Shown here: piece after piece, positions 1 to 42,547 of the stretch | Layout: the number at the start of each line of letters is the position of its first letter | Position numbering within the stretch: the stretch's first letter is position 1 | DNA from: a virus | Length of the DNA stretch: 42,547 nucleotides | IMG/VR virus record: IMGVR_UViG_3300029305_001596 | Location: 1 to 42,547 of that record | Reading direction: 5' to 3' (one strand) | Position numbers and translations under genes: made by a program | The notes under the pieces: generated by a model | What the model was told of the DNA's origin: nothing | Databases searched by the model: none | Seen by the model: the letters and a program-made list of their open reading frames with translations, nothing else

Positions 1-127
1 CCGATGCAGTCGCAGGTGCCGTCGCTGCCGTCGCCGCCTGTGCGGTAGGTTGGGTTGCTTTCGGCAATTCTGCGCACGTTCTCCACAAACCGGGTCACGT
101 TCATACGTTCACACGCTCCCATCCATC
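1..127. repeat. Terminal overlap identical to 42421-42547 (circular closure of the contig)
   Basis: Read directly: both copies begin ccgatgcagtcgcaggtgcc and end cacgctcccatccatc. 127 nt is a typical assembler k-mer length. Confidence 0.95.
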
Positions 128-538
128 AGGATACGCCGAGGCGTTATGCACAAGGTTGTCCAGCAGGGCGCGGTACACCGTGCCATCCTCTGCTTTGTAG
201 CATTCGCCCTTCATGTACATGCCGCTGGTGCCAAAGGGATCCACCCACGGCTTGGCACGAGCGGGATCGGTGGTGTGCGCAAGACCCCACAGGGCGCGAA
301 GGGCGGAAGGCCGGCCCTCGTAGCTGGCGGCATTGTACGGCTGAATAAGCGTCCACACCTGTCCCTCGTCGCTCACAGGGGAACCAACAGGCCATGCGCT
401 GTAATCCTTCGCAGGATCGAATGCGGGAACGCTGTGCTCCTGCGCGATGATCTGCGTGCCAGTCATTCCGTTGGCAGTTTCGCGCAGCTTCAGCGCATCG
501 CTGCGTCCAAGACTGCGGAATACATCGGTCATGCTCAT
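101..538 (-). CDS. Hypothetical late protein (145 aa), possible carbohydrate-binding, tail-fibre associated
   Basis: ORF track. Stop TGA 101-103 overlaps (ATGA) the endolysin start across the circular junction. The C-terminal GMYMKGECYKAEDGTVYRALLDNLVHNASAYPDGW looks like a CBM5/12-type aromatic motif (weak, by eye). Confidence 0.5.
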   Translation of the reverse strand: MSMTDVFRSLGRSDALKLRETANGMTGTQIIAQEHSVPAFDPAKDYSAWPVGSPVSDEGQVWTLIQPYNAASYEGRPSALRALWGLAHTTDPARAKPWVDPFGTSGMYMKGECYKAEDGTVYRALLDNLVHNASAYPDGWERVNV

Positions 539-810
539 GCCTCGTTCACTCCTTCCTGATAGGCCGCTTCATAGGCGGCAAGCTGTTCTTCCAGCGCGGC
601 AATGCGTTCCTCGTTTGTTGGCATGGGTTTCACAGGCTCCGGTTCGGGCAGCGGTTCGTGAACGTACGCGCCTTCCACGTAAAGATATTCGTAAATATTG
701 CCGTCAGGCAGTGTTTCCACTACAGGCATACCTTCATAGCTGACGTTTGGAAGCACTACGCAAGCGGAAAGAATGCGCTTATCCTCTGCAATATTCAAAG
801 CATACATCAT
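535..810 (-). CDS. Hypothetical small late protein (91 aa) downstream of the tail fibre (chaperone-like position)
   Basis: ORF track. 4-nt overlaps with both neighbours. Pro/Glu-rich linker then coiled-coil tail ERIAALEEQLAAYEAAYQEG. Confidence 0.5.
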   Translation of the reverse strand: MMYALNIAEDKRILSACVVLPNVSYEGMPVVETLPDGNIYEYLYVEGAYVHEPLPEPEPVKPMPTNEERIAALEEQLAAYEAAYQEGVNEA

Positions 811-2501
811 ACCAGAACCCCCTTAATGCCGTAGATTCGCCACGGAACCAGCAGTTGGTTTTTAAGCTCGTTCGTTCCCATCGTGTTGTAGCTTGGATAG
901 CGGTAGCAGTCCTGGAATTCCACTCCCGTTGTTCTTGCGTATCCGCCTCTGCCGACAATGTACATAATGTCAGCAGTAAGGGTGACCTGCTTAGGGTTAA
1001 CGAAGCCATTTACGCCAACGCCAAACTCACCATAGCAAAAACCGTCCTCATCATTGTTGTATCTGAAATCAATACCAACCCTGCTATATGCGCTCAGATC
1101 AATAGAGATCTTTTGCGCTGCAAACTCGCTGGCTGGACTGGCGTTTTGCCACAGCAAATCCCTGCTGATGATGCTGCCTTTTGCAGCCACTTCACAGGCG
1201 AGCAGTTCGTTTGCATACCCCTTCGGCACATAGGGCGGCAGCGTATCGGCGGTGTATGCTCCTTCATAAAGCGCCGCCCATTCTGCCTTGGTTGAAGCTC
1301 CGTTTTCAAAACCTATTGAGAAGCTTAAATTTGTACCATCCGATGAGAATGCACTAATCGTATGGTTATTTTTATTGACAGAACCAAAATCTGTCCACGA
1401 GGAAGGAAGAGTTGCAGGAATGTTGTAGATTTTCGTCAGTATTTCGCCGTTCAGCTTGGCTGCATACGTTACGGTTTTTCCCAAAAGGCGCTCGTAATCA
1501 GCTACCTTTTGATAGATAAAACCACTTGTGTTTTCCTCTGAACGGATGGTCATACCATCATCATCAAAGGATAAAAGTGTATTGCTCATTCGGGCAATAT
1601 ATCTATCGATACACTCTTGCCACGCAGTTGTTTTTGTTATACCCCTCCGGTTCACAACTTTCGTAAAATTGCTGTTAACCAGCAGGTTGCTGGGAGTCAG
1701 GTAGTATTCCGGCGCTTTGCCGCCGAGCAGGGATGCATTTTTTGCTGTGCCATCCGCGCTCAGATAGTCTTCCGGAGGCTTTCCGCCAAGCAGGGAAGCA
1801 TTTTTTGCTGTGCCATCCGCAGGCAGAGCATTCAGCTGCCCGGGCGTGGGCAGCGGGTGCACATGATCGCCGCGTGCGGCACGGTTTAGCGTACCGGGCG
1901 CTGCTTCGCCGGGTGCAGCGGGCATTTCATCGCTGTAGGCAACGCCTTCTCCTTTCGGGCCGGTTGCAGGTACCCCGGTATCAACCCCTCCGATGAACCA
2001 GTTTCCGTTATTGCCAATGCTGAGCGCCTCTTTCACTGCGGCAGGGCCCGCCTCCGCTACCGCCCGTGCCGCCGCATTGGCAGCGTCCGCAGCCTTCCGA
2101 GCCTCAGCGATGACCACCTGCAAAACAGGCAGATCCGGATTCATGCCGGGATCGCCGTCTGTACCAATGTCCACGCCAACCACCGGTAGCACCACAAACG
2201 CCGCGTATTCCATCGGCGTGTATACTTCATAGCCGCCCTCTTCCATGGGGATCTGCAAACGCACATCCCAGAAGTAGGTGCCGGGGGCAAGGTTCGTTTC
2301 GTCCGCATCCAGCACCACAGTCAGTTCTTCATCGCTTGCGTTAAAGCGTTTCTGAAGCACCACTTCGTCGCTGGTAATGCGTTTCTTAATCGTGAATACG
2401 CCGTCCGTGCCTTCCGGCAGGTCGCGCCCGTCAAGCTCAATCTTCATCACCAGCGTATCGCCGCGGGAAAGCTCAACGTCGTATCCGTCAAACGTTACCA
2501 T
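807..2501 (-). CDS. Tail fibre / receptor-binding protein (564 aa)
   Basis: RGDHVHP motif and duplicated ADGTAKNASLLGGK(P/A)PE(D/Y)YL motif typical of phage fibres. Lies after the portal/tail genes. C-terminal beta-rich domain. Confidence 0.75.
   Translation of the reverse strand: MVTFDGYDVELSRGDTLVMKIELDGRDLPEGTDGVFTIKKRITSDEVVLQKRFNASDEELTVVLDADETNLAPGTYFWDVRLQIPMEEGGYEVYTPMEYAAFVVLPVVGVDIGTDGDPGMNPDLPVLQVVIAEARKAADAANAAARAVAEAGPAAVKEALSIGNNGNWFIGGVDTGVPATGPKGEGVAYSDEMPAAPGEAAPGTLNRAARGDHVHPLPTPGQLNALPADGTAKNASLLGGKPPEDYLSADGTAKNASLLGGKAPEYYLTPSNLLVNSNFTKVVNRRGITKTTAWQECIDRYIARMSNTLLSFDDDGMTIRSEENTSGFIYQKVADYERLLGKTVTYAAKLNGEILTKIYNIPATLPSSWTDFGSVNKNNHTISAFSSDGTNLSFSIGFENGASTKAEWAALYEGAYTADTLPPYVPKGYANELLACEVAAKGSIISRDLLWQNASPASEFAAQKISIDLSAYSRVGIDFRYNNDEDGFCYGEFGVGVNGFVNPKQVTLTADIMYIVGRGGYARTTGVEFQDCYRYPSYNTMGTNELKNQLLVPWRIYGIKGVLV
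1695..1820 (-). repeat. In-frame tandem duplication (2 x 63 nt) inside the tail-fibre gene
   Basis: 1695-1757 and 1758-1820 encode ADGTAKNASLLGGKAPEYYLT and ADGTAKNASLLGGKPPEDYLS; the nucleotide copies are near-identical. Confidence 0.85.
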
Positions 2502-2658
2502 TCTTCTCCAACTCCTTCACACGCTCCAGCAGTTTGCCGTACTTGTTGTACAGGTCATCAGCAATCTGTGTAAGCCGCATCGCAAACTGTTTTTCTTCGC
2601 CAACCCACTTTTTCGGCGTTACCGGCGGTTCATACTGGTAGCCTGTCGCTTTCTTCAT
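2488..2658 (-). CDS. Hypothetical small late protein (56 aa)
   Basis: Internal ATG 2658 shares one base with the stop of the upstream 493-aa ORF. The longer 73-aa version would overlap that gene by 52 nt. Confidence 0.5.
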   Translation of the reverse strand: MKKATGYQYEPPVTPKKWVGEEKQFAMRLTQIADDLYNKYGKLLERVKELEKNGNV

Positions 2659-4139
2659 CAGTCCACATCCGTTTCTGCTTCTATCTGAAGCCCACCGATG
2701 ATCTTCCACGGAACCGTCCCTTCGCTCTCAACGATCAGCCTGAACCGCCTTCCGTTGCCGCCAAACCGCACCTTGCGCTGCTTGGCTCCCTTGCCGTCTT
2801 CGGGCGGGTAGAAGGTCACTTCCTTGGTCTTCAGCTTCTTTTCGGTCTGCATGCTCAGTTTCAGCGCAACTTCCTTTTCACACTCCACCGTCAGGTATAC
2901 CGTAAAGCTGCCCTTGGCAATGTTCTTGTACCCCAGTTCTTGCCATCCGCTCACCCAGCGTATCGGCACGGCCGCGCTGCCTTCATCCTCGTTCCATTTC
3001 AGGATCCTGCCGGGTTCCTGCGTACTGGTAAAGTACAGCGCATCTTCCGTAGGCAAAAAAGCTTCTACGCTCACATCCTCGCGCAGAAGCCATGTATTTT
3101 CATCCGTGTTGAACACCAGCACAGCGTTGTTCTTTTCAGCGCCGTCCAGCGGCAGCGCACAGTAGTAAGTCCCGCGCCACAGGCAGCCAAATGCCTGGTC
3201 AAGCGACGTCACGTTCATGCGCTCCCATACCTTCCTGGCGTATTCCTGATAATACGGCGTCACCGTTTCGCCGTCGTACCGCATCAGCCCGTCGCGCCCC
3301 AGCATCAGAATCCGCGTACCGTCCACCGCCACCGTCTGGGCATACGCCGTTCCGCCGCCGTACTGTTCCTTGAACACATACTCGCCAGGGTCGGTACCAA
3401 GCACGCGCCATACCTTCGTCTTCTTCAGGGCGATCAGCTGGCTGCCAAACGGAGTCAGCGCCGTGAAGCTGTCGCCATCCCACGAAGGCTGCATAATGTC
3501 GCCTGCACCATCTTCCGGGATCTCGTCATTCTGCGTCCAGTCAAACGGGTCATAGGGTGCGCTGTACACCAGCATGTCCGGGTCTTCTACAATGCCGCCG
3601 CCCCAAATGCGTTCGGCATATCGCGTGATCACGCCAAACTTCTTGGGTGTGGCAATCACGCCCACTTCCAGCATGTCGCCGCGTATGTAGATCATGCCGT
3701 CCTGCGCATTGCTCATAAGCAGCACATCCACCGGCGCTTCGCTGCCTTCCGGGTTGATCTCGTAGGCCACCCAGCTCCATACATTGCTCTGGTAGCTGTC
3801 GCCTTCGTAATCAACGGGAATGTCCAGCTTCGTCCACTTTTCTCCGCCCGGAAGCATCCAGTACAGTTGCCCACCGGCAGCGGCAATCATCACTTCATGG
3901 TCATCTGTGTACCATCTGCGGTAAAGCCTCGCCAGCGTTTCAATGGGCTTCGGCGTCTCGCCGTCCAGCAGCTCACAGGCGTATGCAGGGCGAAGAATGC
4001 CTTCTCTGGTCACAGCGCCTACGCTTTCAACGGCGTATCTTGGGTCTGTGCCTATTCCGTCGCCGTACTGGTTCAGCCCTTTGAACTCTGGTATCCGTAT
4101 GGAGGCATCGTAAGTACCAATGCTCACATAACTTGCCAT
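2658..4139 (-). CDS. Virion/tail structural protein (493 aa), family not recognised
   Basis: Long ORF immediately downstream of the portal gene (1-nt overlap). Beta-rich, Trp/Tyr-rich sequence. No catalytic motif seen. Confidence 0.6.
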   Translation of the reverse strand: MASYVSIGTYDASIRIPEFKGLNQYGDGIGTDPRYAVESVGAVTREGILRPAYACELLDGETPKPIETLARLYRRWYTDDHEVMIAAAGGQLYWMLPGGEKWTKLDIPVDYEGDSYQSNVWSWVAYEINPEGSEAPVDVLLMSNAQDGMIYIRGDMLEVGVIATPKKFGVITRYAERIWGGGIVEDPDMLVYSAPYDPFDWTQNDEIPEDGAGDIMQPSWDGDSFTALTPFGSQLIALKKTKVWRVLGTDPGEYVFKEQYGGGTAYAQTVAVDGTRILMLGRDGLMRYDGETVTPYYQEYARKVWERMNVTSLDQAFGCLWRGTYYCALPLDGAEKNNAVLVFNTDENTWLLREDVSVEAFLPTEDALYFTSTQEPGRILKWNEDEGSAAVPIRWVSGWQELGYKNIAKGSFTVYLTVECEKEVALKLSMQTEKKLKTKEVTFYPPEDGKGAKQRKVRFGGNGRRFRLIVESEGTVPWKIIGGLQIEAETDVD

Positions 4140-5887
4140 CAGCCTACCCCCATTCCTATGGGATTGCCACCCTCCATGCCAGTAGGTGTTTCCTGCGCAG
4201 GCGCACCGGCGCTCTGGGCAAGGCGGTCGTTCACAGCCTTCAGGTTATCAATGGCCTGCTGTTGACTTGCCACCTGATCCTGCAGCATCTGCATCTGCTG
4301 CAGCTTCTGCGTAATCACTTCATTCTCCCTCAAAACAGGAAGAATCCGCTCCTTGCCGTCCACCTGCAAAAGCTCAAACAACGCACTCAGCGGGAAATAC
4401 TGCCCTGCCTGTGCGCTCATGGAATAAGACTGCATGATCAGCTCGTTCTGCGCCTGCTGACGCAGGGGATTGCGCCTCTGTACCTGCACCTGCACGGTGT
4501 AGGGAGGCGGGGGAAGCACGCCGCTGCTCTTTCGTCCAAACAAGCGTTCAGCGCTGGCGTCGATTTCGCGTTCATTCCGCTCGCCGGTAATGAATACCAC
4601 GCGCTTCTTGTCGTAGAACTGGTTGATCAGCCACATCACCTGTTCCACAATGCTTCTGTAGCCCTGATTGAGCACTGCAGTGCGCAGTCGGGTAATCTTG
4701 CCGCCTGCCTCCTGCAGGGCGCTGATGGCGCTGGCAGCCGTAATGCCGCCTGCCGTCTCGCCGCGGGTGAACTGGTTCTGGCCGCTGTCCTGCTTGATAT
4801 CGGTCTGAAGCTGAAGCATCTGCTGGGTCACCATGCCGGTAAACGGCTGGGTCTGCAGCCACTGAATGGCGCTGGAGTCAATGCGGTCGCCTTCCACCAC
4901 GTCATTTTCCCAGTCCAAAAGCGCTTCCTTGTCCACGCCAGCGTTGCGGTCTACCAGCAGTCGGCCCTTGCTGCTCATTCGCAGGTTCATGTCAATGTAG
5001 CTGGCATAGCGGTTCACATAGCGCATCATTGGCGCAAGCTCCTGTATCAGGCCATCGCCTACAGGCAGGCCCTCAATCGGCGTAAATACGTCCAGAACAA
5101 AGGGATACATGCCGTGCTTGTAAATATCCTTGCTCTCTTCCAGAACCACGCCACCGGCCAGATAAGCCACGTTTATGGTGTATCTGCGCTTCTTTGCGTC
5201 GTACAGCCGGTACCAGTATTCCACCAGCATCGTCTTATCTTCGTCGGCCAGCTTGCTGTCCATCTGCGCATCTGCCATGCCCAGGCCGCTGTACTCGCCT
5301 TCGTCACTGCCAATCTCTTCGGCAAGGTCAGGGTAGTGCTGCTCATACCAGCTCTTCGGGAACCAGCTCACCTTAAACAGCGCACGGCTGTCCTGTATGT
5401 CCTCCGCAGCAGGGTCCCACAAAAACGCTTCCACAGGCCAGCGGATCAGCGCCACATTGCCCTTGCCGCCGTCCATATCAGGATCCCATACCACCTGCGT
5501 AATCGCTGTGCCGGTGCCAAAGCAGTCCTCCACGCGCTTCCTGTGCAGGCTTTCGTATCGGTTCATATTCATAATGAACCGCACAACGTCGGTCAGGTCT
5601 TCCGCCGTCTTCTGCAGTTCTCTGGTTTCCGGCATCATCAGGGCTTCGGGCATATTGTCCATCTGGTCAGCCACGCAGTTGTTGAAGGTCGATTTCAGGG
5701 TCTGCAGCTGGATCGTCCGCTTGTCCTTGCGCCTGGAGGCCGTCTGCGCGTCCTGCTTCGGGTCCTGCAGAAGAATGATCTTTCGTGCTTCCCGAGCACG
5801 TTCATGCATCTCCCTGCACCCGTCACGCCATATCCGCAGCCTGCCGTATGCCTCTCCGGCCAGCTTCTTGTATTCCTCTTTCTGCAT
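4139..5887 (-). CDS. Portal protein (582 aa)
   Basis: Size and head-module position. Gln-rich coiled C-terminus (QKLQQMQMLQDQVASQQQAIDNLKAV). Overall resemblance to podovirus head-to-tail connectors; no search run. Confidence 0.75.
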   Translation of the reverse strand: MQKEEYKKLAGEAYGRLRIWRDGCREMHERAREARKIILLQDPKQDAQTASRRKDKRTIQLQTLKSTFNNCVADQMDNMPEALMMPETRELQKTAEDLTDVVRFIMNMNRYESLHRKRVEDCFGTGTAITQVVWDPDMDGGKGNVALIRWPVEAFLWDPAAEDIQDSRALFKVSWFPKSWYEQHYPDLAEEIGSDEGEYSGLGMADAQMDSKLADEDKTMLVEYWYRLYDAKKRRYTINVAYLAGGVVLEESKDIYKHGMYPFVLDVFTPIEGLPVGDGLIQELAPMMRYVNRYASYIDMNLRMSSKGRLLVDRNAGVDKEALLDWENDVVEGDRIDSSAIQWLQTQPFTGMVTQQMLQLQTDIKQDSGQNQFTRGETAGGITAASAISALQEAGGKITRLRTAVLNQGYRSIVEQVMWLINQFYDKKRVVFITGERNEREIDASAERLFGRKSSGVLPPPPYTVQVQVQRRNPLRQQAQNELIMQSYSMSAQAGQYFPLSALFELLQVDGKERILPVLRENEVITQKLQQMQMLQDQVASQQQAIDNLKAVNDRLAQSAGAPAQETPTGMEGGNPIGMGVG

Positions 5888-5893
5888 CGCCCG

Positions 5894-6295
5894 TCACCTC
5901 GGTATATTCACTATGTATTTTCTTGTGCTGCCTTCCACGGTGCGCAGCCCGTTTGCATCCACACCCATGCTTCTCAGCCTGCTTTCCACTTCCATAAAGG
6001 CGTTGCGGTACTGGTAGCCGCGGCTCTGTTTCTGGGTGTTCCCGTTTCGGTAGCACAGCCACGTCGCCCAGTCGGCAATCGCCCGGTGCGTCCACACAGG
6101 CAGTTCCGGCTCGCTCTTGTCATGGGTCAAAAGCGGGTAGTTTTCGCTGTCCGCATGCACGCCTGCATAAATCAGCACCAGCCGGTCGTATCCCTCGTTG
6201 ATGTAGTCCCCAAGATAGGGCATATAATCCCCAAGGTCATCCGCGTCATTGTTGGTCTGGTGCATCACCATGTTTTTGATCGCCAACAGGTTCAC
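5894..6295 (-). CDS. Head-tail adaptor/connector-like protein (133 aa)
   Basis: Small ORF between the capsid and portal genes. Call is by position and size only. Confidence 0.4.
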   Translation of the reverse strand: MNLLAIKNMVMHQTNNDADDLGDYMPYLGDYINEGYDRLVLIYAGVHADSENYPLLTHDKSEPELPVWTHRAIADWATWLCYRNGNTQKQSRGYQYRNAFMEVESRLRSMGVDANGLRTVEGSTRKYIVNIPR

Positions 6296-6308
6296 GTTTC
6301 TCCCTCCC

Positions 6309-6548
6309 TTACAGATTGGGATAACGCTGCTTCAGCTGCATGAATACAGGCACCTTCACGTCCACATACTCGCCGCGGCGAATGCGGGTCACCTTGCCGT
6401 TGATGATCACCGTTTCGTTCTGGTCCACCTTCAGGTCACTGTTGGTATCCTCAGCCAGCGGGATGAATACGCGCACAGTGGGTTCCTTGCTTACGGCCTT
6501 GGGCGTGTTCACAACGCTGATGCCGTCTTCGATCTTCTTAGTAGCCAT
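6309..6548 (-). CDS. Hypothetical head-module protein (79 aa)
   Basis: ATG 6548 lies 7 nt after AAGGAGG. The ATG at 6554 is too close to the SD. Confidence 0.5.
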   Translation of the reverse strand: MATKKIEDGISVVNTPKAVSKEPTVRVFIPLAEDTNSDLKVDQNETVIINGKVTRIRRGEYVDVKVPVFMQLKQRYPNL

Positions 6549-6563
6549 TCTCATTCCTCCTTA

Positions 6564-6600
6564 TACAGAAAATAGGGGGAGACCAGTACCGATCTCCCCC
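6564..6600 (-). terminator. Hairpin plus U-tract just after the capsid gene (partial terminator / attenuator)
   Basis: GGGGGAGA (6575-6582) pairs with TCTCCCCC (6593-6600). On the minus strand it is followed by TATTTTCTGT. Confidence 0.55.
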
Positions 6601-6625
6601 TATAGGTTGTTCAGGCTAAAGCCGC

Positions 6626-7819
6626 TTAGGCAGTAGCGCCGTGTTCGATGCGCACAATGAAGGCGTCCTGAAGGATCGCACAGGCAAAGCCCTTCACCTT
6701 CCAGGCAATGGTGCCGCGCTGCTCCAGAGGATCCAGAGCGCCGGAAGAGCCGGGAGGATTGATGATGACCTTCACGTTGCCGCCGTCGCCGCCAAGCTCC
6801 ACGTCGCCGTAGGCATTGTCGGCGTAGATCACAGTGCTGTAAACGGTCGCATCGTCAGCGCCGCCGCCAGTGGGCTGAATCTTGGTTGCGTCTGCGGCAG
6901 CTTCGGTCAGCCAGCGGAAGGTGATCTTGTCGCCGTCAATGCGCTCAATGCAGGTGGGCGTAGTGGCGGAGCCAACCAGGTCAACCATCTTGCCGGTCAG
7001 CATACGGGCAGTGTCAGCGTCAAGTGCAGTGGCCAGGGTGGCAGTGCGGTTCTCAACGTCCACATTGCTGATGGTCAGGCTGGCAGTGGTGCCGTACAGG
7101 TAGTCAGCCTTGGCAAAGGTCTTGGCGTTGGTGCTCTCGTAGAACTTCACCTTGTACATGGTGCCAAGCTCGTACTTCTCCACCTTTTCCTTGTCCTGAT
7201 ACTTGGCCACGTCAATCCAAAGGGGATCGCTGGTCAGGTCATAGATGGTGTCGGGGTGCACAATGGCATGGTAGTAACCATCGGCAAAGGGCTTGGCGTT
7301 GTTGCGGCGCAGGGTGCGCACAGCCTTCTTGATATCGTCCGCAGTCAGCTTGTCGCCAGCGGTAATGGTGCCGCGGCTGGTCTTGTTGCCAGCAAACTGC
7401 ACGTTCATACCGGCGTTGATCGCGTCGCGGCAGATGGTGTCCAGGCTCAGAATGGCCTGATCAGACAGCAGCTTCGCAGACTCGCGGTGCATGTCATCCA
7501 GCTGGTAGAAGTTCAGCTCGTCGGTGATCTCCACATGACGGCCGTAGGGCTTCACCATCACGGTGAAGGCGGTCTGCTTCAGTTCCTGACCTTCAGGGGT
7601 CACGCCTTCCTTCAGGGGTTCAGTAACCGCAGCAAAGGGTACCATCTTGCGGAACTGCACATGCTTGCCGTTGTGTTCCGGCAGCTTGCGCTTCTGGCCG
7701 TCGCGGCCGTGCACCATATCGGGCTTGGCGTTCTCCAGCAGGGTACGTTCGTAGAACTCAATCACGCCGGGAGCTACGCCGGGGGAATAGGTATAGTTCA
7801 TGTTCTCAAAAACTGCCAT
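6626..7819 (-). CDS. Major capsid protein, HK97 fold, N4-gp56-like family (397 aa)
   Basis: N-terminal FYERTLLENAKPDMVHGRDGQKRKLPEHNGKHVQFRKM..EGVTPEG matches the remembered N4-gp56-family consensus. Preceded by a scaffold gene. Confidence 0.85.
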   Translation of the reverse strand: MAVFENMNYTYSPGVAPGVIEFYERTLLENAKPDMVHGRDGQKRKLPEHNGKHVQFRKMVPFAAVTEPLKEGVTPEGQELKQTAFTVMVKPYGRHVEITDELNFYQLDDMHRESAKLLSDQAILSLDTICRDAINAGMNVQFAGNKTSRGTITAGDKLTADDIKKAVRTLRRNNAKPFADGYYHAIVHPDTIYDLTSDPLWIDVAKYQDKEKVEKYELGTMYKVKFYESTNAKTFAKADYLYGTTASLTISNVDVENRTATLATALDADTARMLTGKMVDLVGSATTPTCIERIDGDKITFRWLTEAAADATKIQPTGGGADDATVYSTVIYADNAYGDVELGGDGGNVKVIINPPGSSGALDPLEQRGTIAWKVKGFACAILQDAFIVRIEHGATA

Positions 7820-7825
7820 AGGGAA

Positions 7826-8566
7826 TTACCTCCGCATATCAATCGTCTTTCCCTGTGCAAGCAGTGCGTTGAGCTGGTCAAAGTTGCTGGCGCTCATCTT
7901 GGCGATACTCATATCGCCAATCGCCATTCCATTGCTGGAACGAACAGGAGCAGGCGTGGCTTTTCTTGCCTCCTGCTCCTTGTGGGCGTTGTAAACGTCC
8001 TTGAAACGCCACTCGCCGCTCAGTATCTTCTGCTTTACTTCAGGGTCTTGGGTGTACATGGCGTATACGTCTACGCCGGTGGTGTCCTTGATCGTCTGCG
8101 CCTCTGCAAACAGCTCGTTGGCTCTCTGCTGGGCGCTCACAAAACGTCCATTGCTGTCGCGCACCTGAGGAGTGTTGACCTGCTTCGTCTCTTCAATGGG
8201 CATGCCGCCCTTCAGCTTCAGGTACTCCGTGGCGCGTTCCAGACTCTTGAACTCGCCGCTGGCCACCAGGCTCTCGGCTTCACGTTCAAGCTGTACGCTC
8301 TGCAGTTGGGCTACCTTGTTGCGAAGCGTCTCAAGTTCAGCCTCATATCGGCTGCTCACACGCGCTTCAATCTCGGGGGTTGCCTTGCGCACGGCGTCTT
8401 CCATGCGCTTCTTGAACCAGCCGGTATCACCGGCAGGCTTGTCCTCCGCAGCAGGCTGCGCATCCGTCTGCGGCGCTGTAAGAGCTTCTTCCAGCGTGGG
8501 GGAAGCGGGGGCAGCAGCGTCGTCCTGTGCCTGTGCCGCAAGCAAATTCTCGACCGTATTCTCCAT
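7826..8566 (-). CDS. Scaffolding protein (246 aa from ATG 8566; GTG 8578 alternative)
   Basis: Ala/Glu/Gln-rich, coiled-coil, no Cys. Lies directly upstream of the capsid gene. Confidence 0.65.
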   Translation of the reverse strand: MENTVENLLAAQAQDDAAAPASPTLEEALTAPQTDAQPAAEDKPAGDTGWFKKRMEDAVRKATPEIEARVSSRYEAELETLRNKVAQLQSVQLEREAESLVASGEFKSLERATEYLKLKGGMPIEETKQVNTPQVRDSNGRFVSAQQRANELFAEAQTIKDTTGVDVYAMYTQDPEVKQKILSGEWRFKDVYNAHKEQEARKATPAPVRSSNGMAIGDMSIAKMSASNFDQLNALLAQGKTIDMRR

Positions 8567-8648
8567 GGAAAATACCACCTTTCTTGGTGTAGCAGCCTTC
8601 CGTGGAAACGCGGACGGCTGGTTTTATATAGCAAAAAGCACGGTGAAA

Positions 8649-10061
8649 TCACCGCGCCAGATGCTCCTCAAATGGGTCGTAATACCTGTGTTTCTTCGCC
8701 TTGTCCTCTTTCGTGGGAAGCGGCCGCGCCATGCAGAAATAGCGCGTCTCGTCGTAAATGTGGTCCTCTGCATCGCTGTCGATGTCTTCGGGGTCTGTCA
8801 GCGAATAAGGCAGCGCAGGGATCGTTCGTATGAACTCCTGACAGGTGCTGAATACCTGCAGCTTCGGCTTGCCTTCAGCGTTGAACCGCAGGCGCTCATG
8901 CACCTGCATCTTGCCGGGGATGCGTACATGGTCGCCAGGACGGAAGTAAATGCCAGGCGCACTGCCGTTAGGCTCCATCTGCTGCGCCACACTGTCGCCT
9001 CGGCTCCTGTCAAAGATCGCAGGGTCAGCCACGCGATCGATTTTGATGTTGTCCGCTCGCTCCTGCGCCTCCCGGCTCAGAATCCCGTCCACAATCTGTC
9101 TCGGCGTCAGCTTCAGGCCAATGTTCGCTCTGCCTGCTTCGCACCCGTACCATTCCCTGTATCGGTACATCGTGCCGTCAGGGCCAACTGCCCACCAGCC
9201 TACGCTGAAAGGCTTTGAGTACCCATGGTCAAAGCTCATGTACCTCGGCCAGCTCACAGGGATCTCAAACGGCGCTATAACGTGTGTCCACAGCCTGTCT
9301 TCATAATGCTCAGGCTTGTCTGCCCACTCCGTGAATACCTGGCCTTCAAAGGCGTTCCAGTCGCCATACAGCAGCGCGTTCCTCAGCGCTTCCGGCTTAC
9401 TCTCCAGCTGGAAGATGTAGTCATCGCTGATGTGCGGGTTCTCCGTCACCAGCGCCGGTATGTACTGCAGTGTGGAGATCTTCTTCTTGCCGCTGGCCTT
9501 GCTGATGATCTCACGCTTCACAATCTGCATGTACGGCGCAGCGTCCACAAACTTTCGCTTTACCCAGCCGTGCCCTATGTCGCCTGGGTTGGAGCTGCTT
9601 CTTACGCATGGCACTACGCCAAGCTTCTTTTTCGCACGCAAGCGGGTCTTGATGAAGTCGTAGATCTCTTCCTCAAAGCTCGTCAGCTCGTCAAAGTACA
9701 GCCACTGCATTTCTGCACCCTTGTAGTTGTACATGTCCGCAACGCTCGCACAGTGCCTGAAATGGATCATGCTGCCGTTCCTCAAAAGGAACTCATGCCT
9801 GGCCGCGTTGTACTTGCCAATCCCTTCAGGATAGCTTTCCTTGGCCTCCTTGATGATCGTGTCTTCCAGCTCGCCATACGTTCGTCTGAAGATGAATGCG
9901 TGTGTGCCTGCATACAGCAAACAGCGGAAAAGGGCATCCATTACGATTGCCTTGCTCTTTCCACCGCCTGCTGCGCCGCCAAACAACACTTCGTCAGCAA
10001 TGCTCGCGTGAAACAACGTCTGCTTCGGCGTAGGAGCATAGTCGATTACATATTCCGGCAT
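8649..10061 (-). CDS. terL: Terminase large subunit (470 aa)
   Basis: Walker A GGAAGGGKS and Walker B-like LYFDELT. C-terminal nuclease-type region. Strong SD GGAAGGAGG before ATG 10061. Confidence 0.95.
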   Translation of the reverse strand: MPEYVIDYAPTPKQTLFHASIADEVLFGGAAGGGKSKAIVMDALFRCLLYAGTHAFIFRRTYGELEDTIIKEAKESYPEGIGKYNAARHEFLLRNGSMIHFRHCASVADMYNYKGAEMQWLYFDELTSFEEEIYDFIKTRLRAKKKLGVVPCVRSSSNPGDIGHGWVKRKFVDAAPYMQIVKREIISKASGKKKISTLQYIPALVTENPHISDDYIFQLESKPEALRNALLYGDWNAFEGQVFTEWADKPEHYEDRLWTHVIAPFEIPVSWPRYMSFDHGYSKPFSVGWWAVGPDGTMYRYREWYGCEAGRANIGLKLTPRQIVDGILSREAQERADNIKIDRVADPAIFDRSRGDSVAQQMEPNGSAPGIYFRPGDHVRIPGKMQVHERLRFNAEGKPKLQVFSTCQEFIRTIPALPYSLTDPEDIDSDAEDHIYDETRYFCMARPLPTKEDKAKKHRYYDPFEEHLAR

Positions 10062-10232
10062 GGATGCCTCCTTCCAAAATTTTTACTCCCTGCCCAATGG
10101 GAATTGGGGGGTTCAGGTTACGGGCTAAAGGGTCGCGGCTCGCCGGAGTCCCAATCTCCGCCTATCCCCCCACCTGCGGCTTTTCCCCTGGTGTTTTCTC
10201 ATTCATGTGCCATAAAAAAGAGCCATTGCCCT

Positions 10233-10408
10233 TATGCATCCTTTATGCATAGCAACAGCCCTCTGACACATCTATTTGGTTGTAAACACAGCCAACTATT
10301 CGTAAAAGAACGCTTTCACGAATAGTTACAGCAACGCAAACCATTGATTTATAAGGGTTTCTGGAATATGCACAGTTTATGCAGTTTATTCACTGCGAAA
10401 ACTATGCA
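10233..10408. repeat. Five TATGCA motifs plus tandem CAGTTTAT x2 and a 9-bp inverted repeat in the TerS-TerL gap
   Basis: TATGCA at 10233, 10244, 10367, 10378 and 10403. CAGTTTAT at 10373 and 10382. AACTATTCG...CGAATAGTT at about 10293-10327. Confidence 0.7.
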
Positions 10409-10412
10409 CTTC

Positions 10413-10811
10413 TTATTCATCCTCAGGCTGCTGCGGCATGCCGATCACAGGCAACTGCTGCCCATTCTCAAAGCGCACCACAACGTCGTTCTCATCAGCG
10501 CCCATGATGCCAGGGCCGAACCGGTTGGCGATTTCGCGTGCAGCGTTCTGTCCCAGCCACTCTTTGCCCTTGGTTTCGCCCTTGCGCACCTGTTTGACAA
10601 GAAGTCGGATGCTGTCAGCGAACCCAGGCAGCACCATGGTTTTGATCATTTCACGGTACTCTGCAAGGATCGTCGGGTCCTTCATCCACGCGGCCACAGT
10701 GTTGCGTTCAACGCCAAGCTCCGCAGCGATAGACATGTATGTATGCTCACCAGAAGCCAGCATATGTGCGGCCTGAATGGCCTTTGCGCGGTATCGTTTT
10801 TGTACAGGCAT
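10413..10811 (-). CDS. terS: Terminase small subunit, putative (132 aa)
   Basis: ATG 10811 lies 8 nt after GGGAGG. N-terminal HTH YMSIAAELGVERNTVAAWMKD. First gene of the late operon, upstream of terL. Confidence 0.6.
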   Translation of the reverse strand: MPVQKRYRAKAIQAAHMLASGEHTYMSIAAELGVERNTVAAWMKDPTILAEYREMIKTMVLPGFADSIRLLVKQVRKGETKGKEWLGQNAAREIANRFGPGIMGADENDVVVRFENGQQLPVIGMPQQPEDE

Positions 10812-10930
10812 TCCTTTCACCTCCCACCATGCTCCATCGAGCGCGAATTTAACATTCCCTTTCTCCTCCCTTTCCCCATTCCCTTACCAACGAGGAAAGT
10901 GTTGTCCTGCCTGTGTTTTCCTCAACTCAG

Positions 10931-10972
10931 ACAAAACAAAAAAACGCATTGTTTTCTCAACAACACGTTTTT
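10931..10972 (-). terminator. Intrinsic terminator inside the late-operon leader
   Basis: 14-bp stem (10940-10953 / 10959-10972). Its two non-Watson-Crick pairs are G:U only on the minus-strand RNA. Followed on minus by TTGTTTTGT. Confidence 0.65.
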
Positions 10973-11108
10973 GACAAAACAGCGGGGTGCGATGATCCTG
11001 AACAAGGATATAGCTCCCCCCGATAATGGCCGCTGGCTGCGTGCGACGCGGCCTTTTAAGGTGGCCGGTCGCCTGCCGGTGGTGGCTTGTCCTCCGCGGC
11101 CTGCCGCC

Positions 11109-11162
11109 ATTATACAGTATATTTTAGACGGTAGATGACATTCAATAGCAAAACATGACATT
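11109..11162 (-). promoter_or_regulatory. Candidate late promoter: -10 TATAAT with no -35, plus upstream direct repeats ATGACATT x2
   Basis: attata at 11109-11114 (TATAAT on minus). ATGACATT(C/G)A at 11135 and 11155, 20 bp apart. Located between the ArpU-like gene and terS. Confidence 0.45.
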
Positions 11163-11220
11163 GACTGCCAAAATTGTTACGAAATTCTTAACAATCACAG
11201 TTCATTACCACCAGAATGGC

Positions 11221-11251
11221 AAAAGCCGGGGGATTAACCTCCGGCTTTTTT
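11221..11251. terminator. Bidirectional-looking hairpin terminator overlapping the stop of the ArpU-like gene
   Basis: 9-bp stem 11224-11232 / 11238-11246 flanked by AAAA and TTTTTT. On the minus strand it is followed by TTTTG. Confidence 0.55.
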
Positions 11252-11641
11252 CAGTGCTTCGTCTCTCAGCCTGTATACATGGCGCAGGCTTGTCTTCAGC
11301 ATACTGGCCACATCTTCCCACTTCAGTCCACCCATCATGTAGTACAGCTCCAGCACTGCACGCTGCTCTGGCACATCAATCCTGTTTATGATCTCCCTGG
11401 CCTGCTTCTGCAGCTTCGTCAGCTCATCCAGTTCCTTGGCAAACATCCGCTGTATATCCACCAGCTGTATCACATATCGCTCCTGCTTGCCTGTGTTGTC
11501 GGTTGCATGGGGCATATCATTCCAGCTTCCCGTCACTTTCACAGCCATTTCCCTGTAGTATTCCATCTTGGTCGCCAGTGCCATGCACAGTGTCGCTGTC
11601 TCCCGTACACGGCACAGTATGTCTACCTCGCCTATACTCAC
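11234..11641 (-). CDS. ArpU/RinA-type late transcriptional activator (sigma-70 region-4-like HTH), 135 aa
   Basis: C-terminal EQRAVLELYYMMGGLKWEDVASMLKTSLRHVYRLRDEALKK. Last early gene before the packaging genes. Start codon uncertain (GTG 11641). Confidence 0.6.
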   Translation of the reverse strand: MSIGEVDILCRVRETATLCMALATKMEYYREMAVKVTGSWNDMPHATDNTGKQERYVIQLVDIQRMFAKELDELTKLQKQAREIINRIDVPEQRAVLELYYMMGGLKWEDVASMLKTSLRHVYRLRDEALKKAGG

Positions 11642-11754
11642 ACCTCCCTGTGAAGGCTGCGCTCTGCCTCAAACCCTTCCGGGTATCTCAGCACCAGCTT
11701 GGCAATGTTCTGGTTGGCTATATCAGCCAGGTTCCAGCCATTTGCCGTGCAGAA
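11638..11754 (-). other. In-frame continuation of the MazG-like reading frame after the TAG at 11755-11757
   Basis: Hand translation gives FCTANGWNLADIANQNIAKLVLRYPEGFEAERSLHREV then TGA (11638-11640). This is the expected MazG C-terminal helix pair. Confidence 0.75.
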
Positions 11755-11955
11755 CTACGCTATGAACCACAGCAGGTCGCCTGTCTCCTTCTGCAGCTCC
11801 ACTTCGTCTATCTCGTGGCCCTGATACTGCTTCTGGTAGATGCTGTGGATCTCACCGATCTCTCCCACCATACCATGCAGCGCATGGGCCATCTGTTCCC
11901 TGCTGCCAAGCTTATGGTTGATCGTCCTTGCGGCCAGTCTCTGGTATTCGTTCAT
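11755..11955 (-). CDS. mazG: MazG-like nucleoside triphosphate pyrophosphohydrolase, N-terminal 66 aa up to an in-frame amber codon
   Basis: YQRLAARTI...HALHGMVGEIGEI...LQKETGDLLWFIA is the MazG EExxE/GD-LW pattern. The ORF stops at TAG but the frame stays open. Confidence 0.75.
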   Translation of the reverse strand: MNEYQRLAARTINHKLGSREQMAHALHGMVGEIGEIHSIYQKQYQGHEIDEVELQKETGDLLWFIA

Positions 11956-12275
11956 GCTACCTTGCCCTCCCTGAACAGCCTGTCGTAGATCATGCGGATC
12001 TCTTCGCTTTTAAGGCCTGTTTTCTGCCGTATAACAGCTATGCTGTGGAATGCCCCTGCCCTGCGTATATAGTCCACGCTATCCCCTTCAAAACGCAGAT
12101 TTTCGCGTTTCTGTTCACCTCGGTATCCCTGAAGGTTTGCAGGTCGCTTTGTCCCATCAGGGATCAGCCATGTCCCGTCAACCTTCTTTGCTCCCGGCAA
12201 CCTCCCGCTGCGGCACCAGTGGCTTACCACCTGTCTGCTCACACCATACGCCTTGCAGGCCTCGCTCATCGTCAT
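11952..12275 (-). CDS. HTH DNA-binding protein (107 aa), MerR/excisionase-like
   Basis: ATG 12275 in ATGA overlap with the upstream stop. MSEACKAYGVSRQVVSHWCRSGRLPGAKKVDGTWLIP. Confidence 0.6.
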   Translation of the reverse strand: MTMSEACKAYGVSRQVVSHWCRSGRLPGAKKVDGTWLIPDGTKRPANLQGYRGEQKRENLRFEGDSVDYIRRAGAFHSIAVIRQKTGLKSEEIRMIYDRLFREGKVA

Positions 12276-12523
12276 GCGCTTATCTCCTTGTATGTCTTCA
12301 ATGTTCCTTCTCTGGTGTTCCCGTGGCACATTTCTTTTACTTCAGGCTCGAACAGGGCGCTCACGTCATCCACACACCAGAACTCAACGCCGTCTCTGTC
12401 CACGCCATGCAGCATATAATGCCCTCCAAAACGGCTTTCCTTCAGTGTTTCCACAACCCTTATCTTCCTGTCACCGTGCCAGAAATGATAGGCCCCAATG
12501 GCCTCTTTCCACGTTTTATGCAT
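12272..12523 (-). CDS. Hypothetical early protein (83 aa)
   Basis: ATG 12523 overlaps the upstream gene by 8 nt. The longer ORF-track version is Cys/Arg-rich out-of-context sequence. Confidence 0.5.
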   Translation of the reverse strand: MHKTWKEAIGAYHFWHGDRKIRVVETLKESRFGGHYMLHGVDRDGVEFWCVDDVSALFEPEVKEMCHGNTREGTLKTYKEISA

Positions 12524-12704
12524 GGTCCATCCACTCCAACAGTTTTTTCGCGCACTCAGGGCACAGATCCCGCATGTCCTGCACATAGTCTTCGGTATAG
12601 CGGAACGTTTCAACGCCTGCGTAATGCACTGCGTACTTCACTTTCCTGGCATTGTCGTAATCCTTGATTTCAGCGCCGCACCGATCACAAAGCCTTTTGA
12701 TCAT
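12516..12704 (-). CDS. Small zinc-ribbon protein (62 aa)
   Basis: CDRCG ... CPEC cysteine pairs. 4-nt overlap with the upstream gene. Confidence 0.55.
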   Translation of the reverse strand: MIKRLCDRCGAEIKDYDNARKVKYAVHYAGVETFRYTEDYVQDMRDLCPECAKKLLEWMDHA

Positions 12705-12904
12705 TCTTTCATTTCCTCCTTCCAGTCATCGATTTCCCATTCCACAGGAACACCGACCGTCATGCCATCCTCATCTTCGTACAGAGGGCAGTACGGAATG
12801 TGTGCGTCTTCCTGCATTTTGTGTAACGGACATTTTGCGCAGCAAGTGTTCCGGCACATATCCTTTACCTCCACCAGCGCCCTTTTGAGTTTCTCAATCT
12901 TCAT
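12701..12904 (-). CDS. Small Cys-rich protein (67 aa)
   Basis: ATG 12904 in ATGA overlap. CRNTCCAKCPLH...YCP. Confidence 0.5.
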   Translation of the reverse strand: MKIEKLKRALVEVKDMCRNTCCAKCPLHKMQEDAHIPYCPLYEDEDGMTVGVPVEWEIDDWKEEMKE

Positions 12905-13041
12905 TTCTTCAGCACCTCCACACAGCACTTGGCGCAGATCAGCAGAATGAACAACGCCCCTACGGGAACAGGATCATTGTAGGTGTACAGCAGCCTTATA
13001 ACCAGCCAGATGCCAGAGCCTGCAATGGCAAGGTTAATCAT
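12901..13041 (-). CDS. Small two-helix membrane peptide (46 aa), below the ORF-track cutoff
   Basis: Hand translation: MINLAIAGSGIWLVIRLLYTYNDPVPVGALFILLICAKCCVEVLKK. ATGA overlaps at both ends fill an otherwise empty gap. Confidence 0.55.
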   Translation of the reverse strand: MINLAIAGSGIWLVIRLLYTYNDPVPVGALFILLICAKCCVEVLKK

Positions 13042-13244
13042 CGTGCTCCCTCCAGTTCATCAATCGTCTTCTCACGGGAATCACACAGTGCCTGGGCAGT
13101 GATAAGCTTTTGTTTCAGCACCACATTCTCGCGTTCCAGCACCAGGTTCCGGCCTGTAAGTTCCAACACCTGCATAGAAAGCGCCCGGTGCTCCTGCTTC
13201 AGCCACTCATACTCCGACAGGCTTACATTGACTGTTTTGGCCAT
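13038..13244 (-). CDS. Small coiled-coil protein (68 aa)
   Basis: ATG 13244 lies 7 nt after GGGGAGG. Heptad-like LKQEHRALSMQVLELTGRNLVLERENVVLKQKL. Confidence 0.5.
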   Translation of the reverse strand: MAKTVNVSLSEYEWLKQEHRALSMQVLELTGRNLVLERENVVLKQKLITAQALCDSREKTIDELEGAR

Positions 13245-14697
13245 CCTTGATCCTCCCCAAAACATCCACTGCGCATGGAAGCGCAATTCCGTTTCCCCAC
13301 ATCTTGTATCTGGCGCTGTCGCTTCCTTCCACGCCGTCCTCCCACCAATCGGGGAAACCCTGCAAGCGGCAGCATTCAAGAGGCGTCAGGCGGCGCACGA
13401 TATACTTTCTTGGCGGTTCGCCAATGTCTACTTTGATCGGAACCTGATTACCAACGGTCCCCATACGATGCTGAAGGGTTGGTGTGACATTCTGGCATTC
13501 GCGGATCACATCGTTTGCATGGGTCATGTCATAACAGACCAGATCGGTTGCATCCTTGTAATCTCTTGCTTTTAAGGAAGATGCTTTTCCGCTTTCGCCG
13601 TATTGCCCAATTCTTTGCATGTCATACACAACAAGATTCGCTTTTGTAGAGTCACCGCCGCACGGGGTTCTGAGCGTTTGAGCAATTTCCCCTTGATTCC
13701 ACCAGCCTTGGCCGGTGTTTTGACAGCAGGCTGTTTTTTCGTACACAACCCCGTGCCGCTCAATGGTGTTCAATGTGAACATGGTATCCGTATGTTTCCA
13801 GCCGTTGCCTTTGTTGGAATCCCTGGTCCCATTGCCTTCAAGCGCATACAGAACGCTTGGCGTATAGTTAAGACTGAAACCTCCACCGGCTTTCGCTTGC
13901 AGTGTGTGCGTCTTTTCACAATCCAAAGCAGAATTTCTGCAATCAACGCCGTAAGTTACGCCCCGATTTTCACTGCTTCTTCCAACGCTTCCTTCAGCAT
14001 TTTCGGCAGTTCCTTCCCGCGCTTCTCTGCCCTTCGCAGAATCCCCGAACATGCTCTCGCGCTCAAATAGTATTTCTCCGGCGCGTTCGCTTCCAAAATC
14101 TGCGATAAGGTAGATTCTCTTTCTGCGCTGGGGAACTCCCCAGTATTGAGTGTCGTAGGTTCGCCATGCAATGCTCCAGCCATCCCCCACGATGCATCCG
14201 GCTTTCTTCCACTTTCCTTTTTCAGGCATAGGAACATGTACGTCGTTTCCGCGCACATCGCAGAGGGCTTGGAGCACTGCTTGGAAGTCTGCTCCCTTGT
14301 TGCTGGAATAGGCCCCGGGTACGTTCTCCCACACGGCAAACCGAGGTCTGCAAAGCTCATCTGCCCTGTCATCTGCTCTGTCACGTTCTCTCATCTCCTT
14401 TATGATCCTGATAGCCTCAAAGAAAAGGTTGCTTCGCTCGCCGTCATGGATCCCGGCTTGCTTTCCCGCAACGCTCAGATCCTGACACGGGCTTCCGAAG
14501 GTAATTACATCCACCGGTTCGATCGCCGCGCCGTTGATCTTGGTCACATCGCCCAGTTGGATCATGTTGGGAAACCTTGCCGCTGTTACCTTCAGCGGAT
14601 ACGGCTCGATTTCGCTTGCCCACACAGGCTCCATGCCGTTGATCACGCCAGCCAGCGGAAAACCGCCTGAACCATCAAACAAACTGCCGATTTTCAC
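13207..14697 (-). CDS. DNA (cytosine-5) methyltransferase, orphan, long variable region (496 aa)
   Basis: Motif I FDGSGG, IV GSPCQDLS, VI ENVPG, VIII QRRKRIYL, IX TPLECCRLQGFP, X GNGIALP. About 240 aa lie between motifs VIII and IX. Confidence 0.95.
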   Translation of the reverse strand: MKIGSLFDGSGGFPLAGVINGMEPVWASEIEPYPLKVTAARFPNMIQLGDVTKINGAAIEPVDVITFGSPCQDLSVAGKQAGIHDGERSNLFFEAIRIIKEMRERDRADDRADELCRPRFAVWENVPGAYSSNKGADFQAVLQALCDVRGNDVHVPMPEKGKWKKAGCIVGDGWSIAWRTYDTQYWGVPQRRKRIYLIADFGSERAGEILFERESMFGDSAKGREAREGTAENAEGSVGRSSENRGVTYGVDCRNSALDCEKTHTLQAKAGGGFSLNYTPSVLYALEGNGTRDSNKGNGWKHTDTMFTLNTIERHGVVYEKTACCQNTGQGWWNQGEIAQTLRTPCGGDSTKANLVVYDMQRIGQYGESGKASSLKARDYKDATDLVCYDMTHANDVIRECQNVTPTLQHRMGTVGNQVPIKVDIGEPPRKYIVRRLTPLECCRLQGFPDWWEDGVEGSDSARYKMWGNGIALPCAVDVLGRIKDGQNSQCKPVGV

Positions 14698-14701
14698 GCC
14701 C

Positions 14702-15202
14702 TCACCCCTTCAAAAACTGATAAGGGCACTCAGCGCCCAGCCCGTTTTCGCTCACGCCGCTTCTCACCAGCGCCTTGCGGATCTCGCACCCCTTTACCAT
14801 GGCACTGTTCACATATCGGTTGCCATCGTCATCCTCGCTGATGCAGGGGCATTCCAGATCACACTTTTCCAGCACCGGGGCTATCAGCGTTTGGGCGTCC
14901 GCCTGCGTCATGATGATCATGTCCTCCGGGTGCTTCCTCACCGCGCCAAACTGCAGGTGCAGCCTGCTCATGCGGGTCAGGATCATGGCTTTCTGGTCTT
15001 CATCCGGTGCTTCTTCCATCACGGCCTCAACCACCTTGCCAATGATCTTCGCAGCGCCCTTTGCCAGGCCAATCAGCCGTCCCTTGCCCTGGTTCTTCAG
15101 CCTGCGCTCAAGCTGCGGCACCTTATCATAAAACGCATTCACGCAGCAGTTGATCGTGGTTATCGCGATCACTTCTTCGCCGTTCAGCTTGCGGTAGGTC
15201 AT
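14702..15202 (-). CDS. Hypothetical early protein (166 aa)
   Basis: ORF track; tightly packed with its neighbours. Cys-containing C-terminus (CDLECPC, GAECPY). Confidence 0.55.
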   Translation of the reverse strand: MTYRKLNGEEVIAITTINCCVNAFYDKVPQLERRLKNQGKGRLIGLAKGAAKIIGKVVEAVMEEAPDEDQKAMILTRMSRLHLQFGAVRKHPEDMIIMTQADAQTLIAPVLEKCDLECPCISEDDDGNRYVNSAMVKGCEIRKALVRSGVSENGLGAECPYQFLKG

Positions 15203-15420
15203 TTCCAGAAACTCCTTTCTGTCACGCTGCGCCTCGGCCGCCGCTTCGGCTCCGCATTGGCCAGAACATACTTGTAATCCTTCACGCCCGGTTCAAAAAC
15301 GGCGCAGCCGCCGCAGGCACGCTTGTAATACTTTTTGCTGTCCCTGTTGTGGCACAGCCCCTTGGGCAGGTTGATCGGCGCTTTCCAGTTCCACAGGCAC
15401 CCTTCGCAGCTTTCAGCCAT
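15199..15420 (-). CDS. Small Cys-rich protein (73 aa)
   Basis: CEGC ... CGGC pairs. 4-nt and 8-nt overlaps with its neighbours. Confidence 0.5.
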   Translation of the reverse strand: MAESCEGCLWNWKAPINLPKGLCHNRDSKKYYKRACGGCAVFEPGVKDYKYVLANAEPKRRPRRSVTERSFWK

Positions 15421-15736
15421 TTCGCTTCACCATCCTCAAAAAGTCGTTCAGTTTCATCGTCACCGTCCATGGCTTTCGGCTGTATCGGTGCATCACCAGC
15501 GGCACCGCATGCCCGTTGGCGTCCCGCTCCGCCTGATCCATCGCATCATTCAGCCGGAATTTTTCCGTGCGCTTGCACTCCACATGGTACTTCACGCCGC
15601 CTGCCTCAAACCCAATGTCAGGGTTGTCCGTTCCGCCCTTGAACGTCTGGTCGTTTCTGTTGGCCACCAGTCCGGCTTCCACCAGTATCGCCAGCAGCTC
15701 CCGCTCTCCTGCGCTTCCCTTGCGCTTGCTGTTCAC
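15413..15736 (-). CDS. Holliday-junction resolvase, Hjc / PD-(D/E)xK type (107 aa)
   Basis: KRKGSAGERELLAIL ... NPDIGF ... YHVECKR fits the E..PD..ExK nuclease pattern. Adjacent to dnaB. Confidence 0.65.
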   Translation of the reverse strand: MNSKRKGSAGERELLAILVEAGLVANRNDQTFKGGTDNPDIGFEAGGVKYHVECKRTEKFRLNDAMDQAERDANGHAVPLVMHRYSRKPWTVTMKLNDFLRMVKRNG

Positions 15737-17041
15737 TCAATCCCTCCTGTGCGTCAGGCAGGTGTATTTCATCCTGCGCGGCTCAAATCTGGTGCAGAAA
15801 CTGCCGCAGGGGCCGTCTCTGTGCTTTGCAACGTCCACAGCGATCATCTGGTCGCCTGCGTCCATAAACCGCCTCAAAGCCTCCTGAGAGCGGCAATACG
15901 GGTCGCTTGGGCTTTCCACCCTGTGCAGGAAGATCACCTTGTCCGCATCCTGCTCCAGGCTGCCGGATCCGCGAAGCTCCTGCAGGGTCGGCATTCGCAT
16001 CGAACTGCCTTCCTGACGCTTCACCTGTGCCAGAACCACCACGGGGATCTGCAATTCCAGCGCCAGCCGCTTCAGCTTGCCGCTGATCTTTGTGATACGG
16101 ATATTGTCGTTCTCGCACCGCGCCTTGGTGTCCATGATCTGTATGTAGTCCACCACCAGCAGGTCCAGACCACGGCTGTCCTTTTCGGCTACGCAGGTGG
16201 AGTACAGGTCCTCCACATAGTTGCTGTCGAAGGTGAATACCACGCCCATGCGGCTCATCTCTTCCAGCGCGTCACCCAGGGCAGCCCATTGCTGCTCAGT
16301 CAGCCGCGCCTTCTTGATGTCGCTGGATGAAATGCCGGTGATCTCACTGGCCACACGCTGCGCATACTGCACATCGCTCATCTCGCAGCTGCACACCAGC
16401 GTCCGCTTGCCCTGCCGTGCTGCAGCCAGCGCAATGCTCATGCCAAAGGTGCTCTTGCCCACCGCAGGCCTTGCGCCAACGATCACGATATCGCCCTGCG
16501 ATAACCCGCCAAGCATCTCGTCAAGGTCGGGCAGCCCCGTCTTCACTTCGCTCAGTTCACCGTGGGAAATGGCCTCCAGACGGTCAAACATCCGCATCGC
16601 CGCATCACCAATGGTGCTCACATTGCCCTTGGCCACGCTCATCCTGCGCATGCCTTCCCGGCAGTCATCCATCACCGCCTGCATGTCCTCTGTCTCCAGC
16701 CGCCTGGCGCAGTCCAGGTACATCCTGTGCAGCTTGCGCTTCCGGCTGGCCAGGATCAGGTCTCTGGCGTACTGCTCCGCGTGCCACACGCTGCCCTCGC
16801 GGCTCAGGTCGATCATGTACTTCAAGAACTCCCGCGCATCCACGCCCGTTGTCTTTTCGGCAAGGTAGGTGGGGTCTATCGGCTTACCCTGCTGTTTGCA
16901 CCGCAAAATCTCGCCGTAAACCGCCCTGTTGACGTCGCTTTCAAAGCAATCCTCATCCAGCCTGTCAACCAGCTTAATCAGGCTCTTTTCGCTGATGATC
17001 GCGCCCAGCAGCATCCGCTCTTTCTGGTAGGTGTCAATCAT
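15737..17041 (-). CDS. dnaB: Replicative DNA helicase DnaB (434 aa)
   Basis: Walker A GARPAVGKST, LVVDYIQIM, and the RecA-like C-terminal domain motifs of the DnaB family. Confidence 0.95.
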   Translation of the reverse strand: MIDTYQKERMLLGAIISEKSLIKLVDRLDEDCFESDVNRAVYGEILRCKQQGKPIDPTYLAEKTTGVDAREFLKYMIDLSREGSVWHAEQYARDLILASRKRKLHRMYLDCARRLETEDMQAVMDDCREGMRRMSVAKGNVSTIGDAAMRMFDRLEAISHGELSEVKTGLPDLDEMLGGLSQGDIVIVGARPAVGKSTFGMSIALAAARQGKRTLVCSCEMSDVQYAQRVASEITGISSSDIKKARLTEQQWAALGDALEEMSRMGVVFTFDSNYVEDLYSTCVAEKDSRGLDLLVVDYIQIMDTKARCENDNIRITKISGKLKRLALELQIPVVVLAQVKRQEGSSMRMPTLQELRGSGSLEQDADKVIFLHRVESPSDPYCRSQEALRRFMDAGDQMIAVDVAKHRDGPCGSFCTRFEPRRMKYTCLTHRRD

Positions 17042-17679
17042 CCATCATCACCCCAGTTGTCTGCCCATCTGGGCTTTTTGGCTTCAGGCTCCCATACGGG
17101 TTCTGCGCAGTGCACCTCATCTTCCCAGCGATGAGCGTTGAGCCATGTGGCAGGATGGGGGATGAATGCCCCGCCATCCTTCTGCCACTGCTGGCTTTTC
17201 TTTTGGGCTTCGATGGCTGCCAGAATCTTCTCCAGCAGCGCATCGTCTGCTTTCAGCTTCGCCCAGGCCTTCAATGCGTTGGCCTTTGCCACATGCCGAG
17301 GGTATGCCTTCCAGAAGCTCTCAAACCGCGCGTCCTCCCCCTTGGGGGATTTAGGGGGTATATATTTTTCTTTGTCTTTGTCTTGGTAGCTTTCGTAGCT
17401 TTTCGTAGAAGTTGGTATACGTTCGTCTACGATCGTAGAATATCTCTTGCTCACGTTTTGCCTGTTCTTCTCACATTTCTGCTGGTATTTCTCGCGGTCA
17501 CGGTCTATCTGCTCGCTGAATACCTCGAACAAGATCTCTTCCCTGCCCTGAAGCTTGATGGGCTCGTCTCCGCGGCTGTGTGCCAGCAGCGCTTTGAACA
17601 GCCTCCCGCACTCTGCGTCAGAGAGCTTTCCTATCGCACCTGCCATGCTGTGGTAGGCGCAGAAGTATTCCCTCGCCAT
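17038..17679 (-). CDS. Replisome organiser / replication initiator (DnaD-like C-terminal motif), 213 aa
   Basis: FESFWKAYPRHVAKANALKAWAKL motif common in phage replication-initiation proteins. Upstream of dnaB. Contains iteron-like DNA repeats. Confidence 0.6.
   Translation of the reverse strand: MAREYFCAYHSMAGAIGKLSDAECGRLFKALLAHSRGDEPIKLQGREEILFEVFSEQIDRDREKYQQKCEKNRQNVSKRYSTIVDERIPTSTKSYESYQDKDKEKYIPPKSPKGEDARFESFWKAYPRHVAKANALKAWAKLKADDALLEKILAAIEAQKKSQQWQKDGGAFIPHPATWLNAHRWEDEVHCAEPVWEPEAKKPRWADNWGDDG
17355..17440. other. Candidate origin of replication inside the organiser gene
   Basis: AT-rich GGTATATATTTTTC. Tandem CTTTGT x2. GTAGCTTT(T)C x2 with TCGTAG at 17393 and 17403. Perfect 12-bp palindrome CTACGATCGTAG at 17427-17438. 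Confidence 0.5.
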
Positions 17680-17694
17680 TTGCTTTCCCTCCGC

Positions 17695-18057
17695 TTAGAA
17701 CGGCAGGTCCTCCCCGCCCACTTCTTCGTAACCCGGTTCCTCGGCCTTCTGCTCCTGCTTCTGGCTCAGGAACTCCACATCGCGTGCATTCACTTCCAGC
17801 GTCGCATGCTTTTCGCCGCTCTTGGCCGTAAACTCACTCAGGAAAATGCTGCCGCTTACGGCCACCTTCTTGCCCTTGGTCAGGTACTGGGCGCAGCTCT
17901 CTGCCAGCTTCTCCCATGCCGTGCAGCGGAAAAACTGGGGCTCGTCGTTCTTGCGTCCGTTCACCGCCACGTTGAAGGTGCATACCTTGCGGCCGGTCGA
18001 AGTCTCGCGCAGTTCCACGTCCTTGGTCACATTGCCGATGATGTTGATCTGATTCAT
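17695..18057 (-). CDS. ssb: Single-stranded DNA-binding protein (120 aa)
   Basis: OB-fold N-terminus MNQINIIGNVTKDVELRETSTG... and acidic tail ending EDLPF. Confidence 0.95.
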   Translation of the reverse strand: MNQINIIGNVTKDVELRETSTGRKVCTFNVAVNGRKNDEPQFFRCTAWEKLAESCAQYLTKGKKVAVSGSIFLSEFTAKSGEKHATLEVNARDVEFLSQKQEQKAEEPGYEEVGGEDLPF

Positions 18058-18728
18058 ACAACCTCTTCTTTCTTGCCAAGCCTGTACAGCCTGGCGATTT
18101 TGGTATCTATGGTGATCGGTTCCAGATGGTACTTGTCCATCAGCCGTTCATCCCCGTGCTGGTGCGCTTCCATGTGGTGCTCACGGCACAGCGGCAGCGC
18201 CTCCATGCCAATGTGGCAGATATCGTGCCGGTCTCTCCCCATGCCCACACGGTCCACATGGTGCAGCTCTGTGGGCTTTCCGCATACAGCGCATTTCTTG
18301 TGCGCCATGCAGCTGTAAACGTATCTCGGTATATCGTCGCACAGCTCGCACAGCATCACCGCCGTTGGTATGTCGTAGGCCAGGATGAAGTCAATCAGGT
18401 AGGTGATGTATTCCCTTGCCGTGGTCACGTCGCAGTCCGCAAGGCTGAACAGCTCCTGCTCCATCCGCGTCAGCTCGTCCTTCAGGAACCGGCGTTTCAG
18501 AATCAGCTTCACCTGCTCCGGGCTTTCGCCGCTCCAGTTGGATATCTCTGCCATCAGCGCATAGGCTTTTCTGCGCTGTACAGGGCTGATAAGGCGCTTG
18601 TCTTCAAGCCCTACCTGCACCTCGTCATACTTCCTCAGGCACGCTCTCTGCACGTCTGGAAGCCTTGCTGTGATGGTCACCGTGCCATCCCTGTGAAACT
18701 CTGCAATCTTGCCTGTAATGATCTCCAT
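18054..18728 (-). CDS. HNH/zinc-finger nuclease-like protein (224 aa)
   Basis: ATG 18728 lies 7 nt after GGAGG; the longer ORF runs into the tRNA. C-terminal CAVCGKPTELHHVDRVGMGRDRHDICH...CREHHMEAH. Confidence 0.55.
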   Translation of the reverse strand: MEIITGKIAEFHRDGTVTITARLPDVQRACLRKYDEVQVGLEDKRLISPVQRRKAYALMAEISNWSGESPEQVKLILKRRFLKDELTRMEQELFSLADCDVTTAREYITYLIDFILAYDIPTAVMLCELCDDIPRYVYSCMAHKKCAVCGKPTELHHVDRVGMGRDRHDICHIGMEALPLCREHHMEAHQHGDERLMDKYHLEPITIDTKIARLYRLGKKEEVV

Positions 18729-18748
18729 TCTGGCACCTCCTGTTCTGT

Positions 18749-18823
18749 TGGTACTGGCGGCAGGAATCGAACCCGCGACAAGCTGCGTATAAGGCAGCCG
18801 CTCTGCCACTGAACTACGCCAGC
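18749..18823 (-). tRNA. tRNA-Ile (anticodon UAU), CCA encoded
   Basis: Hand-folded cloverleaf: GCTGGCG/TA/GTTC-AGTGGCA-GAGC/G/GCTGC-CTTATAC-GCAGC/TTGTC/GCGGG-TTCGATT-CCTGC/CGCCAGT/A/CCA. Confidence 0.8.
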
Positions 18824-18945
18824 ATATCAGGGAGCCTTAAAGCAGGCTCCCACCGCGCCCCGAAAGGAGGAAGGGAACGGCTGGGGTTATACCCCAATGG
18901 AGGGTGCCCCGGCAGTGAATCCATGGCCAAAAACCTGCCGGGAAT

Positions 18946-19021
18946 TGGAGCGGTGGGCGGGATTTGAACCCGTAGCCTACGGCTTGGAAGGCCGTTGCTC
19001 TGCCAGTTGAGCTACCACCGC
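18946..19021 (-). tRNA. tRNA-Gly (anticodon UCC), CCA encoded
   Basis: GCGGTGG/TA/GCTC-AACTGGCA-GAGC/A/ACGGC-CTTCCAA-GCCGT/AGGCT/ACGGG-TTCAAAT-CCCGC/CCACCGC/T/CCA. One A:C mismatch at the base of the T stem. Confidence 0.85.
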
Positions 19022-19040
19022 ATGCGAGGGCGTTCAGCCC

Positions 19041-19655
19041 TCAGTTGACGCTCTGCCGCGCCTTTTCATCCAGGGCGCATTCCATGCACAGCACCCTGCC
19101 GTAGGCCTTCTTGGTGCCTGCCGCAATCTGCTGCGGCGTCTGTCCCTTGGCCGCTGTGATCACGTTTCCGCAGTCGGCACAGATGGGTGCATTCACCGTG
19201 GAGTTTTCTACCGCCGTATTGGCCGTATATTTGCTGTCAGGGGCTTTCCACCATACGTCTGCGCCAATGCCAAGGTGCTTGCAGGCAATGCCCAGCGCGT
19301 CTGTAAACGCCATTTTGAAGGCCTCGTCGCTGGCCTGTGCGCCGCTCTTGCGGTTGGCAACCATCGTGTTGCCGCCAATGCCCACAATCGGCTTGGACCA
19401 CTCACCGCCGCGCTTCACATAAAGGCTCACCTCAACGAACACCAGCAGTTCCTTGGTTTCGGGGCTTTCCTCCACCCAGCACTTGTTGGTCTCGCAGTAC
19501 CAGCCAAAGCCGCATTCGCCGTATTCCTCGGTCAGCACCTTGATGCGCCACATGGGGTTGATGTCGGTTCCCTTGAACCGGCCGTTGTTAAAGTCCTTCA
19601 GCGCTTCTTTGGGCGGCTGCTTGTACTTGTTGTACATCTCAAGGTTGTTGCTCAT
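19041..19655 (-). CDS. Rad52-like single-strand annealing recombinase with C-terminal zinc ribbon (204 aa)
   Basis: GECGFGW ... GIGGNT ... SDEAFKMAFTDALGIACKHLGIGADVWW resembles the Rad52/Sak motif pair. CADCG...CMEC at the C-terminus. Confidence 0.6.
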   Translation of the reverse strand: MSNNLEMYNKYKQPPKEALKDFNNGRFKGTDINPMWRIKVLTEEYGECGFGWYCETNKCWVEESPETKELLVFVEVSLYVKRGGEWSKPIVGIGGNTMVANRKSGAQASDEAFKMAFTDALGIACKHLGIGADVWWKAPDSKYTANTAVENSTVNAPICADCGNVITAAKGQTPQQIAAGTKKAYGRVLCMECALDEKARQSVN

Positions 19656-19839
19656 CGTTTTCCTCCAACGGGCATCTAAGCCCCATAAACTTCGTCTGGT
19701 AAATGATCTCCTCAGTCAGCAGGCATTTCTTCCTGCCTCGGCAGCTGGTATCGTCCGCCAGGAACATGCACCCGTCGCAGCACACGTTCTGCGGGTGAAA
19801 CCCCACCAGCATGGTCAGCTTCATCGTCACCGGCGTCAT
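19639..19839 (-). CDS. Small Cys-rich protein (66 aa)
   Basis: ORF track; ATGA overlap with the upstream gene. CCDGC ... CRGRKKC. Confidence 0.45.
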   Translation of the reverse strand: MTPVTMKLTMLVGFHPQNVCCDGCMFLADDTSCRGRKKCLLTEEIIYQTKFMGLRCPLEENDEQQP

Positions 19840-20027
19840 CCGGCCTTGCGCCTCCTCTCTTCCAGACAGTCAGCGCACATCGGGTTTCCGTCAATCAGGT
19901 GGAACCATTCGCCCTGCATAATGTCCCTGCCGCAGTATTCGCAGATGGTGTAGGCTTCCGTCCCGTCTGGAATCTCCCCAAAAGGGATCTCGTCGTTCTC
20001 CCACGCATGGGGCAGATCGTTACACAT
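19836..20027 (-). CDS. Small zinc-ribbon protein (63 aa)
   Basis: CEYCG ... CADC. Confidence 0.55.
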   Translation of the reverse strand: MCNDLPHAWENDEIPFGEIPDGTEAYTICEYCGRDIMQGEWFHLIDGNPMCADCLEERRRKAG

Positions 20028-20181
20028 ACTGCCATTCCTCCCGCGCTTTTTCGTACATCTCCCGGTTTCTGCTGGCTGCCAGGCGCTTCTTCTGCATCGC
20101 CTTCAGGCTCATGGCCTCCCGCTCTTCGCAGTCGCATCTCTCGCCTGGGTCAAGGTAAGCCCCGCAGTTCACGCACCGCAT
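20020..20181 (-). CDS. Small zinc-ribbon protein (53 aa), below the ORF-track cutoff
   Basis: Hand translation: MRCVNCGAYLDPGERCDCEEREAMSLKAMQKKRLAASRNREMYEKAREEWQYV. AGGAGG lies 8 nt upstream. Fills the gap between two called ORFs. Confidence 0.55.
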   Translation of the reverse strand: MRCVNCGAYLDPGERCDCEEREAMSLKAMQKKRLAASRNREMYEKAREEWQYV

Positions 20182-20349
20182 TCAGCTCACCTCCTGATCG
20201 TACAGCCAGTCAGCAACCGTCTGCATGAAGGCGTTGGGTGCCTGCTCGGCGTAGCACGCAACCACCATCTCCGCGTCTTCCTGGTTCATGATCAGCATCA
20301 GGATCTCGCGTTCGTGTCCTTCCACCAGCTTCAGCAGTTTTTCAATCAT
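20182..20349 (-). CDS. Small acidic protein (55 aa)
   Basis: ATG 20349 in ATGA overlap with the upstream stop. MIEKLLKLVEGHEREILMLIMNQEDAEMVV... Confidence 0.5.
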   Translation of the reverse strand: MIEKLLKLVEGHEREILMLIMNQEDAEMVVACYAEQAPNAFMQTVADWLYDQEVS

Positions 20350-20558
20350 AAGCACAGCCACCACCTTACAAACATCACTGGGACACTGATAAACAGCCCT
20401 GCCAACGCCAGCGAAATCATAACCGTCAGCCATGTGTCATCCTTCGGCATGCTTCTGCGAAGCGCCCGTTTGCACTCCGGGCTGAGGCGCGTCTTGCTGG
20501 AAAAACCTTTGTATTCTTTCAGAACGCCCGTGTGGGCGATATATGAAAATCTTGTCAT
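20346..20558 (-). CDS. Small membrane protein (70 aa)
   Basis: C-terminal TM segment WLTVMISLALAGLFISVPVMFVRWW. Confidence 0.5.
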   Translation of the reverse strand: MTRFSYIAHTGVLKEYKGFSSKTRLSPECKRALRRSMPKDDTWLTVMISLALAGLFISVPVMFVRWWLCL

Positions 20559-20815
20559 GCTCTCCTCCGTTTGATCCTGCCGTTCTCGTCAAACAGGTTC
20601 GGGTCATATGTCACCGCAGGCCGTTTGTGCGGCCTCGGCAGGTTCTGCGCCGGGGCAATCGTGCAGCTCATAATCCAGCGCTGCAGCTCCTGCTCCGTTA
20701 CCCGGTACTGCTTCTCGTTCAGCTGCACCCGGTTCATCTTCTTCATGGTTTCCTGTGCAGCCCTCGGCGTACAGCCCAGCACTTCTGCCACCTCGTACTT
20801 GCTCATCAGCTTCAT
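20555..20815 (-). CDS. Excisionase-like / MerR-type HTH protein (86 aa)
   Basis: ATG 20815 in ATGA overlap. KYEVAEVLGCTPRAAQETMKKM...YRVTEQELQRWI. Basic tail. Confidence 0.5.
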   Translation of the reverse strand: MKLMSKYEVAEVLGCTPRAAQETMKKMNRVQLNEKQYRVTEQELQRWIMSCTIAPAQNLPRPHKRPAVTYDPNLFDENGRIKRRRA

Positions 20816-21213
20816 GCCATCAGCCTCCATGCTTCCGTCAGCTCACTGGCCCGTCGGCCAACCTGTTCCTTGGTCAGCCCTGTCACAATGGGATGGTCGC
20901 CGTCCTCTGTCATCTGGTACACGTCCAGCGTCTTGCCGTTGCGTATGGCCAGTTTCTTGAGGTCGCTGGCCACAAAGAACTTGTCCTCTCCGCAGGGAAG
21001 AATCCCAGCGCTCTGCGGCATCTCCTCTGTTTTCACAGGTTCGGTCGCCTTGCAGAACCTCGGCTTTCGGGTGTTTCCGCGCCCAATGTACTTGCAAACG
21101 CTGCTGTAGCTGATCTCTGTCAGGTCTGCAATCTCCCGGTTGCTGTAACCCTCTTCACGAAGCTCAAGCAGCTCCTGTACGCTGATCTCTTTGGTAATGG
21201 TGCGTCCTCTCAT
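20812..21213 (-). CDS. HTH DNA-binding early protein (133 aa)
   Basis: N-terminal [32 protein letters not shown] (LuxR/resolvase-type HTH). Confidence 0.55.
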
Positions 21214-21785
21214 TTCTCAACCACCTCAACCAACTCTACGCGCTCGCAACGAATCTTGCCGTCCGTGTTGTAAGGCACACACACACCAGCCAACCATTCC
21301 CAACGAATCAAAACCTTCCAGATGACGCCTTTGTAGTTTCTCTTCACCCATTCAAGAGGAGCAACGTTGATACCACAGCCGCAAACATCGGTTCTGTTAG
21401 CGTTCACAACTTCCTCAATAACGGAACCTCTTTCGATCTTCCAATTGGGGTTGGGCATATACATGCTGCCAAACGTTTTGTAGGCGATATAGCCATGTTC
21501 AGTGCGTTCAAAATGTGCTTCCAGGTAATTGACCGCACTGATGAGACCTTTGGCATCGCTCAGGTTGGCATCGCTCAGGTTGGCACCGCTCAGGTTGGCA
21601 CCGCTCAGGTTGGCACCGCGCAGGTCGGCATCGCTCAGGTCGGCACCGCGCAGGTCGGCATCGCTCAGGTTGGCATCGCTCAGGTTGGCATGGCGCAGGT
21701 CGGCATGGCGCAGGTCGGCACGGCTTCCGCCTTCGCCTTTCAGCCAGTTCTCATGGTCTTCCAGAATCTTTTTGAGGTTCAACAT
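21210..21785 (-). CDS. Pentapeptide-repeat protein with unknown C-terminal domain (191 aa)
   Basis: About 13 tandem A(D/N)L(S/R)xA pentapeptides ([56 protein letters not shown]), then a Cys/Trp-containing ~110-aa domain. Confidence 0.9.
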
Positions 21786-21825
21786 GGTTTGATCATCCTT
21801 TCTATCATTTCACAAGCTCGTCGAG

Positions 21826-22200
21826 CCGCTGAGGGTGTCCCAGAACAACCGTTCTATTTCACCCGAGTCTTTTTCTGTGCTATACTGGTTCATCCCCTTA
21901 TCAAGGGAAGAAAGGAGAGATGCCTCGTGAAGAGCATTTTGACTTTGCCCGGTTCCCGACCAGCTGCAGGGAGCAATGCTGATGCGTAAGGGGCGTTAGG
22001 GGCAGAACCAGTACTGCCAAAGTGATCTTGGCCTACAGAACCGTAGTTGTTTTGCGGCCTTCAGCGGCTCGCGTTATCCCTGTGCCACGGGCTTCTGTTA
22101 CAGAGGTGCAGGCTGTCGGGTAAACAAATACTGGGATCGGGGTGTATCGTGAAACAACCACGGTGCATCCTGATTTTTTGTTCTGGGGCATCCTCAGCGG
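21826..22200. repeat. 375-bp non-coding cassette bounded by 23-bp imperfect inverted repeats (21/23)
   Basis: CCGCTGAGGGTGTCCCAGAACAA at 21826-21848 versus TTGTTCTGGGGCATCCTCAGCGG at 22178-22200. No ORF of coding quality lies inside. Confidence 0.85.
21858..21886 (+). promoter_or_regulatory. Plus-strand promoter-like element inside the IR cassette (TTCACC-17-TATACT)
   Basis: Read directly. Followed by AAAGGAGAG and a 20-codon ORF (21920-21982, MPREEHFDFARFPTSCREQC). Confidence 0.4.
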
Positions 22201-22218
22201 ATTGGGTTGATCCTTGGT

Positions 22219-22233
22219 CTACTTTGTGGACAA
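22219..22233. promoter_or_regulatory. Distal operator copy O4 (CTACTTTGTGGACAA) at the 3' end of the cro-like gene
   Basis: Shares ACTTTGTGGACAATG with O1. Lies about 240 bp from the main operator cluster. Confidence 0.5.
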
Positions 22234-22434
22234 TGATGGGAAAAAAAGAGCAAGGAAGCTCTCGCTGTCCTGAACTTCGATAGCTTTTGCTACCGCTTGC
22301 ATATCTTCTGCATCCAACTTTCGGCGACCATTCATCACATCACTGGCCTTCTTTCGCGGCCATCCCATAGCTTTTCCAAACGCTGTCGCGGACGGAAATT
22401 TATCAAGGATCGCGCCTCGAAGTGATACCTGCAC
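22219..22434 (-). CDS. Cro-like small HTH regulator (about 71 aa; start GTG 22434, TTG 22437 or GTG 22443)
   Basis: Divergent from the repressor gene. SATAFGKAMGWPRKKASDVMNGRR HTH. AAGGAGG SD. Confidence 0.6.
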   Translation of the reverse strand: MQVSLRGAILDKFPSATAFGKAMGWPRKKASDVMNGRRKLDAEDMQAVAKAIEVQDSESFLALFFPSLSTK

Positions 22435-22461
22435 CAACGTCACCTCCTTATTTTTTCAAGT

Positions 22462-22554
22462 CCACTTTGTGGACAATGTGATTGTAACACAGTCTGATAT
22501 CATTGTCAACCACTTTGTGGACAAAAAAGCGAAAAAAATTGACTTAGTGGACAA
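22462..22554. promoter_or_regulatory. Operator cluster O1-O3 of the lysis/lysogeny switch
   Basis: CCACTTTGTGGACAA at 22462-22476 and 22510-22524 (inverted core CCAC-TTT-GTGG). TTAGTGGACAA at 22544-22554. Confidence 0.7.
22481..22509 (-). promoter_or_regulatory. Early (lytic) promoter: TTGACA-17-TACAAT on the minus strand
   Basis: tgtcaa at 22504-22509 and attgta at 22481-22486. Flanked by O2 (abutting -35) and O1 (over the predicted start site). Confidence 0.75.
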
Positions 22555-22567
22555 TTTGTGTTATACT
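22539..22567 (+). promoter_or_regulatory. Repressor-gene promoter: TTGACT-17-TATACT on the plus strand
   Basis: Read directly. O3 lies in the spacer. 23 nt upstream of the AAAGGAGG SD of the repressor gene. Confidence 0.7.
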
Positions 22568-22590
22568 CGGCTCAAAAGGAGGTGCAAACA

Positions 22591-22950
22591 ATGCACACAG
22601 GCCAAAAAATAACCACGTTCAAAGAACGCCTGACCGATTTGTGCTATACAAGCGCCCAAAACGATACAGAAATAGCCAAGAGCTTGAATATATCAAAACA
22701 AACATTGAGCGCATGGAAGTGTGGTACTCGTTCTCCCAAGCAACCTACGATAGAATGCATTGCGCGGTACTTCGGGGTCAATATTGACTGGCTAATGGGT
22801 TTTGACGTACCAATGAAGAAAGAAGAAAAGCCCATCCCAGAGGATGAGCTGGATCGCATTCTTGTAAATGCCCTTATGGATCTTACGCCGCAGGAGACGG
22901 CTCAAGTGCTGGCTTTTGTTTCAGGGTTGAAAGCAGCTCGAAAAGCATAA
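22591..22950 (+). CDS. CI-like XRE-family repressor lacking a peptidase domain (119 aa)
   Basis: ATG 22591 lies 8 nt after AAGGAGGTG. HTH DTEIAKSLNISKQTLSAWKCGTRSP...IARYFGVNIDWLMG. Too short for an S24 autocleavage domain. Confidence 0.8.
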   Translation: MHTGQKITTFKERLTDLCYTSAQNDTEIAKSLNISKQTLSAWKCGTRSPKQPTIECIARYFGVNIDWLMGFDVPMKKEEKPIPEDELDRILVNALMDLTPQETAQVLAFVSGLKAARKA

Positions 22951-23029
22951 GCTTTTCTTCATAGGTTAGGGTCTTCACCAACGCTTCGGCTTCTTCTTCT
23001 CTCATCATCATATCCTCGCTTGTCGTCAT
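22883..23029 (-). CDS. Tiny acidic protein (48 aa, or 40 aa from the third ATG) downstream of a LexA-boxed promoter; antirepressor candidate
   Basis: MTTSEDMMMREEEAEALVKTLTYEEKLMLFELLSTLKQKPALEPSPAA. GAGGA SD before the ATGATGATG run. The 3' end overlaps the repressor gene antisense (22883-22950). Confidence 0.45.
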   Translation of the reverse strand: MTTSEDMMMREEEAEALVKTLTYEEKLMLFELLSTLKQKPALEPSPAA

Positions 23030-23050
23030 CGGCCTTGGTAGCGTGATTCC

Positions 23051-23080
23051 ATTATACGAACATCTGTTCGCATTTGTCAA
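23051..23080 (-). promoter_or_regulatory. Consensus promoter TTGACA-18-TATAAT with a Cheo-type LexA box CGAACATCTGTTCG in the spacer
   Basis: tgtcaa at 23075-23080, attata at 23051-23056, box at 23057-23070. The box matches the Gram-positive SOS consensus CGAAC-N4-GTTCG exactly. Confidence 0.75.
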
Positions 23081-23205
23081 TACCTTTCTTCGCGGTATTT
23101 CGCTGCCCTTCTCTTATCCCCTTCGATGATCCTGCATACCTTCTTCAGCGTTGCCGTGTCTTCCGTATCCATGGCCCAGTCCATAATCCTCTGCCTGTAA
23201 TTCAT
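23077..23205 (-). CDS. Tiny basic protein (42 aa)
   Basis: ATG 23205 lies 5 nt after GGAGGA. MNYRQRIMDWAMDTEDTATLKKVCRIIEGDKRRAAKYREERY. Its stop overlaps the -35 of the LexA-boxed promoter. Confidence 0.45.
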   Translation of the reverse strand: MNYRQRIMDWAMDTEDTATLKKVCRIIEGDKRRAAKYREERY

Positions 23206-23314
23206 AATCTTCCTCCATCCTGTTGGTTGATGTCGAAAATGTACCATGAAACGGGCGTTTCGTCTATAATCACTTCGTCCCACATTGTTTAACCATCTGA
23301 AACGGAGGTTTCCC

Positions 23315-23929
23315 ATGGAAGTTTCAGCAAAAATCATTGATCTCATCGTCGAAGAAATCAAAAAGCGCGGCACATCCTACGATGAAATAGCGCGGCTCTC
23401 CCTCCTCAGCAAGTCAACCATCAGCCGCGTTATGACGCAGAAACGTGCTTCGCCGTTCACCATTAAGCAGCTCGTAGCCTACCTTGAGATCGGTGACAAA
23501 TACCGTGCTGTCATGGGCGATGATGCCGAACCCATGCAGGGCTGCCAGATCGCCTCTGAAATGATGATGGAACTTGCTGCCGTCAGAAACGAATGGTCAC
23601 AGCGTCTGGATGATACTGTTGCAAATTATGAAAACCGCATCACCTTTTTCCACCAGCAATTGAAGTCCATTGCAGACGAACGATCCCGCGAACGCGAAGA
23701 CCAAAAAAGTATGCGTCAGCATCTAAAATCACAGATCACTCGCCTTCAGGATAATAATACTGAGCTTCTGAACCGCTTGGTCTCCGCAGAAGCAAAGGCA
23801 AACAAGTCGGAACTTCGTGCTGAGAAAAGCGAAGGCAAGCGCCACAGCATGTTCTGGGGCATGCTGGTCGTCATCATCGCTCTTTGCATCGCTCTTATCA
23901 TAGCCCTCAGTACCGACAGGATCTTTTGA
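23315..23929 (+). CDS. Membrane-anchored HTH protein: N-terminal HTH, coiled coil, C-terminal TM (204 aa)
   Basis: ATG 23315 lies 6 nt after GGAGG. SYDEIARLSLLSKSTISRVM HTH. Long heptad region. FWGMLVVIIALCIALIIALS TM. Confidence 0.7.
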   Translation: MEVSAKIIDLIVEEIKKRGTSYDEIARLSLLSKSTISRVMTQKRASPFTIKQLVAYLEIGDKYRAVMGDDAEPMQGCQIASEMMMELAAVRNEWSQRLDDTVANYENRITFFHQQLKSIADERSREREDQKSMRQHLKSQITRLQDNNTELLNRLVSAEAKANKSELRAEKSEGKRHSMFWGMLVVIIALCIALIIALSTDRIF

Positions 23930-23936
23930 GGAGGGA

Positions 23937-24260
23937 ATGCCAATGAAATATCCGTTTCACGCCTGGGTCAATTTCGGCAAGGGCGACAGCGCAGGCACTG
24001 ATATCGAAGTTGAACTGACGCAGGAAGAATTTGAGCGCATGGAATCTCTTCGCTGTATGCACCCGGATGATCGCCCGTTCTTCGATGACTGCCCTCATCT
24101 CTCGGATATCTATCACAAGGCGCATGCCGTTGCTGTTGCCCAGATCACTGCAGAGCAAATCGAATACGGAGAGCATGAGGCCTTCGACGAAGACGGAGAG
24201 CCATGGTCTGCAGACAGTGAATACAGTATTGGCGTCATGGCTTACTGGGAGTATGAATAA
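23937..24260 (+). CDS. Acidic hypothetical protein (107 aa; ATG 23943 has the better SD spacing)
   Basis: ORF track. Asp/Glu-rich (EAFDEDGEPWSADSEYS). Lies 8 nt after the preceding gene. Confidence 0.6.
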   Translation: MPMKYPFHAWVNFGKGDSAGTDIEVELTQEEFERMESLRCMHPDDRPFFDDCPHLSDIYHKAHAVAVAQITAEQIEYGEHEAFDEDGEPWSADSEYSIGVMAYWEYE

Positions 24261-24265
24261 AAGGA

Positions 24266-24760
24266 GTGTTTATTTTGCAAAACAGGAAACTCAACAAAGA
24301 GATCGCATACGCAAACGCAATTGCTAATGGACATGGCCTTAAATGGCACGGGTTCCTTATTTATTTTGTTATTTGGATGAACGCTTTGTACTGTTTTACT
24401 TATAATGTAATGCCCCTTCTTGACGGAACTGTATGGGGTGAGTATTACGAATTGATAAAGCAGTACAAACCAGACCTTTTTATTTCAGGCATTCTAATTG
24501 GGGTTGCTTACCTTATTCTTGTTGTTGGCTTAGTGAGGACGCGTTTTGCTCTTGCACAGTTTAAGAAAAATGCACCTAAAAAGCTCACGCGCTGTTATAT
24601 CATTTCGATTGTTCTGCCAGCAACCTTTTGGTTGTACTCAAGTGTGAGTATAAGTGAATTTATTCCAATGCCTTGGATCATAAGCGCGTTAGGCACCTGT
24701 TTTGGGGCCTTTATCAATCATATCTATTATAAGAAACGCAGCTACCTGTTCGTAAACTGA
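24266..24760 (+). CDS. Four-TM membrane protein in an A+T-rich island (164 aa; TTG 24275 alternative start)
   Basis: Hydrophobic segments WHGFLIYFVIWMNALYCF, ISGILIGVAYLILVVGLV, CYIISIVLPATFWLY, IISALGTCFGAFINHI. Sequence is visibly more A+T-rich than its flanks. Confidence 0.7.
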   Translation: MFILQNRKLNKEIAYANAIANGHGLKWHGFLIYFVIWMNALYCFTYNVMPLLDGTVWGEYYELIKQYKPDLFISGILIGVAYLILVVGLVRTRFALAQFKKNAPKKLTRCYIISIVLPATFWLYSSVSISEFIPMPWIISALGTCFGAFINHIYYKKRSYLFVN

Positions 24761-24781
24761 CATTTAGATGGTGATAAGTCT

Positions 24782-25885
24782 ATGCCACGTCAAACATTGA
24801 AACGCCGTGAAGACGGCAGGTTCCGTGTCAAGTACCATGGCATTCAGTTCTACGGCTCCACACAGAAGGAAGCCATGCAGAAGCGCGATGAATACAAAAA
24901 ACGTCTGGAAGCAGGCATCCTTGAAGAAAACAGCATCAAAACCTATGCTGCACGCTGGGTGTCCACATACAAAAGCCATGTTTCGCCAAACATGTACAAC
25001 ACCCACGTCCGCATCCTCAATCGCCTGTGTGATCATATCGGCAATAAGCCCATGGCTGATGTCACCACCATGGACCTGCAGTCGTTCATCAACACCGTCA
25101 GCGATAAATCACAGAAAACCATCAATGCATACCGTGACACCGTCAAAGGCATGTTCAAATCCGCTTTAGGAGACCGTGTAATCGCCTTCAACCCAGCCCT
25201 TGGTATCACACTTCCAAAAGGAACCAAAGGCTCCCACAGGGCTATCACAGCCGAAGAACGGCAGCTTCTCTTATCTGTCCAGCATCGCATCCGCCCAGGT
25301 GTTCTTACCATGCTGTATGCCGGTCTGCGTCGCGGTGAAGCAATGGCTCTTGACATTGACCGTGATGTGGATTTTGAATCCAAAACCATAACCGTCAGGG
25401 AAGCTCTCCGCTTTGAGGGCGGCCATCCTGTCCTCACCAACACCAAAACAGAGGCAGGTGAGCGCACCATCCCCCTTATGCCCATTTTGGTGGAAGAGCT
25501 TAAAGGCAGGCATGGATTGCTCATGGTAGATGTTGATGGCAACCTCATGTCAGAATCAGCTTTTGACCGTGCGTGGTCTTCTTATATCACCACATGCGAA
25601 ACCACCCTCAATGGCTGTGCAAAAAGATGGTACGGCAAAAAGAAAGAACACCAGAATCTGGAACTTCCCCCATGGCGTTCTGTTGATATCCGCCCTCATG
25701 ATCTGCGCCATTCCTTCTGCACCATGCTATATGATGCTGGCATTGATCTGAAAACAGCGCAGAAATGGATGGGGCATGCTGATTATTCCATGATCATGCG
25801 AATCTATGCGCACCTCACAGAAGAAAAAGAAGCCGAAGCCAAAAAAGCTCTTCTGGGGTTCAAAACGGGGTTCAACGCTCAATGA
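24782..25885 (+). CDS. int: Tyrosine integrase (367 aa)
   Basis: C-terminal catalytic region RPHDLRHSFCTMLYDAGIDLKTAQKWMGHADYSMIMRIYAHL (R..HxxR..Y). Adjacent to a tRNA-derived attP. Confidence 0.95.
   Translation: MPRQTLKRREDGRFRVKYHGIQFYGSTQKEAMQKRDEYKKRLEAGILEENSIKTYAARWVSTYKSHVSPNMYNTHVRILNRLCDHIGNKPMADVTTMDLQSFINTVSDKSQKTINAYRDTVKGMFKSALGDRVIAFNPALGITLPKGTKGSHRAITAEERQLLLSVQHRIRPGVLTMLYAGLRRGEAMALDIDRDVDFESKTITVREALRFEGGHPVLTNTKTEAGERTIPLMPILVEELKGRHGLLMVDVDGNLMSESAFDRAWSSYITTCETTLNGCAKRWYGKKKEHQNLELPPWRSVDIRPHDLRHSFCTMLYDAGIDLKTAQKWMGHADYSMIMRIYAHLTEEKEAEAKKALLGFKTGFNAQ
25855..25875. repeat. Arm-type repeat pair GGGGTTCAA x2 left of attP (inside the integrase 3' end)
   Basis: GGGGTTCAA at 25855-25863 and 25867-25875. 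The same 19-mer GGTTCAAAACGGGGTTCAA recurs at 26092-26110. Confidence 0.6.
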
Positions 25886-25939
25886 AAGCATTATAAAAGC
25901 CTTATAAATCAAAGGATCCGCATTCGTAAAGCATTTTAT

Positions 25940-25984
25940 TTCGGGACCAAAAGGTCGCAGGTTCAAATCCTGTCACCTCGACCA
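25940..25984 (+). other. attP core: 3' portion of a tRNA-Pro(CGG) (anticodon loop to CCA)
   Basis: TTCGGGA loop, CCAAA, AGGTC, GCAGG-TTCAAAT-CCTGT, CACCTCG-A-CCA. No 5' half is present, so it is not a functional tRNA gene. Confidence 0.75.
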
Positions 25985-25987
25985 CTG

Positions 25988-26022
25988 AAAACCCTTGATT
26001 TACAAGGGTTTTCTTCTTTTTT
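25988..26022 (+). terminator. Rho-independent terminator after the tRNA fragment
   Basis: AAAACCCTTG (25988-25997) pairs with CAAGGGTTTT (26003-26012), then CTTCTTTTTT. Confidence 0.75.
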
Positions 26023-26055
26023 ACCGTAATTTCCCACCAACCAAAATATACCCTT

Positions 26056-26110
26056 TTGAACCCTAAAAAACACTTATTGAACCCCATCAAGGGTTCAAAA
26101 CGGGGTTCAA
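26056..26110. repeat. Arm-type repeats right of attP: TTGAACCC, TTGAACCCC, GGGTTCAA, GGGGTTCAA
   Basis: Copies at 26056-26063, 26077-26085 (inverted orientation), 26091-26098 and 26102-26110. Confidence 0.6.
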
Positions 26111-26141
26111 AAAATCACCCCTGCACCGTGCGATGCAGGGG
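26108..26141 (-). terminator. Terminator of the accessory operon
   Basis: CCCCTGCA (26118-26125) pairs with TGCAGGGG (26134-26141). On the minus strand it is followed by TGATTTTTTG. Confidence 0.75.
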
Positions 26142-26148
26142 CTTGTTT

Positions 26149-26805
26149 TCATTTCTGGACAATGTACTTGTAGTACATCTCCGCCTTGTTCGGCACAGCG
26201 TCCTCATCCTCCAGCCAGTCCTTGGCCAGGCAGGCGAAAATCTCCGGGCTGTCCATGCCGTGCTTCGCAAGCGTCTTGCCAAAGTCACTCCACACAGCGT
26301 TCATAGCGGCGTAGAACTCAACCATCTTGTGTTCCATGCCCATCTTGGTCGCCCACTTCGCTGTCTCTTCCATGGGGAAGCGAACACCCATGCTGCGCAC
26401 CCAGCGCTCTGCAGTCATGCGATCCAGCCCTTCTGCCGTCCACGCACGGCCCTGCATCATGGGTTCCTGAGCATGCTTGCCGTAATGGCTGCGCGGCTCT
26501 TCGTAATTGCCATTCCCGTAGCCGATCATAGACTTGTCGTATTCGCCGTCTACAGGCCCGTAATCCATGCTCTGGCGGGGAATGTTGCCGAACTCACCCT
26601 CGTTCTTATAACCGCGTTCTCCGGGCTGATAAGGCCGAAATTCGGGGTAGCCGGTGTCTTCGCCATTGTACTTGATGCGGTAAGGGTCAGCCTCCATGTA
26701 TCGGCCGCGCCCATCGCGCCTGCGCCGCATCTCCATGTCTTCTTCATACCGCATCTCATCACCTCCCCGGCTTGCGGCATATCTCATCATCAGGGAATTA
26801 CTCAT
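26149..26805 (-). CDS. Accessory-operon protein 5 (218 aa): charged low-complexity N-half, helical C-domain
   Basis: RYEEDMEMRRRRDGRGRY...GYPEFRPYQPGERGYKNEGEFG, then ...FYAAMNAVWSDFGKTLAKHGMDSPEIFACLAKDWLEDEDAVPNKAEMYYKYIVQK. ATGA overlap with the upstream gene. Confidence 0.65.
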   Translation of the reverse strand: MSNSLMMRYAASRGGDEMRYEEDMEMRRRRDGRGRYMEADPYRIKYNGEDTGYPEFRPYQPGERGYKNEGEFGNIPRQSMDYGPVDGEYDKSMIGYGNGNYEEPRSHYGKHAQEPMMQGRAWTAEGLDRMTAERWVRSMGVRFPMEETAKWATKMGMEHKMVEFYAAMNAVWSDFGKTLAKHGMDSPEIFACLAKDWLEDEDAVPNKAEMYYKYIVQK

Positions 26806-27203
26806 TACGCGCCACCTCCTTCGGCAGCAGGAATCGTCCCATCAAGGCTGATGGCCGCATTGAACTTGCGGAACAGCAGCGGAGCAAGAATCTTGAAAGC
26901 GCCGTTAGCGCCGCTCCCCACAACCGCCACGGGATAGCTGTATCCTGTACGCAGGCGTTCGGCTGTTACCTGTACGCCGTTACAGTCCAGAAGGGGGTAT
27001 TCCACAGTGCCGGTTCCAATGGTGATCACAACGTCCGCACCAATGGTTGTCGCTTCAGGAATATCACCAATCAGGCGCAGGAAGTACGGGCATCCGCTTG
27101 TGTACGTCCATTGAGGAATGTTGATGGTCAGCGTGCCATCAGCGAAGGTGATCGCATCCGGCGTTATGCTTCGCGGGTCAATACGCAGAATCCTGTAATC
27201 CAT
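26805..27203 (-). CDS. Accessory-operon protein 4 (132 aa), beta-rich, unknown
   Basis: ORF track. Preceded by GAAAGGATGTGATGAA. Confidence 0.6.
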   Translation of the reverse strand: MDYRILRIDPRSITPDAITFADGTLTINIPQWTYTSGCPYFLRLIGDIPEATTIGADVVITIGTGTVEYPLLDCNGVQVTAERLRTGYSYPVAVVGSGANGAFKILAPLLFRKFNAAISLDGTIPAAEGGGA

Positions 27204-27223
27204 TTCATCACATCCTTTCTAAA

Positions 27224-27246
27224 GGGAGGCGGTTCTTCCGCCTCCC
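27224..27246 (-). other. Perfect 9-bp hairpin between accessory genes 3 and 4
   Basis: GGGAGGCGG-TTCTT-CCGCCTCCC. Only a weak U-tract follows (TTTAG), so it is more likely an attenuator or stabiliser than a full terminator. Confidence 0.5.
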
Positions 27247-27265
27247 CGCTCTTCTGGGTTAAAGG

Positions 27266-27988
27266 TCAGCCAGCAAGGACATAGCCATTGCCGCAGTTGC
27301 CGCCCCAGCCAGTGAACGTGCCGCACGCGTTGGTGGGGAAATTCACCGGGGTAGGAGGCTGAACAACATACGCAGGGGTCGGGCAGTCAGCGCCCAGGCG
27401 GCGCAGCAGGGTGGCGGTCTGCGCCTCCTGATTGGCCGTGATGAAAGCGTTCTGCGCACTCTGACTGGCCGCGAACTTCAGGCTCTGGTTCTCGGCAGTC
27501 AGGGTAGCGATCTTGTCCTGAGTCAGGAAGTCAAGGATCGCGCGAGTGCCGGAATTGGTAGCGTCGATGATGTCGCGGGTGTTGTTCTGCATCAGGTTGC
27601 GGGTGGCGCAGTCCTCAGTAGCAATGGTGTACTTCAGGTCTGCAATGGCCGCACGGTTGTCGCAGCAGCACTGGGCCAGCTGGCCGCTCAGGTTGTTCAG
27701 GCCGTTCTGCACGCCGTAGAACCCGTCGCACAGGCCGCGCTCAATGCCGCGCACACCGTTCTGCAGGTCGTTAAAGGCAAAGCCTGCGTTGATATCGGCG
27801 CGGGTCGCCATGCCCTGGAAGCCGGAATTGCCGCCGCCAAAACCAAAGCCGCCGCCCCAGCCGCCGCCAAGCACAGCCAGAATCACGATCAGGCCCAGCA
27901 GGCCTTCCCAGCCGCCGCCAAACATTCCGTTGTTGCGGTTTTCACCCTGTCCGCTCAGGTATCCGGTAAGGAACTCATTATCTGCCAT
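27266..27988 (-). CDS. Accessory-operon protein 3 (240 aa): Gly-rich N-terminal TM protein with Cys cluster and coiled coil
   Basis: GMFGGGWEGLLGLIVILAVLGGGWGGGFGFGGGNSGF; QCCCDNR; C-terminal GWGGNCGNGYVLAG. Preceded by GAAAGGATGTGATTTATGA. Confidence 0.7.
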   Translation of the reverse strand: MADNEFLTGYLSGQGENRNNGMFGGGWEGLLGLIVILAVLGGGWGGGFGFGGGNSGFQGMATRADINAGFAFNDLQNGVRGIERGLCDGFYGVQNGLNNLSGQLAQCCCDNRAAIADLKYTIATEDCATRNLMQNNTRDIIDATNSGTRAILDFLTQDKIATLTAENQSLKFAASQSAQNAFITANQEAQTATLLRRLGADCPTPAYVVQPPTPVNFPTNACGTFTGWGGNCGNGYVLAG

Positions 27989-28046
27989 TCATAAATCACA
28001 TCCTTTCTTTATTCACAAGCGCAGGCCGTACGCTCCCGCGGTTGTT

Positions 28047-28259
28047 TCATCGTGTAATGCCGTACTGACGTAGCACTTCGTCTACGGTCGTACCGCGCTC
28101 CCGGCACATGTTTTCAGCCGTCTGCATCAGCTGCTGAGGCGTTTTCCCGCCAATCAGCTGCTGAAGCTGCGGGTTGCTGTTCAGCATCTGGTGGATCATC
28201 GCATCGGGGTTTCCGCCGTTTTTGGCCATGTTCACAAGCTGCATCAGGTTAAAACTCAT
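28047..28259 (-). CDS. Accessory-operon protein 2 (70 aa), helical, unknown
   Basis: ORF track. 11-nt overlap with the upstream gene. Confidence 0.55.
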   Translation of the reverse strand: MSFNLMQLVNMAKNGGNPDAMIHQMLNSNPQLQQLIGGKTPQQLMQTAENMCRERGTTVDEVLRQYGITR

Positions 28260-28566
28260 TAGTAGGTCCCTCCTTGCTGATCAGTCTCTGCAAAATGGCC
28301 CTTAATTCCGCCACTTCGCTTGCGGTCGCATAGGCCACAGGCGGCGCTTCAGGCACAAGCCTGTATTCGTTGATCACGCTGCTGCCCGTGTTCGGGTTGA
28401 AAATCTTCACAAAAACGCGTTCATGCCCCAGATCGGGAAACACCATCGGTCTGCCATTGAAATCCACGGGAACGCCGGTGGCTTCTTCCCTGCTGCTCAC
28501 CATGCAGCCAAGGATCGTAGGCTGCTGCTGGTATGGGTATGGCTGCTGGTAGTAGTTGCTTGGCAT
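28249..28566 (-). CDS. Accessory-operon protein 1 (105 aa): Q/Y/P-rich N-terminus, beta-rich core
   Basis: ATG 28566 lies 5 nt after GGAGGTG (the ORF-track TTG start is unlikely). MPSNYYQQPYPYQQQP... Confidence 0.6.
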   Translation of the reverse strand: MPSNYYQQPYPYQQQPTILGCMVSSREEATGVPVDFNGRPMVFPDLGHERVFVKIFNPNTGSSVINEYRLVPEAPPVAYATASEVAELRAILQRLISKEGPTNEF

Positions 28567-28640
28567 CACATCACCTCCAGGAACAGCATGCCATTTTTCG
28601 CCGTTCCTGCAGATGAAAGAAAGGTGCAAGTTCGGTGCAA

Positions 28641-28698
28641 AATAAAAAAGCCGCCCCGAAGGACGGCATAAAAAAGAAGGGGAGGCCGAAGCCTCCCC
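28641..28698 (-). terminator. Two tandem intrinsic terminators ending the late operon
   Basis: GGGGAGGC-CGAA-GCCTCCCC (28679-28698) followed by TTCTTTTTTAT. GCCGTCC-TTCG-GGGCGGC (28650-28667) followed by TTTTTTATTTT (minus-strand sense). Confidence 0.8.
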
Positions 28699-28701
28699 GT
28701 G

Positions 28702-28890
28702 TCAGAGCAGTTCCTTATTCCGTTTTACCAGGTATTTCAAGCCGCGTATGCTCATGCCGGTCTCGTCGGCAAGATCATAGTAGCTCACCCCATCCACCAG
28801 CTTCCTGCGCATGATATTCCTCGCCTTTTCACTGTGGATGTTTTCGTCAATCATGTGATTCAGTTCACTGTTCGTCGGTGCAGGAACCAC
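28702..28890 (-). CDS. Small sigma-70 region-4-like HTH protein (62 aa)
   Basis: ARNIMRRKLVDGVSYYDLADETGMSIRGLKYLVKR. Last gene before the double terminator. Confidence 0.6.
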   Translation of the reverse strand: MVPAPTNSELNHMIDENIHSEKARNIMRRKLVDGVSYYDLADETGMSIRGLKYLVKRNKELL

Positions 28891-28897
28891 CCCTTCC

Positions 28898-31800
28898 TTA
28901 TTTCTTCAGCCAATTGGCCTCAAAGTTGTAGTCATCATACAGCCCGGTCTGGTACAGGATCCGGCGAATCTCCTTGCGCTGCGCTTCGCTCGCCTGCTTG
29001 TAATGTTCCTTCATGAAGCTGGTAACAGTGCTCTTGATGGAGCTTGCTTTGGTACCGGCATACTCAAGGCCCTTTACATAGCTGCCAAGGTTCTTGTAGT
29101 TGCCACGGCTCACTTCGTCGGCAATTGATGATTTATTGATGCTTTTCTGTTTGGTCGAAACAGTCTCCATTGCAGTTTCATAGCCTTCAGTTCCCTTGCC
29201 AAAAGCCTCGGCAACAGCAACGCTCTTGGCCAGATCCACAATGGCTTTCACCTTCTTTGCCTTTTCGTCATCGCTCAACGCCTGGTATTCCTTGCTGCCG
29301 ATCAGTTCTTCCACGCCAGTCACCGCAATCTCTCTGCCGTTTGCATCGGCGTAGGTCCCGCCCTTATACCACAGTTCGCCATAACGTTTCTTATACGCTT
29401 CTTTCTGGAAGGGGTCCAGCGTTATGCTGTTTCCCTTGCTGGTCAGCGTATCCTTCGTTCCGCTCAAAGCGTCAACCGGCAGCATGTCGCTTGCGCCGGT
29501 CGCTTCACTCAGCCGCAGCAGTTCATTCACAACGGCGTCATCTCTTGCATCTGTCGTGGTAAAGGGGTCAATGAAGTTGCGCCAGTTTTCCTTGGTCATC
29601 ACGCTCTGGCCGGTCACATCCACCTTCTCAGGCAGCAGCTCATTACGGATCCAGGGAAGCTTATTGATCAGTCCGCTCTTCAGTGCAGCCATCATCACAT
29701 TCTTGTCCTTGGTATCACGCACATACGGGTCCACAGCGTTGGCAAGCTGACTGATCAGTGCAGGAACGTTCTGGCTTAAGGCGCTCTCAATCAGCGTGTC
29801 ACGGATGTTTTCCGATGTGCTGCCGTACCCTTCAAAGATATCCTTCAGTCCGCTCATAAAACTCGCGTCCAGGATCTGATCCATGCTGGCTGTCGTTGCG
29901 CTCATCATAGCATTCCATGCATCTTCGTCATCTTCAAAAATGCTGTTGGCAGCAACGCCCATAATGATGGGAGAAACCGCAGGCGCAAATGTGCTCAGGC
30001 TCATGTATTCATTGGTCAAAGGATTGTAAACATAGGGCGTGTACTGCGCACCTACAGCCGTTTGCAATCCGCGCTTCTTTGCATCATCCTCGTCCTGCGT
30101 ACCCATTTTGATCACGCCCAGGCTGCCAAGCATCATGCCCAGGCCAACCATCGCACTGCCGGTCAGCCCTCGCGCCATCCCTTCCACAAACCGCTGCTGT
30201 TCAAAGGTTTCTCCGCGCACTGCTCGCATGCCGTGCTGTATGGCCGTCTGTGCAAGGCCCATGGGGCTGTACTGCCACATGCGTTTCACAATGTTGGTAG
30301 GAACGCCGGTAAACGGCATAATGTAGTCCAGTGCATCGCCGATTCCCGGTATGCGTTTCATCGCGCTCAGCGCGTCCCGCACAGCGTTATCCTCGGTAAA
30401 AGTGGCAAAGTTGGCGTCGTTCTCCGCACGCTCCACCATCTGGTCATAGGTCGGTGTGGTTCCGTCCTCGTTGTGAAGAAGCCCACGATCCAGCAGCTTC
30501 TGCTGTTCGGAAAGACTGTTCACATACGCCTTCTTCCAGAAGTTTCGGTCACCAAAGCTCATCAGGAAGCTTTCCACGTTGCGGAAGGTTTCCAGCGCAT
30601 TACTCTGATACACACGCCCTTCACGTCTGGTGTTGTACTTGTCTCCCTGCCTGTTTTGCACTTCCGCCTTGTCCACAAAGAAGTCACGGAAAGTATCCTT
30701 TGTTTCCTGTGCAAAGGCCTTCCATCCGTCAGCACGTTCCTTCATGTTCAGGGATGCCACTGTACGCTGCCCACTTGCTGCGCCTATGGCCGTGTCAAGA
30801 CCAACGGCAATTCCGTGGCTCACTGCGTTCATAGTATTCTGCGCCACGTTGCCAATCACGTTTCTCATGGGGCTGGTCAGTGTGCCAAGCATGCTCATGT
30901 ATCGCCATGTACGCAGCTTTTCGCGGCCGGATACGGGCGTAATGTTGCCAAACGCCTCGTAGGCACGGGCAATGGCAAGGTCAGCATCTCTTCCTCCGCT
31001 TTCAGCACCAGCACCAACAAACAGGCCAAGCTGTGCGCCAATGTAGTCAAGGTCGGCTGTCGTTACCACTGCAAGTCCTTCGTTCATGTACTCAAGGCGC
31101 TGCACAAGAGTAAGGCCGTTCATCTCATTCATGGGATACGGTGTGGCCAGAATAGCCTCTAACATTCGCTGTTTCACCGTGGCACGGTTGTAGTTGATGC
31201 CAGGGCGACGTTCCTTGCCAAGTTTGTACTGATCAATCAGTGCTCTCTGGTATCCGTTCAGTTCAACGCCATAACGGCTGTCGTAAGAAGCCTGTTCAGG
31301 TTCCGGCAAACCAAGCAGCTTACTGCGCACCTGTTCAGCTGCGCTATCCATAGCCTTCTTTTTGGGTGCATGCGTCCGCAGCTCCTCCTGAAGGCTATTT
31401 TCAAGGCTGCCTGCAACCATTGCCTTTGCGCCAGTGGGGCTCATCTTGCTGAACAGTTTTCGTGCCTGCAGCTCCTGGCCTGCCTTGGTGCCCTCGCGGT
31501 TGTACTTGCTGGCAATGGCAAGCAGCGTTTCTGCGTCACCGTTGTGGTTTGCAATCGCCATTATCACATTGGCTTCCGCAGTATCGTCTGCACTGAAACG
31601 TTCCAGCCCAAGCAGTCTGTCGCGTTCCTGCTCAAAACCGTTTTGCACAATGCGGTTGTACCCGCGCTCTGCCTGCTCCATGTTGGTGTCAATCTCATAG
31701 TTCAGTTCTTCCGGGTTCTGGTACATTTCCTGCTTCAGCCAGTCTGGCATGGCTTCGCTTTGCTGCACGCTCTGCCTGGCAAACTGTCTCTCGCCCATGG

Positions 31801-34800
31801 GGCGCTGCACTTGCTGTTCAGGTCCCATTGCCGAAAGCTGTATGTACTGCCGGATCATGTCGCGCAGCACGTCCTCGCTGGGCAGGCTGTACTGGGTGCG
31901 CGGATGCTGTTCCTTGTATTCTCGCACAAAACGCTCCACAATGTCCTGTGCAACAGGAAGGGTGTTTGCACCACCCTTGTACTCGCCAAGCACGCGCATG
32001 GCCTCTTCCATGTTGAAATTGGGCTGCACAGCCTCCTGCGGCGCGCCAACACCATCATTGTCGTACATCTTAAAGTCGATCAGCGTCTTCCAGTACCCTT
32101 CGGGTGCTACCCAGTGGCCATCTTCGTCTTTGCTCAGGAACATGTCAAACTTCGGAATGCGTCCGTCCTCTTCGCACATGCGAAGGTATGTCCGGGCATT
32201 CTCATCGCCGCTCTTGCTGTAGTCCCAGTAGTCAATGGGGTAGAAGTTTTCTTCCACGTTCTTATACTTGAATTTTCCGTTCTTGTACTGGCCAACCACG
32301 CGGCGTTCGTTCTGCCAGTCGGTAAAATTCTCATATTCGTCCAGCCCCATCAGCTTCAGCTCACGCTCGCCCCATCCGCTCTTGTGGAAGGGGATGATGT
32401 AGTCGAGCTGCGGATCCTTCATCGCGGCAAGCACATGCTCCCGGCTCACGCCAACAATAATGGTGCCAACATTCTTGCTGTACCGTTCACGCAGCGCAAG
32501 CGCATCGGCAATGTCCATGCCCTCAGTCGGGCTGAATGCAAGCGTTCCGTCAGGGTTGAGACCGTTTCCTTCAGCAATCAGGCTCAGGTTGATCTTGATG
32601 CCTGTGTCACCAAACACAGCCGCAAAGTTCGGCACCTTCGTATACGCCTGGCTGGTAAGTCCCTTGGCGCTCATATCCAGCACAGCCTGCATCATGTCGA
32701 TCAGATGCGGGGTCTCAAAATCGCTGAAGCTCTGCACGCGTAAGCCGCCGATTTCAGTTATCTTCTTGATCTGGCCCTTGGTAAGGCTGCGAACATCGCC
32801 TCGGTATTCCGTGCGCAGCTGCACCACCTTCGGGTTGTTACTGCCCTTGCTGTTCATGTTGTCAATGAAATCCTGATAGGCTTTCGGGTGCTCGTGGCGC
32901 AGTTTCTCAAGACCGTCGCTGGTGGTCACCTCATCAAGCCTTGGCTTGTATTCGCCGTTGTAGCCCTCCAGCCATTCACCGGCAAACTTGCCAAGCTGCC
33001 TGCGTCGGCTCTCCACATAACACACGCCGCACGGGCTTTCATAGCCGCTTTCCGCCAGCATGTTGCGAAGACCAATCAGATCATCGCTGGTAAGCACCGT
33101 ATTGGGCAGCAGATGCTGAATCGCGTCAAAGGTTCCCTGATACAAAAGACGCTTGGCGCACAATGTACTTGCGTCCAGCGTCTTCACATATTCCTGATTT
33201 TGCTTCAGCATCACCTGGTTGTCGGCTGCAATGTAATCCAGACGATCCTTGTCAGCGGCAATCGTTGCAGCAACGCTGTTCACATCGTCGATCCAGCGTT
33301 CCACCTTTATGGCGTCAAAACCCTTGCCCAACAGCTGCTGCCTTGCTGTTTCCTTTTCCTTTTCCGTCCAGCTGGAAAGGCTGTAGTCCTTGGCAACCGT
33401 GCCGGAAGGGGTCTCTTCGGCAATCACATTGCCGTCAGAAGTTATTTCTCGGTTTTCAGCGGGTACTTCGCCACGATCTCCCTGGCGAATGCCTCGCGCA
33501 TTTCGTCCTGCTCCTGCTCCGTTTTCCCCTGAAGCTTCATTGCGTTTTCCGCCTTCACGGAAATCGGTACTTTCCTCTCCATACACGCTGTGAAGTATGC
33601 TTCGTTGCGTTTCAAGGTCGTATCCCTCCTGCTCAAGTTCTATCGCATCCTGCTCTATAGCGTTTACCAGTTCAACGTTCTCTGCATCGTATACCTCAAG
33701 CACAGCTTCAGGTTCGCCGTTTGCATCAGTATACACCAGAACATTGTCCATTGCAACAAGGCTGCCGCCGTTCTTCCGCTCCACAAACTGGTATCCACGG
33801 TAGTTCTTGTCGTTCATGTTGGAACGCAGCCGTGCGTACTCGTTGGGGTCAAGCAGGTCAGGAAGTGAATACTGCAAACGCTCCCCTGTCACATCGCCTG
33901 CTTCAAGCCCGTATTCAGAAAGGTCGATAGCGCCTCCCTTTCTGGGGATGGGTGTGTATGCTTCCCTGATCTTTGCTTTTTCAGCTTCGGATGCGTTCTG
34001 GTATTCCTCGGATGCCATCACTTCCTCCAGCTGCTGGCGAAGAATCGCATCCGTGTCAGCATCGTCAAGAATGCGGGTTACCTTCATTGCACCAGTGATG
34101 ATCCAAGGAACTGTATCGGGATTGGGGTTCGTGCGGTATCTGTAATAACCGGCAGTTCCGTCCTCCTCACGAGGCAATCTGGGCAAACCAGCAAGAGAAT
34201 GCTGGAACTTGCCATTTGCATTGTAACCGTAGCTCATAGCCTCTTCCTGATAGTCGTGATCAGCTGCGCACTCGCATTCTGCCCACACAAAGTTTTCGGG
34301 GAACAATTCCTTCTTCCCGATTTCGGGGTTCAGCCTGTTAAACTGTGTTGCCTTGGGAGAATCGCCAAGGTGCCAACCGGGTCGGTATGCAAGCTGCGTC
34401 TTGCCCGTGTTGGTTCCTTTGCCGCCAGCCTGTACCTGCGGTCGGCCAGTCTTGCTGTCTGCTCCGCGAGGCGCTGCATCTGCATTCAACCAAACGCCAA
34501 CAGGGGTCGGCTCGCCACCCGGATTTGCAACCATCGGCGGGTACAAACCGGGCTTGTTCTTAAAAACAGCAAACACCTTGTAGCCCTTGATGGTGTGCAC
34601 AGGGTCAGGTTCCTCACGAAGCGAATACTGAATGCCGTCTGTGGGGAACTCTCTCTGCTTATTTTCTGCACCCAGCGCCGTTTCAAACAGCTCTCTGGCA
34701 CGGTCCAGCTCGCTGTAATCCTCGCGTGCAATGCCCGTCAGCTTGCTGATGAAGTTCTTGATCGTCTCAAGGATCCTGCGTGCCACACTGGGCTTTTCAG

Positions 34801-37800
34801 CGGCCAGACGATTGATACTCTCCTCATCGCCGTACAGGATCTTGCGGGTCAGGTCGGCTACGATCTCGCGCCGCGCCTCATCCTCAGTAAGCGGCGTTGC
34901 ATCCACAGTCGGGTCCAGTGCAGCCATCATCTCAAGCTGCGTGTTGTATCGCTTCATGCGTGCAGCAATATCCCTGTCAAGCTGCCCTTCATCACTGCCT
35001 GAATACGCAATGCCAATCAGAGCGTCTGCAAACTCCTGATAGCTTTCGCTCTGTTCCATGCGATGGGTCAGTTCGTGCAGCACCGTGCCGTACAGCATGT
35101 CGCTCTGCGTGGCGTTCTGGTCAATCTCCACCTTGCCGGTTCTGGCGTTGTAGCTGCCATTATAACGCAGCGCAGTACCTCCCTTGGTAGTGTCCACCAC
35201 GTCAAACTGCACGCCGTACTTCTTGGTCAGCTGCTGCATAAACCTGTTGCGGCTCTCCTGTGCTTCAGGGGTCATCTCTCGCTGGATCTCCCTGTAGATG
35301 GCGTCGATCCGTTGCTGTTCTTCAGGCGTTGCATCTGCAAAGTTGCTGCTGGTAAAGTCAGCAATGCCCATTGCCGTCACGTTGCCGCTTTCACGGGCAG
35401 CGCTGCGCACGGCAGCACGCTCTGCCTTGACAATCGCATTTTGGTTGGCAACGGCAGCCAGCTCCGTCTGCGCCATCGCCAGTGCGGTTTCCTGCACATT
35501 AGCCTTGGCGGCTTCGTATTCACCCTGTGCTTCCTGTGCCTCGCGCTGGGCAGTGACCATCTCTTCCTGCGCCTGGTTCTTTTCTTCGATAACTGCCAGC
35601 ACTTCGTTGGTCGCCTTGGGGTCGGCAGGGTTTTCGTTCATGCGCCGGGTGGCGTCGGCCAGCTTCTGCTGCGTCAGTTCTTTCTTGCGCTGTGCGCTTT
35701 CAAAACGATCTGCTGCCTTGCTCACGCTCTTCTTTGCCGCTTCCACAGCAGATCCATCAATGGCTCCGCTGGCCATCATTTCGCCTGCCTTGGCTTCGGT
35801 CACCACTTTGGTGGCGCGTTCACGAACCGACTCAGCAATGGTCGGATCCTGCAAATCCTGCGCCACCGCATTCACCAGCGTATTCGCATCTTCAGCAGTG
35901 ATGGCGGATTTCTTCATCAGGCTTTCGGCAACCTTCACGCTGTTGGCATAGGAGGGGAACACAGACACAGAACTGCCAATGGAGATCAATCCGCCCATCA
36001 GCGCATCAGCAGTCAGCTCACGGCCATATTCCTGCCAGTCGCGCTCCAGCGGATTCTCTCCCTTGATCAGGCCCGTCACAGCCTCGGTCACAATGTTTTC
36101 CGCAGGCTCCTGCACCGCTTCGTTCACAGCCGTCTTGCCAATGTTCACCATGAAATGACCAAACATCTTGCCCCAGCGCGAAAGCCCGGCCACCACACTG
36201 GAACCGGGAACAAGGGCCAGTTTCTCCACAACCTCTTCCACATAGGGCATGTTGCTGGCCTCGATGTTTTTCAAAATACCGTCCCACTGGCTCATGGCAG
36301 CCGTCACCGCAGCAGCGCCCAAACCGGCAGCAGCGCTTGTCAGGTAGTCTTCACCTTCGTTGTAGCTGTCCCACATTTCGCGCAGTCCGCTCTCTGCGGC
36401 AAAGGGAGTGCTGCTGATCATACGGTTCAAAAACTTCAGTTTATCGCCAAACACAGCAGTGGATGCATTGCCAAGCGCCTTTGCAACGCCGCCCATCTGC
36501 TGCATCTTGATCATCTCACTGCCAACGGTGCCAGCCATAATCTCAAGCGGCGTTCCGTTCTCCAAAAGCACCTCGTTGTGCCCAGCCAGTGTGGTGTTCA
36601 TTTCATTGGCAAATTCAGCGCCGTAATCGGCTACCTCTTCATTGCCAAAAAGCTTTCCTGCACCGGTAATGATGCTGCCAACAAACTTGTCCACCAGGTC
36701 AGTAATGGCATAAGCCGTGTGATCCAGCGCCCACATCGCAACATTGGAAACGCCAATGCCGTCGTTGTTCTGCGCTTCCACCAGCTTGCCGTCCATGCCA
36801 AGCACACCGTCCAGCCAGCCAATGAACCCGCCAAGCTCTTCATCGCCAATGTCGTAGGCTTCCTTCAGCAGCATCTCATACTCAGCCAGCTCCACGCGAA
36901 CATCGGGATCCATCATTTTTCTGGGCAGATCACCGGCAATCGCCATCTGCATCAGCGCAGCGGTCGCCTTCTGGCTGCCCTCACTGTGCACCATGTCCTG
37001 TATGTATTCGTCGCCGCTTTGCTTCACAGCGCCTTCGATCAGCTGAAACTGGTACTGGCATGCAGTGCGGTAGTCGTTGTTGTACAGTGCCTCGTCGATC
37101 CCTGCATACAGTTCTTCTTTCGTCATAGAAGGGCTTTTAACAGGGGTTTCAGAAAGGGATTCGGGTGTTAAAGCCTCAACTTCCGGCGTGGGTTTATAGC
37201 CCTCCTGCGTGCGTTTTGCGGCACCGTCAGTATCGGTGCGCATCACAGCGTCATTGCCGCTCTTTGCGCCTGCCCACAAGCGCCCCTCGCTGTAAATGTC
37301 AGCGGGGGGAGTTGCGTACAGGCTCTGCTTGCTGGCCATCACACCAGCGCCCGGTATGGTGCTTTCGTCAATCAGACTGCCACGGGCATTCACCTGGGCA
37401 ATCTTTTCCGCGTTCACCGCAAGGCCAAGCGCTGCTTCGTTCTTGGCCGCATTGTCCTCTGCCCACTTGGTGTCCCACTGCAATCGGATGCTCTGTTCCA
37501 GCGCTTCTTTGTCAAAGCTGATCTCATGCAGCGGTTCCACTTCCATCTTGTCCAGATGAGGCGTGCGGCTGGTGCCGTCAGCGTTGTTGAAGATGAAATG
37601 CACCGCTTCATCCGCGCTGTCAAATCCACCGCTGCGGATCGTGTCCTGCATCCGCTTGTGGAAGTCGGCCAGTTCACGGTCGTATGCCTCCGTAGCCAGA
37701 AAACTCTGGTAGGTATCGCGGAAGGCTCGCTTCTCTTCATTGGTGCCTCCGGCCAGCACCTTTCGGTAGTTCTGGTCAAAGTAATCCTTGCTGGTGGCTT

Positions 37801-37984
37801 CTTTGCCAAAACGCTCACGGGCAGCAGTGTATCGCGGGGCACTCAACAACCTGCTCCGCTCAATCTCCGCCGCTTTTGAAGGACGATTCGTCCCAGAAGT
37901 CCCATTGCTGGCTGGTTTCTCCCAGCCTTCTTCCTTTGCTATGCTCTGCAGCCGGTTCAGTGCTTTCTTGAACTTATCGTCCAT
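28898..37984 (-). CDS. Giant multidomain (polyvalent-type) protein, 3,028 aa, with an HExxH metallopeptidase-like motif; probable virion-delivered protein
   Basis: Uninterrupted ORF. ATG 37984 lies 5 nt after GAGGG (GTG 37996 alternative). GTVLHELTHRMEQSE. Coiled coils, Gly/Ala-rich hydrophobic helices, and several large blocks I cannot assign. Confidence 0.85.
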   Translation of the reverse strand: MDDKFKKALNRLQSIAKEEGWEKPASNGTSGTNRPSKAAEIERSRLLSAPRYTAARERFGKEATSKDYFDQNYRKVLAGGTNEEKRAFRDTYQSFLATEAYDRELADFHKRMQDTIRSGGFDSADEAVHFIFNNADGTSRTPHLDKMEVEPLHEISFDKEALEQSIRLQWDTKWAEDNAAKNEAALGLAVNAEKIAQVNARGSLIDESTIPGAGVMASKQSLYATPPADIYSEGRLWAGAKSGNDAVMRTDTDGAAKRTQEGYKPTPEVEALTPESLSETPVKSPSMTKEELYAGIDEALYNNDYRTACQYQFQLIEGAVKQSGDEYIQDMVHSEGSQKATAALMQMAIAGDLPRKMMDPDVRVELAEYEMLLKEAYDIGDEELGGFIGWLDGVLGMDGKLVEAQNNDGIGVSNVAMWALDHTAYAITDLVDKFVGSIITGAGKLFGNEEVADYGAEFANEMNTTLAGHNEVLLENGTPLEIMAGTVGSEMIKMQQMGGVAKALGNASTAVFGDKLKFLNRMISSTPFAAESGLREMWDSYNEGEDYLTSAAAGLGAAAVTAAMSQWDGILKNIEASNMPYVEEVVEKLALVPGSSVVAGLSRWGKMFGHFMVNIGKTAVNEAVQEPAENIVTEAVTGLIKGENPLERDWQEYGRELTADALMGGLISIGSSVSVFPSYANSVKVAESLMKKSAITAEDANTLVNAVAQDLQDPTIAESVRERATKVVTEAKAGEMMASGAIDGSAVEAAKKSVSKAADRFESAQRKKELTQQKLADATRRMNENPADPKATNEVLAVIEEKNQAQEEMVTAQREAQEAQGEYEAAKANVQETALAMAQTELAAVANQNAIVKAERAAVRSAARESGNVTAMGIADFTSSNFADATPEEQQRIDAIYREIQREMTPEAQESRNRFMQQLTKKYGVQFDVVDTTKGGTALRYNGSYNARTGKVEIDQNATQSDMLYGTVLHELTHRMEQSESYQEFADALIGIAYSGSDEGQLDRDIAARMKRYNTQLEMMAALDPTVDATPLTEDEARREIVADLTRKILYGDEESINRLAAEKPSVARRILETIKNFISKLTGIAREDYSELDRARELFETALGAENKQREFPTDGIQYSLREEPDPVHTIKGYKVFAVFKNKPGLYPPMVANPGGEPTPVGVWLNADAAPRGADSKTGRPQVQAGGKGTNTGKTQLAYRPGWHLGDSPKATQFNRLNPEIGKKELFPENFVWAECECAADHDYQEEAMSYGYNANGKFQHSLAGLPRLPREEDGTAGYYRYRTNPNPDTVPWIITGAMKVTRILDDADTDAILRQQLEEVMASEEYQNASEAEKAKIREAYTPIPRKGGAIDLSEYGLEAGDVTGERLQYSLPDLLDPNEYARLRSNMNDKNYRGYQFVERKNGGSLVAMDNVLVYTDANGEPEAVLEVYDAENVELVNAIEQDAIELEQEGYDLETQRSILHSVYGEESTDFREGGKRNEASGENGAGAGRNARGIRQGDRGEVPAENREITSDGNVIAEETPSGTVAKDYSLSSWTEKEKETARQQLLGKGFDAIKVERWIDDVNSVAATIAADKDRLDYIAADNQVMLKQNQEYVKTLDASTLCAKRLLYQGTFDAIQHLLPNTVLTSDDLIGLRNMLAESGYESPCGVCYVESRRRQLGKFAGEWLEGYNGEYKPRLDEVTTSDGLEKLRHEHPKAYQDFIDNMNSKGSNNPKVVQLRTEYRGDVRSLTKGQIKKITEIGGLRVQSFSDFETPHLIDMMQAVLDMSAKGLTSQAYTKVPNFAAVFGDTGIKINLSLIAEGNGLNPDGTLAFSPTEGMDIADALALRERYSKNVGTIIVGVSREHVLAAMKDPQLDYIIPFHKSGWGERELKLMGLDEYENFTDWQNERRVVGQYKNGKFKYKNVEENFYPIDYWDYSKSGDENARTYLRMCEEDGRIPKFDMFLSKDEDGHWVAPEGYWKTLIDFKMYDNDGVGAPQEAVQPNFNMEEAMRVLGEYKGGANTLPVAQDIVERFVREYKEQHPRTQYSLPSEDVLRDMIRQYIQLSAMGPEQQVQRPMGERQFARQSVQQSEAMPDWLKQEMYQNPEELNYEIDTNMEQAERGYNRIVQNGFEQERDRLLGLERFSADDTAEANVIMAIANHNGDAETLLAIASKYNREGTKAGQELQARKLFSKMSPTGAKAMVAGSLENSLQEELRTHAPKKKAMDSAAEQVRSKLLGLPEPEQASYDSRYGVELNGYQRALIDQYKLGKERRPGINYNRATVKQRMLEAILATPYPMNEMNGLTLVQRLEYMNEGLAVVTTADLDYIGAQLGLFVGAGAESGGRDADLAIARAYEAFGNITPVSGREKLRTWRYMSMLGTLTSPMRNVIGNVAQNTMNAVSHGIAVGLDTAIGAASGQRTVASLNMKERADGWKAFAQETKDTFRDFFVDKAEVQNRQGDKYNTRREGRVYQSNALETFRNVESFLMSFGDRNFWKKAYVNSLSEQQKLLDRGLLHNEDGTTPTYDQMVERAENDANFATFTEDNAVRDALSAMKRIPGIGDALDYIMPFTGVPTNIVKRMWQYSPMGLAQTAIQHGMRAVRGETFEQQRFVEGMARGLTGSAMVGLGMMLGSLGVIKMGTQDEDDAKKRGLQTAVGAQYTPYVYNPLTNEYMSLSTFAPAVSPIIMGVAANSIFEDDEDAWNAMMSATTASMDQILDASFMSGLKDIFEGYGSTSENIRDTLIESALSQNVPALISQLANAVDPYVRDTKDKNVMMAALKSGLINKLPWIRNELLPEKVDVTGQSVMTKENWRNFIDPFTTTDARDDAVVNELLRLSEATGASDMLPVDALSGTKDTLTSKGNSITLDPFQKEAYKKRYGELWYKGGTYADANGREIAVTGVEELIGSKEYQALSDDEKAKKVKAIVDLAKSVAVAEAFGKGTEGYETAMETVSTKQKSINKSSIADEVSRGNYKNLGSYVKGLEYAGTKASSIKSTVTSFMKEHYKQASEAQRKEIRRILYQTGLYDDYNFEANWLKK

Positions 37985-37992
37985 CGGAACCC

Positions 37993-38886
37993 TCACTTCT
38001 TCTTTTTGTCCAGAATACTTGCAGCTTTATTGGCAGCCAATCCGCTCTTGCTGCTCACCTTGCTTGTCAGGCTCTGCATCGGGGTAGGCGCGGCAGGCGG
38101 TTTCTGCAGCGCGTCATACAGGTTCTTTGCCGCTTCCTTGTTGTATACCTGTGCATTGGCAGCCAGCGCGTCAACCAGCGTGTTCACAGGCTTGCCGGTG
38201 TAGGACGCGGTGGTGGTTTTCTTGTTTCCGCTTCCGCTGCTTCCGCCGCCTCCGCTGCTTCCGCCGCCGCCATACTTGGCGTTGAACTCTGCCTGCCACA
38301 TCGCATACTCACGGTCAGCCAGTGCTTCGGCGTTCTGATATTCATATATCTGCATCGCAAGCTGGTTGGCATCCTGCCCACGGCCATACTGCTGGTTCTC
38401 CAGTTCATCCAGGTAGGCCAGAATATCCGCCTGCTCCTGTGCGCTCAGGCTCTCCAGTTCAGCCGCCAGCTGGCTTCCAAGCAGCGCCTTCTGCTGCTGC
38501 AGGTTCTTGGTCTGCGCCGCCTGCGTGTCCAGTATTGCCTGCTGCGCTTCTACGCCCTGCATGCCAATGTTGGCCAGGCTGGCCGCATTGTAGCTGCTGC
38601 GCTGCATGCCGCGGCCAAGGCTTGCACGGTCAAAGGCACTGACTGTCTGCGCGTAGTTCTTCGCGCTCTGCTCAAGTTGCTTGCCGTATGTCGCATCAAG
38701 GCTTGCAAGCTGCTGGTCTATCAGCATTGCATTGGTATCATGCTCCTGCTGCGCTGCCAGCTCTTTGGCGTCGTATACCGCGCCATATCGGTCCTGCGCT
38801 TTCTTGCGCATTTCTTCTTCGGTCAGTGGAGTGTAGCTCTGCCCGTTCAGTTTGGCAAGCAGCTGCTCCAGGTTGGAACTGGCCAT
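37993..38886 (-). CDS. Coiled-coil protein with Gly/Ser linker (297 aa), unknown late function
   Basis: ATG 38886 lies just after the holin stop. Gln/Ala-rich heptads. GGGGSSGGGGSSGSG linker. Lys-rich tail. Confidence 0.6.
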   Translation of the reverse strand: MASSNLEQLLAKLNGQSYTPLTEEEMRKKAQDRYGAVYDAKELAAQQEHDTNAMLIDQQLASLDATYGKQLEQSAKNYAQTVSAFDRASLGRGMQRSSYNAASLANIGMQGVEAQQAILDTQAAQTKNLQQQKALLGSQLAAELESLSAQEQADILAYLDELENQQYGRGQDANQLAMQIYEYQNAEALADREYAMWQAEFNAKYGGGGSSGGGGSSGSGNKKTTTASYTGKPVNTLVDALAANAQVYNKEAAKNLYDALQKPPAAPTPMQSLTSKVSSKSGLAANKAASILDKKKK

Positions 38887-38887
38887 C

Positions 38888-39091
38888 TTACTCCACCTCC
38901 GGCAGTCCGGCAATGCTGGTCAGCATACTGGTTATGCCTGCCACGCAGGCAACGCTCAGTACCGCAACCCAGTTAACGTCCATCACGCCAACCATGTCGC
39001 CTGCCAGCATGCCAACCATAGACTGCGCCATCGTCTTCAGCGCACGCACGCCAGCGCAGGTCCACCACTTCGCAGTAAAAATGCTGTTCAT
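38888..39091 (-). CDS. Holin (67 aa), r1t/actinophage-like two-TM type
   Basis: WWTCAGVRALKTMAQSMVGMLAG...VNWVAVLSVACVAGITSMLTSIAGLPEVE matches the remembered pattern of that holin family. AAGGAGGA SD. Confidence 0.65.
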   Translation of the reverse strand: MNSIFTAKWWTCAGVRALKTMAQSMVGMLAGDMVGVMDVNWVAVLSVACVAGITSMLTSIAGLPEVE

Positions 39092-39103
39092 CGCTCTTCC
39101 TCC

Positions 39104-40240
39104 TTATATCGTCAAAACAACGTCCCGTATCTCGTTGATCACGCCTGCAGCCGGATACCCAGGTACGGCTGCAAAGCTGTATTGCCCTTTATTCGCCGCC
39201 AGAAGGCATTCATTCATCTTCTTTTCAAGGCCTTCCATCTGCCTGCGCCAGTCTCCAAAAACGCCTACAACGCCTTCCAGCACGCAATCCGGCACACTGT
39301 AGAAAGCGCACGCGCTGTTCACTGCCGCAAGCAGTTCTTCAATGTCTGCCCTGTGGCTCACCTGCTCATTGCTGATCACATCGCCAGGCGCGATTGCACG
39401 TCCCCATGAATGCCCCGTTACCGTAAAACTCACACCGTCCGTGGCACTCTCTGCACCGATGGTATCCACCAGCTTGTATCTCACGGTATGCGTTCCGTTC
39501 GTAAGCCCACTCAGATGGTCGTATACCTTGCTGTCGCCAGTTGCTGTCGCCACATCCGTCCATGCTCCGCTGTCGATGCTCCGCTTCAACATCACCATAT
39601 CGCCGTCAGGGTCGGCAGGGCACTGGATCCTGATGGTGGGAGAATGGCAGAAGGTGATCGCTCCGCTGCTGGGAACCTCCACAGTCGGCGTTCCGGCAGC
39701 AGAATTGCCATTCAGCAGCGTGCTGGCCACCGTGTATCCGCTGTAGTACGTCGATCCTGCGCTGCCCTTGGTTCGCACCCTGTACTGCCTCACCATTCCG
39801 GCGTTTACCGTCACACTCACGGTTCTTCCCGTCACATCCTCGTCTCCGCTCCATGCGCCCCAGGTGGAGGAATTGATGCTTCTCTCCCTCCAGCTCACGC
39901 CAAAGGCCGTAAACGCGTTCAGGTCGCCGCCACCGCCGCCTGTAATGGTCATCACTTTGGTAACCGTGTCTATCGCAAGGCTCGTCGGCGCAGTGCAGTA
40001 GTCCGTGGTCGTTTCGTATACCGGCTCAATCTCCTGGCAGTAGGTGTAGTTCAGCCAGCCTGCCGGGTCTATCATCAGGTATCGGCTGTTGGTGATCCTG
40101 CTTGCGTAATCCTTGTGAAGATAAATCACAGTTCCGCTGTGGATTCTTGTTTTGGTACCACTTCCATCCGCGTACTGGTAGTAGTACATTGCGCTGCCGC
40201 CTTTGGCTATGGCATGGTATTTGGTAATAACTTTTGCCAT
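39104..40240 (-). CDS. Late structural-like protein with beta/Ig-like repeats (378 aa), possible fibre or spike component
   Basis: ORF track. Beta-rich Thr/Ser/Gly composition. Lies next to a fibre-motif gene. No catalytic motif seen. Confidence 0.5.
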   Translation of the reverse strand: MAKVITKYHAIAKGGSAMYYYQYADGSGTKTRIHSGTVIYLHKDYASRITNSRYLMIDPAGWLNYTYCQEIEPVYETTTDYCTAPTSLAIDTVTKVMTITGGGGGDLNAFTAFGVSWRERSINSSTWGAWSGDEDVTGRTVSVTVNAGMVRQYRVRTKGSAGSTYYSGYTVASTLLNGNSAAGTPTVEVPSSGAITFCHSPTIRIQCPADPDGDMVMLKRSIDSGAWTDVATATGDSKVYDHLSGLTNGTHTVRYKLVDTIGAESATDGVSFTVTGHSWGRAIAPGDVISNEQVSHRADIEELLAAVNSACAFYSVPDCVLEGVVGVFGDWRRQMEGLEKKMNECLLAANKGQYSFAAVPGYPAAGVINEIRDVVLTI

Positions 40241-40251
40241 GCGCTCACCCC

Positions 40252-40584
40252 TTAACGAAACAGCGCATTGTCAAGGTACTTCCCCTTCAGGTCAATGCTG
40301 TTTTCGCCAACGCCAAAATTTCCATTCAGCGTATCAAACGCCGCAGCCACTTCTTTCAAAGTGCGCTTATCCTCAGCGCTGACGGTAATGTTCTCGCCGG
40401 TCAGGGTCACGTTACCGTTCACCTGCTCAACCCAGTTTACGTTGGTGGTCTTGCCGTCCGAGCCTTTCAGGCTTGCCAGCCATTCCGCTTCAGTACCCTC
40501 AAAGCCGTTTTCAACGGCCACTTCATACGCACTGGCACCCTTCCAGGTGTTCACGTTCATTCTCATTTTGCCGCAGTTCGCCAT
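40252..40584 (-). CDS. Small tail-fibre-motif protein (110 aa)
   Basis: GASAYEVAVENGFEGTEAEWLASLKGSDG is a motif recurrent at the N-termini of phage fibre proteins. GAGAGGTG SD. Confidence 0.55.
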   Translation of the reverse strand: MANCGKMRMNVNTWKGASAYEVAVENGFEGTEAEWLASLKGSDGKTTNVNWVEQVNGNVTLTGENITVSAEDKRTLKEVAAAFDTLNGNFGVGENSIDLKGKYLDNALFR

Positions 40585-40597
40585 ATCGTATCACCTC

Positions 40598-41386
40598 TCA
40601 TATCGTTGCCGTGGCATGCTTCTTTGCGCTTTCAAGGTGGATCACCGGGTTGCTCACGCTCGCAGGTTTGTATGCCTGTGCCTGCCCATAACCGCCGTAA
40701 TTCAGCGCAGCAGCCGTGTTTACAAACAGTTTCTCCACCATCTTTGCGCAGCAGTTGCTGGCGTCGGTGCGGTAGTAGCTTTCCTTGAATACCATTGGCA
40801 GATGCGTATGCCCGTGGATGTAGATGTCCGCATCCACAATGCCGTTCAGGTCAGCCAGACGGTTGGCCTTTCCGCCTTCCTTCCTGCCACCTCCGCTTCC
40901 GTGGGTCACATACAGGCTGTACCACTGCTTCGGGTTCTTGTCCCTGTGGTAGTGGCCGCTGGTTCGTGTCCCAAAACGCAAAAAGACAAGCACACCATCA
41001 GGGTGATACTTGTCTTCCACACCAAGTTCTCTGCATACCAGCCGCATCGTGTCTATGCCGTCCGTTCGGTAGATCCTTGCCTCATGGTTGCCGCAGCACG
41101 CCGCGATGACCTTTTCCTTCACAGGCTTCAGCGCAGTCACAGCCGCATTGATCTGCTGCATGGGGGAAAGCTGCTCGCTGTACAGGTCGCTGGGGCTTGC
41201 CTTGGTCGCAGTGTTCATGATATCGCCGTTCAGCACCACCACGCCGTATGGGTCATTTGCAGCCTGCTCAATCCGCTGTGCAATAATGTCAGTTGCTGAA
41301 TGCTCGTCGCCTATGTGCAGGTCGCTCAGGCAGTACACATTGCACCGTTCCCAATTCACGGGAAAATCAGCTCTCACACTGTGCAT
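40598..41386 (-). CDS. Calcineurin-like metallophosphoesterase (262 aa)
   Basis: Motifs DLHIGD, NGDIM, GNHE, GHTH in canonical order. ATG 41386 shares one base with the upstream stop. Confidence 0.85.
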   Translation of the reverse strand: MHSVRADFPVNWERCNVYCLSDLHIGDEHSATDIIAQRIEQAANDPYGVVVLNGDIMNTATKASPSDLYSEQLSPMQQINAAVTALKPVKEKVIAACCGNHEARIYRTDGIDTMRLVCRELGVEDKYHPDGVLVFLRFGTRTSGHYHRDKNPKQWYSLYVTHGSGGGRKEGGKANRLADLNGIVDADIYIHGHTHLPMVFKESYYRTDASNCCAKMVEKLFVNTAAALNYGGYGQAQAYKPASVSNPVIHLESAKKHATATI

Positions 41387-41712
41387 CAGTTCACCCCGAT
41401 CCTGCTCAGAAGAAAACCAACGCATGCAGCCAAAACCACCTTCGCCACCTCACGGGTGTAGTATTTCCACTTCTCGGCAGGCTCCGCTTTCAGCTCGTCA
41501 ATGTCCTTGGCCATGCTGTCCACCTTGCGGTTCAGGCTCTGCTGCCCGTGCATCACATCGCGCAAACTCAGCGCCAGCTCCTGCACTGCATCCAGCAGTT
41601 TTTTCTGCTCCTTCTGCTGCGCGTACAGGGTCTTAATATTCTCCTCGTTGGCGCTCACGCGGCCTGTCAGCTCTGCAATCTCGCGCTCCTGTTTCAGCAT
41701 CTCGTGTTCCAT
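41386..41712 (-). CDS. XhlA-like lysis-associated protein: coiled coil plus C-terminal TM (108 aa)
   Basis: Heptad N-terminus, then KWKYYTREVAKVVLAACVGFLLSRIG. Lies immediately downstream of the endolysin. Confidence 0.55.
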   Translation of the reverse strand: MEHEMLKQEREIAELTGRVSANEENIKTLYAQQKEQKKLLDAVQELALSLRDVMHGQQSLNRKVDSMAKDIDELKAEPAEKWKYYTREVAKVVLAACVGFLLSRIGVN

Positions 41713-42524
41713 TATCCTTCACCGCCTTTCACCAGCATAAGGATCTCGTCCAGCTTGGCCAGCACCTTGTCTTCAAAGCTCATGGGGTCTCCATTGCCAT
41801 TGTCGGTAGGTTCAGCCATGCCAATCACGCGCAGGAACTTGGTCTGCATAAAGCCGTACTTGCCGTTCCACTGTACCGTCGCCCAGTCATTCGTGCGCTC
41901 ACGAACGATCACCTCAGCGCCAAAAGGTACCTTGACCACCGTGTTGTAGCCTGCGTCGGTTGCAGGGGTGCTGCGCATGCGCACCGGCTCGCGGTCTTCG
42001 CTGTACACTACCGCCAGCTCAGGCAACGACGCTTCGCCAGTAAAATCGTCATCCCGCTGGTCTTCATACTCCACATCTGCCGCTTCTCCACAATACGTCC
42101 AGCTATTCAGGCTGGTATCGTAATCAATACCGTCCACGCCATCTGTCTGCGTGCAGTGGGTGATCACCAGCGAATCAACGCTCGTTACAACGCCAACGTG
42201 GTAGTAATCAAGCAGCGTGCTGGCAAAATACCTTCCACCCTGTTTGTATCGCTCATGAAGGTCATATCCGGTGCTTCCCTCGTCCCTTGTTTTGTACACA
42301 AGGTTGCCAAGCTCAACAGCCGTGTCCTTGCGGATGGGCGCAAGCTCTGCCATTTCAAACCGCGCAAAGTAGTTGGTGCTGTGCATGGGGTATTCCCTGC
42401 CCAGCGCACCCATGATCAACCCGATGCAGTCGCAGGTGCCGTCGCTGCCGTCGCCGCCTGTGCGGTAGGTTGGGTTGCTTTCGGCAATTCTGCGCACGTT
42501 CTCCACAAACCGGGTCACGTTCAT
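41712..42524 (-). CDS. Endolysin: NlpC/P60-type cysteine peptidase plus C-terminal SH3b domain (270 aa; ATG 42542 alternative)
   Basis: GSDGTCDCIGLIMGALG (Cys nucleophile context) and YYHVGVV. C-terminal VRMRSTPATDAGYNTVVKVPFGAEVIVRERTNDWATVQWNGKYGFMQTKFL is SH3-like. Confidence 0.8.
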   Translation of the reverse strand: MNVTRFVENVRRIAESNPTYRTGGDGSDGTCDCIGLIMGALGREYPMHSTNYFARFEMAELAPIRKDTAVELGNLVYKTRDEGSTGYDLHERYKQGGRYFASTLLDYYHVGVVTSVDSLVITHCTQTDGVDGIDYDTSLNSWTYCGEAADVEYEDQRDDDFTGEASLPELAVVYSEDREPVRMRSTPATDAGYNTVVKVPFGAEVIVRERTNDWATVQWNGKYGFMQTKFLRVIGMAEPTDNGNGDPMSFEDKVLAKLDEILMLVKGGEG

Positions 42525-42547
42525 ACGTTCACACGCTCCCATCCATC
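42421..42547. repeat. Terminal overlap identical to 1-127
   Basis: Read directly. Confidence 0.95.

Follow-up and report, generated by a model that had tools for sequence, protein, structure and literature searches.

The window, as the whole stretch of 42,547 nucleotides is called here, is the complete genome of a temperate phage that encodes a terminase, a portal protein, a DnaB-like helicase, SSB, a methylase and one tyrosine integrase, and whose host group is the gut Clostridia. The JGI samples 3300031555, 3300018494, 3300023371, 3300024269 and 3300032167 carry this phage. Its genetic switch contains two divergent promoters, one on the minus strand at 22509-22481 and one on the plus strand at 22539-22567, with a CI-like repressor gene (119 aa) on the plus strand and a cro-like gene for a small HTH protein (74 aa) on the minus strand. 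Three ACTTTGTGGACAA boxes lie between the divergent promoters and a fourth is found at 22221. Beside this switch, where the original prediction placed it, lies a 375-bp cassette whose two inverted-repeat arms do bracket the 433-nt gap between the start of the pentapeptide-repeat protein gene (21785) and the stop codon of the cro-like gene (22219). The features of the region are collected in Table 1. No minus-strand promoter was found between the cro-like and pentapeptide genes, so the lytic transcript has to cross the cassette. Read-through into the cassette might be limited by a terminator-like hairpin that lies at 22266-22249, within the 3' end of the cro-like gene, and a weak promoter-like site, TCAACA-18-TATCAT, lies upstream at 21779-21808.

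Table 1. Features of the cassette and its surroundings in the window.
Feature	Position	Strand	Remarks
Pentapeptide-repeat protein gene	21210-21785	-	First early gene after the cassette
Left arm, CCGCTGAGGGTGTCCCAGAACAA	21826-21848		23-nt inverted repeat; about 45-67 nt upstream of the predicted start of the FuFi-1 RNA
FuFi-1 gene promoter, TTCACC-17-TATACT, extended -10 TG	21858-21886	+	Promoter scan and lineage comparison
Predicted full-length FuFi-1-class RNA, about 289 nt	21893..22181	+	Ends predicted from promoter and terminator
Conserved 5' domain beyond the Rfam model	21896-21960	+	Two hairpins and two invariant boxes
Mini-ORF, lineage-conserved frame, MKSILTLPGSRPAAGSNADA	21927-21989	+	GTG start
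Rfam-matched 3' domain	21969-22173	+	RF02986 match
Pseudoknot 5' partner	22040-22052	+	Pairs with terminator loop 22152-22164
Third partial copy, CCTTCAGCGGCTCG	22058-22071	+	Within the window-specific insertion; 13/14 complement of 21822-21835, mismatch G:U on the plus strand
Intrinsic terminator	22133-22179	+	19-pair stem (22133-22177), 7-nt loop, then T-run
Right arm, TTGTTCTGGGGCATCCTCAGCGG	22178-22200		Starts in the last two T of the terminator T-run
Cro-like small HTH gene	22219-22443	-	First gene of the lytic operon; promoter 22509-22481
Tyrosine integrase	24782-25885		Sole recombinase in the 42.5-kb genome

Between the arms lies a complete FuFi-1-class structured RNA gene, antisense to the early operon in which it sits. 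The Rfam FuFi-1 model (RF02986) matches the plus strand over model positions 1-175 with 61.8 bits, against a gathering score of 59.6 (E = 6.5e-11). An insertion of about 45 nt, specific to the window, accounts for the low score, and membership of the family is secure despite it. A nhmmer profile made from full-length relatives matches the window twice, at 21998-22182 (E = 1.9e-18) and at 21909-21991 (E = 1.3e-9). Fifteen comparison loci all reach 108-148 bits with the FuFi-1 covariance model, which spans just the 3' approximately 160 nt of the 280-380-nt unit that is conserved among them.

FuFi-1 was described as a motif that ends in a terminator and possibly has a sophisticated function, with no self-cleavage and no known role (Weinberg et al. 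2017, PMC5737381). The family occurs in Firmicutes and Fusobacteria, commonly in phages, and the window, a Firmicutes phage, belongs to that range. Its 3' domain fits the model end to end, the boxes GCAGAACC (22002-22009) and GGGUAAACAAAU are present, the conserved box GGGTAAACAAAT occupies 22118-22129, and the RNA ends in an intrinsic terminator. The window departs from the model in the insertion that leaves it barely above the gathering score, in a transcription unit about twice the model length owing to the 5' domain and promoter, and in the arm bracket, which lies outside the model. What the cassette encodes is a divergent representative of an orphan RNA family already known, not a new kind of element.

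As a whole, the 375-bp unit is a self-contained, moron-like gene consisting of a sigma-70 promoter, an RNA of about 289 nt and an intrinsic terminator. The TTCACC-17-TATACT promoter of the original prediction is confirmed, with an extended -10 TG in addition, and other lineages carry an equivalent -35/-10 pair at an equal distance from the conserved start of the RNA. The terminator, which had been missed along with the Rfam match, is strong, ends immediately before the right arm and is an integral structural element of the FuFi-1 RNA. At all genuine loci conservation starts directly 3' of a sigma-70-type -35/-10 and continues through the 5' domain into the part covered by Rfam; the window possesses every conserved element of the promoter and 5' domain (21858-21960). 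This domain is composed, in order, of the hairpin CCCCTTATCAAGGG (GCC...GGC), a GAAAGGAG-like box at 21910-21919, a second hairpin and the box TTTTGAnTTTGCC at 21937-21949. The last of these is invariant and complementary to GGGTAAACAAA (22118-22128), and across lineages the invariant 5' box is complementary to the invariant GGGUAAACAAA. The helix that these two could form never varies and is a candidate pairing.

An alignment of 17 lineages, in which promoter, 5' domain and terminator are all conserved, yields a consensus fold of 54 pairs. When the pseudoknot is included, 93.6% of the alignment cells are paired, against 35-43% in slid controls, and two-sided changes are seen in 41 of 59 pairs. 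The pseudoknot with the terminator loop has compensatory changes in six of its six pairs.

The 5' domain had been read as a Shine-Dalgarno sequence followed by a 20-codon ORF. The ATG ORF (21920-21982) exists, in a different frame from the conserved one that begins with GTG at 21927, but a coding role is not supported: the segment is part of the conserved 5' domain of the RNA and displays no coding-type selection. The GGAG box is invariant and is followed 7-10 nt downstream by a start codon in nearly every lineage, opening a mini-ORF of 12-36 codons in one common frame (MT(K/Q/N)LLxLP...). A selected peptide was considered and is unsupported, because polymorphic sites are spread evenly over the three codon positions (24/27/24, 7/6/6 and 6/3/4 in three groups of relatives) and non-synonymous outnumber synonymous changes by 3-5:1. 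The mini-ORF probably encodes no selected peptide and is conserved at the nucleotide level; alternatively, it may be a translated leader whose peptide sequence is irrelevant.

The FuFi-1 element is widespread. A search with a two-box pattern finds it in more than 100 viral contigs, while the same pattern in a scan of a genome collection gives mostly chance matches, with 5 of 120 genuine; the genome matches are to Lachnospiraceae, Eubacterium and Marvinbryantia. In the window the gene is co-oriented with the repressor gene and opposed to the lytic operon, between the cro-like gene and the first early gene. Other lineages have it at the same position or directly within the switch region, and a small minus-strand gene begins 17-65 nt away from the FuFi-1 promoter, in an orientation relative to FuFi-1 that is the same in every lineage. 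A distant blastn of 21780-22260 against GenBank phages gave no match, no record was returned by an exact-protein look-up of the cro-like protein, and relatives of the CI-like repressor in metagenomes are at most 47% identical, with FuFi-1 in one of them alone (L178). Relatives of the pentapeptide gene (L121-L139) have no FuFi-1 and no homologous upstream region, and hence offer no usable empty site.

The inverted repeat that surrounds this gene is real and non-random. The original prediction described it correctly as a 23-nt repeat complementary at 21 of 23 positions, and the spacer between the arms is 329 nt. A degenerate pattern for both arms, allowing up to three mismatches, finds just these two sites in the 42.5-kb window, with 0.00 expected from 100 shuffles, and in a test restricted to the flanks the observed repeat score was matched by none of 400 shuffles. 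Both arm mismatches become G:U pairs on the plus strand, as had been seen at the outset; the same is true of the mismatch in the third partial copy, and all are A:C on the antisense strand. The corresponding pairing energies of the arms are -53.7 kcal/mol (E+) and -39.5 kcal/mol (E-). The third copy, CCTTCAGCGG, does exist as originally reported, at 22058-22067 and not at 22068-22077, and belongs to the longer 14-nt stretch given in Table 1. Both arms sit just outside the predicted FuFi-1 RNA and hence are no part of it, so that pairing requires a read-through RNA or, as is more plausible, the antisense early transcript.

Among 26 dereplicated lineages, a significant flanking repeat (0 of 400 shuffles) is present in nine, weaker or decayed repeats in three to four more, and none in about 12; the lineages without arms also indicate that the arms do not belong to the FuFi-1 RNA itself. 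Including L353, the significant arms fall into six unrelated sequence families: those of the window (23 nt), A (16-18 nt), B (11-12 nt), L226 (16 nt), L266 (41 nt) and L353 (23 nt). These six sequences flank homologous interiors, and the arms are the least conserved part between lineages. Their position is regular, with one significant arm always on the promoter side and the other just after the terminator, 0-45 nt past it. The left arm overlaps the -35 element or the spacer in four of the first five families; that of L266 covers the whole promoter, and that of the window lies upstream of the -35. The right arm was also considered as a twin, convergent promoter, and this was rejected: the L266 copy scores no promoter, and the arms of family A and the window contain no -10 element.

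The original prediction proposed an alignment of relatives to tell covariation from presence or absence of the cassette. Among the lineages that have arms, such covariation appears in two families. In family A, GGCGGGGA/TCCCCGCC is replaced by GGCAGGGA/TCCCTGCC in a compensated change across 7 loci; one-sided intermediates are seen in 4. The compensated change of family B is ACCAC/GTGGT versus ACCGC/GCGGT. In addition, the inner arms of L021 and L068 have decayed and a perfect 10-bp outward extension has been gained. From these comparisons the bracket looks like a recurrent, optional and apparently selected feature.

The best explanation of the arms, held tentatively and short of probable, is pairing between them in the lytic early transcript on its way through the cassette, so that they form an RNase III-type duplex with the antisense-FuFi segment looped out. 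The inverton, the MITE, paired protein sites and a closing helix on the sense strand are all less likely. The lytic early transcript would start at the promoter of the cro-like gene, read through that gene and cross the cassette to the early genes. It would be the one RNA that must contain both arms, as we infer from the lack of an intervening minus-strand promoter. In that RNA the antisense-FuFi segment of about 330 nt would be closed off by a long-range duplex of the two arms; this duplex would start 19 nt past the cro-like stop codon, at the end of the right arm, and end 41 nt ahead of the next start codon. Since the duplex has the length of an RNase III substrate, an RNase III-type cut would probably detach the early message downstream from the cro-like message upstream and from the antisense-FuFi segment. 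A stem that must form just in the crossing transcript would be expected to have its arms as near as possible to the FuFi-1 transcript yet outside it, which is how they are placed. The long-range RNA helix of the original prediction survives here as a pairing in changed form; its location in a plus-strand FuFi-1 RNA does not, the arms being outside the predicted RNA.

Several observations bear on pairing in the lytic transcript. The minimum-energy fold of the antisense strand of the window retains the outer helix, and L266 has the same layout as the window, with 41-bp arms that start 9 nt past the cro stop. A duplex of about 20 bp or more, as in an RNase III stem, is reached by the window (23 bp with two mismatches or wobbles), L266 (41 bp) and L353 (23 bp), while the arms of families A and B fall short of it at 11-18 bp. 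Those of family B have just 11-12 bp and resemble repeated operator-like boxes, which counts against this reading, as do the window's own mismatches, which wobble as G:U on the sense strand. In arms outside the window, G:U falls on the antisense strand in 16 mismatches and on the sense strand in 4. This trend fits the reading but runs opposite to the window, and it is open to confounding by mutation: C-to-T changes biased toward one strand could yield such a wobble bias in place of selection. Two further lineages agree with the reading: L093 has a leftward promoter beyond the cassette, and L178 has nothing downstream on the antisense strand and no arms. Group D (L035 and L088) speaks against the pairing, with a window-like gene layout and no arms, so the arms are dispensable. 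A stricter rule, that a cassette has arms if and only if an antisense transcript must cross it, is consistent with L178 and fails for group D.

It is unlikely that the arms are paired DNA sites for a regulatory protein (repressor, Cro or another) that controls the FuFi-1 promoter, possibly via looping. The frequent overlap of the left arm with the -35 or spacer would suit such sites, the arms of family B and L226 resemble boxes of the switch region (GTTTAC/GTAAAC; GGAAATC), the window has an operator-like box 20 nt from its right arm, and co-variation of the arms could reflect co-evolution with a binding protein. However, perfect or near-perfect identity over 16-41 bp far exceeds what a protein site usually needs, and strictly inverted, non-palindromic arms are unusual for looping operators; in the window, moreover, the arms are unrelated to its four ACTTTGTGGACAA boxes and the left one lies upstream of the -35. 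As protein sites, one arm would be at the FuFi-1 promoter and the other just past the terminator. It is improbable that the arms instead close a longer isoform of the plus-strand RNA, made by an upstream start and terminator read-through, with FuFi-1 held within a 23-bp stem. The weak promoter-like site upstream of the left arm could provide such a start, all three mismatches in the window (two in the arms, one in the third copy) can wobble on that strand, and the plus-strand fold of 21815-22215 has -172.9 kcal/mol (z = -5.6) with the outer helix formed. Against this, conservation between lineages begins right after the -10 box with nothing upstream conserved, and, because the -35 lies within the left arm in most families, RNA made from the gene's own promoter starts too far downstream to contain that arm. 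The strength and structural role of the terminator, the wobble bias toward the other strand outside the window and the roughly 12 armless lineages argue in the same direction.

The proposal of a MITE fails on the missing target duplication, on copy number and on arms that vary between lineages while the interior is conserved. In a broader form, with the arms as MITE-like or moron-like boundary repeats from cassette movement that have little or no present function, the idea is quite unlikely. The cassette is indeed a complete promoter-to-terminator unit, in family A the homology between phages breaks near the outer ends of the arms while the arms travel with the cassette, and the cassette lies on opposite sides of one neighboring gene in L067 and in L009/L041; a -35 element inside a terminal repeat is also reminiscent of the ends of insertion sequences. 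A target-site duplication is absent, however, in the window, as originally observed (left flank ...GTCGAG, right flank ATTGGG...), and in most other lineages. Each phage genome has one FuFi-1 cassette, the arm has two copies in the window, and an exact search of 2.9 million viral contigs with the arm pattern gave no match. Variable arms are the opposite of ends recognized by a transposase, arms are missing from the one cassette with a visible change of position (group D), and both the compensated changes and the outward extension speak for pairing being still under selection. An inverton, in which a recombinase or homologous recombination flips the FuFi-1 gene and terminator relative to the early operon, is very improbable and the original suggestion of one is not supported. 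Inverted repeats do flank a promoter-containing segment here, and 23-bp repeats around a 329-bp interior with an internal promoter have a geometry like that of known invertible promoters. The compensated arm changes would also follow from gene conversion during inversion, a flip would put the strong terminator in sense orientation in the early operon, and the recombinase might be encoded by the host. The comparison of flanks points the other way. With every locus oriented by its RNA, the 117 FuFi-1 loci with usable flanks gave 2610 left-left and 2171 right-right homologous flank pairs, all in the same orientation, and 0 matches between the left flank of one locus and the reverse complement of the right flank of another. 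Five further contigs from other samples are 100% identical in the cassette region and have the same orientation, and orientation relative to neighboring genes is identical in all lineages; evidence of this kind from assemblies reports the majority orientation. No invertase was found in the 42.5-kb genome, where the tyrosine integrase is the only recombinase and a 133-aa HTH protein with an HTH_7-like match has no catalytic domain, and in L266 the arms carry the promoter, which makes inversion functionally symmetric. It is more improbable still that the FuFi-1 gene is a rarely flipping orientation switch in which one orientation is so dominant that assemblies never show the other. If it were, a flip would make the terminator sense-strand in the early operon and reversibly lock or unlock prophage induction. 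Firing of the promoter antisense through cro, in the manner of lambda P_RE, is likewise unlikely, as this is the promoter of the FuFi-1 gene, whose transcripts should end at the terminator without reaching cro.

The cassette shares features with several known systems. Invertons, such as fimS of E. coli, the cwpV and flagellar switches of C. difficile and those of Bacteroides, have repeats of 9-35 bp around a promoter segment of a few hundred bp. The cassette resembles them in its inverted repeats around a promoter segment of that size beside regulated genes, and differs in its single orientation in all assemblies, the lack of a dedicated recombinase, an interior that is a complete gene with a terminator and not a bare promoter, and arms that differ while the interior is shared. 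Phage morons, described by Hendrix and colleagues, are autonomous promoter-gene-terminator units inserted between phage genes. The FuFi-1 unit is similarly compact, has its own promoter and terminator between operon genes and is present in some relatives only; unlike morons, it produces a structured RNA, is antisense to the operon and is bracketed by inverted repeats.

Antisense RNAs with their own promoter and terminator are also found in the immunity regions of lambda (OOP RNA) and P22 (sar RNA). The FuFi-1 RNA, like these, is a short RNA directed against the early lytic transcript near cro and fully complementary to part of it. In contrast, it is larger (280-380 nt), has a tertiary structure conserved across phages with unrelated flanks, and lies in a locus with flanking repeats, which OOP and sar lack. 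Its size and conserved tertiary structure point to a function beyond simple antisense pairing. For the arms, the nearest parallels are the long-range stems cut by RNase III, which include those flanking 16S and 23S rRNA, rRNA intervening sequences, sites in T7 early mRNA and lambda sib. Common to both are distant complementary segments of about two helical turns, an enclosed RNA and an untranslated spacer some tens of nucleotides from the next gene. The segment enclosed here is the antisense of an RNA gene, its cleavage is hypothetical, and the arms occur in some lineages only, with 11-18 bp in some of them.

As far as the literature examined and Rfam go, the conserved 5' half with its promoter and the recurrent, lineage-specific complementary arms are new. 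FuFi-1 is among the few orphan bacterial RNAs for which conservation points to a sophisticated function, and it gains a defined gene structure, including a 5' domain with an invariant Shine-Dalgarno-like box. In temperate phages of gut Clostridia its place is consistently within or next to the lysis-lysogeny switch, co-oriented with the repressor gene and opposed to the lytic operon, and about one-third of lineages have complementary arms around it that evolved independently. If the arms act in the lytic transcript, they would represent a recurrent RNA-level accommodation or regulation of an antisense RNA gene inside an operon, and would tie FuFi-1 to the lysogeny decision.

The position of the FuFi-1 cassette, which in the window is the plus-strand RNA gene (RF02986) between the cro-like gene and the first early gene, differs among related phages. 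The left flank of FuFi-1 in locus L067 matches the right flank in loci L009 and L041 at 97% identity on the same strand, which places the cassette on opposite sides of one 78-aa gene in close relatives. From the flanking sequences, this opposite-side placement is evidence that the cassette relocates. Members of this group have no flanking repeat at the cassette.

The 5' domain of FuFi-1 contains an invariant GAAAGGAG box, followed 7–10 nt downstream by a start codon. The mini-ORF that begins there spans 12–36 codons and keeps a common frame in nearly all lineages (17-lineage RNA alignment A1). Two loci, L025 and L085, have lost the TTG start and instead present an ATG one codon upstream. A coding signature was looked for in the variation of the mini-ORF and none was seen. 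The 5' domain could possibly serve ribosome binding without a functional peptide.

Another orphan RNA of the 2017 survey that described FuFi-1, skipping-rope (RF02924; PMC5737381), is present in two FuFi-1-carrying phages, in one of which (L178) it lies ~370 nt upstream of FuFi-1. It was not detected in the window. Among the other genes of the window, the first early protein, of 191 aa (Pfam Pentapeptide, E = 3.9e-23), owes its pentapeptide repeats to the copies of a 15-nt repeat. The 3032-aa ORF has zero Pfam matches in the precomputed annotation and a 3028-aa counterpart in the sister genome L146.

Features of the window and of compared loci
Feature	Location	Strand	Remark
tRNA-Ile (anticodon TAT)	window 18749-18823	-	phage-encoded; early region
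tRNA-Gly (anticodon TCC)	window 18946-19021	-	phage-encoded; early region
15-nt repeat	window 21522-21755		eleven in-register copies
FuFi-1 5' domain stretch	window 21910-21989		alignment A1 columns 17-75
ACTTTGTGGACAA copies (n = 4)	window 22221-22233, 22464-22476, 22512-22524, 22542-22554
Terminator-like hairpin and seven-T run	window 22249-22266	-	within final codons of cro-like ORF
3032-aa ORF	window 28898-37996	-
Strong promoter-like site	L093 2236-2264	+
Strong promoter-like site	L093 2372-2344	-
Skipping-rope (RF02924)	L029 10560-10630
Skipping-rope (RF02924)	L178 1497-1565

The genetic switch carries repeated boxes of its own. Four copies of ACTTTGTGGACAA, one with a single mismatch, occur in the window, against ~1 expected at the same stringency. 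The space separating the divergent switch promoters holds three of the copies. The fourth is 243 bp away, directly past the stop codon of the cro-like gene and at a distance of 20 nt from the right arm of the inverted repeat that brackets the cassette. The four copies probably constitute an operator set that includes one distal site. In phages of family A, defined by arm sequence, the region that separates the FuFi-1 cassette from the CI-like gene contains two strong promoter-like sites placed face-to-face with ~70 bp between them, an arrangement that resembles the switch of coliphage 186. Finally, given the terminator-like hairpin in the cro-like gene, lytic transcription may require read-through or antitermination before it reaches the FuFi-1 cassette.

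Follow-up and report, generated by a model that had tools for sequence, protein, structure and literature searches.

How a prophage senses DNA damage when its repressor lacks an autocleavage domain is the question raised by the lysogeny locus of a viral DNA stretch of 42,547 nucleotides (hereafter, the window). Many repressors of Gram-positive gut prophages are short XRE proteins without self-cleavage, and their response to DNA damage, including that caused by antibiotics, is usually unknown. Our analysis suggests that the locus probably holds an antirepressor module that answers to the SOS response of gut Clostridia, the presumed hosts of this temperate phage; in it, LexA would gate the synthesis of a decoy of the repressor pairing domain. 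The host is likely to be an uncultured Clostridia bacterium, judging solely by the terminase (TerL), which is 75% identical to MBP3647976.1 from a Clostridia MAG. The lysogeny module gave no match in a blastn search against 50,697 phage records. The features of the locus are collected in Table 1.

Table 1. Positions of the features discussed in the text, numbered from the first letter of the window.
Feature	Position	Strand	Basis or remark
CI-like repressor, 119 aa (XRE HTH, linker, two-helix C-terminal domain)	22591..22950	+	Pfam, AF2
Repressor operators TTGTCCACAAAGTGG	22462-22476 and 22510-22524; degenerate copy 22540-22554		presumed target freed by the antirepressor
Divergent promoters holding the operators	22509-22481 (-), 22539-22567 (+)		promoter scan
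Cro-like HTH gene, 71 aa from GTG 22434, first gene of the early/lytic operon	22219..22434	-	ORF list, Pfam
Intrinsic-terminator-like hairpin (9-bp stem, loop UCUG) and T-run	22819..22850	-	inside the repressor gene
Small acidic ORF, 40 aa, MREEEAEALVKTLTYEEKLMLFELLSTLKQKPALEPSPAA, candidate antirepressor	22883..23005	-	homologue alignment
Shine-Dalgarno GAGGA, 7 nt 5' of ATG 23005	23013..23017	-	sequence reading
Promoter -10 hexamer TATAAT	23051..23056	-	sequence reading and promoter scan
Predicted LexA (Cheo/SOS) box CGAACAGATGTTCG	23057..23070		exact CGAAC-N4-GTTCG match
Promoter -35 hexamer TTGACA	23075..23080	-	sequence reading and promoter scan
Second small ORF, 42 aa, Shine-Dalgarno GGAGGA, TGA inside the -35 hexamer	23077..23205	-	ORF list

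The first-pass annotation considered the 119-aa repressor to be without an S24 autocleavage domain, and this holds. The only Pfam matches of the protein are HTH_3 and Phage_CI_repr, no match to Peptidase_S24 was obtained in Pfam at E ≤0.1, and the AF2 model (pLDDT 90.7) ends in two helices, at residues 83-95 and 99-117 in a model numbering that starts from residue 2. The combination that marks a self-cleaving CI of the lambda type, namely an S24 domain, an Ala-Gly site and a Ser-Lys dyad, is absent from the repressor. Its gene is divergent from a cro-like gene, for which the ORF list also holds an alternative start at 22443 (71-74 aa), and downstream of which an exonuclease, a replication initiator and a DnaB-like helicase are encoded. 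Matches to the operator motif number 9 against 1.3 expected, and besides the copies given in Table 1 a fourth lies at 22219-22233.

Beyond the 3' end of the repressor gene, the minus strand reads TTGACA, AATG, CGAACAGATGTTCG and TATAAT in this order, as had been described earlier: the two hexamers are 18 nt apart, and the spacer is occupied by an exact SOS box that adjoins the -10 hexamer. The promoter (23080-23051) scores 12/12 and is the best site between 21500 and 25000 in the promoter scan; transcription would start near 23044. In Bacillota, the core of the LexA operator reads GAAC-N4-GTTC, and the clostridial LexA operator is GAAC-N4-GTT(C/T) (PMC4234289). The box of the locus is the sole exact match to the Cheo consensus in the 42.5-kb window, with dinucleotide shuffles giving a mean of 0.02 exact matches per window and any match at all in 2 of 100 shuffles. 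If one mismatch is allowed, 0.9 boxes per window are expected by chance, a count that on its own would be unremarkable; the box deserves attention because it is exact and lies inside a perfect promoter. A scan of genome contigs for the full promoter pattern returned four sites, located near umuC-like, YolD-like and unknown genes, and no relative was among them.

The arrangement turned out to be conserved. The -35 hexamer, the LexA box, the -10 hexamer, the Shine-Dalgarno sequence and the small convergent ORF are kept in all eight fetched relatives of the repressor family, and the same layout occurs in two unrelated IMG/VR phages, L037 and L084. Ten loci were included in the promoter alignment (the window, L127-L131, L133, L134, L037 and L084); the eighth relative, L135, where the LexA box lies just after the -10 hexamer, was left out. 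The repressors of the seven aligned relatives are 44-71% identical to that of the window. TTGAC, GAAC, GTTCG, T..AAT and ATG are invariant in the ten loci, so that within the promoter the conservation is restricted to the hexamers and the bases contacted by LexA, the inner N4 of the box varies freely, and the equivalent of the Shine-Dalgarno sequence in the relatives is GGGAGGA. The box overlaps core promoter elements, and its position is identical in the nine other aligned loci. The negative control consisted of metagenome sequences that are related in the HTH domain but have different C-terminal domains, and no LexA box is present in them. The C-terminal domain and the small ORF co-occur on different HTH domains (L131/P0074, P0067, P0071 and P0081). 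Among IMG/VR repressor relatives with 28-47% identity, the Cheo box was found in 0 of 36 loci, a result that is uninformative for the family of the window.

The small ORF was initially described as encoding 40-48 aa. The 48-aa frame (23029..22883) does exist, but the alignment of homologues indicates that the start is probably the third ATG of the MMM run, at 23005, and therefore that the small protein has 40 aa rather than 48; the upstream in-frame ATGs at 23008, 23011 and 23029 would yield 41, 42 and 48 aa, respectively. The reported antisense overlap was measured and agrees, the last 68 nt of the ORF lying opposite the repressor gene. Homologues of the small ORF are present in L127-L134 and P0083-P0090. 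A search of 5.8 billion protein clusters yielded eight homologues, all unnamed and devoid of Pfam domains. The small ORF itself has no match to any Pfam family, including the Tum, AntC, Gifsy and SPC32H Ant families, and no relative was found in IMG/VR with the alignment of the small protein.

Ten contigs with the same phage show no differences in the region (100% identity) and thus offer no variation to analyse. In six related sequences, the pairs of which are non-independent, pN/pS in codons 1-30 of the small ORF is 0.46 in its own frame vs. 1.21 and 1.51 in the other frames, and the tail (codons 31-40) is unconstrained with a value of 1.15; in the region opposite the repressor tail, a tail which is absent from the window's own repressor, the same ratio is 0.31 in the small-ORF frame and 3.35 in the repressor frame. 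These substitution patterns indicate a genuine gene, with purifying selection on codons 1-30 of the small ORF that persists opposite a variable, dispensable tail of the repressor. The idea that the box and the ORF came together by chance or are a relic, and play no part in induction, could draw on the fact that most gene callers skipped the ORF, which is annotated on 2 of the 10 contigs examined. However, the chance expectation for an exact box is 0.02 per window, and the one found here lies inside a 12/12 promoter; ten diverged loci share the whole arrangement, and the ORF is under purifying selection, so that we give this idea almost no credence.

What the small protein may do is suggested by its likeness to a part of the repressor. 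The AF2 model predicts a two-helix hairpin, with helices at residues 2-12 and 15-30 (pLDDT >90) and a disordered tail, and the C-terminus of the repressor is modelled as a two-helix hairpin as well. Smith-Waterman alignment of the small protein with the repressor of the window does not rise above shuffles (p ~0.47), and a comparison of profiles was therefore used. The profile of the small protein aligned with that of the repressor C-terminal domain over 33 columns with an hhalign P of 4.9e-5, a score that was reached by 0 of 300 column-shuffled controls. A direct match between the small protein and the C-terminus of its own repressor is seen in L037 and L084 (shuffle p ~0.0015 and ~0.005, respectively); the Smith-Waterman comparison with the own repressor is not significant for L092, L043 and L038. 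Thus, as judged from profiles, which in the case of the window are the only level at which the likeness appears, the small protein resembles the repressor's own two-helix C-terminal domain. An artefact of palindromic DNA was considered as the source of the likeness and rejected, there being no consistent inverted repeat at the required centre. Since the two genes overlap by 68-122 nt in the family, their co-inheritance and co-variation are no independent evidence of interaction. Foldseek with the model of the 40-aa protein returned zero matches.

Instead of acting on the phage repressor, the small protein could be an accessory factor made in the SOS response and directed at the host, as a modulator of LexA or RecA, of cell division or of DNA repair. 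GIL01 gp7 and Listeria AriS are reportedly examples of LexA/RecA modulators. Such a role would suit a small, acidic, helical protein that is under predicted LexA control and has no match to a known family, and the same type of promoter precedes many different first genes in viral contigs. It appears very unlikely to us, as the gene is strictly found next to a single type of repressor C-terminal domain, irrespective of the HTH domain, the profile of its product resembles this very C-terminal domain, and the repressor has no other visible route for sensing DNA damage.

The antisense overlap calls for separate consideration. Just past the stop of the small ORF, opposite the codons of the KPIPEDEL linker of the repressor, the minus strand can form a hairpin (22850-22829) with a folding energy of -14.6 kcal/mol (z = -2.1), all pairs of which are kept in five relatives, through one-sided changes only. 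With this terminator-like element in place, the antisense part of the transcript is probably confined to some 130 nt at the 3' end of the repressor gene. It has been proposed previously that the locus works through a small antirepressor and/or through antisense transcription. The former is supported by our analysis, while the latter is the weaker alternative. According to it, the effector would be RNA or transcription itself, with the strong convergent promoter, once freed of LexA, lowering repressor synthesis by antisense pairing to the repressor mRNA at its 3' end or by collision of RNA polymerases. The transcript must indeed cover the final 68 nt or more of the repressor gene, and some 130 nt if extended to the hairpin, an overlap of 68-122 nt is kept in all close relatives, and the promoter is a perfect consensus. 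Against this, purifying selection acts at the amino-acid level, including the part of the ORF that lies outside the repressor gene or opposite its dispensable tail; in L092 and L043/L094, the small ORF behind a LexA-box promoter stays clear of the repressor gene altogether; and the conserved terminator limits the antisense reach. Moreover, in phi106 and phiW23, recoding of the overlap had no effect, whereas start-to-stop mutants lost the response with the antisense RNA intact, which identified the protein and not the RNA as the effector in these phages (10.1101/2025.11.23.689978). Reduced synthesis alone would also not quickly clear the pre-existing repressor. We regard RNA or transcription as an unlikely principal effector, although antisense RNA or transcription may be a minor contributor.

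The hairpin also bears on the possibility that the LexA promoter serves mainly for read-through across the repressor gene into the cro-like gene and the early operon, bypassing the promoter under repressor control, the small ORF being incidental. The early operon does follow some 600 nt further on, with the same orientation, but the conserved hairpin and T-run lie in between, the small ORF is conserved as a protein, and operators that are still occupied could block elongation. Read-through as the main function thus seems highly improbable.

The closest counterpart of the locus, with the small protein read as an antirepressor, is found in Bacillus phages. Aframian et al. (10.1101/2021.09.20.460909) demonstrated with lexA(ind-) and box mutants that the aimX transcript of phi106 is repressed by LexA. 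Kabel et al. (10.1101/2025.11.23.689978) reported that AimX (29-80 aa, sometimes encoded in overlap with aimC) binds the C-terminal domain of AimC, forming heterodimers and abolishing operator binding; the phages of this extended arbitrium system (AimX-AimC-AimL) include phi106, phiW23, Wbeta, BMBtp14 and Waukesha92, and the structures are available as PDB 9iaq and 9sf2. Like the window, these phages have a short HTH repressor (80-140 aa) with no autocleavage domain, divergent from a cro-like gene, and a tiny ORF (29-80 aa) converging on the repressor gene at its 3' end, with an overlap in some cases; in the phi106 family a LexA site lies just 5' of the tiny ORF, as the predicted one does here. 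Full-length Foldseek matches of the window's repressor include AimC (9iaq), the phi106 repressor-AimX complex (9sf2) and SinR (1b0n), and the window's protein is built from two domains like AimC, SinR and the phi106 repressor. In profile searches against the PDB, 9iaq_A (4.3e-8) and 9sf2_A (4.7e-7) were obtained with alignments that extend through the C-terminal domain; it is mostly the HTH domain that accounts for the AimC matches, a domain on which TP901-1 CI scores better, and the C-terminal domain alone gave no AimC match in the profile search.

There are also differences. The overlap is 68-122 nt in the family of the window vs. 30 bp in phi106, the host appears from the terminase to be an uncultured Clostridia bacterium rather than Bacillus, and no similarity to AimX was detected in the sequence of the small protein, the AimX proteins being highly divergent according to their own authors (10.1101/2025.11.23.689978). 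A search of PDB sequences at E ≤10, including the partner chain in 9sf2, revealed no similarity of the small protein to either SinI or AimX and yielded only two chance matches. The window has neither an AimR receptor nor an AimP peptide, so the promoter would be a stand-alone consensus gated by LexA alone. Upstream on the minus strand there is just the 42-aa ORF, which lacks a hydrophobic signal sequence, and the genes at 23315-25885 are all on the plus strand (an HTH protein with a TM segment, a 107-aa ORF, a membrane protein and an integrase). No AimR or AimP gene was found upstream of the small ORF in the loci of the relatives either. The 42-aa ORF, noted before for its strong Shine-Dalgarno sequence and as a possible partner, does exist with GGAGGA in place and is annotated by gene callers on 17 contigs, and at the equivalent position L128-L134 carry a basic ORF of 26-31 aa. 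It was tried as an AimP-like pro-peptide and rejected for want of a signal sequence and of AimR.

Two other Gram-positive systems are instructive. In SinI-SinR (PDB 1b0n), a small helical antagonist resembles the C-terminal helical hook of the repressor, as the candidate antirepressor of the window resembles the C-terminal domain there, and the antagonist heterodimer replaces the repressor oligomer, which in the window is proposed only. Foldseek aligns the model of the window's repressor with SinR chain 1b0n_A from end to end, while SinR matches the repressor profile through the HTH domain only (E = 1e-3), and no sequence homology of the small protein to SinI was detected. Unlike the locus studied here, SinI-SinR is a chromosomal biofilm switch with tandem genes and no LexA control. 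The Sar-SroF pair of SPbeta and phi3T likewise combines a small antirepressor of a Firmicutes phage, a promoter with an SOS box of the B. subtilis type, verified by box mutation and mitomycin C, and a repressor with no LexA-like domain (10.1101/2025.11.27.690993). However, the fold of SroF is integrase-like, Sar acts as a DNA mimic that covers the DNA-binding surface, and the gene arrangement is different, the repressor gene not being overlapped.

In phages 186 (Tum), N15 (AntC) and SPC32H (Ant), host LexA represses the gene of a phage antirepressor, and the phage repressor is non-cleavable. The logic proposed for the window, a LexA-repressed antirepressor gene paired with a non-cleavable repressor, is shared by these systems and by GfoA/GfhA. 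The proteobacterial antirepressors differ in their SOS box (CTGT-N8-ACAG), are mostly larger, unrelated proteins and occupy other genome positions; to our knowledge, none of those known from Tum, AntC, Gifsy and SPC32H overlaps the repressor gene in antisense. GfoA and GfhA of the Gifsy phages are LexA-controlled antirepressors of a non-cleavable repressor (PMC3121763). The first-pass annotation had regarded this logic as known from Proteobacteria, to which it is no longer confined; the Bacillus phage phi106 has the same arrangement as the window. GIL01, a tectivirus of Bacillus thuringiensis, resembles the window in having Cheo-type boxes, using host LexA to link induction with the SOS response and involving a small phage protein, but there LexA itself represses the lytic promoters and gp7 is a co-repressor (PMC4551915). 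The window, in contrast, encodes a CI-like repressor that has operators of its own, and the predicted role of LexA is confined to gating the small gene.

The following sequence of events can be proposed. In the lysogen, host LexA would sit on the CGAAC-N4-GTTCG box, and because the box fills the spacer of a consensus sigma-A promoter, bound LexA would block initiation. Upon DNA damage, active RecA would promote self-cleavage of LexA and the promoter would fire; both LexA binding and damage inducibility are inferred here from the layout of the promoter. A transcript of about 220 nt, ending at the hairpin inside the repressor gene, would give rise to a two-helix protein of about 40 aa that is like the C-terminal pairing domain of the repressor. 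This protein would take the place of the second repressor subunit on the C-terminal domain, as in SinI-SinR and AimX-AimC. We assume that, following this contact, the repressor oligomers would dissociate, the TTGTCCACAAAGTGG operators would be vacated and the cro-like gene with the early lytic operon would be derepressed. Induction by way of host LexA and a small antirepressor, rather than by self-cleavage, had been put forward from the first reading of the locus, and the conservation of the layout, the selection on the ORF, the profile likeness, the lack of an S24 domain in the repressor and the phi106 analogue speak in its favour.

A broader interpretation may be offered tentatively, although we hold it to be somewhat doubtful: the oligomerisation domain of the repressor and its SOS-gated decoy would form one portable, interlocked induction cassette, transferred to no fewer than four unrelated HTH domains, with the decoy derived from the C-terminal domain through duplication, or made to mimic it, and then overprinted on the dispensable tail. 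[quoted passage not shown] The terminator of the decoy is the antisense of the conserved KPIPEDEL linker, and the LexA-box promoter is attached. If this interpretation is true, any XRE repressor could gain SOS inducibility through one small module, and it would be explained how many S24-less prophage repressors of gut Firmicutes sense DNA damage by means of genes that annotation does not see.

For one family of Clostridia phages, the locus offers a testable answer to the question of induction, namely a 40-aa gene behind a predicted LexA-gated promoter. It is also an example of a small gene in antisense overlap that gene callers miss, and its promoter is a compact, possibly portable SOS-responsive part. 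In general, the AimX-AimC principle, so far tied to the arbitrium system of Bacillus, would be extended to phages without peptide signalling and to another bacterial class.

The first-pass annotation had placed, on the minus strand, TTGACA, an 18-nt spacer holding an exact Cheo box and TATAAT, and the sequence agrees with this reading in full. A consensus scan scores the promoter 12/12 with its 18-nt spacer, the top site of the 3.5 kb examined. The exact CGAAC-N4-GTTCG occurs once in the window, against an average of 0.02 per window in dinucleotide-preserving shuffles. With one mismatch permitted 0.9 are expected per window, so what counts is that the box is exact and that a perfect promoter encloses it. 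Clostridial LexA operators follow GAAC-N4-GTT(C/T) (PMC4234289). The large terminase of the phage has 75% identity to that of a Clostridia bacterium MAG, and the closest isolated phages have Bacillus and Paenibacillus hosts.

Table. Features of the module and its surroundings, and first genes behind similar viral promoters
Feature	Position or locus	Strand	Basis or remark
-35 hexamer TTGACA	23080-23075	minus	sequence read directly
AATG, between -35 hexamer and LexA box		minus	sequence read directly
LexA box CGAACAGATGTTCG	23070-23057	minus strand reading	exact CGAAC-N4-GTTCG
-10 hexamer TATAAT	23056-23051	minus	sequence read directly
Small ORF	23029..22883; start by homologues 23005	minus	68-nt overlap with repressor gene
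Hairpin	22819-22850	minus	followed by T-run
Repressor gene, 119 aa	22591-22950	plus	same extent in gene callers' annotation
Palindrome GAAAAGC-TTAT-GCTTTTC	22945-22962		at repressor stop codon/tail
42-aa ORF, strong Shine-Dalgarno site	23205..23077	minus	directly upstream of LexA promoter
cro-like HTH gene	22434/22443..22219	minus	head of early operon
Putative operator TTGTCCACAAAGTGG, four copies	22219-22233, 22462-22476, 22510-22524, 22540-22554		motif matches
204-aa protein	23315-23929	plus	after the module
191-aa pentapeptide-repeat protein	21210-21785	minus	12 tandem 15-nt units at 21522-21754
ORF of 3032 aa	28898-37996	minus	late region
Terminal direct repeat, 127 nt	1-127, 42421-42547		exact
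ImmA/IrrE-like HEXXH metalloprotease	L061, L101		first gene
80-aa MTAEQIIIQTVKQLP family	about 10 loci		first gene
EVFFIESNRII family	7 loci		first gene
YolD/UmuC-like genes	L038-L112 set		first gene
lexA itself	L097		first gene

The arrangement is real and conserved. Contigs of the same phage are 100% identical across the region and therefore uninformative on this point. Relatives of the repressor in metagenome assemblies have 44-71% identity, and the contigs of eight of them (L127-L131, L133-L135) were compared. All eight carry a promoter and a small ORF 3' of the repressor gene on the opposite strand. Their -35 hexamer is TTGAC(A/C), the box (C/A/G)GAAC-N4-GTTCG comes 3-4 nt after it, and the -10 T[A/G][T/C]AAT abuts the box directly, except in L135, where the box lies just past the -10; the Shine-Dalgarno site is of the GGAGG type, and the ORF (46-56 aa) shares 104-122 nt with the 3' end of the repressor gene. 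The same layout recurs in L037 and L084, two IMG/VR phages whose 103-aa repressors are unrelated, and, without any gene overlap, at the IMG/VR loci L092 and L043/L094. In an alignment of ten promoters, TTGAC, GAAC, GTTCG, T..AAT and the start codon are exactly the invariant columns and the box's four inner bases vary between loci, the pattern expected if selection preserves the contacts of LexA and RNA polymerase. Where relatives of the same HTH domain are joined to a different C-terminal domain, the downstream box is absent. The second small ORF that had been claimed upstream of the promoter is present as well; it has no obvious homology to the basic 26-31-aa ORFs (e.g. MSDRRKERKQPHTRYPVGNPPEVFHIKVQY) found at this place in L128-L131, L133 and L134. 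The upstream ORF frequently terminates at a TGA within the -35 TTGACA.

Similar promoters occur in other settings. An uncultured rumen Clostridiales MAG, RUG11791 (L115, 475-504), has the promoter TTGACAAATGCGAACAAATGTTCGTATAAT, one base off that of the window, with an unrelated 87-aa ORF downstream. In viral contigs of IMG/VR (L038-L112), CGAAC-N4-GTTCG-TATAAT promoters stand ahead of several other recurrent first genes (Table), which may be further SOS-gated induction devices.

The small ORF of 40-48 aa, claimed to overlap the repressor gene, is present, and the overlap is as described. Its start is shifted to the third ATG, 7 nt past GAGGA, because the alignment of homologues, ungapped over the first 30 residues (consensus MD+EEAK.LI.GLTY.EKLLLRELLL.L.Q), places it there; the product is MREEEAEALVKTLTYEEKLMLFELLSTLKQKPALEPSPAA. 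Nei-Gojobori counts over six loci give a pN/pS of 0.46 in the small-ORF frame and of 1.21 and 1.51 in the two other frames of the same strand. Opposite the repressor's last 11 codons, over the core TY.EKLLLRELL, the ratio is 0.31 in the small frame vs. 3.35 in the repressor frame; this repressor tail is variable, and the window's repressor lacks it altogether. The last 10 codons of the small ORF, opposite conserved repressor helices, are unconstrained (pN/pS 1.15). The two genes thus share DNA and alternate as the constrained gene; the evidence for this alternation is good but not overwhelming, since the loci are few and the pairs non-independent. Gene callers mostly overlooked the small ORF (2 of the 10 contigs listed have it annotated), and a set of 5.8 billion protein clusters contains only eight homologues, all unnamed. 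The repressor's stop codon and tail coincide with a short palindrome (Table); that of the relatives, GGAGAA(G/A)CTTCTCC (L128, around 2935-2955), falls within the small ORF's conserved EEKLLL codons.

The transcript probably matters through its protein. The first-pass annotation had offered a small antirepressor and/or convergent antisense transcription; the former is favoured, and antisense RNA or transcriptional interference as the effector is the weaker explanation, because the small protein's sequence is under selection, loci without gene overlap exist, and recoded-overlap and start-to-stop mutants of Bacillus phages gave the RNA no role (10.1101/2025.11.23.689978). An antisense effect may still contribute. 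A terminator-like hairpin, AGCUCAUCC-UCUG-GGAUGGGCU, lies 33 nt beyond the small-ORF stop codon (-14.6 kcal/mol, z = -2.1). All its pairs are kept in five relatives, with one-sided G-U changes and zero compensatory double changes. It is antisense to the codons for KPIPEDEL, where the repressor linker is best conserved (EEKPIPEDELD), so the conservation of this motif may reflect constraint on the RNA, on the protein, or on both. If the hairpin acts as a terminator, the transcript measures ~220 nt and its overlap with the repressor gene is limited to the final ~130 nt. That the LexA promoter simply reads through into the early operon is less likely.

The repressor had been described as lacking an S24 domain, and indeed HTH families are its sole matches, Peptidase_S24 being absent. 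Its AlphaFold2 model (51 homologues, pLDDT 90.7) has an HTH domain, a 12-residue linker and C-terminal helices 83-95 and 99-117. Foldseek matches over the full length include SinR in the SinR-SinI complex (1b0n), AimC of phage BMBtp14 (9iaq) and the phi106 repressor from its complex with AimX (9sf2), and the repressor's profile also matches by sequence (9iaq_A 4e-8, 9sf2_A 5e-7). TP901-1 CI is the top PDB match for the HTH part; the C-terminal domain searched alone gave no significant match. The 40-aa protein is predicted to form helices 2-12 and 15-30 (pLDDT above 90), followed by a disordered tail. Comparison of its family profile with that of the repressor C-terminal domain gives an alignment of 33 columns (hhalign, P = 4.9e-5) with the common pattern L..L.(D)LT(Y/P).E......L... 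L(K/R), and none of 300 column shuffles of the latter profile attains the observed 20.7 (mean 7.9, sd 1.8, maximum 15.3). An origin of this likeness as a DNA inverted-repeat artefact was considered and rejected, no repeat being placed to create it. In single-pair comparison of the small protein with its own repressor the likeness is significant in L037 and L084, not in the window.

The evidence best supports an SOS-gated decoy of the repressor's pairing domain. In the lysogen LexA would block the small-ORF promoter; upon DNA damage the small two-helix protein would be made and would pair with the repressor C-terminal domain, taking the place of a second subunit, and operator binding would collapse. 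The analysis itself demonstrates the promoter with its box, the conservation, selection on the coding sequence, the missing S24 domain and the likeness of the small protein to the repressor C-terminal domain; LexA binding, damage inducibility and the contact of the two proteins are what we infer here. The small ORF very probably encodes a small antirepressor under LexA control; a host-directed SOS accessory factor is a less likely role for its product.

Tum, Gifsy and N15 of Proteobacteria had been proposed as parallels, and closer precedents are found in Firmicutes phages. In phi106-type Bacillus phages the aimX transcript has a LexA site, verified by lexA(ind-) and box mutations (10.1101/2021.09.20.460909). 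The aimX product has 29-80 aa, and its gene sometimes overlaps the convergent short repressor gene aimC; AimX binds the AimC C-terminal oligomerisation domain, yielding heterodimers and abolishing DNA binding, and the authors liken the pair to SinI/SinR (10.1101/2025.11.23.689978). They report very few aimC/aimL homologues outside arbitrium systems (10.1101/2025.11.23.689978). SPbeta and phi3T have another LexA-controlled antirepressor, Sar (10.1101/2025.11.27.690993). The mechanism in the window is very probably a variant of the AimX-AimC/SinI-SinR principle. Unlike AimX-AimC of Bacillus phages, however, the locus comes from a Clostridia phage, the overlap of its two genes goes much deeper, no similarity to AimX is detectable in its family of small proteins, and it lacks the arbitrium receptor and peptide AimR/AimP, which leaves LexA as the sole visible input, on a consensus promoter.

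The C-terminal domain EEKPIPEDELDNELINLLSDLTPQE..V..FVAGLKAAR follows at least four different, unrelated N-terminal HTH domains (P0067, P0071, P0074, P0081), a sequence pattern of domain shuffling of the induction cassette; in L131, whose repressor is P0074, both the LexA-box promoter and the overlapping small ORF accompany it. L130, L133 and L135 have a different C-terminal domain and a correspondingly different small protein, a co-variation partly forced by the gene overlap and hence not independent proof of interaction. A sister family of 47-48-aa ORFs (M..LE..L..(L/M)(T/S)..DR..LIRLLR.L...) was seen on metagenome contigs L147, L152, L154, L160, L164 and L174, convergent with related S24-less repressors and overlapping them by about 90-100 nt. 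These six loci have no LexA box; repeated ..TCTTCC.. motifs in their promoter regions take its place, which suggests the same decoy design on another input.

The exact terminal repeat shows the window to be the complete circular genome of a temperate phage, 42,420 bp. The minus strand carries nearly all genes: the early operon, with a pentapeptide-repeat protein, exonuclease, replication initiator, DnaB-like helicase and methyltransferase, is followed by terminase, major head and portal genes, and the late region includes one very long ORF (Table). The plus-strand lysogeny block comprises, besides the repressor, a tyrosine integrase, two small proteins and a 204-aa HTH/coiled-coil/TM protein. 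The region separating the repressor gene from the cro-like gene contains divergent promoters and three of the TTGTCCACAAAGTGG copies; the fourth is within the cro-like gene at its 3' end, about 230 bp from the others, and none is near the LexA-box promoter. By analogy with TP901-1, this spacing suggests looping by an oligomeric repressor. The 204-aa protein, with its N-terminal HTH, coiled coil and C-terminal transmembrane helix, is a predicted membrane-anchored regulator, kept by the relatives at 152-228 aa with an HTH_26 match in most. Pentapeptide-repeat proteins can mimic DNA, and the 191-aa protein may therefore have an anti-defence or topoisomerase-protecting function.

Our literature search found no such module described in Clostridia phages. 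To a specialist it would be a neat and useful example and not a surprise. Its chief value is a directly testable account of SOS induction for S24-less repressors in gut Clostridia prophages, and it also illustrates how a small overlapping gene can stay hidden.

Follow-up and report, generated by a model that had tools for sequence, protein, structure and literature searches.

What do the three small genes between the repressor and the integrase of a temperate phage do, and do they belong together? The window, by which we mean the whole stretch of 42,547 nucleotides analyzed here, is the complete 42.5-kb genome of a temperate gut phage, in which three plus-strand open reading frames, g1, g2, and g3 (23315-24760), occupy this position. 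A first-pass annotation read them as prophage-encoded cargo and suggested that they could act together as sensor, modulator, and membrane effector of a defense or exclusion system. The answer depends on whether the genes travel together in related phages, on what each of them encodes, and on how their transcription is likely to be controlled.

Layout of the lysogeny module

The trio does lie where it had been placed, with a cI-like repressor gene on one side and a tyrosine integrase gene (int) on the other (Table 1). Beyond int is an attP-like copy of a tRNA or tmRNA 3' end, read from the DNA as a T-arm plus acceptor-like sequence, with a weak tmRNA match (E = 0.078) and a terminator at 25987-26013. 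The intergenic gaps along g1-g2-g3-int are 13, 14, and 21 nt, and from 23315 to 25885 the plus strand has a single terminator-like site, a weak stem of 5 pairs within int at 25565. The four genes probably constitute one lysogeny-side operon. Between the repressor gene and g1, the minus strand carries two small ORFs that had been overlooked earlier, one at 22883-23080 and the other at 23077-23205. A blastn search with the region returned only a short integrase-related match.

Table 1. Features of the lysogeny module, in coordinates of the window
Feature	Position	Strand	Remarks
cI operator repeats (CTTTGTGGACAA)	22465-22554		Differ from the g1 palindrome
cI-like repressor	22591-22950	+	Pfam HTH_3 and Phage_CI_repr; PHROG repressor families
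Conserved non-coding control block	23226-23314	+	Upstream of g1; aligns across 7-8 loci with differing flanking genes
Perfect palindrome GAAACGGGCGTTTC	23248-23261		Within control block
-10-like TATAAT	23266-23271		Within control block
Second palindrome copy GAAACGGAGGTTTC	23299-23312		Overlies g1 ribosome-binding site
g1	23315-23929	+	204 aa; predicted tail-anchored XRE-type HTH protein, leucine-zipper-like long helix, C-terminal TM
g2	23943-24260	+	Optional small acidic alpha/beta protein, 105 aa, pI 4.3
Third, weaker half-site pair (GAAATATCCGTTTC)	23945-23958	+	Start of g2; putative site
g3 cassette	24261-24780	+	520-bp A+T-rich insertion, exactly between g2 stop and int start codons
g3 CDS	24275-24760	+	161 aa, TTG start, as in called protein P0021
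Tyrosine integrase (int)	24782-25885	+	Pfam Phage_integrase, E = 1.8e-20; last gene of probable g1-g2-g3-int operon
attP-like copy of tRNA or tmRNA 3' end, then terminator hairpin	25935-26013	+

Independent assortment of the three genes

Our sample of relatives is small, comprising about 11 loci, many of which are short contigs, and gene order was counted in the 10 distinct loci where both a g1 homolog and an integrase are visible. The integrase gene is found zero to two genes downstream of g1 in all 10. In six of them it follows g1 directly, with neither g2 nor g3; two loci read g1-g2-int; and one has an 87-aa 2-TM gene between g1 and int (L097). The complete g1-g2-g3-int order is seen in the window only, and g1 occurs without g3 in the other nine. 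The slot just before int thus holds nothing, g2, the 2-TM protein, a lipoprotein (L095), or g3, depending on the relative. g1 is detectable in every relative at 45-58% identity, whereas cI is undetectable in three of them (L002, L009, and L010); the integrase is undetectable or merely 24% identical in L002, L004, and L007.

Because g1, g2, and g3 assort independently, the proposed three-part system fails, and the distribution of the genes indicates that they very probably do not form an obligate system of any kind. The cargo reading is borne out in part: it describes well the space before int, with its variable contents, but not g1, which is conserved in all relatives and is preceded by an operator-like site of its own.

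g1, a predicted membrane-anchored DNA-binding protein

The ORF, an AF2 model, and hydropathy agree with the architecture first ascribed to g1, namely, an HTH, a long coiled coil, and a C-terminal TM. Its ATG start is confirmed by the homologs, all of which begin with MEVSAK or MEISAK. In the model (mean pLDDT 84.8), a five-helix HTH domain at residues 2-70 (helices 2-18, 22-29, 33-42, 47-57, and 60-70) is followed by a single continuous helix, residues 75-203, the final ~20 residues of which are hydrophobic; heptad and hydropathy analysis supports both the zipper-like helix and the C-terminal TM. Since about 5 residues (S-T-D-R-I-F) are predicted to protrude beyond the membrane, the protein can be described as tail-anchored, and this tail carries a conserved "AL-x-TD(R/K)" motif. 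Foldseek matched the N-terminal domain to C.BclI, SinR-N, C.Esp1396I, and HipB with a probability of 0.99-1.0 and a TM-score on the target of 0.63-0.72; the scores for C.BclI, SinR, and C.Esp1396I are given as 0.65-0.70. At the sequence level, the match of residues 14-59 to Pfam HTH_3 (PF01381) has 20.7 bits (E = 4.3e-4), the gathering cut-off being 23. PHROG repressor families are matched with E values of 8e-4 to 1e-2, and when the g1 alignment was used as a profile against the chain sequences of the PDB, a single marginal match came up. Matches to Mit_KHE1, FlxA, EssA, and SH3_and_anchor in the Pfam, PHROG, PADLOC, and NCBIfam scans were rejected as long-helix bias. The one match in PADLOC-DB v2, to LeoBC (E = 0.0096, 13 bits), is of the coiled-coil type only.

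The 20 homologs of g1 are 46-93% identical to it, and the recognition helix (S32, T35, I36, S37, and R38) and the zipper positions are invariant across them; comparison with the 93% relative shows 23 synonymous versus 14 non-synonymous codon changes. In a related phage the same place before int is held by a TM-less HTH plus coiled-coil protein, which aligns only weakly with g1 (hhalign probability 40%, E = 3e-4). Scans of IMG/VR, GTDB genomes, and JGI contigs turned up no relatives of g1, tblastn with g1 and g3 against 50,697 GenBank phages gave no match, and a literature search found no tail-anchored XRE protein described in any phage lysogeny module. Taken together, fold prediction and sequence conservation point to a conserved, uncharacterized membrane-anchored DNA-binding protein.

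Several known proteins offer partial parallels. ToxR, TcpP, and CadC resemble g1 in combining an N-terminal cytoplasmic DNA-binding domain with a single TM helix, and they are thought to bind their promoters while anchored. However, they possess an OmpR-type winged helix and a periplasmic sensor domain, whereas g1 has an XRE-type HTH and a zipper of ~100 residues, is phage-encoded, and heads the integrase operon; in keeping with this difference, g1 has no Trans_reg_C match in Pfam and no extracytoplasmic sensor domain after its TM. A second parallel is p16.7 of phage phi29, a small phage protein that, as a dimer, tethers phage DNA to the membrane; its TM anchor is combined with a coiled coil and a DNA-binding domain of helical fold. 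By architecture it can be likened to g1, with which it shares its parts list, but its TM is N-terminal, giving the reverse order, its DNA binding is non-specific, and its function is in early lytic replication.

A conserved control block upstream of g1

The conserved element of the control block that precedes g1 is the palindrome GAAACGnnCGTTTC. With one mismatch allowed, it has two matches in 42.5 kb against 0.11 expected, both of them in the control block. Of 11 distinct loci, 9 have this palindrome in front of g1, at a distance of 55-90 nt. Palindrome and -10-like box alike are conserved, with a fixed spacing from the gene. Its left arm is degenerate in two lineages (L002/L003 and L007/L008). 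The looser pattern GAAAC-N4-GTTTC, again with at most one mismatch, has four matches in the genome against 0.84 expected, three of which fall within 710 bp around g1; L094 shares the half-site copy that lies at the beginning of g2. No consensus -35 box was found in front of g1, and a simple promoter scan called no plus-strand promoter there.

An RNA element in the g1 leader was considered and rejected, given a consensus fold of -1.96 kcal/mol, the absence of covariation, a single-sequence z-score of 0.47, and no Rfam match; from its sequence, the conserved leader is an element that acts at the DNA level. Control of the g1 promoter by cI was likewise rejected because a search of the g1 control region found no cI-type operator repeats. 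As the palindrome is placed upstream of g1 and confined to its surroundings, g1 is probably a self-regulating regulator of the g1-to-int operon, and we give an even chance to autoregulation through the palindrome itself. Co-conservation is what connects g1 with this site, and another phage or host factor could bind there. g1 is also the only gene of the lysogeny module conserved across all relatives, and, as it has its own operator-like site, it is probably the core regulator of the module rather than cargo.

g2, an optional acidic protein

The description of g2 as strongly acidic stands: the protein has 25 D+E versus 6 K+R. Of its possible starts, the second ATG is better spaced from the RBS and agrees with the called homologs. 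The homologs are 94%, 73%, 71%, and 42% identical, and in six of six contexts the gene immediately preceding g2 encodes a protein whose TM segment is C-terminal or C-proximal. This upstream gene is g1 in four contexts and encodes an unrelated protein in the other two (L095 and L006); the L095 protein has no relatives in the IMG/VR scan. g2 itself is without relatives in the IMG/VR and JGI scans, and its confidently modeled fold (pLDDT 90, pTM 0.83) drew no Foldseek match with E < 0.1 in the PDB or BFVD. Searches with g2 and g3 against Pfam, PHROG, PADLOC, and NCBIfam gave nothing usable, with no PADLOC match among the results.

g3, a recent insertion of host origin

The A+T richness and the four TM segments first reported for g3 are both evident. 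Hydrophobic segments lie at about residues 24-45, 64-96, 104-127, and 126-151, and the gene is the lowest-GC stretch of the genome (0.38-0.39 versus a mean of 0.546, sd 0.040), with GC as low as this in 0.14% of 486-nt windows and a GC3 of 0.43 compared with 0.54-0.58 in the neighboring genes. Its boundaries are defined by a close relative, L009, in which g2 (94% amino acid identity) and int (97%) are just 8 nt apart and homology ends exactly at 24260 and 24781. g3 is therefore a precise 520-bp indel relative to L009, and this, together with the foreign composition, upholds the suggestion that it was acquired recently. Elsewhere, a g3-like gene in L007 is at another genome site with its own TTGACT-17-TATAAT promoter and flanking terminators, and L013 has two tandem g3-like paralogs in an A+T-rich island of a phage that has no match to g1 or g2. 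No separate g3 promoter is visible in the window. Of the attributes of a moron, g3 thus shows the indel against a close relative and the deviant composition, and the L007 copy shows its own promoter and terminators.

A profile search with g3 yielded 1762 cluster representatives, with full-length alignment to the family at E values down to 1e-36, and the family has 151 matches in GTDB species genomes, nearly all in Clostridia. In 79 of 80 family loci no other gene of this phage group occurs within 5 kb; the Ruminococcus bromii homolog, for example, is located between ruvX and deoR/valS. Cellular homologs differ in GC from their flanks by only -0.03, as against -0.15 for the phage gene, and for this reason the amino acid content of a membrane protein was rejected as the source of the low GC. 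An N-terminal zinc ribbon is found in 25 of 42 sampled members, and 48 of 80 chromosomal copies have the zinc ribbon plus a Q/P-rich linker. The DUF2569 and zinc-ribbon-plus-4TM proteins of Clostridia are like g3 in aligning over its full length, but g3, unlike those 48 chromosomal copies, lacks both ribbon and linker, and it falls below any Pfam threshold. g3 has no match to DUF2569 (PF10754), which is matched weakly by 5 of the 42 members (best E = 2e-5). The R. bromii homolog reaches 20.3 bits in this comparison, where the cut-off is 26.5. In the alignment of the 42 members, W24, L93, Y151, R155, and F159 are invariant. There is no invariant Glu or His, which does not fit a CPBP/Abi intramembrane protease with its conserved Glu-Glu-x-x-x-Arg and His motifs in the TM helices; an NCBIfam LnsB match has only 20 bits against a cut-off of 240. 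Judged by these comparisons, g3 is a host-derived, recently inserted, zinc-ribbon-less copy of a common chromosomal 4-TM protein of Clostridia, belonging to a DUF2569-like family.

The position of g3 recalls superinfection-exclusion genes of Gram-positive siphophages such as Sie2009 of lactococcal P335 phages and Ltp of Streptococcus thermophilus TP-J34. These genes encode small membrane proteins or lipoproteins, are located between repressor and integrase, are expressed in the prophage state, and vary among related phages. The same type of variable pre-int position is taken by g3, by the lipoprotein gene of L095, and by the 2-TM gene of L097. g3 is nonetheless unlike Sie2009 and Ltp in having no sequence or profile similarity to them and in belonging to a chromosomal Clostridia family.

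A probable core regulator with a cargo slot

The explanation to which we give somewhat better than even credence is that of one operon composed of three independent kinds of genes, with g1 as the core regulator and g2 and g3 as cargo. In this explanation, g1 would be a dimeric DNA binder seated in the membrane, with an N-terminal XRE-type HTH, a parallel zipper of ~100 residues, and a C-terminal TM anchor. It would most likely bind both copies of the palindrome, the one in the g1 promoter and the one overlying the g1 ribosome-binding site, and so set the level of the integrase-carrying transcript: integrase would be made in a burst from an incoming genome, until feedback turned the operon off in the lysogen. 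Such a circuit would be separate from the cI/cro switch, the operators of which differ. The gene structures, their independent assortment, the conserved and exclusive position of the palindrome, and the insertion boundaries and family of g3 are observed; we infer the binding of the palindrome by g1, the direction of this regulation, the grouping of the four genes in one operon, and any phenotype. The space between g1 and int would serve as a cargo slot, in which g2 would be an optional acidic accessory, possibly modulating the membrane-anchored protein encoded just upstream, and g3 would work independently at the membrane, its most plausible roles being superinfection exclusion and other kinds of lysogenic conversion. 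A defense or exclusion role for g3 is possible, but we consider it less likely than not that g3 is an exclusion gene. Part of the role of g1 is also unexplained, because a simple autorepressor has no obvious need for a membrane anchor. One speculative extension, which we consider more doubtful than the operon model itself, is that g1 represents an undescribed class of tail-anchored XRE plus leucine-zipper regulators. In temperate phages of gut Clostridia, which have the cI/cro switch and a LexA-controlled antirepressor, this class would add a third control circuit linked to the membrane, having its own operator, gating integrase expression, and holding the prophage end at the membrane, with non-homologous proteins of the same architecture filling the position elsewhere.

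The alternatives differ in how much of the locus they seek to explain. The broadest makes g1, g2, and g3 a single Rex-like or abortive infection-like prophage defense system with g1 as sensor, g2 as modulator, and the 4-TM protein g3 as effector. In lambda, RexA and RexB are immunity-region genes that are co-oriented with the repressor and form an obligate pair, and RexB, a 4-TM protein of ~144 aa, is like g3 in size and topology. The tight packing and shared orientation of the three genes in a lysogeny module, and the constant occurrence of g2 after a gene for a membrane-anchored protein, fit this idea as well. Yet the genes assort independently, g3 is cleanly inserted and is missing in L009, which is otherwise nearly identical, and a g3-like gene stands alone elsewhere with its own promoter; g3 is further unlike RexAB in occurring without g1 or g2 and in lacking sequence similarity. 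Neither a Rex nor an Abi nor any other defense or exclusion family is matched by any component in PADLOC, PHROG, Pfam, or NCBIfam, and we regard such a system as highly improbable. A narrower proposal concerns g2, which might be a DNA mimic-like anti-regulator, tuning repression by binding to the HTH of whichever membrane-tethered protein is encoded just upstream. Its acidity, compact fold, and invariable position behind a TM protein gene speak for this, but most g1 genes have no g2 and the fold matches no known DNA mimic in the PDB or BFVD, making the proposal an unlikely one.

Two further alternatives take up the membrane anchor of g1. g1 alone could be an exclusion protein, a DNA binder on the inner face of the membrane that captures or represses incoming related genomes sharing its operator despite a different cI immunity and thereby blocks the establishment or integration of competitors. 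The operator and the recognition helix are indeed conserved even where the repressors and integrases of the relatives are unrelated, the protein has both an anchor and a conserved external tail motif, and there is a precedent in membrane-anchored nucleic acid binders that act in phage resistance, such as AbiP and PdpSau (PMC10127798). Against this, presence in every relative is the behavior of a core regulator and not of a variable exclusion gene; the g1 site is ~23 kb from the genome ends and so would not be in the first DNA to enter; and g1 resembles neither AbiP nor PdpSau nor any PADLOC model. We consider exclusion by g1 improbable. It is no more probable, in our estimation, that g1 is a membrane-sequestered regulator switched by proteolysis or by the state of the membrane (e.g., through FtsH or a site-2 protease), coupling the integrase or the lysogeny decision to envelope physiology. 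FtsH controls CII, CIII, and Xis of lambda, and a DNA-binding domain followed by a zipper and a C-terminal TM is the architecture of membrane-tethered transcription factors that are freed by cleavage. g1 shares this architecture, its TM and "TD(R/K)" tail are conserved, and the weakly aligning HTH plus coiled-coil protein that takes its place in front of int in a related phage has no TM. However, g1 has neither a linked protease gene nor an identifiable cleavage motif, and the approximately 5 residues outside the membrane leave no room for a sensor domain.

Implications for temperate phages

The lysogeny modules of Gram-positive phages usually read repressor, cargo, integrase; here, the supposed first cargo gene is the most conserved one of the module. 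More generally, adjacent genes of a lysogeny module need a check of their co-occurrence before they are read as a system. g3, for its part, is a clean, dated example of the capture by a phage of a truncated version of a widespread host membrane protein, which makes it a concrete candidate for exclusion by mimicry. If the regulatory reading of g1 is true, the integrase of abundant gut phages would be controlled from the membrane by an unannotated protein family, pointing to a link between the state of the envelope and the integration and excision of the prophage.

The lysogeny module and its contents

The 42,547-bp virus record is complete and carries a 127-bp direct terminal repeat. Only five of its genes lie on the plus strand, namely those for a cI-like repressor, the three proteins under study (g1, g2, and g3), and a tyrosine integrase (int); all early and late genes, as well as the cro-like gene, are read from the opposite strand. 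Beyond int lies a copy of a tRNA/tmRNA 3' end followed by a terminator, which is the usual look of an attP site; the tmRNA match (25866-25984) is weak (E 0.078), and ARAGORN called no tRNA at the copy itself. This strand layout, with the repressor before and int and the attP-like site after, bears out the first-pass annotation in placing the trio within the lysogeny module. Its description of the genes, all three of which are real, also holds throughout: g1 encodes a 204-aa protein with an N-terminal HTH, a single long helix, and a C-terminal transmembrane (TM) segment; g2 a strongly acidic protein of 105 aa; and g3 a 161-aa protein with four TM segments, whose DNA has the highest A+T content of any stretch in the genome.

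Two small minus-strand ORFs between the repressor and g1 had been missed. One (22883-23080) has a perfect consensus promoter at 23080-23051; the other, located upstream of it, encodes 42 aa, has a strong ribosome-binding site, diverges from g1, and is 90% conserved in the related locus L009. A pentapeptide-repeat gene (21210-21785) is an indel with respect to L009: its flanks (21000-21212 and 21788-21824) are 95-97% identical to L009 3641-3893, where they lie only 3 nt apart, and it is thus a second swappable accessory gene beside the switch.

Features of the lysogeny module in the window and of corresponding loci in relatives
Feature	Location	Strand	Remarks
cI-like repressor	22591-22950	+	
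Small ORF	22883-23080	-	between repressor and g1
Small ORF	23077-23205	-	between repressor and g1
Palindrome GAAACGGGCGTTTC	23248-23261		perfect; in conserved block upstream of g1
Second palindrome copy GAAACGGAGGTTTC	23299-23312		over g1 ribosome-binding site
g1	23315-23929	+	
g2	23943-24260	+	
g3	24275-24760	+	
Tyrosine integrase (int)	24782-25885	+	
attP-like tRNA/tmRNA 3'-end copy, then terminator	25935-26013		beyond int
g1, then int directly	L002/L003, L007, L010, L011, L096, L098/L099		
g1, g2, int	L004, L009		
g1, 87-aa 2-TM gene, int	L097		
g1, g2, g3, int	window only		
97-aa lipoprotein	L095:771-1064		in place of g3; signal peptide and LLTGC lipobox
87-aa 2-TM protein	L097:1695-1958		in place of g3; GC 0.45 vs 0.52-0.56

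A conserved, tail-anchored HTH protein precedes the integrase

In a collection of 5.8 billion proteins we found 20 relatives of g1, 46-93% identical, all of about 215 aa and none of them annotated. Among the relatives whose loci were compared, a small set that includes several short contigs, g1 is the sole module gene present in all (45-58% identity), and an integrase follows it at a distance of 0-2 genes in all 10 distinct loci where both are visible. In L002, L009, and L010 the repressor could not be detected, and the integrase of L002, L004, and L007 is of a different type or undetectable. As these two components vary while g1 stays, g1 is tied neither to one immunity type nor to one integration specificity; judged from such sequence comparisons, it behaves as a core gene rather than as cargo. 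Comparison with the 93% relative (23 synonymous and 14 non-synonymous codon changes) indicates purifying selection.

The N-terminal domain of g1 has an XRE fold (Foldseek probability 0.99-1.0, TM-score 0.63-0.72 on the target, for C.BclI, SinR-N, C.Esp1396I, and HipB), with a sequence score just below the Pfam threshold. Its recognition helix and the adjacent backbone-contact positions are invariant in 21/21 sequences. The long helix likewise holds invariant positions (H136, L137, Q140, R143, L144, N147, N148, L151, L155, and E159), and the best-fitting heptad register has L137, I141, L144, N148, L151, and L155 as core residues; zippers with an Asn at a core position are typically parallel dimers. 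The TM segment is preceded by basic residues and followed by a conserved AL-x-T-D-(R/K) tail, so that about 5 residues lie outside the membrane. Hence, g1 is best described as a tail-anchored dimer, and from the ~100-residue helix we estimate that its two HTH domains would lie as far as ~15 nm beneath the inner membrane face.

A private palindrome upstream of g1

The leader of g1 is conserved over about 90 nt in every locus, while the genes farther upstream differ. This block contains a perfect palindrome, GAAACGGGCGTTTC, directly followed by a -10-like box (TATAAT in the window and either CATAGT or CATACT in other loci; A2 and T6 never vary). With one mismatch allowed, it and the second copy, GAAACGGAGGTTTC, are the only matches in 42.5 kb, against 0.11 expected; the looser form GAAAC-N4-GTTTC is matched four times (0.84 expected), and a 710-bp stretch around g1 accounts for three of these. 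The palindrome lies 55-90 nt upstream of g1 in 9/11 distinct loci, and its left arm has decayed in two lineages. An RNA element in the g1 leader was considered and ruled out: the 6-bp stem with its 2-nt loop cannot form in RNA, and the leader has neither a significant fold nor covariation and gave no match in Rfam, from which it follows that the palindrome acts as DNA.

A different repeat, CTTTGTGGACAA, is the likely cI operator. It is found without mismatch at 22222, 22465, and 22513 and with a single mismatch at 22543; none occurs near g1. On the minus strand, the giant gene contains another exact copy (30669-30680). The invariant recognition helix and the conserved palindrome private to the g1 promoter together constitute, at the level of sequence, the signature of an autoregulated HTH protein, and we infer that g1 itself binds the palindrome. 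The promoter is weakly assigned, as a consensus -35 box is missing and a promoter scan made no call there. The same conserved block might serve the leftward gene 23077-23205 as well.

The slot before the integrase and its cargo

Among relatives, the place just before int is either empty or occupied by g3, a lipoprotein, or a 2-TM protein. A variable gene before int is the pattern of superinfection-exclusion and conversion genes in Gram-positive siphophages, such as Sie2009 and Ltp, and the slot variation seen here shows the same pattern. In L009, g2 and int are 94% and 97% identical to those of the window at the amino acid level and lie only 8 nt apart; the DNA homology breaks off precisely with the stop codon of g2 (24260) and restarts at 24781, one base ahead of the start codon of int. 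By this comparison, the intervening 520 bp form a clean insertion, and g3 is a moron.

Members of the g3 family also occur at other positions. In L007, a 30%-identical gene lies among minus-strand genes beyond the attachment site, with a TTGACT-17-TATAAT promoter, terminators on both sides, and a GC of 0.38 vs 0.57. The complete phage G001 has two tandem paralogs (161 and 159 aa; L013:3947-4952) that fill one A+T-rich island of 1.2 kb (GC 0.36-0.40), flanked by an NlpC/P60-SH3 gene on one side and the giant gene on the other; profile searches found neither g1 nor g2 in this phage. A three-member profile run against 1.84 billion cluster representatives recovered 1762 relatives of g3 at E <= 1e-3 and 1000 at E <= 1e-10, many of which exceed g3 in length; among 42 sampled members, chosen with a bias to long ones, 25 have an N-terminal zinc ribbon and 5 a weak DUF2569 match. 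GTDB species genomes yielded 151 stretches encoding a relative, nearly all from gut or rumen Clostridia (including Oscillospiraceae, Ruminococcus, Christensenellales, and Lachnospiraceae). In the 80 loci kept for context analysis, an N-terminal CxxC...CxxC motif is present in 48, the gene differs from its flanks by a mean GC of only -0.03, and in 79 no other gene of this phage group lies within 5 kb; in Ruminococcus bromii ATCC 27255, for example, it sits between spoIIE/ruvX and deoR/valS. These chromosomal data identify g3 as the phage version of a common chromosomal membrane protein, a copy that lacks the zinc ribbon and was acquired from a lower-GC genome. A CPBP/Abi-type protease is argued against by the absence of any invariant Glu or His in the family alignment.

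Only four homologs of g2 were found (94, 73, 71, and 42% identity), and its confident structure model (pLDDT 90, pTM 0.83) matched nothing in PDB or BFVD. In every context seen, the gene immediately before g2 encodes a protein whose TM segment lies at or near the C-terminus. This gene is g1 in the window, L094, L009, and L004; in L095 (1-417) and L006 (3-95) it encodes a different protein, not alignable to g1, with a coiled-coil-like stretch, a hydrophobic segment near the C-terminus, and a 28-residue tail. Its N-terminus is lost at the contig end, and what is visible of its start may be the last helices of an XRE domain. The protein is a possible non-homologous replacement of g1.

The first-pass annotation had suggested that g1, g2, and g3 could act as sensor, modulator, and membrane effector of a three-part defence system. 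This is not supported: the full arrangement is found in the window only among 10 loci, so the three are not a unit, and an analogy to Rex fails on co-occurrence. Its other suggestion, that a membrane gene had recently been acquired into a cargo slot, gains support from the variable slot contents and the insertion relative to L009. No PADLOC model matched any of the three proteins, and g3 is no orphan.

A probable integrase operon headed by g1

The genes from g1 to int are separated by 13, 14, and 21 nt, and the one terminator-like site on the plus strand before the int end is a weak 5-pair stem inside int (25565). The most economical reading is a g1-feedback operon, in which a promoter at ~23230-23275 would drive g1, any cargo, and int on one transcript, with g1 acting back on that promoter; integrase synthesis would then surge when an unrepressed genome comes in and stay low in the lysogen. 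This feedback operon leaves the role of the membrane anchor unexplained. The anchor could possibly expose g1 to turnover by membrane proteases, by analogy with FtsH acting on lambda CII, CIII, and Xis; it could tether the prophage end to the membrane; or it could serve the capture of incoming related genomes with the same operator. Directly upstream of its integrase, G001, where profile searches gave no g1, encodes a 203-aa protein (L101:1901-2512) that begins with a Cys-rich stretch and has an HTH and a coiled coil but lacks a TM segment. Its alignment with the g1 family is weak (hhalign probability 40%, E 3e-4) and includes the RL-x-x-N-(D/N)-x-L zipper motif. One hint from this protein is that the core consists of the HTH and zipper, with the anchor as an addition.

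In its mode of action g1 would resemble the membrane-bound one-component regulators ToxR and CadC, yet their defining winged-helix domain and periplasmic sensor are both missing from it. We know of no phage analogue nearer than phi29 p16.7, which likewise combines a TM segment, a coiled coil, and a DNA-binding domain but has the opposite polarity and a lytic role. AbiP and PdpSau are membrane-anchored nucleic-acid binders that cause abortive infection (PMC10127798); in contrast to the C-terminal TM segment and XRE fold of g1, they have an N-terminal TM segment and an OB-like fold. The more interesting object of this module is g1, an unannotated, conserved, membrane-tethered putative regulator that, with its own putative operator, heads the probable integrase operon.

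Follow-up and report, generated by a model that had tools for sequence, protein, structure and literature searches.

What is the role of five small genes that form a unit of their own between the late operon and the integrase gene of a phage genome? The window (the whole 42,547-nt stretch of DNA that was analyzed) was assembled as a circular genome and has a terminal repeat of 127 bp, a point on which the earlier note on this DNA is corrected. The operon is a copy of a very widespread, uncharacterized gut-phage cassette with its own small regulator, carried by gut phages of Bacillota and by some crAss-like phages. Because the usual position of this cassette is beside lysis genes, it more likely works at the membrane of the host toward the end of infection than in prophage defense.

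The locus and its regulatory region

All of the sequence features that the earlier note listed were found where it had placed them, and independent gene callers in a public collection gave the same five products and the same 62-aa HTH protein. The ORF listing confirms five minus-strand genes: g1 (105 aa; positions 28249-28566), g2 (70 aa; 28047-28259), g3 (240 aa; 27266-27988), which encodes the hallmark protein, g4 (132 aa; 26805-27203), and g5 (218 aa; 26149-26805). Genes g1 and g2 overlap by 11 nt, and g4 and g5 overlap at ATGA. Upstream on the same strand, the gene for the sigma-region-4-like HTH (28702-28890; Pfam match below the cut-off) closes the late operon as its last cistron, beginning 8 nt past the stop of a 3032-aa gene. 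Located 3' of it are two tandem intrinsic terminators (minus strand, 28641-28698; terminator scan and RNA folding), which close off the late operon along with the HTH transcript; their stems (28679-28698 and 28650-28667) are each followed by a T-run and jointly fold at -32.7 kcal/mol. The cassette ends at an intrinsic terminator of its own (minus strand, 26107-26142), in which a stem of 11 pairs (26117-26142) is followed by a T-run. The terminator scan counted 13 terminator-like sites between 24000 and 30000, compared with 6.2 +/- 2.4 in shuffled sequences, and a hairpin with a T-run follows the HTH stop in 66 of 77 unique related regions.

Between g3 and g4 lies a perfect 9-bp stem-loop (minus strand, 27224-27246; GGGAGGCGG/CCGCCTCCC) with only UUU after the stem, which is possibly a partial terminator or an mRNA stabilizer that sets the ratio of g1-g3 to g4-g5. 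The initiation region that g3 and g4 were said to share is present, as AGAAAGGATGTGAT precedes both g3 (27995-28008) and g4 (27207-27220); as a correction, this region includes AAAGGA, a run of purines resembling a ribosome-binding site, and in related loci a similar AGAAAGGATGA precedes g1. Beyond the cassette, right after the integrase gene (24782-25885; Pfam and PHROG matches), is a plus-strand sequence resembling a tRNA 3' end, with T-arm, acceptor strand, and CCA (25953-25984), for which neither ARAGORN nor Rfam made a call and which is the probable attP core. The att-proximal position recurs: in 34 of 86 loci, g3 is followed at about 1.65 kb by an integrase gene on the opposite strand. 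The lysis genes of the window are not adjacent to the cassette: a 9-kb gene lies in between, and a typical holin-like ORF of 67 aa and an endolysin-like ORF are found at 38888-39091 and 41712-42542, respectively.

The HTH of the window matches Pfam Sigma70_r4_2 with 17.7 bits (E = 0.0028; cut-off, 25.7) and has weak NCBIfam sigma matches, and it is not a complete sigma factor, because it has no region 2. Its homolog at the equivalent position in Ceridwen scores E = 2.6e-12, and the homolog in L003 carries an unmarked precomputed match to Sigma70_r4_2; the two HTH subfamilies are related with an hhalign probability of 97%. In 91 of 115 loci the cassette has an HTH gene upstream, whose median gap from the preceding same-strand ORF is 11 nt (40 nt or less in 76 of 89 loci); the HTH is proposed to be the cassette regulator.

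Between the tandem terminators and g1 is the direct repeat TTGCACC-N4-TTGCACC (minus strand, 28623-28640), with a period of 11 nt; only one further minus-strand TTGCACY, at 22587, occurs in all 42.5 kb. The TTGCAC repeat is also found in Ceridwen, L020, L031, and L032, while other lineages have different heptamers at the same place, so that the repeat sequence varies together with the HTH lineage. Such repeats, 7 nt or longer and with a 10- to 12-nt period, occur in 35% of unique loci versus 8% of the background, and the TTGCACC copies are candidate binding sites for the HTH. A second element, with the consensus TGn[GT]AnAAT of an extended -10 box that has no -35, was present in 34 of 77 unique regions downstream of the HTH (44%) versus 5% of the background, mostly 43 to 58 nt past the HTH stop; by eye it looks like the extended -10 of a housekeeping sigma factor. 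In the window, the proposed cassette promoter is a weak copy of this box, CGAAAAAT (minus strand, 28593-28600), 26 nt upstream of the g1 ATG, which is without the TG and is not matched by the pattern. The repeats, the hairpin with its T-run, and the box hold fixed positions after the HTH stop and are 4- to 8-fold enriched over background, which bears out the dedicated regulation that had been suggested. Across loci, the -10 box is not covered by the repeats, which precede it, usually with the terminator hairpin between the two. Tandem sites upstream of an extended -10 without a -35 are the arrangement of an activator-dependent late promoter, represented in the window by the repeats and the weak box; against activator dependence, an extended -10 promoter might fire without an activator.

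Distribution and protein families of the cassette

The five genes had been put forward as a possible co-occurring unit, and they do recur together in the 141 loci examined: g3 was found in 141, the DUF7841 family of g5 in 133, and g1 in 126 (by clustering; an iterated HMM places the g1 family in 83 of 85 viral loci), with the g4 position filled in 135 and the g2 position filled in 122. The hosts are mostly Bacillota, including Clostridia, and the cassette is also carried by phages of Bacteroides and of non-sporulating Butyrivibrio. It is common to podovirus-like (the window and L003), siphovirus-like (L005, L146, and L147), and crAss-like phages.

In crAss-like and Bacteroides phages, homologs of g3 (E = 7e-32 to 2e-16), g4 (crAss-like, E = 4e-11, 7e-4, and 3e-3), and DUF7841 (E = 1e-27 and 3e-27; Pfam, 5e-16) lie side by side. 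Of the four crAss-like loci read, three have annotated holin or endolysin genes around or beside the g3-g5 homologs, and no integrase is annotated in these four stretches. The cr1_1 order is a putative holin, two genes, g3, g4, two further genes, and a transpeptidase-domain gene, and the cr116_1 record places the same transpeptidase domain type after the PhiCrAss001 lysis genes. In cr116_1, a holin and an L,D-carboxypeptidase are immediately upstream; cr273_1 has an endolysin five genes after g3; and cr52_1 has a LysB/FtsL-like lysis-regulatory gene two genes upstream. Lysis genes also precede the cassette in L005 (CHAP lysin, holin, 67-aa gene, cassette) and Ceridwen (lysin, one small gene, HTH, cassette). 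The cassette follows recombination and replication genes in Bacteroides phage C3_41T2LP and an antirepressor in csAssE-Sib.

The g3 protein consists of a short acidic N-terminal tail, one membrane helix flanked by Gly and Trp, a linker rich in Gly, a long helix (about 125 residues) with a CCC motif that is invariant in the alignment, and a Pro/Cys/Gly-rich tail; AlphaFold2 predicts helices at residues 28 to 41 and 73 to 198 (pLDDT 53). Residues 14 to 235 match PHROG 16490 (function unknown; E = 2.4e-54), the annotation also given to the homolog in virus vir215. The family comprises at least 7,997 (about 8,000) clusters at 90% identity and 1,227 at 50% identity. Charge bias favors an N-out orientation (81 loci versus 6), and g2-like N-terminal extensions of crAss-type g3 proteins favor N-in. 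As a candidate holin, g3 found no holin match in Pfam, PHROG, or NCBIfam, and a holin-like ORF is present elsewhere. As part of a two-component spanin, it has the helix and coiled-coil shape, but inspection of g1, g2, g4, and g5 by eye showed neither a lipobox nor a signal peptide, and the hosts are mostly Bacillota.

The g4 protein is predicted to be an all-beta, knob-like fold of seven strands (AlphaFold2 pLDDT 84, pTM 0.74). A Foldseek search of the PDB gave no significant match (best E = 0.15, TM 0.35), so that g4 was not assigned to tail-fiber tips or C1q-TNF-like knobs; matches in BFVD, all to predicted models, were to small uncharacterized phage proteins (E down to 3e-13) and to the C-terminal parts of tail-fiber or collagen-repeat proteins (E = 1e-4 to 1e-2, TM 0.44 to 0.53). 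All 317 homologous clusters of g4 are unnamed, and in 95 loci its place is taken by a family with no detectable homology to it. In g5, a low-complexity half rich in Arg, Glu, Tyr, and Gly precedes a C-terminal domain (residues 125 to 213) that matches Pfam DUF7841 with 44.5 bits (cut-off, 25.2), a family without known function of which a literature search found no mention. The two parts are separate proteins in many loci, their order is reversed in crAss-like phages, and one crAss-like protein is a g4-like fold fused to DUF7841.

The g1 protein has a Gln/Pro/Tyr-rich N terminus, a small beta core, and a C-terminal helix; a relative matches PHROG 21718 (function unknown), and the variant in the window has only seven close relatives. 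The g2 protein is small, rich in Met and Gln, and helical by eye, with a weak Ubiquilin/STI1-like Pfam match (E = 0.052); its position is held by the g2 family in 55 loci and by a second small Met/Gln-rich family in 67. A KG-x-DP motif like that of g2 is fused to the g3 N terminus in the crAss-like, Bacteroides, and archaeal-virus versions, a weak similarity (E = 0.008). The earlier statement that none of the products belongs to a known structural, lysis, defense, or anti-defense family holds against Pfam, PHROG, NCBIfam, PADLOC, and the PDB, except that g5 matches a named family. No enzyme domain was found in any component with Pfam or NCBIfam.

Candidate roles of the cassette

The preferred reading, to which a tentative probability of about 0.4 is attached, is that the cassette is a late, lysis-associated, non-enzymatic membrane module. 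Its site of action would be the cytoplasmic membrane of the host, and its action would come late in the lytic cycle, tied to lysis or egress. The HTH would be produced as the final cistron of the late operon, bind the direct repeats that follow its gene, and then activate the -35-less extended -10 promoter, so that the cassette would come on after the structural and lysis genes; the flanking terminators would hold it silent at other times. Gene order and promoter shape predict this timing: the HTH at the end of the late operon, the repeats, and the box point to very late, activator-dependent expression, and the coupling of the HTH to the preceding late or lysis gene points to the lytic cycle and not to lysogens. 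Anchored in the membrane, g3 would bind g2 on its N-terminal side and be joined by g4-g5 and g1 as partners, and the assembly would tune the last step of infection, through lysis timing or holin triggering, or through membrane disruption and release. The basic holin and endolysin would not be supplied by the cassette, the phage encoding both elsewhere. Further points in favor are the co-inheritance of the genes, their conservation across phage groups, the lysis genes nearby in several loci, the late-like composition, the membrane helix of g3, and the absence of enzyme domains. Against this reading, many carriers already own canonical lysis genes, a holin and an endolysin, while a separate Rz-like gene is present in the crAss-like carriers, so there is no missing lysis function to fill; in addition, the att-proximal end of temperate Bacillota phages is a classical site for lysogen-expressed genes. 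The distance from the lysis genes in the window, the settings in C3_41T2LP and csAssE-Sib, the conflicting cues to g3 topology, the TG missing from the box in the window, and the chance that an extended -10 promoter fires without an activator also count against it.

That position is central to a rather unlikely alternative, lysogenic conversion, in which the operon would be expressed from the prophage through its own promoter, with the HTH tuning or repressing it. Here g3 with its partners would exclude superinfecting phages, either through a block to DNA entry or through abortive infection of the Rex type, or would otherwise alter the envelope of the lysogen. The cassette does lie between the late genes and attP, the integrase gene often follows it on the opposite strand, and in L003 host genes come directly after it. 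It has a promoter-like box and flanking terminators of its own, and its combination of a membrane protein and soluble partners is one known from Rex-like prophage defenses. The fast turnover of its parts, seen in the swapped g4 and the rare g1 variant, would fit an arms race. However, six proteins searched against PADLOC-DB 2.0 gave no match at E values up to 1, and known exclusion functions usually comprise one or two proteins. The cassette has a GC content of 0.576 against 0.547 for the genome, and the GC3 of g1-g5 (0.59 to 0.77) matches that of the major capsid, portal, and terminase genes (0.71 to 0.76) and not that of lysogeny genes such as the integrase (0.54). A promoter-like box and the terminators expected of a moron are present, but the deviant composition and sporadic distribution are not, given 141 loci and the crAss-like phages. 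The HTH coupling and the repeats upstream of the -10 box resemble activation from the late operon, with silence in lysogens, and three of the four crAss-like gene sets lie beside annotated lysis genes, with no integrase annotated in any of the four stretches. Together, these observations weaken the earlier description of the locus as a classic moron or defense position.

It is improbable that the proteins are virion associated, with g3 as a fiber stalk and g4 as its tip, or as a set packaged and injected along with the DNA, and the other genes as assembly helpers. Codon usage is late-like, crAss-like records annotate g3 homologs as "spike protein/glycoprotein" or "outer capsid protein/viral fiber," and the g4 fold resembles the C-terminal tips of tail-fiber and collagen-like phage proteins, although this likeness is modest and concerns predicted models only. 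The membrane helix of g3, with its Trp and Gly flanks, is clear, the carriers differ in their virion modules, and the cassette lies beyond the terminators, outside the morphogenesis block. Nor, it seems, do all crAss-like virions have a g3 protein, PhiCrAss001 not being named among the organisms of the 33 g3-matching records.

A very improbable reading is a spore-coat, exosporium-like, or cell-surface set that the mother cell would assemble under the control of a GerE-like HTH and that would alter the spores or surface of lysogens. It would suit the abundance of Cys, Tyr, Gly, and Gln in g1, g3, and g5, the absence of visible signal peptides, the weak GerE match of the L003 HTH, and the Clostridia hosts. 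It is largely refuted by the Bacteroides and Butyrivibrio phages, and the housekeeping-like -10 box and a PDB profile search of the alternative g4-position family that returned nothing, including no BclA or C1q, also stand against it.

Comparison with known systems

The lysis-inhibition set of T4, which consists of the holin T and the antiholins RI and RIII, resembles the late membrane module proposed here in having a single-pass membrane protein of about 220 to 240 aa whose bulk is confined to one side of the membrane, a small soluble partner at its short N-terminal side (the relation proposed for g2 and g3, which appear fused in the crAss-type version), and an accessory role that is not enzymatic and is encoded among or close to lysis genes. 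No sequence or fold similarity was found between the two, however; in g3 the large domain consists of a single long helix bearing a CCC motif, the cassette adds conserved g1, g4, and g5 and a dedicated HTH, and its effect on lysis timing is a proposal only. Lambda Rz/Rz1 shares with g3 an N-terminal membrane helix, a long coiled-coil-like region, conserved cysteines, and a Pro-rich end; three of the four crAss-like loci read also have the g3 gene within the lysis cassette or next to it. In contrast, the cassette has no apparent lipoprotein partner, most of its carriers infect single-membrane Bacillota, and in cr1_1 and cr52_1 a separate Rz/LysB-like gene already adjoins it.

Morons, such as lambda bor and lom, HK97 gp15, and those of the streptococcal and staphylococcal lysin-attR regions, likewise occupy the att-proximal end of the late region, have their own promoter (predicted here) and terminators, and include a membrane protein, whereas the cassette has the base composition of the late genes of its phage, is ancient and conserved across phage orders and not sporadic, and has a regulator wired to the late operon. 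The mom gene of Mu offers an analogy for an accessory function at the extreme genome end after the tail genes, off until very late and under a dedicated activator, but Mom is a DNA-modifying enzyme and the cassette has no recognizable enzyme.

The regulator and its predicted promoter resemble the activator-dependent late promoters of Gram-positive phages (TP901-1 Alt and the RinA/ArpU family) in having a small sigma-region-4-like HTH protein and tandem direct repeats one helical turn apart, upstream of an extended -10 without a -35. The regulator differs in being only 62 aa long and itself a late gene, in the terminator hairpin usually found between the repeats and the -10 box, and in its replacement by an XRE-type HTH in one locus. 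A separate ArpU-like gene (11234-11641) serves the morphogenesis operon of the window, and the proposed target of the cassette HTH is instead a five-gene accessory cassette.

Conservation and composition of the cassette

The window carries on its minus strand a cassette of five genes, g1 to g5 (105, 70, 240, 132, and 218 aa; 28566 down to 26149), whose ORFs were called identically by independent pipelines and which are preceded by a gene encoding a 62-aa HTH protein. All of the elements that the earlier note had listed downstream of the HTH gene were found, including two strong tandem terminators, the direct repeat TTGCACC-N4-TTGCACC (28623-28640), a 9-bp hairpin between g3 and g4, AGAAAGGATGTGAT ahead of both g3 and g4, and a cassette-final terminator, whose stem was placed at 26117-26142 by a terminator scan. 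A purine-rich stretch, AGAAAGGATG[TA]GA, at 27207-27220 and 27995-28008 is also seen in distant relatives, for example, before g1 in loci L080 and L058; because we read it as resembling a ribosome-binding region, it may be a shared translation-initiation context and not a regulatory site.

The membrane protein g3 is the hallmark of the cassette and matched PHROG 16490 (function unknown; E value of 2e-54), and the C-terminal half of g5 matched the Pfam family DUF7841. Relatives of g3 form at least 7,997 clusters at 90% identity and 1,227 representatives at 50% identity; none carries a name, and the source databases name none of the cassette proteins. Clustering of the neighboring ORFs on 85 viral contigs and 55 genome contigs carrying g3 gave 141 loci, all of which contained g3, with DUF7841 present in 133 and the g1 family in 126. 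The slot after g3 was filled by the g4 family of the window in 40 loci and by an alternative family (PHROG 20016) in 95, and the slot before it by the g2 family of the window in 55 and by a second family of small Met/Gln-rich proteins in 67. In hhalign comparisons, g4 showed no homology to the alternative family. The idea, taken from its sequence pattern, that PHROG 20016 is a BclA/C1q-type knob was dropped, as it had neither search support nor an hhalign link to g4. In many loci, a protein of its own corresponds to the Arg/Gly/Tyr/Asp-rich half of g5, and Gly-Gly-rich N termini were noted in g2-type and g3 proteins. The first cassette gene in 76 of the 141 loci, absent from the window, encodes a Cys/His protein of about 125 aa (PHROG 3754; L047:4708-5085, L039:4087-4530, L001 at about 5750-6126, and 73 other loci). 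This protein has the motif GDC[TV]IRAI ... GH[VA]V ... D[TS]WDSG and by eye resembles peptidase C39 or papain-like enzymes; it had no Pfam match.

Searches of Pfam, NCBIfam, PHROGs, and PADLOC with the five proteins and the HTH protein returned only DUF7841 and PHROGs of unknown function, with no enzyme domain and no PADLOC match in any of g1 to g5. Sequence and profile searches of the PDB with g3, g5, the DUF7841 domain, and the alternative family at the g4 position gave nothing below an E value of 0.09, and literature searches returned nothing relevant on DUF7841, PHROG 16490, the Bacteroides uniformis phage C3_41T2LP, or the cassette. All parts of the cassette are new, with no component having a characterized relative, and its breadth across phage orders is undescribed in the literature searched. 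The proposal in the earlier note of an undescribed, coregulated system is supported.

The AlphaFold2 model of g3 (pLDDT of 53, low confidence, and too poor for a fold search) has a membrane helix at residues 28 to 41, a continuous helix at 73 to 198, and disordered ends. The flanks of the membrane helix are rich in Gly/Trp, and a CCC motif and several other residues are invariant; by eye, the N terminus resembles a class I fusion peptide. The acidic N-terminal flank, almost free of Lys/Arg, mildly favors an N-out topology. The model of g4 is confident (pLDDT of 84) and consists of a seven-strand beta fold that has no relative among solved structures; among predicted viral structures, it matched unnamed small proteins of phages and, less strongly, C-terminal regions of tail-fiber and collagen-repeat proteins. 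No signal peptide was seen by eye in g1, g2, g4, or g5.

Distribution among Bacillota phages and beyond

The cassette is carried by podovirus-like relatives of the window (L003), siphovirus-like prophages (L005, L146, and L147), and the cultured phages Ceridwen (Butyrivibrio) and CPD1 (Clostridium perfringens), with gut Clostridia, Erysipelotrichaceae, and other Bacillota as hosts. Searches with tblastn recovered full-length g3 homologs in several crAss-like phages, in phage C3_41T2LP, and in Methanomassiliicoccales-assigned viruses. These homologs retain the Gly-rich hydrophobic stretch, the CCC motif, the extended helical part, and the Cys/Pro tail. Next to g3 in the crAss-like phages and the Bacteroides phage, the gene neighborhood is occupied by g4 homologs (E values of 4e-11, 7e-4, and 3e-3) and by DUF7841 proteins with an Arg/Asp/Glu/Tyr-rich tail (1e-27 and 3e-27; Pfam E value of 5e-16 for that of C3_41T2LP), and one crAss-like protein in BFVD joins a g4-like fold to DUF7841. 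This recurrence indicates that at least the trio of g3, g4, and g5 is an old unit. PhiCrAss001 is not among the organisms named in the g3-matching records, which suggests that crAss-like phages carry the cassette as an accessory element. Several annotated genes in the crAss-like loci cr52_1 and cr273_1 contain in-frame stops under table 11, including one in the g3 homolog of cr52_1, consistent with the stop codon reassignment reported for some crAss-like lineages.

The g3 proteins of the crAss-like phages, Bacteroides phages, and Methanomassiliicoccales viruses have an extra segment before the membrane helix, with a consensus of about ALMQNxNKG[FVI]DPxxLMAMxNN (L141:4632-5528, L142:4653-5570, L143:4378-5259, and L148 to L151). 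This segment resembles the separate g2 of Bacillota phages, and in the crAss type it is longer and charged and has a KG-x-DP...AML motif; the hmmsearch match was weak (E value of 0.008 in a small database). The extra segment may be the product of a g2-g3 gene fusion, and the g2-like extension of the crAss type would favor an N-in topology.

Position and proposed regulation in the late program

The window, with a 127-bp terminal direct repeat (1-127 and 42421-42547), is the circularly assembled genome of a temperate phage. The minus strand holds nearly all of the genes, in the order of replication genes, a sigma-region-4-like gene, the small and large terminase genes, a scaffold-like gene, the major capsid and portal genes, the tail-associated genes (across the window ends), a 3032-aa gene (28898-37996), and the HTH gene (28702-28890). 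Beyond the integrase gene (24782-25885, plus strand), a stretch resembling the 3' end of a tRNA (25953-25984) was read from the sequence and is a plausible attP core; no tool recognized this fragment, and an Rfam search of 25700-29000 gave no match. The replication module also contains minus-strand genes for tRNA-Ile(TAT) (18749-18823) and tRNA-Gly(TCC) (18946-19021); the tRNA-Ile gene is overlapped by a long ORF (18054-18809), whose true start is thus probably further in.

The 3032-aa single ORF on the minus strand directly upstream of the HTH gene had a sole match, PHROG 30118, at aa 1135 to 1322, and may encode a giant multidomain virion or injected protein of this podovirus-like phage. A HELTHR zinc-protease-like motif was noted within it, and its relative in L003 is a 2680-aa protein with Pfam LPD3. 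The second sigma-region-4-like ORF (11234-11641, minus strand; 135 aa; ...RAVLELYYMMGG...RHVYRLRDEALKK), a short distance ahead of the small terminase gene (10413-10820), looks like an ArpU/RinA-type late activator, and the phage may therefore have two tiers of region-4-type regulators.

Of the 115 loci with enough upstream sequence, 91 have a homologous small HTH gene ahead of the cassette, and the two subfamilies of these proteins are related (hhalign probability of 97%). The regulator directly upstream of the cassette in one siphovirus-like prophage (L146:7711-7917) is of the XRE-type HTH_3 family and not of the sigma-region-4 type; the slot is conserved, but its occupant can be swapped. 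In 76 of 89 loci, the HTH ORF begins at most 40 nt after the end of the ORF before it on that strand (8 nt after the 3032-aa gene in the window), suggesting that it is normally the last cistron of a late or lysis transcription unit. The HTH stop codon is recurrently followed by direct repeats, two to four in number and 10 to 12 nt in period, a hairpin with a T-run, and then a TGn[GT]AnAAT box, which lies 43 to 58 nt past the stop and about 25 to 35 nt ahead of the first cassette gene and has no good -35 element. Repeats of at least 7 nt were present in 35% of loci versus 8% of background and the box in 44% versus 5%. The repeat sequence varies by HTH lineage, and TTGCAC is common to the window and Ceridwen, whose HTH proteins are related. 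The order in the window is terminators, repeats, and then a weak box, CGAAAAAT (28593-28600).

This arrangement has the appearance of an activator-dependent promoter, and the GC3 of the cassette fits the late structural genes and not the lysogeny genes. Promoter architecture and late-like GC3 together suggest a feed-forward chain in which the late operon would produce the HTH protein and the HTH protein would turn on the cassette, whose genes would be the last to be switched on. The HTH protein, repeat, and promoter make up a compact, lineage-specific regulatory switch and a ready experimental handle.

Proposed role at the end of infection

The company that the cassette keeps is the strongest contextual clue to its function. 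Among the crAss-like loci, the cassette has a putative holin on one side and a transpeptidase-domain gene on the other in cr1_1; it lies just past a holin and an L,D-carboxypeptidase in cr116_1 (where the annotation of the L,D-carboxypeptidase/transpeptidase type follows the PhiCrAss001 lysis genes), and two genes past a LysB/FtsL-like lysis-regulatory gene in cr52_1, and g3 lies five genes ahead of an endolysin in cr273_1. The cassette directly follows a CHAP lysin and a holin in L005 and the lysin in Ceridwen. Counterexamples are C3_41T2LP, in which recombination genes precede the cassette; csAssE-Sib, in which an antirepressor does; and the window, in which a 9-kb gene separates the cassette from the lysis genes. 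These neighbors, the predicted very late timing, and the membrane-anchored central protein make an accessory role in lysis or egress the best-supported reading, with a probability of roughly 0.4.

The window encodes a 67-aa holin-like protein (38888-39091, minus strand) with one C-terminal membrane helix and the ending SIAGLPE, by eye typical of small Gram-positive phage holins. A 276-aa ORF (41712-42542, minus strand) that extends into the 127-bp repeated part has an NlpC/P60-like Cys/His pattern and an SH3-like domain and is likely an endolysin gene. Tail-associated genes separate the two, and neither had a Pfam match in the searches run. The idea that g3 is the only holin of the phage was dropped on account of these ORFs. 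Given these ORFs, and a separate Rz-like gene in the crAss-like phages, the cassette is not taken to be the basic lysis machinery. It would plausibly control when or how the membrane is breached, with g3 as a membrane sensor or effector and g2 as a small partner on its N-terminal side. A fuller and more tentative proposal is that the HTH protein and g1 to g5 form an unrecognized machine of temperate Bacillota phages, some Crassvirales, and possibly gut-archaea-assigned viruses. In it, a coiled-coil sensor or effector anchored in the membrane, together with soluble partners of the knob and low-complexity types, would govern how infection ends, through the time or manner of cell opening or through membrane events at that time. 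Its mechanism would be unrelated to that of any holin, endolysin, spanin, or known antiholin.

A cassette for lysogenic conversion, exclusion, or defense, as the earlier note proposed in placing it at a moron/defense position, would fit the location near att, the self-contained nature of the unit, and the rapid turnover seen in g1 and g4. Of the two main readings, this one is the less likely, given a regulator wired to late genes, late-like composition, the lack of a PADLOC match, and conservation inside crAss-like lysis regions. Virion fibers or injected proteins are decidedly less probable: the fold of g4 and the labels on crAss-like g3 records ("spike protein/glycoprotein" or "viral fiber") point that way, but g3 has a membrane helix and the cassette occurs in phages with differing virions. 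A spore-coat-like role is very improbable and was dropped because the host range, with Bacteroides and Butyrivibrio carriers, contradicts it.

The cassette is common in prophages of the major human and animal gut Clostridia and is also present in crAss-like phages, and all of its families are of "unknown function." A role in timing lysis or in release would extend the textbook lysis scheme by one component and bear on the induction dynamics of gut prophages; a role in exclusion would make the cassette a very abundant unrecognized determinant of phage-phage competition. Cultured carriers include Ceridwen, CPD1 and its relatives, C3_41T2LP, Anaerotruncus colihominis DSM 17241, and Enterocloster hominis. 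As a type, the cassette fits known patterns, being an accessory set of late genes that lies near lysis genes and has a dedicated putative activator, and g3 with its proposed small partner g2 can be likened to T/RI/RIII of phage T4, by analogy only and without homology.

Follow-up and report, generated by a model that had tools for sequence, protein, structure and literature searches.

A putative polyvalent giant protein of a temperate gut Clostridia phage carries a short motif at its module junctions

Introduction

What might a temperate phage of gut Clostridia do with a single gene that fills 9,087 of the 42,547 nt (21.4%) analysed here (IMG/VR record IMGVR_UViG_3300029305_001596, positions 1 to 42,547; hereafter, the window)? 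The original prediction, made from the DNA letters alone, took the product for a mosaic of shuffled domains, either a polyvalent protein or an ejected internal protein, that would deliver several activities into the host. Polyvalent proteins of phages and conjugative elements were described by Iyer, Burroughs, Anand, de Souza and Aravind in 2017; a zincin is the hub domain of the class, and zincin-mediated processing of these proteins was predicted in the same study (PMC5512222).

Results

The giant gene closes a late operon

Counted from a GTG, the minus-strand ORF spans 28898 to 37996 as a single, uninterrupted frame of 3,032 codons; from the ATG at 37984 it encodes 3,028 aa, in agreement with the predicted ORF of 9,087 nt and 21% of the genome. 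ATG 37984 is the likely start, because it lies 5 nt past a GAGGG and 8 nt past the TGA of the upstream gene (37995-37993). The GAGGG overlaps this TGA, which indicates that translation of the giant gene is coupled to that of the gene before it. The protein has a mass of 335 kDa and a pI of 4.9. Strong terminator-like hairpins on the minus strand (28698-28679 and 28667-28650) follow about 200 nt past the stop codon, consistent with the predicted place at the end of the operon.

The ORF is one genuine gene, the last of the late operon. It is not an artefact, because homologues P0001 (2,769 aa, 97% identity) and P0002 (3,017 aa, 62% identity) are uninterrupted on independent contigs. Fusion of several ordinary genes through sequencing errors is the least probable of the alternatives considered here: relative L001 does carry two overlapping ORFs (2,204 and 1,166 aa) in place of the giant gene, but this split looks like a single frameshift within module E rather than a gene boundary, one frame is kept over 2,769-3,028 codons in three independent assemblies, and more than 100 homologues have at least 2,000 aa.

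Near the giant gene lie a P22/SU10-type portal gene, adjacent holin and endolysin genes and, close by, an integrase gene. No tail tube, sheath or tape measure gene was detected in the phage gene set, as the original prediction had noted for the tail tube, and the phage is probably short-tailed. One gene resembles an internal virion protein (phrog_511); apart from it, the genes beside the portal include none recognised as encoding a separate ejection protein. The DUF7934 gene upstream is a possible partner for the giant gene: it occupies the same position in L001 and L002 (tblastn), and the DNA-aligned stretch of L006 includes a 296-aa gene. In relatives, the giant gene lies at the end of the operon that holds the lysis cassette: it follows the holin gene in L002 and L006 and precedes it in L004.

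Table 1. Features of the giant gene and its surroundings, in window coordinates.
Feature	Residues	Position	Strand	Remarks
DUF7934 gene	306 aa	37993..38913	minus	directly upstream of giant gene
GAGGG ribosome-binding site		37990..37994	minus	read directly from sequence
Giant-protein CDS	3,028 aa plus stop	28898..37984	minus	ATG 37984 preferred to GTG 37996
Module A	1-~690	35915..37984	minus	N-terminal region; two uncharged Gly/Ala-rich helices, aa 547-565 and 661-680
Coiled-coil-like helical stretch	~700-900	35285..35887	minus	weak Pfam Uds1 match (aa 746-833) and composition
Module B, zincin-like metallopeptidase	925-1105	34670..35212	minus	alignment of 30 diverse homologues, family matches
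HExxH (HELTH)	970-974	35063..35077	minus	sole copy in giant protein
Junction motif 1, (Q)YSL	1120-1122	34619..34627	minus	B/C boundary
C-cassette indel, 813 nt		33861..34673	minus	cassette C and linkers; 36 nt at this position in phage L006
Module C	1131-1325	34010..34594	minus	beta-rich cassette, candidate cargo; absent from near-identical phage L006
Junction motif 2, (Q)YSL	1372-1374	33863..33871	minus	C/D boundary
Module D	1377-1515	33440..33856	minus	small cassette; 52% identity to part of P0019
Junction motif 3, (D)YSL	1534-1536	33377..33385	minus	D/E boundary
Module E	1560-2020	31925..33307	minus	enzyme-like alpha/beta domain
Junction motif 4, (Q)YSL(PS)	2032-2034	31883..31891	minus	E/F boundary
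Module F	2040-2940	29165..31867	minus	C-terminal module of family, ~900 aa
Conserved hydrophobic hairpin in F		29948..30169	minus	Gly/Ala-rich helices aa 2606-2625 and 2660-2679 around acidic loop
Two tandem intrinsic-terminator-like hairpins		28650..28698	minus	close late operon

A zincin, three cassettes and a constant C-terminal module

The protein reads, in order, as an N-terminal region, a coiled coil, zincin B, cassettes C, D and E, and C-terminal module F (Table 1), and contains every string quoted in the original prediction. Module A is rare and is reached by only about 15 homologues. Ala, Glu, Gln, Lys and Arg make up 53% of residues 700-900. The predicted metallopeptidase-type block is a conserved zincin, judging by residues invariant in 30 diverse homologues (H970, E971, H974, E977, Y982, Y1013 and E1040) and by weak family matches: 20 of the 30 match DUF6782, a putative metallopeptidase family, and members show weaker matches to M48, M13, MPTase-PolyVal and SprT-like families. 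The HExxH is indeed the only one in the protein, but it does not lie near residue 985, where it had been placed.

Module C corresponds to the predicted block GYKVFAV...WAECE. More than 120 polyvalent proteins contain it at 55-70% identity, its AlphaFold2 model has a pLDDT of 85.5, and a plasmid carries it as a 171-aa ORF of its own. In phage L006 (92-94% nucleotide identity), cassette C is missing between two motif copies. The GC3 of cassettes C and D is below that of the rest of the gene, with module D the lowest (0.49). Module E, the block containing CGVCYVESRRRQ and IIPFHKSGWGERE, is modelled with a pLDDT of 91.1 and has invariant residues C1609, C1652, C1655, C1937, R1749, D1755 and H1867; at the sequence level, this polar and Cys pattern appears to be that of an enzyme or metal site. 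Module F, which includes MRNVIGNVAQNTMNAVSHG at residues 2373-2391, has about 100 homologues, and its end always lies near the protein C-terminus (median 112 aa away). The helices of its hairpin, the first of which is GLTGSAMVGLGMMLGSLGVI, are moderately hydrophobic (Kyte-Doolittle 19-residue means of 1.65 and 1.49).

The whole protein gave no Pfam, NCBIfam or PDB match, and the AlphaFold2 models of modules C and E had no PDB structural neighbour in Foldseek. Modules C, E and F received no assignment from Pfam, PHROGs, PDB sequence profiles or Foldseek. Thus, none of the three enzymatic-looking blocks of the original prediction, nor its anti-defence and cell-wall activities, could be named by these searches.

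Modules are shuffled among giant homologues

Roughly 300 metagenomic homologues were found, all of them giant (1,900-5,177 aa), and in many of these Pfam recognises domains of polyvalent proteins: ART-PolyVal, MuF_C, PBECR1/3/5, LPD3/13/23/38, InPase and Zeta_toxin. Enzymes occupy the same cargo position in homologues, namely ART-PolyVal, InPase, PBECR RNases, Zeta toxin, DNA methylase and NUDIX. Modules follow the order BF in 33, BEF in 26 and BE in 13 of 110 homologues with 2,000 aa or more, and module F is always C-terminal. The predicted mosaic with shuffled domains is therefore borne out by the homologue survey, the module orders and the C-cassette indel. A search of 50,697 GenBank phages, which were expected to include the validated giants, showed no similarity to the giant protein.

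A Tyr-Ser-Leu motif lies at every cassette boundary

A motif of the form [KRQD]-[YF]-S-[LI] precedes each cassette. The pattern [YF]S[LIV] occurs exactly four times in the giant protein, each time as xYSL and each time at a module junction, and the module boundaries on which all four copies fall were set independently by BLAST. Four copies compare with 0.31 expected, a number reached in 0 of 2,000 shuffles, and the five-residue motif is found 350 times in 292 homologues against 15.6 expected (22-fold; median spacing 233 aa); these counts are not independent events, because the pattern was defined after the four sites had been seen and the homologues are related. The form xQYSLPS is conserved ahead of module F in P0001, P0002, P0173 and P0186. 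In 63 giants running from B to F, the motif occurs 0 times before the zincin, 87 times between the zincin and the F core, and 4 times in F. It also stands ahead of each Pfam domain in four polyvalent proteins of other lineages. A keyword search of the polyvalent-protein study found no mention of a junction motif (PMC5512222).

Discussion

The sequence relationships give good support for a polyvalent protein. Like the described members of the class (PMC5512222), the giant protein has many modules, a late, virion-gene setting, a constant zincin and modules shuffled among relatives, and its homologues carry ART-PolyVal, PBECR, LPD, InPase and MuF_C. Unlike them, it has neither the Pfam families built from that study nor a MuF N-terminal domain, and, judged from Pfam, modules C, E and F correspond to none of the domains described there. 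The predicted class thus stands by its homologues and its zincin hub and not by polyvalent Pfam families in the protein itself.

We consider it rather probable that this late-gene protein of a temperate phage combines a fixed chassis with exchangeable cargo and is packaged and injected. The N-terminal region, coiled coil and zincin would form one end of the chassis, module F with its hairpin the other, and cassettes C, D and E the cargo section between. Genomic context and the virion proteomics of the analogous giants phi24B gp47 and JC1 gp69 lead us to infer packaging and injection. A few copies would be packaged in the capsid and would exit by way of the tail, either before the DNA or together with it; passage across the membrane, or docking there, may be aided by the hydrophobic helices of module F and the N-terminal region, and the cargo modules would act within the newly infected cell. 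Cleavage at the junction motifs could free the cargo from the chassis, and the protein's own zincin is the obvious candidate for this protease. Cleavage in cis is disfavoured by three points: YSL 1120-1122 may be buried, because AlphaFold2 models it as a beta-strand in the confident N-terminal part of module C; P0142, possibly a fragment, has abundant motifs and no HExxH; and HExxH is not clearly enriched in motif-rich proteins. Against this reading count the giant protein's own lack of Pfam polyvalent and MuF N-terminal domains, the absence of similar sequences among the GenBank phages, the only moderate hydrophobicity of the two helices in module F and the lack of an assignable activity for modules C, D, E and F in our searches, so that the predicted several disparate activities are unproven.

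Comparable giants are known from podoviruses. Mass spectrometry shows phi24B gp47 (2,811 aa; LPD5/LPD1/LPD38/MuF_C) to be abundant in virions, yet it is invisible in cryo-EM; it is proposed to be an encapsidated ejection protein (bioRxiv 10.64898/2026.04.10.717836); the related PTXU04 gp25, a 2,198-aa putative polyvalent protein, is needed for plating (PMC11879866). These 933W-like E. coli phages share with ours a temperate podovirus lifestyle and one giant late protein, but their giants show no similarity to it by tblastn, have LPD5/LPD1/LPD38/MuF_C and serve in a Gram-negative host. The 'DarB-like' Bcep22 gp75 and JC1 gp69 of Lessievirus podoviruses are likewise each encoded by a single gene that takes up about 22% of the genome, closes the morphogenesis module beside the lysis genes and precedes a terminator. 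Both are virion-associated by mass spectrometry (for JC1 gp69, 4,515 aa and 22.1% of the genome, by 51 unique peptides; PMC9144972). Unlike the giant protein here, they have lytic transglycosylase, methylase/helicase (DarB-like), LPD3 and LPD38 domains. Bcep22 gp75 does not match the giant protein by BLASTP (best E 0.94), a further point against our reading, and shows only three degenerate xFSV motifs. The virion RNA polymerase gp50 of phage N4 (3,500 aa) is also giant, encapsidated and injected and, according to PMC5512222, has a zincin region; our searches revealed no RNA-polymerase domain in the present protein. The lytic phage N4 depends on gp50 for early transcription, a role for which there is no evident need here, because the phage is temperate with a repressor/integrase module.

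It is possible, if unlikely, that the protein is instead a structural conduit, a fused functional analogue of P22 gp7/gp16/gp20 or T7 gp14-16 that forms a channel across the envelope, with the cassettes as structural or receptor-adapting spacers rather than effectors. The P22 and T7 ejection proteins share hydrophobic helices and a probable internal late role with ours, and P22 also the portal type. The conserved hairpin of module F, the further hydrophobic helices of the N-terminal region and the scarcity of separate ejection-protein genes beside the portal fit this view, as do the unassignable modules C to F and the similar role proposed for gp47 by the phi24B authors. The P22 and T7 proteins are several separate polypeptides of 200-1,300 aa, show no sequence similarity to the single giant (tblastn) and have no counterpart to its cassette architecture. 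Bona fide enzymes at the cargo position of homologues, a near-identical phage that does without cassette C, the solitary plasmid ORF and the enzyme- or metal-site pattern of module E argue against a purely structural protein.

Less likely still is an unpackaged protein, late intracellular or released by lysis, such as a polymorphic-toxin-like weapon or a superinfection or defence factor acting outside the virion. Polyvalent proteins may be co-opted by hosts (PMC5512222), in relatives the gene lies at the lysis end of the operon and near the lysogeny module, and the portal-binding MuF N-terminal domain is missing. Yet the giant gene has no promoter of its own and its translation is coupled to that of the late gene before it, the protein lacks a signal peptide, the gene lists show no small neighbour that stands out as an immunity gene, and the podovirus giant polyvalent proteins examined by proteomics (phi24B gp47, JC1 gp69) are all virion-associated.

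That the giant is the tape measure or a tail fibre of some long-tailed phage is highly improbable: great length, Gly/Ala-rich hydrophobic helices, a coiled coil and a gene position at the far end of the structural module would suit such a role, but Tandem Repeats Finder lists a single 21-nt x 2.1 array in the gene and no fibre- or tape-measure-type repeats (which the original prediction had named as evidence against itself), neither the whole protein nor module F matches a PHROG tape measure or fibre, no tail tube, sheath or chaperone gene was detected, the portal is of P22/SU10 type, and cassette indels and shuffling are ill-suited to a length ruler. At about 1.5 Å per residue, a 3,028-aa tape measure would also imply a tail of roughly 450 nm.

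Polymorphic toxins have pre-toxin junction motifs, such as VENN in CdiA. Like VENN, the motif described here is a short conserved peptide where variable cassettes are exchanged; it differs in recurring many times per polypeptide, before every cassette, and in its unrelated sequence, [KRQ][YF]S[LI]. What is new here, on the sequence evidence, is that a short Tyr-Ser-Leu motif marks the module boundaries of polyvalent proteins, and in a protein built of chassis and cargo, cassettes would be gained and lost between its copies.

Gene structure and phage context

The giant gene is the one uninterrupted minus-strand ORF described in the original prediction, open from a GTG across 28898..37996 (3,032 codons). 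An ATG at 37984, which gives the product of 3,028 aa, is preceded by a GAGGG box and lies 8 nt beyond the TGA of the upstream 306-aa gene, a layout that couples translation of the giant gene to the late operon. Two strong terminator-like hairpins (28698-28679 and 28667-28650) lie directly downstream of its stop codon and so make it the last gene of that operon, in agreement with the end-of-operon position proposed earlier. The gene occupies 21.4% of the window. Its product (335 kDa, pI 4.9) contains all of the strings that had been quoted from it.

The genes of the window were named by PHROGs and Pfam, and its large genes all lie on the minus strand. The 67-aa holin ORF is shorter than the length cut-off of the ORF list; its position shows that lysis and tail genes are interleaved immediately before the giant gene. 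The metallophosphatase gene likewise stands amid tail-fibre and lysis genes.

Annotated genes of the window and junction motifs of the giant protein (motif positions in residues)
Feature	Position	Strand or boundary	Basis or remark
Replication module	window	-	PHROGs/Pfam
DNA methyltransferase	window	-	PHROGs/Pfam
LtfC-like tail gene	807-2501	-	PHROGs/Pfam
'Internal virion protein'-like gene	2658-4139	-	PHROGs/Pfam
Portal	4139-5887	-	PHROGs/Pfam
Major head protein	6626-7819	-	PHROGs/Pfam
Large terminase subunit (TerL)	8649-10061	-	PHROGs/Pfam
Tyrosine integrase	24782-25885	+	PHROGs/Pfam
DUF7934 gene, 306 aa	37993-38913	-	Pfam E 2e-8; directly upstream of giant gene
r1t-type holin, 67 aa	~38915-39115	-	nearly identical to Phage_r1t_holin gene of related contig L006
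Ig-like gene, 378 aa	before DUF7934 gene in order	-	PHROGs/Pfam
Collagen-like fibre gene	between metallophosphatase and Ig-like gene in order	-	PHROGs/Pfam
Calcineurin-like metallophosphatase	40598-41425	-	Pfam Metallophos; PHROG 'DNA repair exonuclease'
SH3-type endolysin-like gene	41712-42542	-	PHROGs/Pfam
Motif GIQYSLRE	aa 1120	B/C boundary	boundary defined by BLAST beforehand
Motif RLQYSLPD	aa 1372	C/D boundary	boundary defined by BLAST beforehand
Motif AKDYSLSS	aa 1534	D/E boundary	boundary defined by BLAST beforehand
Motif RTQYSLPS	aa 2032	E/F boundary	boundary defined by BLAST beforehand

Neither in the window nor in its relatives was a gene for a tail tube, sheath or tape measure detected, in line with the original prediction of a phage with no recognisable tail tube, and on this basis the phage is likely to be short-tailed and temperate. 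The layout of the relatives matches that of the window, with a P22_portal/SU10_portal-type portal, a giant gene adjoining holin and endolysin, and an integrase nearby. The giant gene is immediately preceded by a DUF7934 homologue in the related contigs L001 (2599-3402) and L002 (9167-9988), and L006 has a 296-aa gene in the same position (4102-4992), inside the stretch that aligns to the window at the DNA level. Genes in this position encode ~270-306 aa, with 45-46% identity between the window and L001/L002, and may specify an assembly or packaging partner of the giant protein. Gene order continues across the window ends (1/42547), the genes at 101-538 and 41712-42542 lying side by side in L001 and L002, so that the window has the look of a complete genome, either circularly permuted or opened at an arbitrary point.

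Source labels of the homologues read Clostridia, Oscillospiraceae or Eubacteriales, and GTDB species genomes gave a single match, in a Candidatus Ventricola (Clostridia) MAG. The family is rare in curated collections: scans for the C-terminal module F found one locus in GTDB genomes and two in IMG/VR. The window also contains a low-GC island at 22000-26000 (46-50% versus ~56%, AT skew near zero), which holds the tyrosine integrase and presumably lysogeny genes as well. Separately, a pentapeptide-repeat gene (21210-21785, minus strand), especially 21550-21721, shows 83-90% nucleotide identity over ~170 nt to phages of Bordetella, Salmonella, Edwardsiella, Yersinia and Rheinheimera, odd matches for a Clostridia phage; the likeness may come from repetitive coding sequence rather than from transfer.

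Modules of the giant protein

The whole giant protein had no match in Pfam beyond a coiled-coil artefact (E ≤ 1), none in NCBIfam or among PDB sequences, and none by tblastn in 50,697 GenBank phages. Its sole PHROG match, at aa 1131-1318, is phrog_30118, of unknown function. We collected ~320 homologues from metagenomic protein collections and delimited modules by local BLAST and HMMER/jackhmmer mapping, which gave at least six. Module A (aa 1 to ~690) is rare and contains two uncharged Gly/Ala-rich helices; the hydropathy scan, the only method applied here, places N-terminal hydrophobic helices at aa 547-565 and 661-680. Of 1.84 billion cluster representatives, just 156 match the N-terminal 1,110 aa. 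Next, at aa ~700-900, comes a helical stretch with a high content of Ala, Glu, Gln, Lys and Arg.

Module B (aa 925-1105) carries HExxH in all 45 diverse homologues inspected. The motif occurs once in the giant protein, as the original prediction stated, at aa 970-974 rather than near aa 985. In an alignment of 30 homologues H970, E971, H974, E977, Y982, Y1013 and E1040 are invariant. DUF6782, a putative metallopeptidase family, was matched by 20 of 30 module B members, and fewer matched M48, M13, MPTase-PolyVal or SprT-like families. All PDB profile and Pfam/PHROG matches were weak zincin matches, and no Pfam match reached a curated cut-off for the sequence of the giant protein itself. The HExxH conservation and the metallopeptidase-family matches together identify module B as a divergent zincin, and the giant protein has the zincin-like hub domain of polyvalent proteins, with HExxH and a downstream Glu. 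An acidic residue three positions past HExxH is described for a phage-type MPTase clade (Iyer et al., PMC5512222). The zincin is the only activity that can be named in the giant protein.

Module C (aa 1131-1325) occurs in hundreds of polyvalent proteins from Bacteroidales and Clostridia. It reaches 55-70% identity in over 120 such proteins, which also carry MuF_C, ART-PolyVal, LPD3/13/23, PBECR and InPase. Scanning each member gave no PDB (profile) or Pfam/PHROG assignment. Its AlphaFold2 model (pLDDT 85.5, pTM 0.80) is mostly beta and has no Foldseek match in the PDB (best E 0.28). A RES/ADP-ribosyltransferase-like fold was rejected, the only candidate being 9r35_D at Foldseek rank 34 (E 2.8, probability 0.11, TM 0.27/0.37), and Pfam RES or ART did not match module C at E ≤ 1. 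Against BFVD, the model matched two uncharacterised viral proteins of ~1,400 aa (E 2.5e-9, TMq 0.60) and, weakly, DUF7666 proteins. A distant stand-alone C (WP_014426143.1, 171 aa, ~35% identical) is encoded on the Selenomonas ruminantium plasmid pSRC3 (5010-5525), in a long same-strand run of small hypothetical genes next to an integrase; a second match of this search lies on a Butyrivibrio proteoclasticus replicon. Module D (aa 1377-1515), a small cassette, matches part of the metagenomic homologue P0019 at 52% identity. GC3 is 0.56 in C and 0.49 in D (window 33386-34627) versus 0.63-0.68 elsewhere in the gene, which suggests recent acquisition from a lower-GC source.

Module E (aa 1560-2020) has 65 homologues and ~40 invariant positions, including C1609, C1652, C1655, C1937, R1749, S1752, D1755, K1783 and H1867. 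No PDB sequence (profile) or Pfam/PHROG family matched when each member was scanned, and apolipoprotein and GTA_TIM matches were discarded as noise. The AlphaFold2 model, of very high confidence (pLDDT 91.1, pTM 0.88), has a helical subdomain, after which beta-alpha units repeat, and finds no Foldseek match in 350,542 PDB chains (best E 0.36, query-normalised TM ≤ 0.18). Sub-threshold matches are mildly enriched in (beta/alpha)8 barrels, so that a barrel-like core is a lead and not a result. Module F (aa 2040-2940) has ~100 homologues and always lies a median of 112 aa from the C-terminus. Across eight aligned homologues it is ~50-60% identical to that of the giant protein, with roughly 120 invariant positions, and no PDB (profile) or PHROG/Pfam match was found for any member scanned. 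The hydropathy scan alone indicates a conserved hydrophobic hairpin in F, with arms at aa 2606-2625 and 2660-2679 and an acidic loop between them. No activity was assignable to C, D, E or F from Pfam, PHROGs and PDB profile searches, or from Foldseek for C and E. C, E and F are three large conserved modules outside Pfam and without a PDB sequence match, and they make up most of the giant protein; apart from phrog_30118 no relatives of theirs were detected in Pfam, PHROGs or the PDB, and the confident models of C and E have no PDB neighbour.

Cassette shuffling and a junction motif

In the 110 homologues that reach 2,000 aa or more, modules are arranged as BF (33), BEF (26) or BE (13), other orders being rarer; the order BCEF of the window occurs once. 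The varied orders and the constant C-terminal place of F define the family as a chassis with a variable middle, the chassis being made up of an N-terminal part, which ends in the zincin, and of F as the C-terminal part. Other members have ART-PolyVal, PBECR3, LPD23, LPD38, Zeta_toxin or MuF_C in that middle region. MuF_C lacks HExxH and is not a peptidase, although the phi24B preprint words it as one. At one site L006 has 36 nt in place of 813 nt of the window (33861-34673), a segment comprising cassette C and linkers, and the flanking DNA on either side is 92-94% identical between the two. As a natural variant, L006 shows that loss of C is viable. Cassette shuffling is ongoing, and the survey of domain shuffling among homologues that had been advised at the outset bears this out, both in the orders of the 110 giants and in the C indel relative to L006.

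The pattern [YF]S[LIV] occurs exactly four times in the 3,028 residues of the giant protein, once at each boundary from B/C to E/F (Table). The longer [QKRD][YF]S[LI] is found four times versus 0.31 expected, and none of 2,000 shuffles reached four, the pattern having been set after the four sites were seen. Elsewhere the window encodes 7,513 residues, in which [YF]S[LI] occurs five times and never in the context of the junction motif. In 292 homologues [KRQ][YF]S[LIV][KRPS] occurs 350 times versus 15.6 expected, counts that are not independent since the proteins are interrelated. This five-residue motif stands in 277 distinct contexts at a median spacing of 233 aa, which is domain-sized; it lies at most 60 aa from domain ends and almost never within domains. 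As an independent test we used four MuF-type polyvalent proteins of other lineages (P0142, P0137, P0163 and P0158). With few exceptions the motif stands 13-60 aa ahead of each Pfam domain in them, the domains so preceded being C, PBECR3, InPase, ART-PolyVal, LPD13, LPD23, MuF_C and DNA_methylase. P0142 has many motifs and no HExxH; two further proteins, P0098 and P0156, are without the motif.

In 63 giants with both B and F, the ~1,425 aa ahead of the zincin contain no motif, the ~1,020 aa separating the zincin from the F core contain 87, and F contains 4; the punctuating motif is confined to the cargo section. The C-cassette indel lies between two motif copies, and the L006 junction reads KQY/DLLD. 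In the AlphaFold2 model YSL 1120-1122 forms a beta-strand at the start of the confidently modelled region of C. A keyword search of Iyer et al. 2017 (PMC5512222) and Jamet et al. 2017 found no description of the motif.

The junction motif is possibly a cleavage site, though we put this forward only tentatively. A protease, either the resident zincin or a partner, or else the ejection machinery would cut or handle the polyprotein at the motif, each cassette would be freed as a separate effector in the infected cell, and the motif would double as a point of cassette exchange. Cleavage at the motifs would yield fragments of 122, 28, 18, 57 and 111 kDa, with N-termini at or beside residues 1120, 1372, 1534 and 2032. 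We know of no processing site defined so far for polyvalent proteins.

Relationship to polyvalent and ejected proteins

The giant protein is very probably a cargo protein of the polyvalent type. Polyvalent proteins are phage-encoded, and the window has TerL, a major head protein, portal, holin and integrase. They combine many domains (2-15) variably, and the giant protein has at least six modules whose orders vary. They join disparate, mostly enzymatic activities; of these the giant protein itself shows a single nameable one, the zincin, and its homologues contain ART, RNase, pyrophosphatase, kinase-like toxin and methylase domains. They neighbour late or virion genes, often as fusions to MuF; the giant gene lies in the late operon, and MuF_C occurs in some family members. 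The giant protein differs from the class in that none of the class-derived Pfam families (LPD1-40, PBECR1-5, ART-PolyVal, MuF_C, InPase and others) matched it at E ≤ 1, only homologues doing so, and in that the MuF N-terminal domain is absent by Pfam scan. The polyvalent assignment of the original prediction is thus upheld by the zincin, the shuffled modules and the phage origin, but not by a Pfam-family match of its own. The giant protein is built from cassettes, and hallmark polyvalent domains are found in the other members of its family.

By analogy, the giant protein is probably also packaged in the virion and injected, given its operon position, the prediction of Iyer et al. (PMC5512222) in 2017 that polyvalent proteins are processed polyproteins injected with DNA, and experimental precedents. 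MS detected phi24B gp47 in abundance in virions, and the cryo-EM map does not show it (bioRxiv 10.64898/2026.04.10.717836); JC1 gp69, whose gene fills 22.1% of the genome, was recovered from virions with 51 unique peptides (PMC9144972); and PTXU04 gp25 is needed for plating (PMC11879866). On this view the giant protein would travel in the capsid and leave it together with the DNA, F and/or the helices of the N-terminal region would act at the membrane, and the cassettes would do their work inside the cell, perhaps once cleaved at the motifs. No similarity of the giant protein to the validated giants was detectable. Bcep22 gp75 occupies the same genomic position, likewise with a terminator after it, but shows no BLAST similarity. 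gp75 contains three D-x-x-x-[KAR]-F-S-V (xFSV) sequences at aa 3208, 3433 and 3685, flanking its LPD3/HExxH region; these may be a degenerate junction motif, not significant alone (4 loose motifs versus 2.4 expected).

Segments that may be membrane-active, as in ejection proteins, are indicated by hydropathy scan only, and no similarity to known ejection proteins of the P22/T7 type was found by tblastn in 50,697 phage records, in PHROGs (phrog_30118 only) or among PDB sequences. Four other readings were weighed. A purely structural conduit protein appears unlikely. That the product is a late factor which is not packaged, or one released on lysis, we regard as improbable; in its favour the gene adjoins lysis genes, and against it the giant polyvalent proteins of podoviruses studied by proteomics were found in virions. 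A tape measure or fibre is highly improbable and was dropped: there was no TMP profile match and no PHROG tape-measure or fibre match, no tail tube or chaperone genes are adjacent, and Tandem Repeats Finder detected none of the fibre-like or tape-measure-like repeats that the original prediction had named as contrary evidence. An assembly artefact can practically be dismissed, as can a split into ordinary genes by frameshifts or stops, since homologues P0001 (2,769 aa, 97% identical) and P0002 (3,017 aa, 62% identical) are uninterrupted on independent contigs. In L001, a 42.7-kb relative, the giant gene (3415-13501) was called as two ORFs of 2,204 and 1,166 aa with a 29-nt overlap; the break falls within module E and is probably a single sequencing frameshift, the other possibility being programmed frameshifting.

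The polyvalent-type giant protein is of a kind already known: polyvalent proteins have been a described class since 2017, and temperate podoviruses with giant virion proteins are documented. It is conceivable, if speculative, that [KRQ]-[YF]-S-[LI] is a general punctuation of polyvalent proteins, at once a cut or handling site and a cassette-exchange site, and that C and E represent new folds with new activities delivered into gut Clostridia. If confirmed on a wider, phylogeny-corrected sample, the motif would be a new feature of the class and would make the processed-polyprotein idea directly testable. It offers a simple rule for dividing other giant phage proteins into modules, and C, E and F are promising places to look for new anti-defence or host-takeover activities of gut phages.
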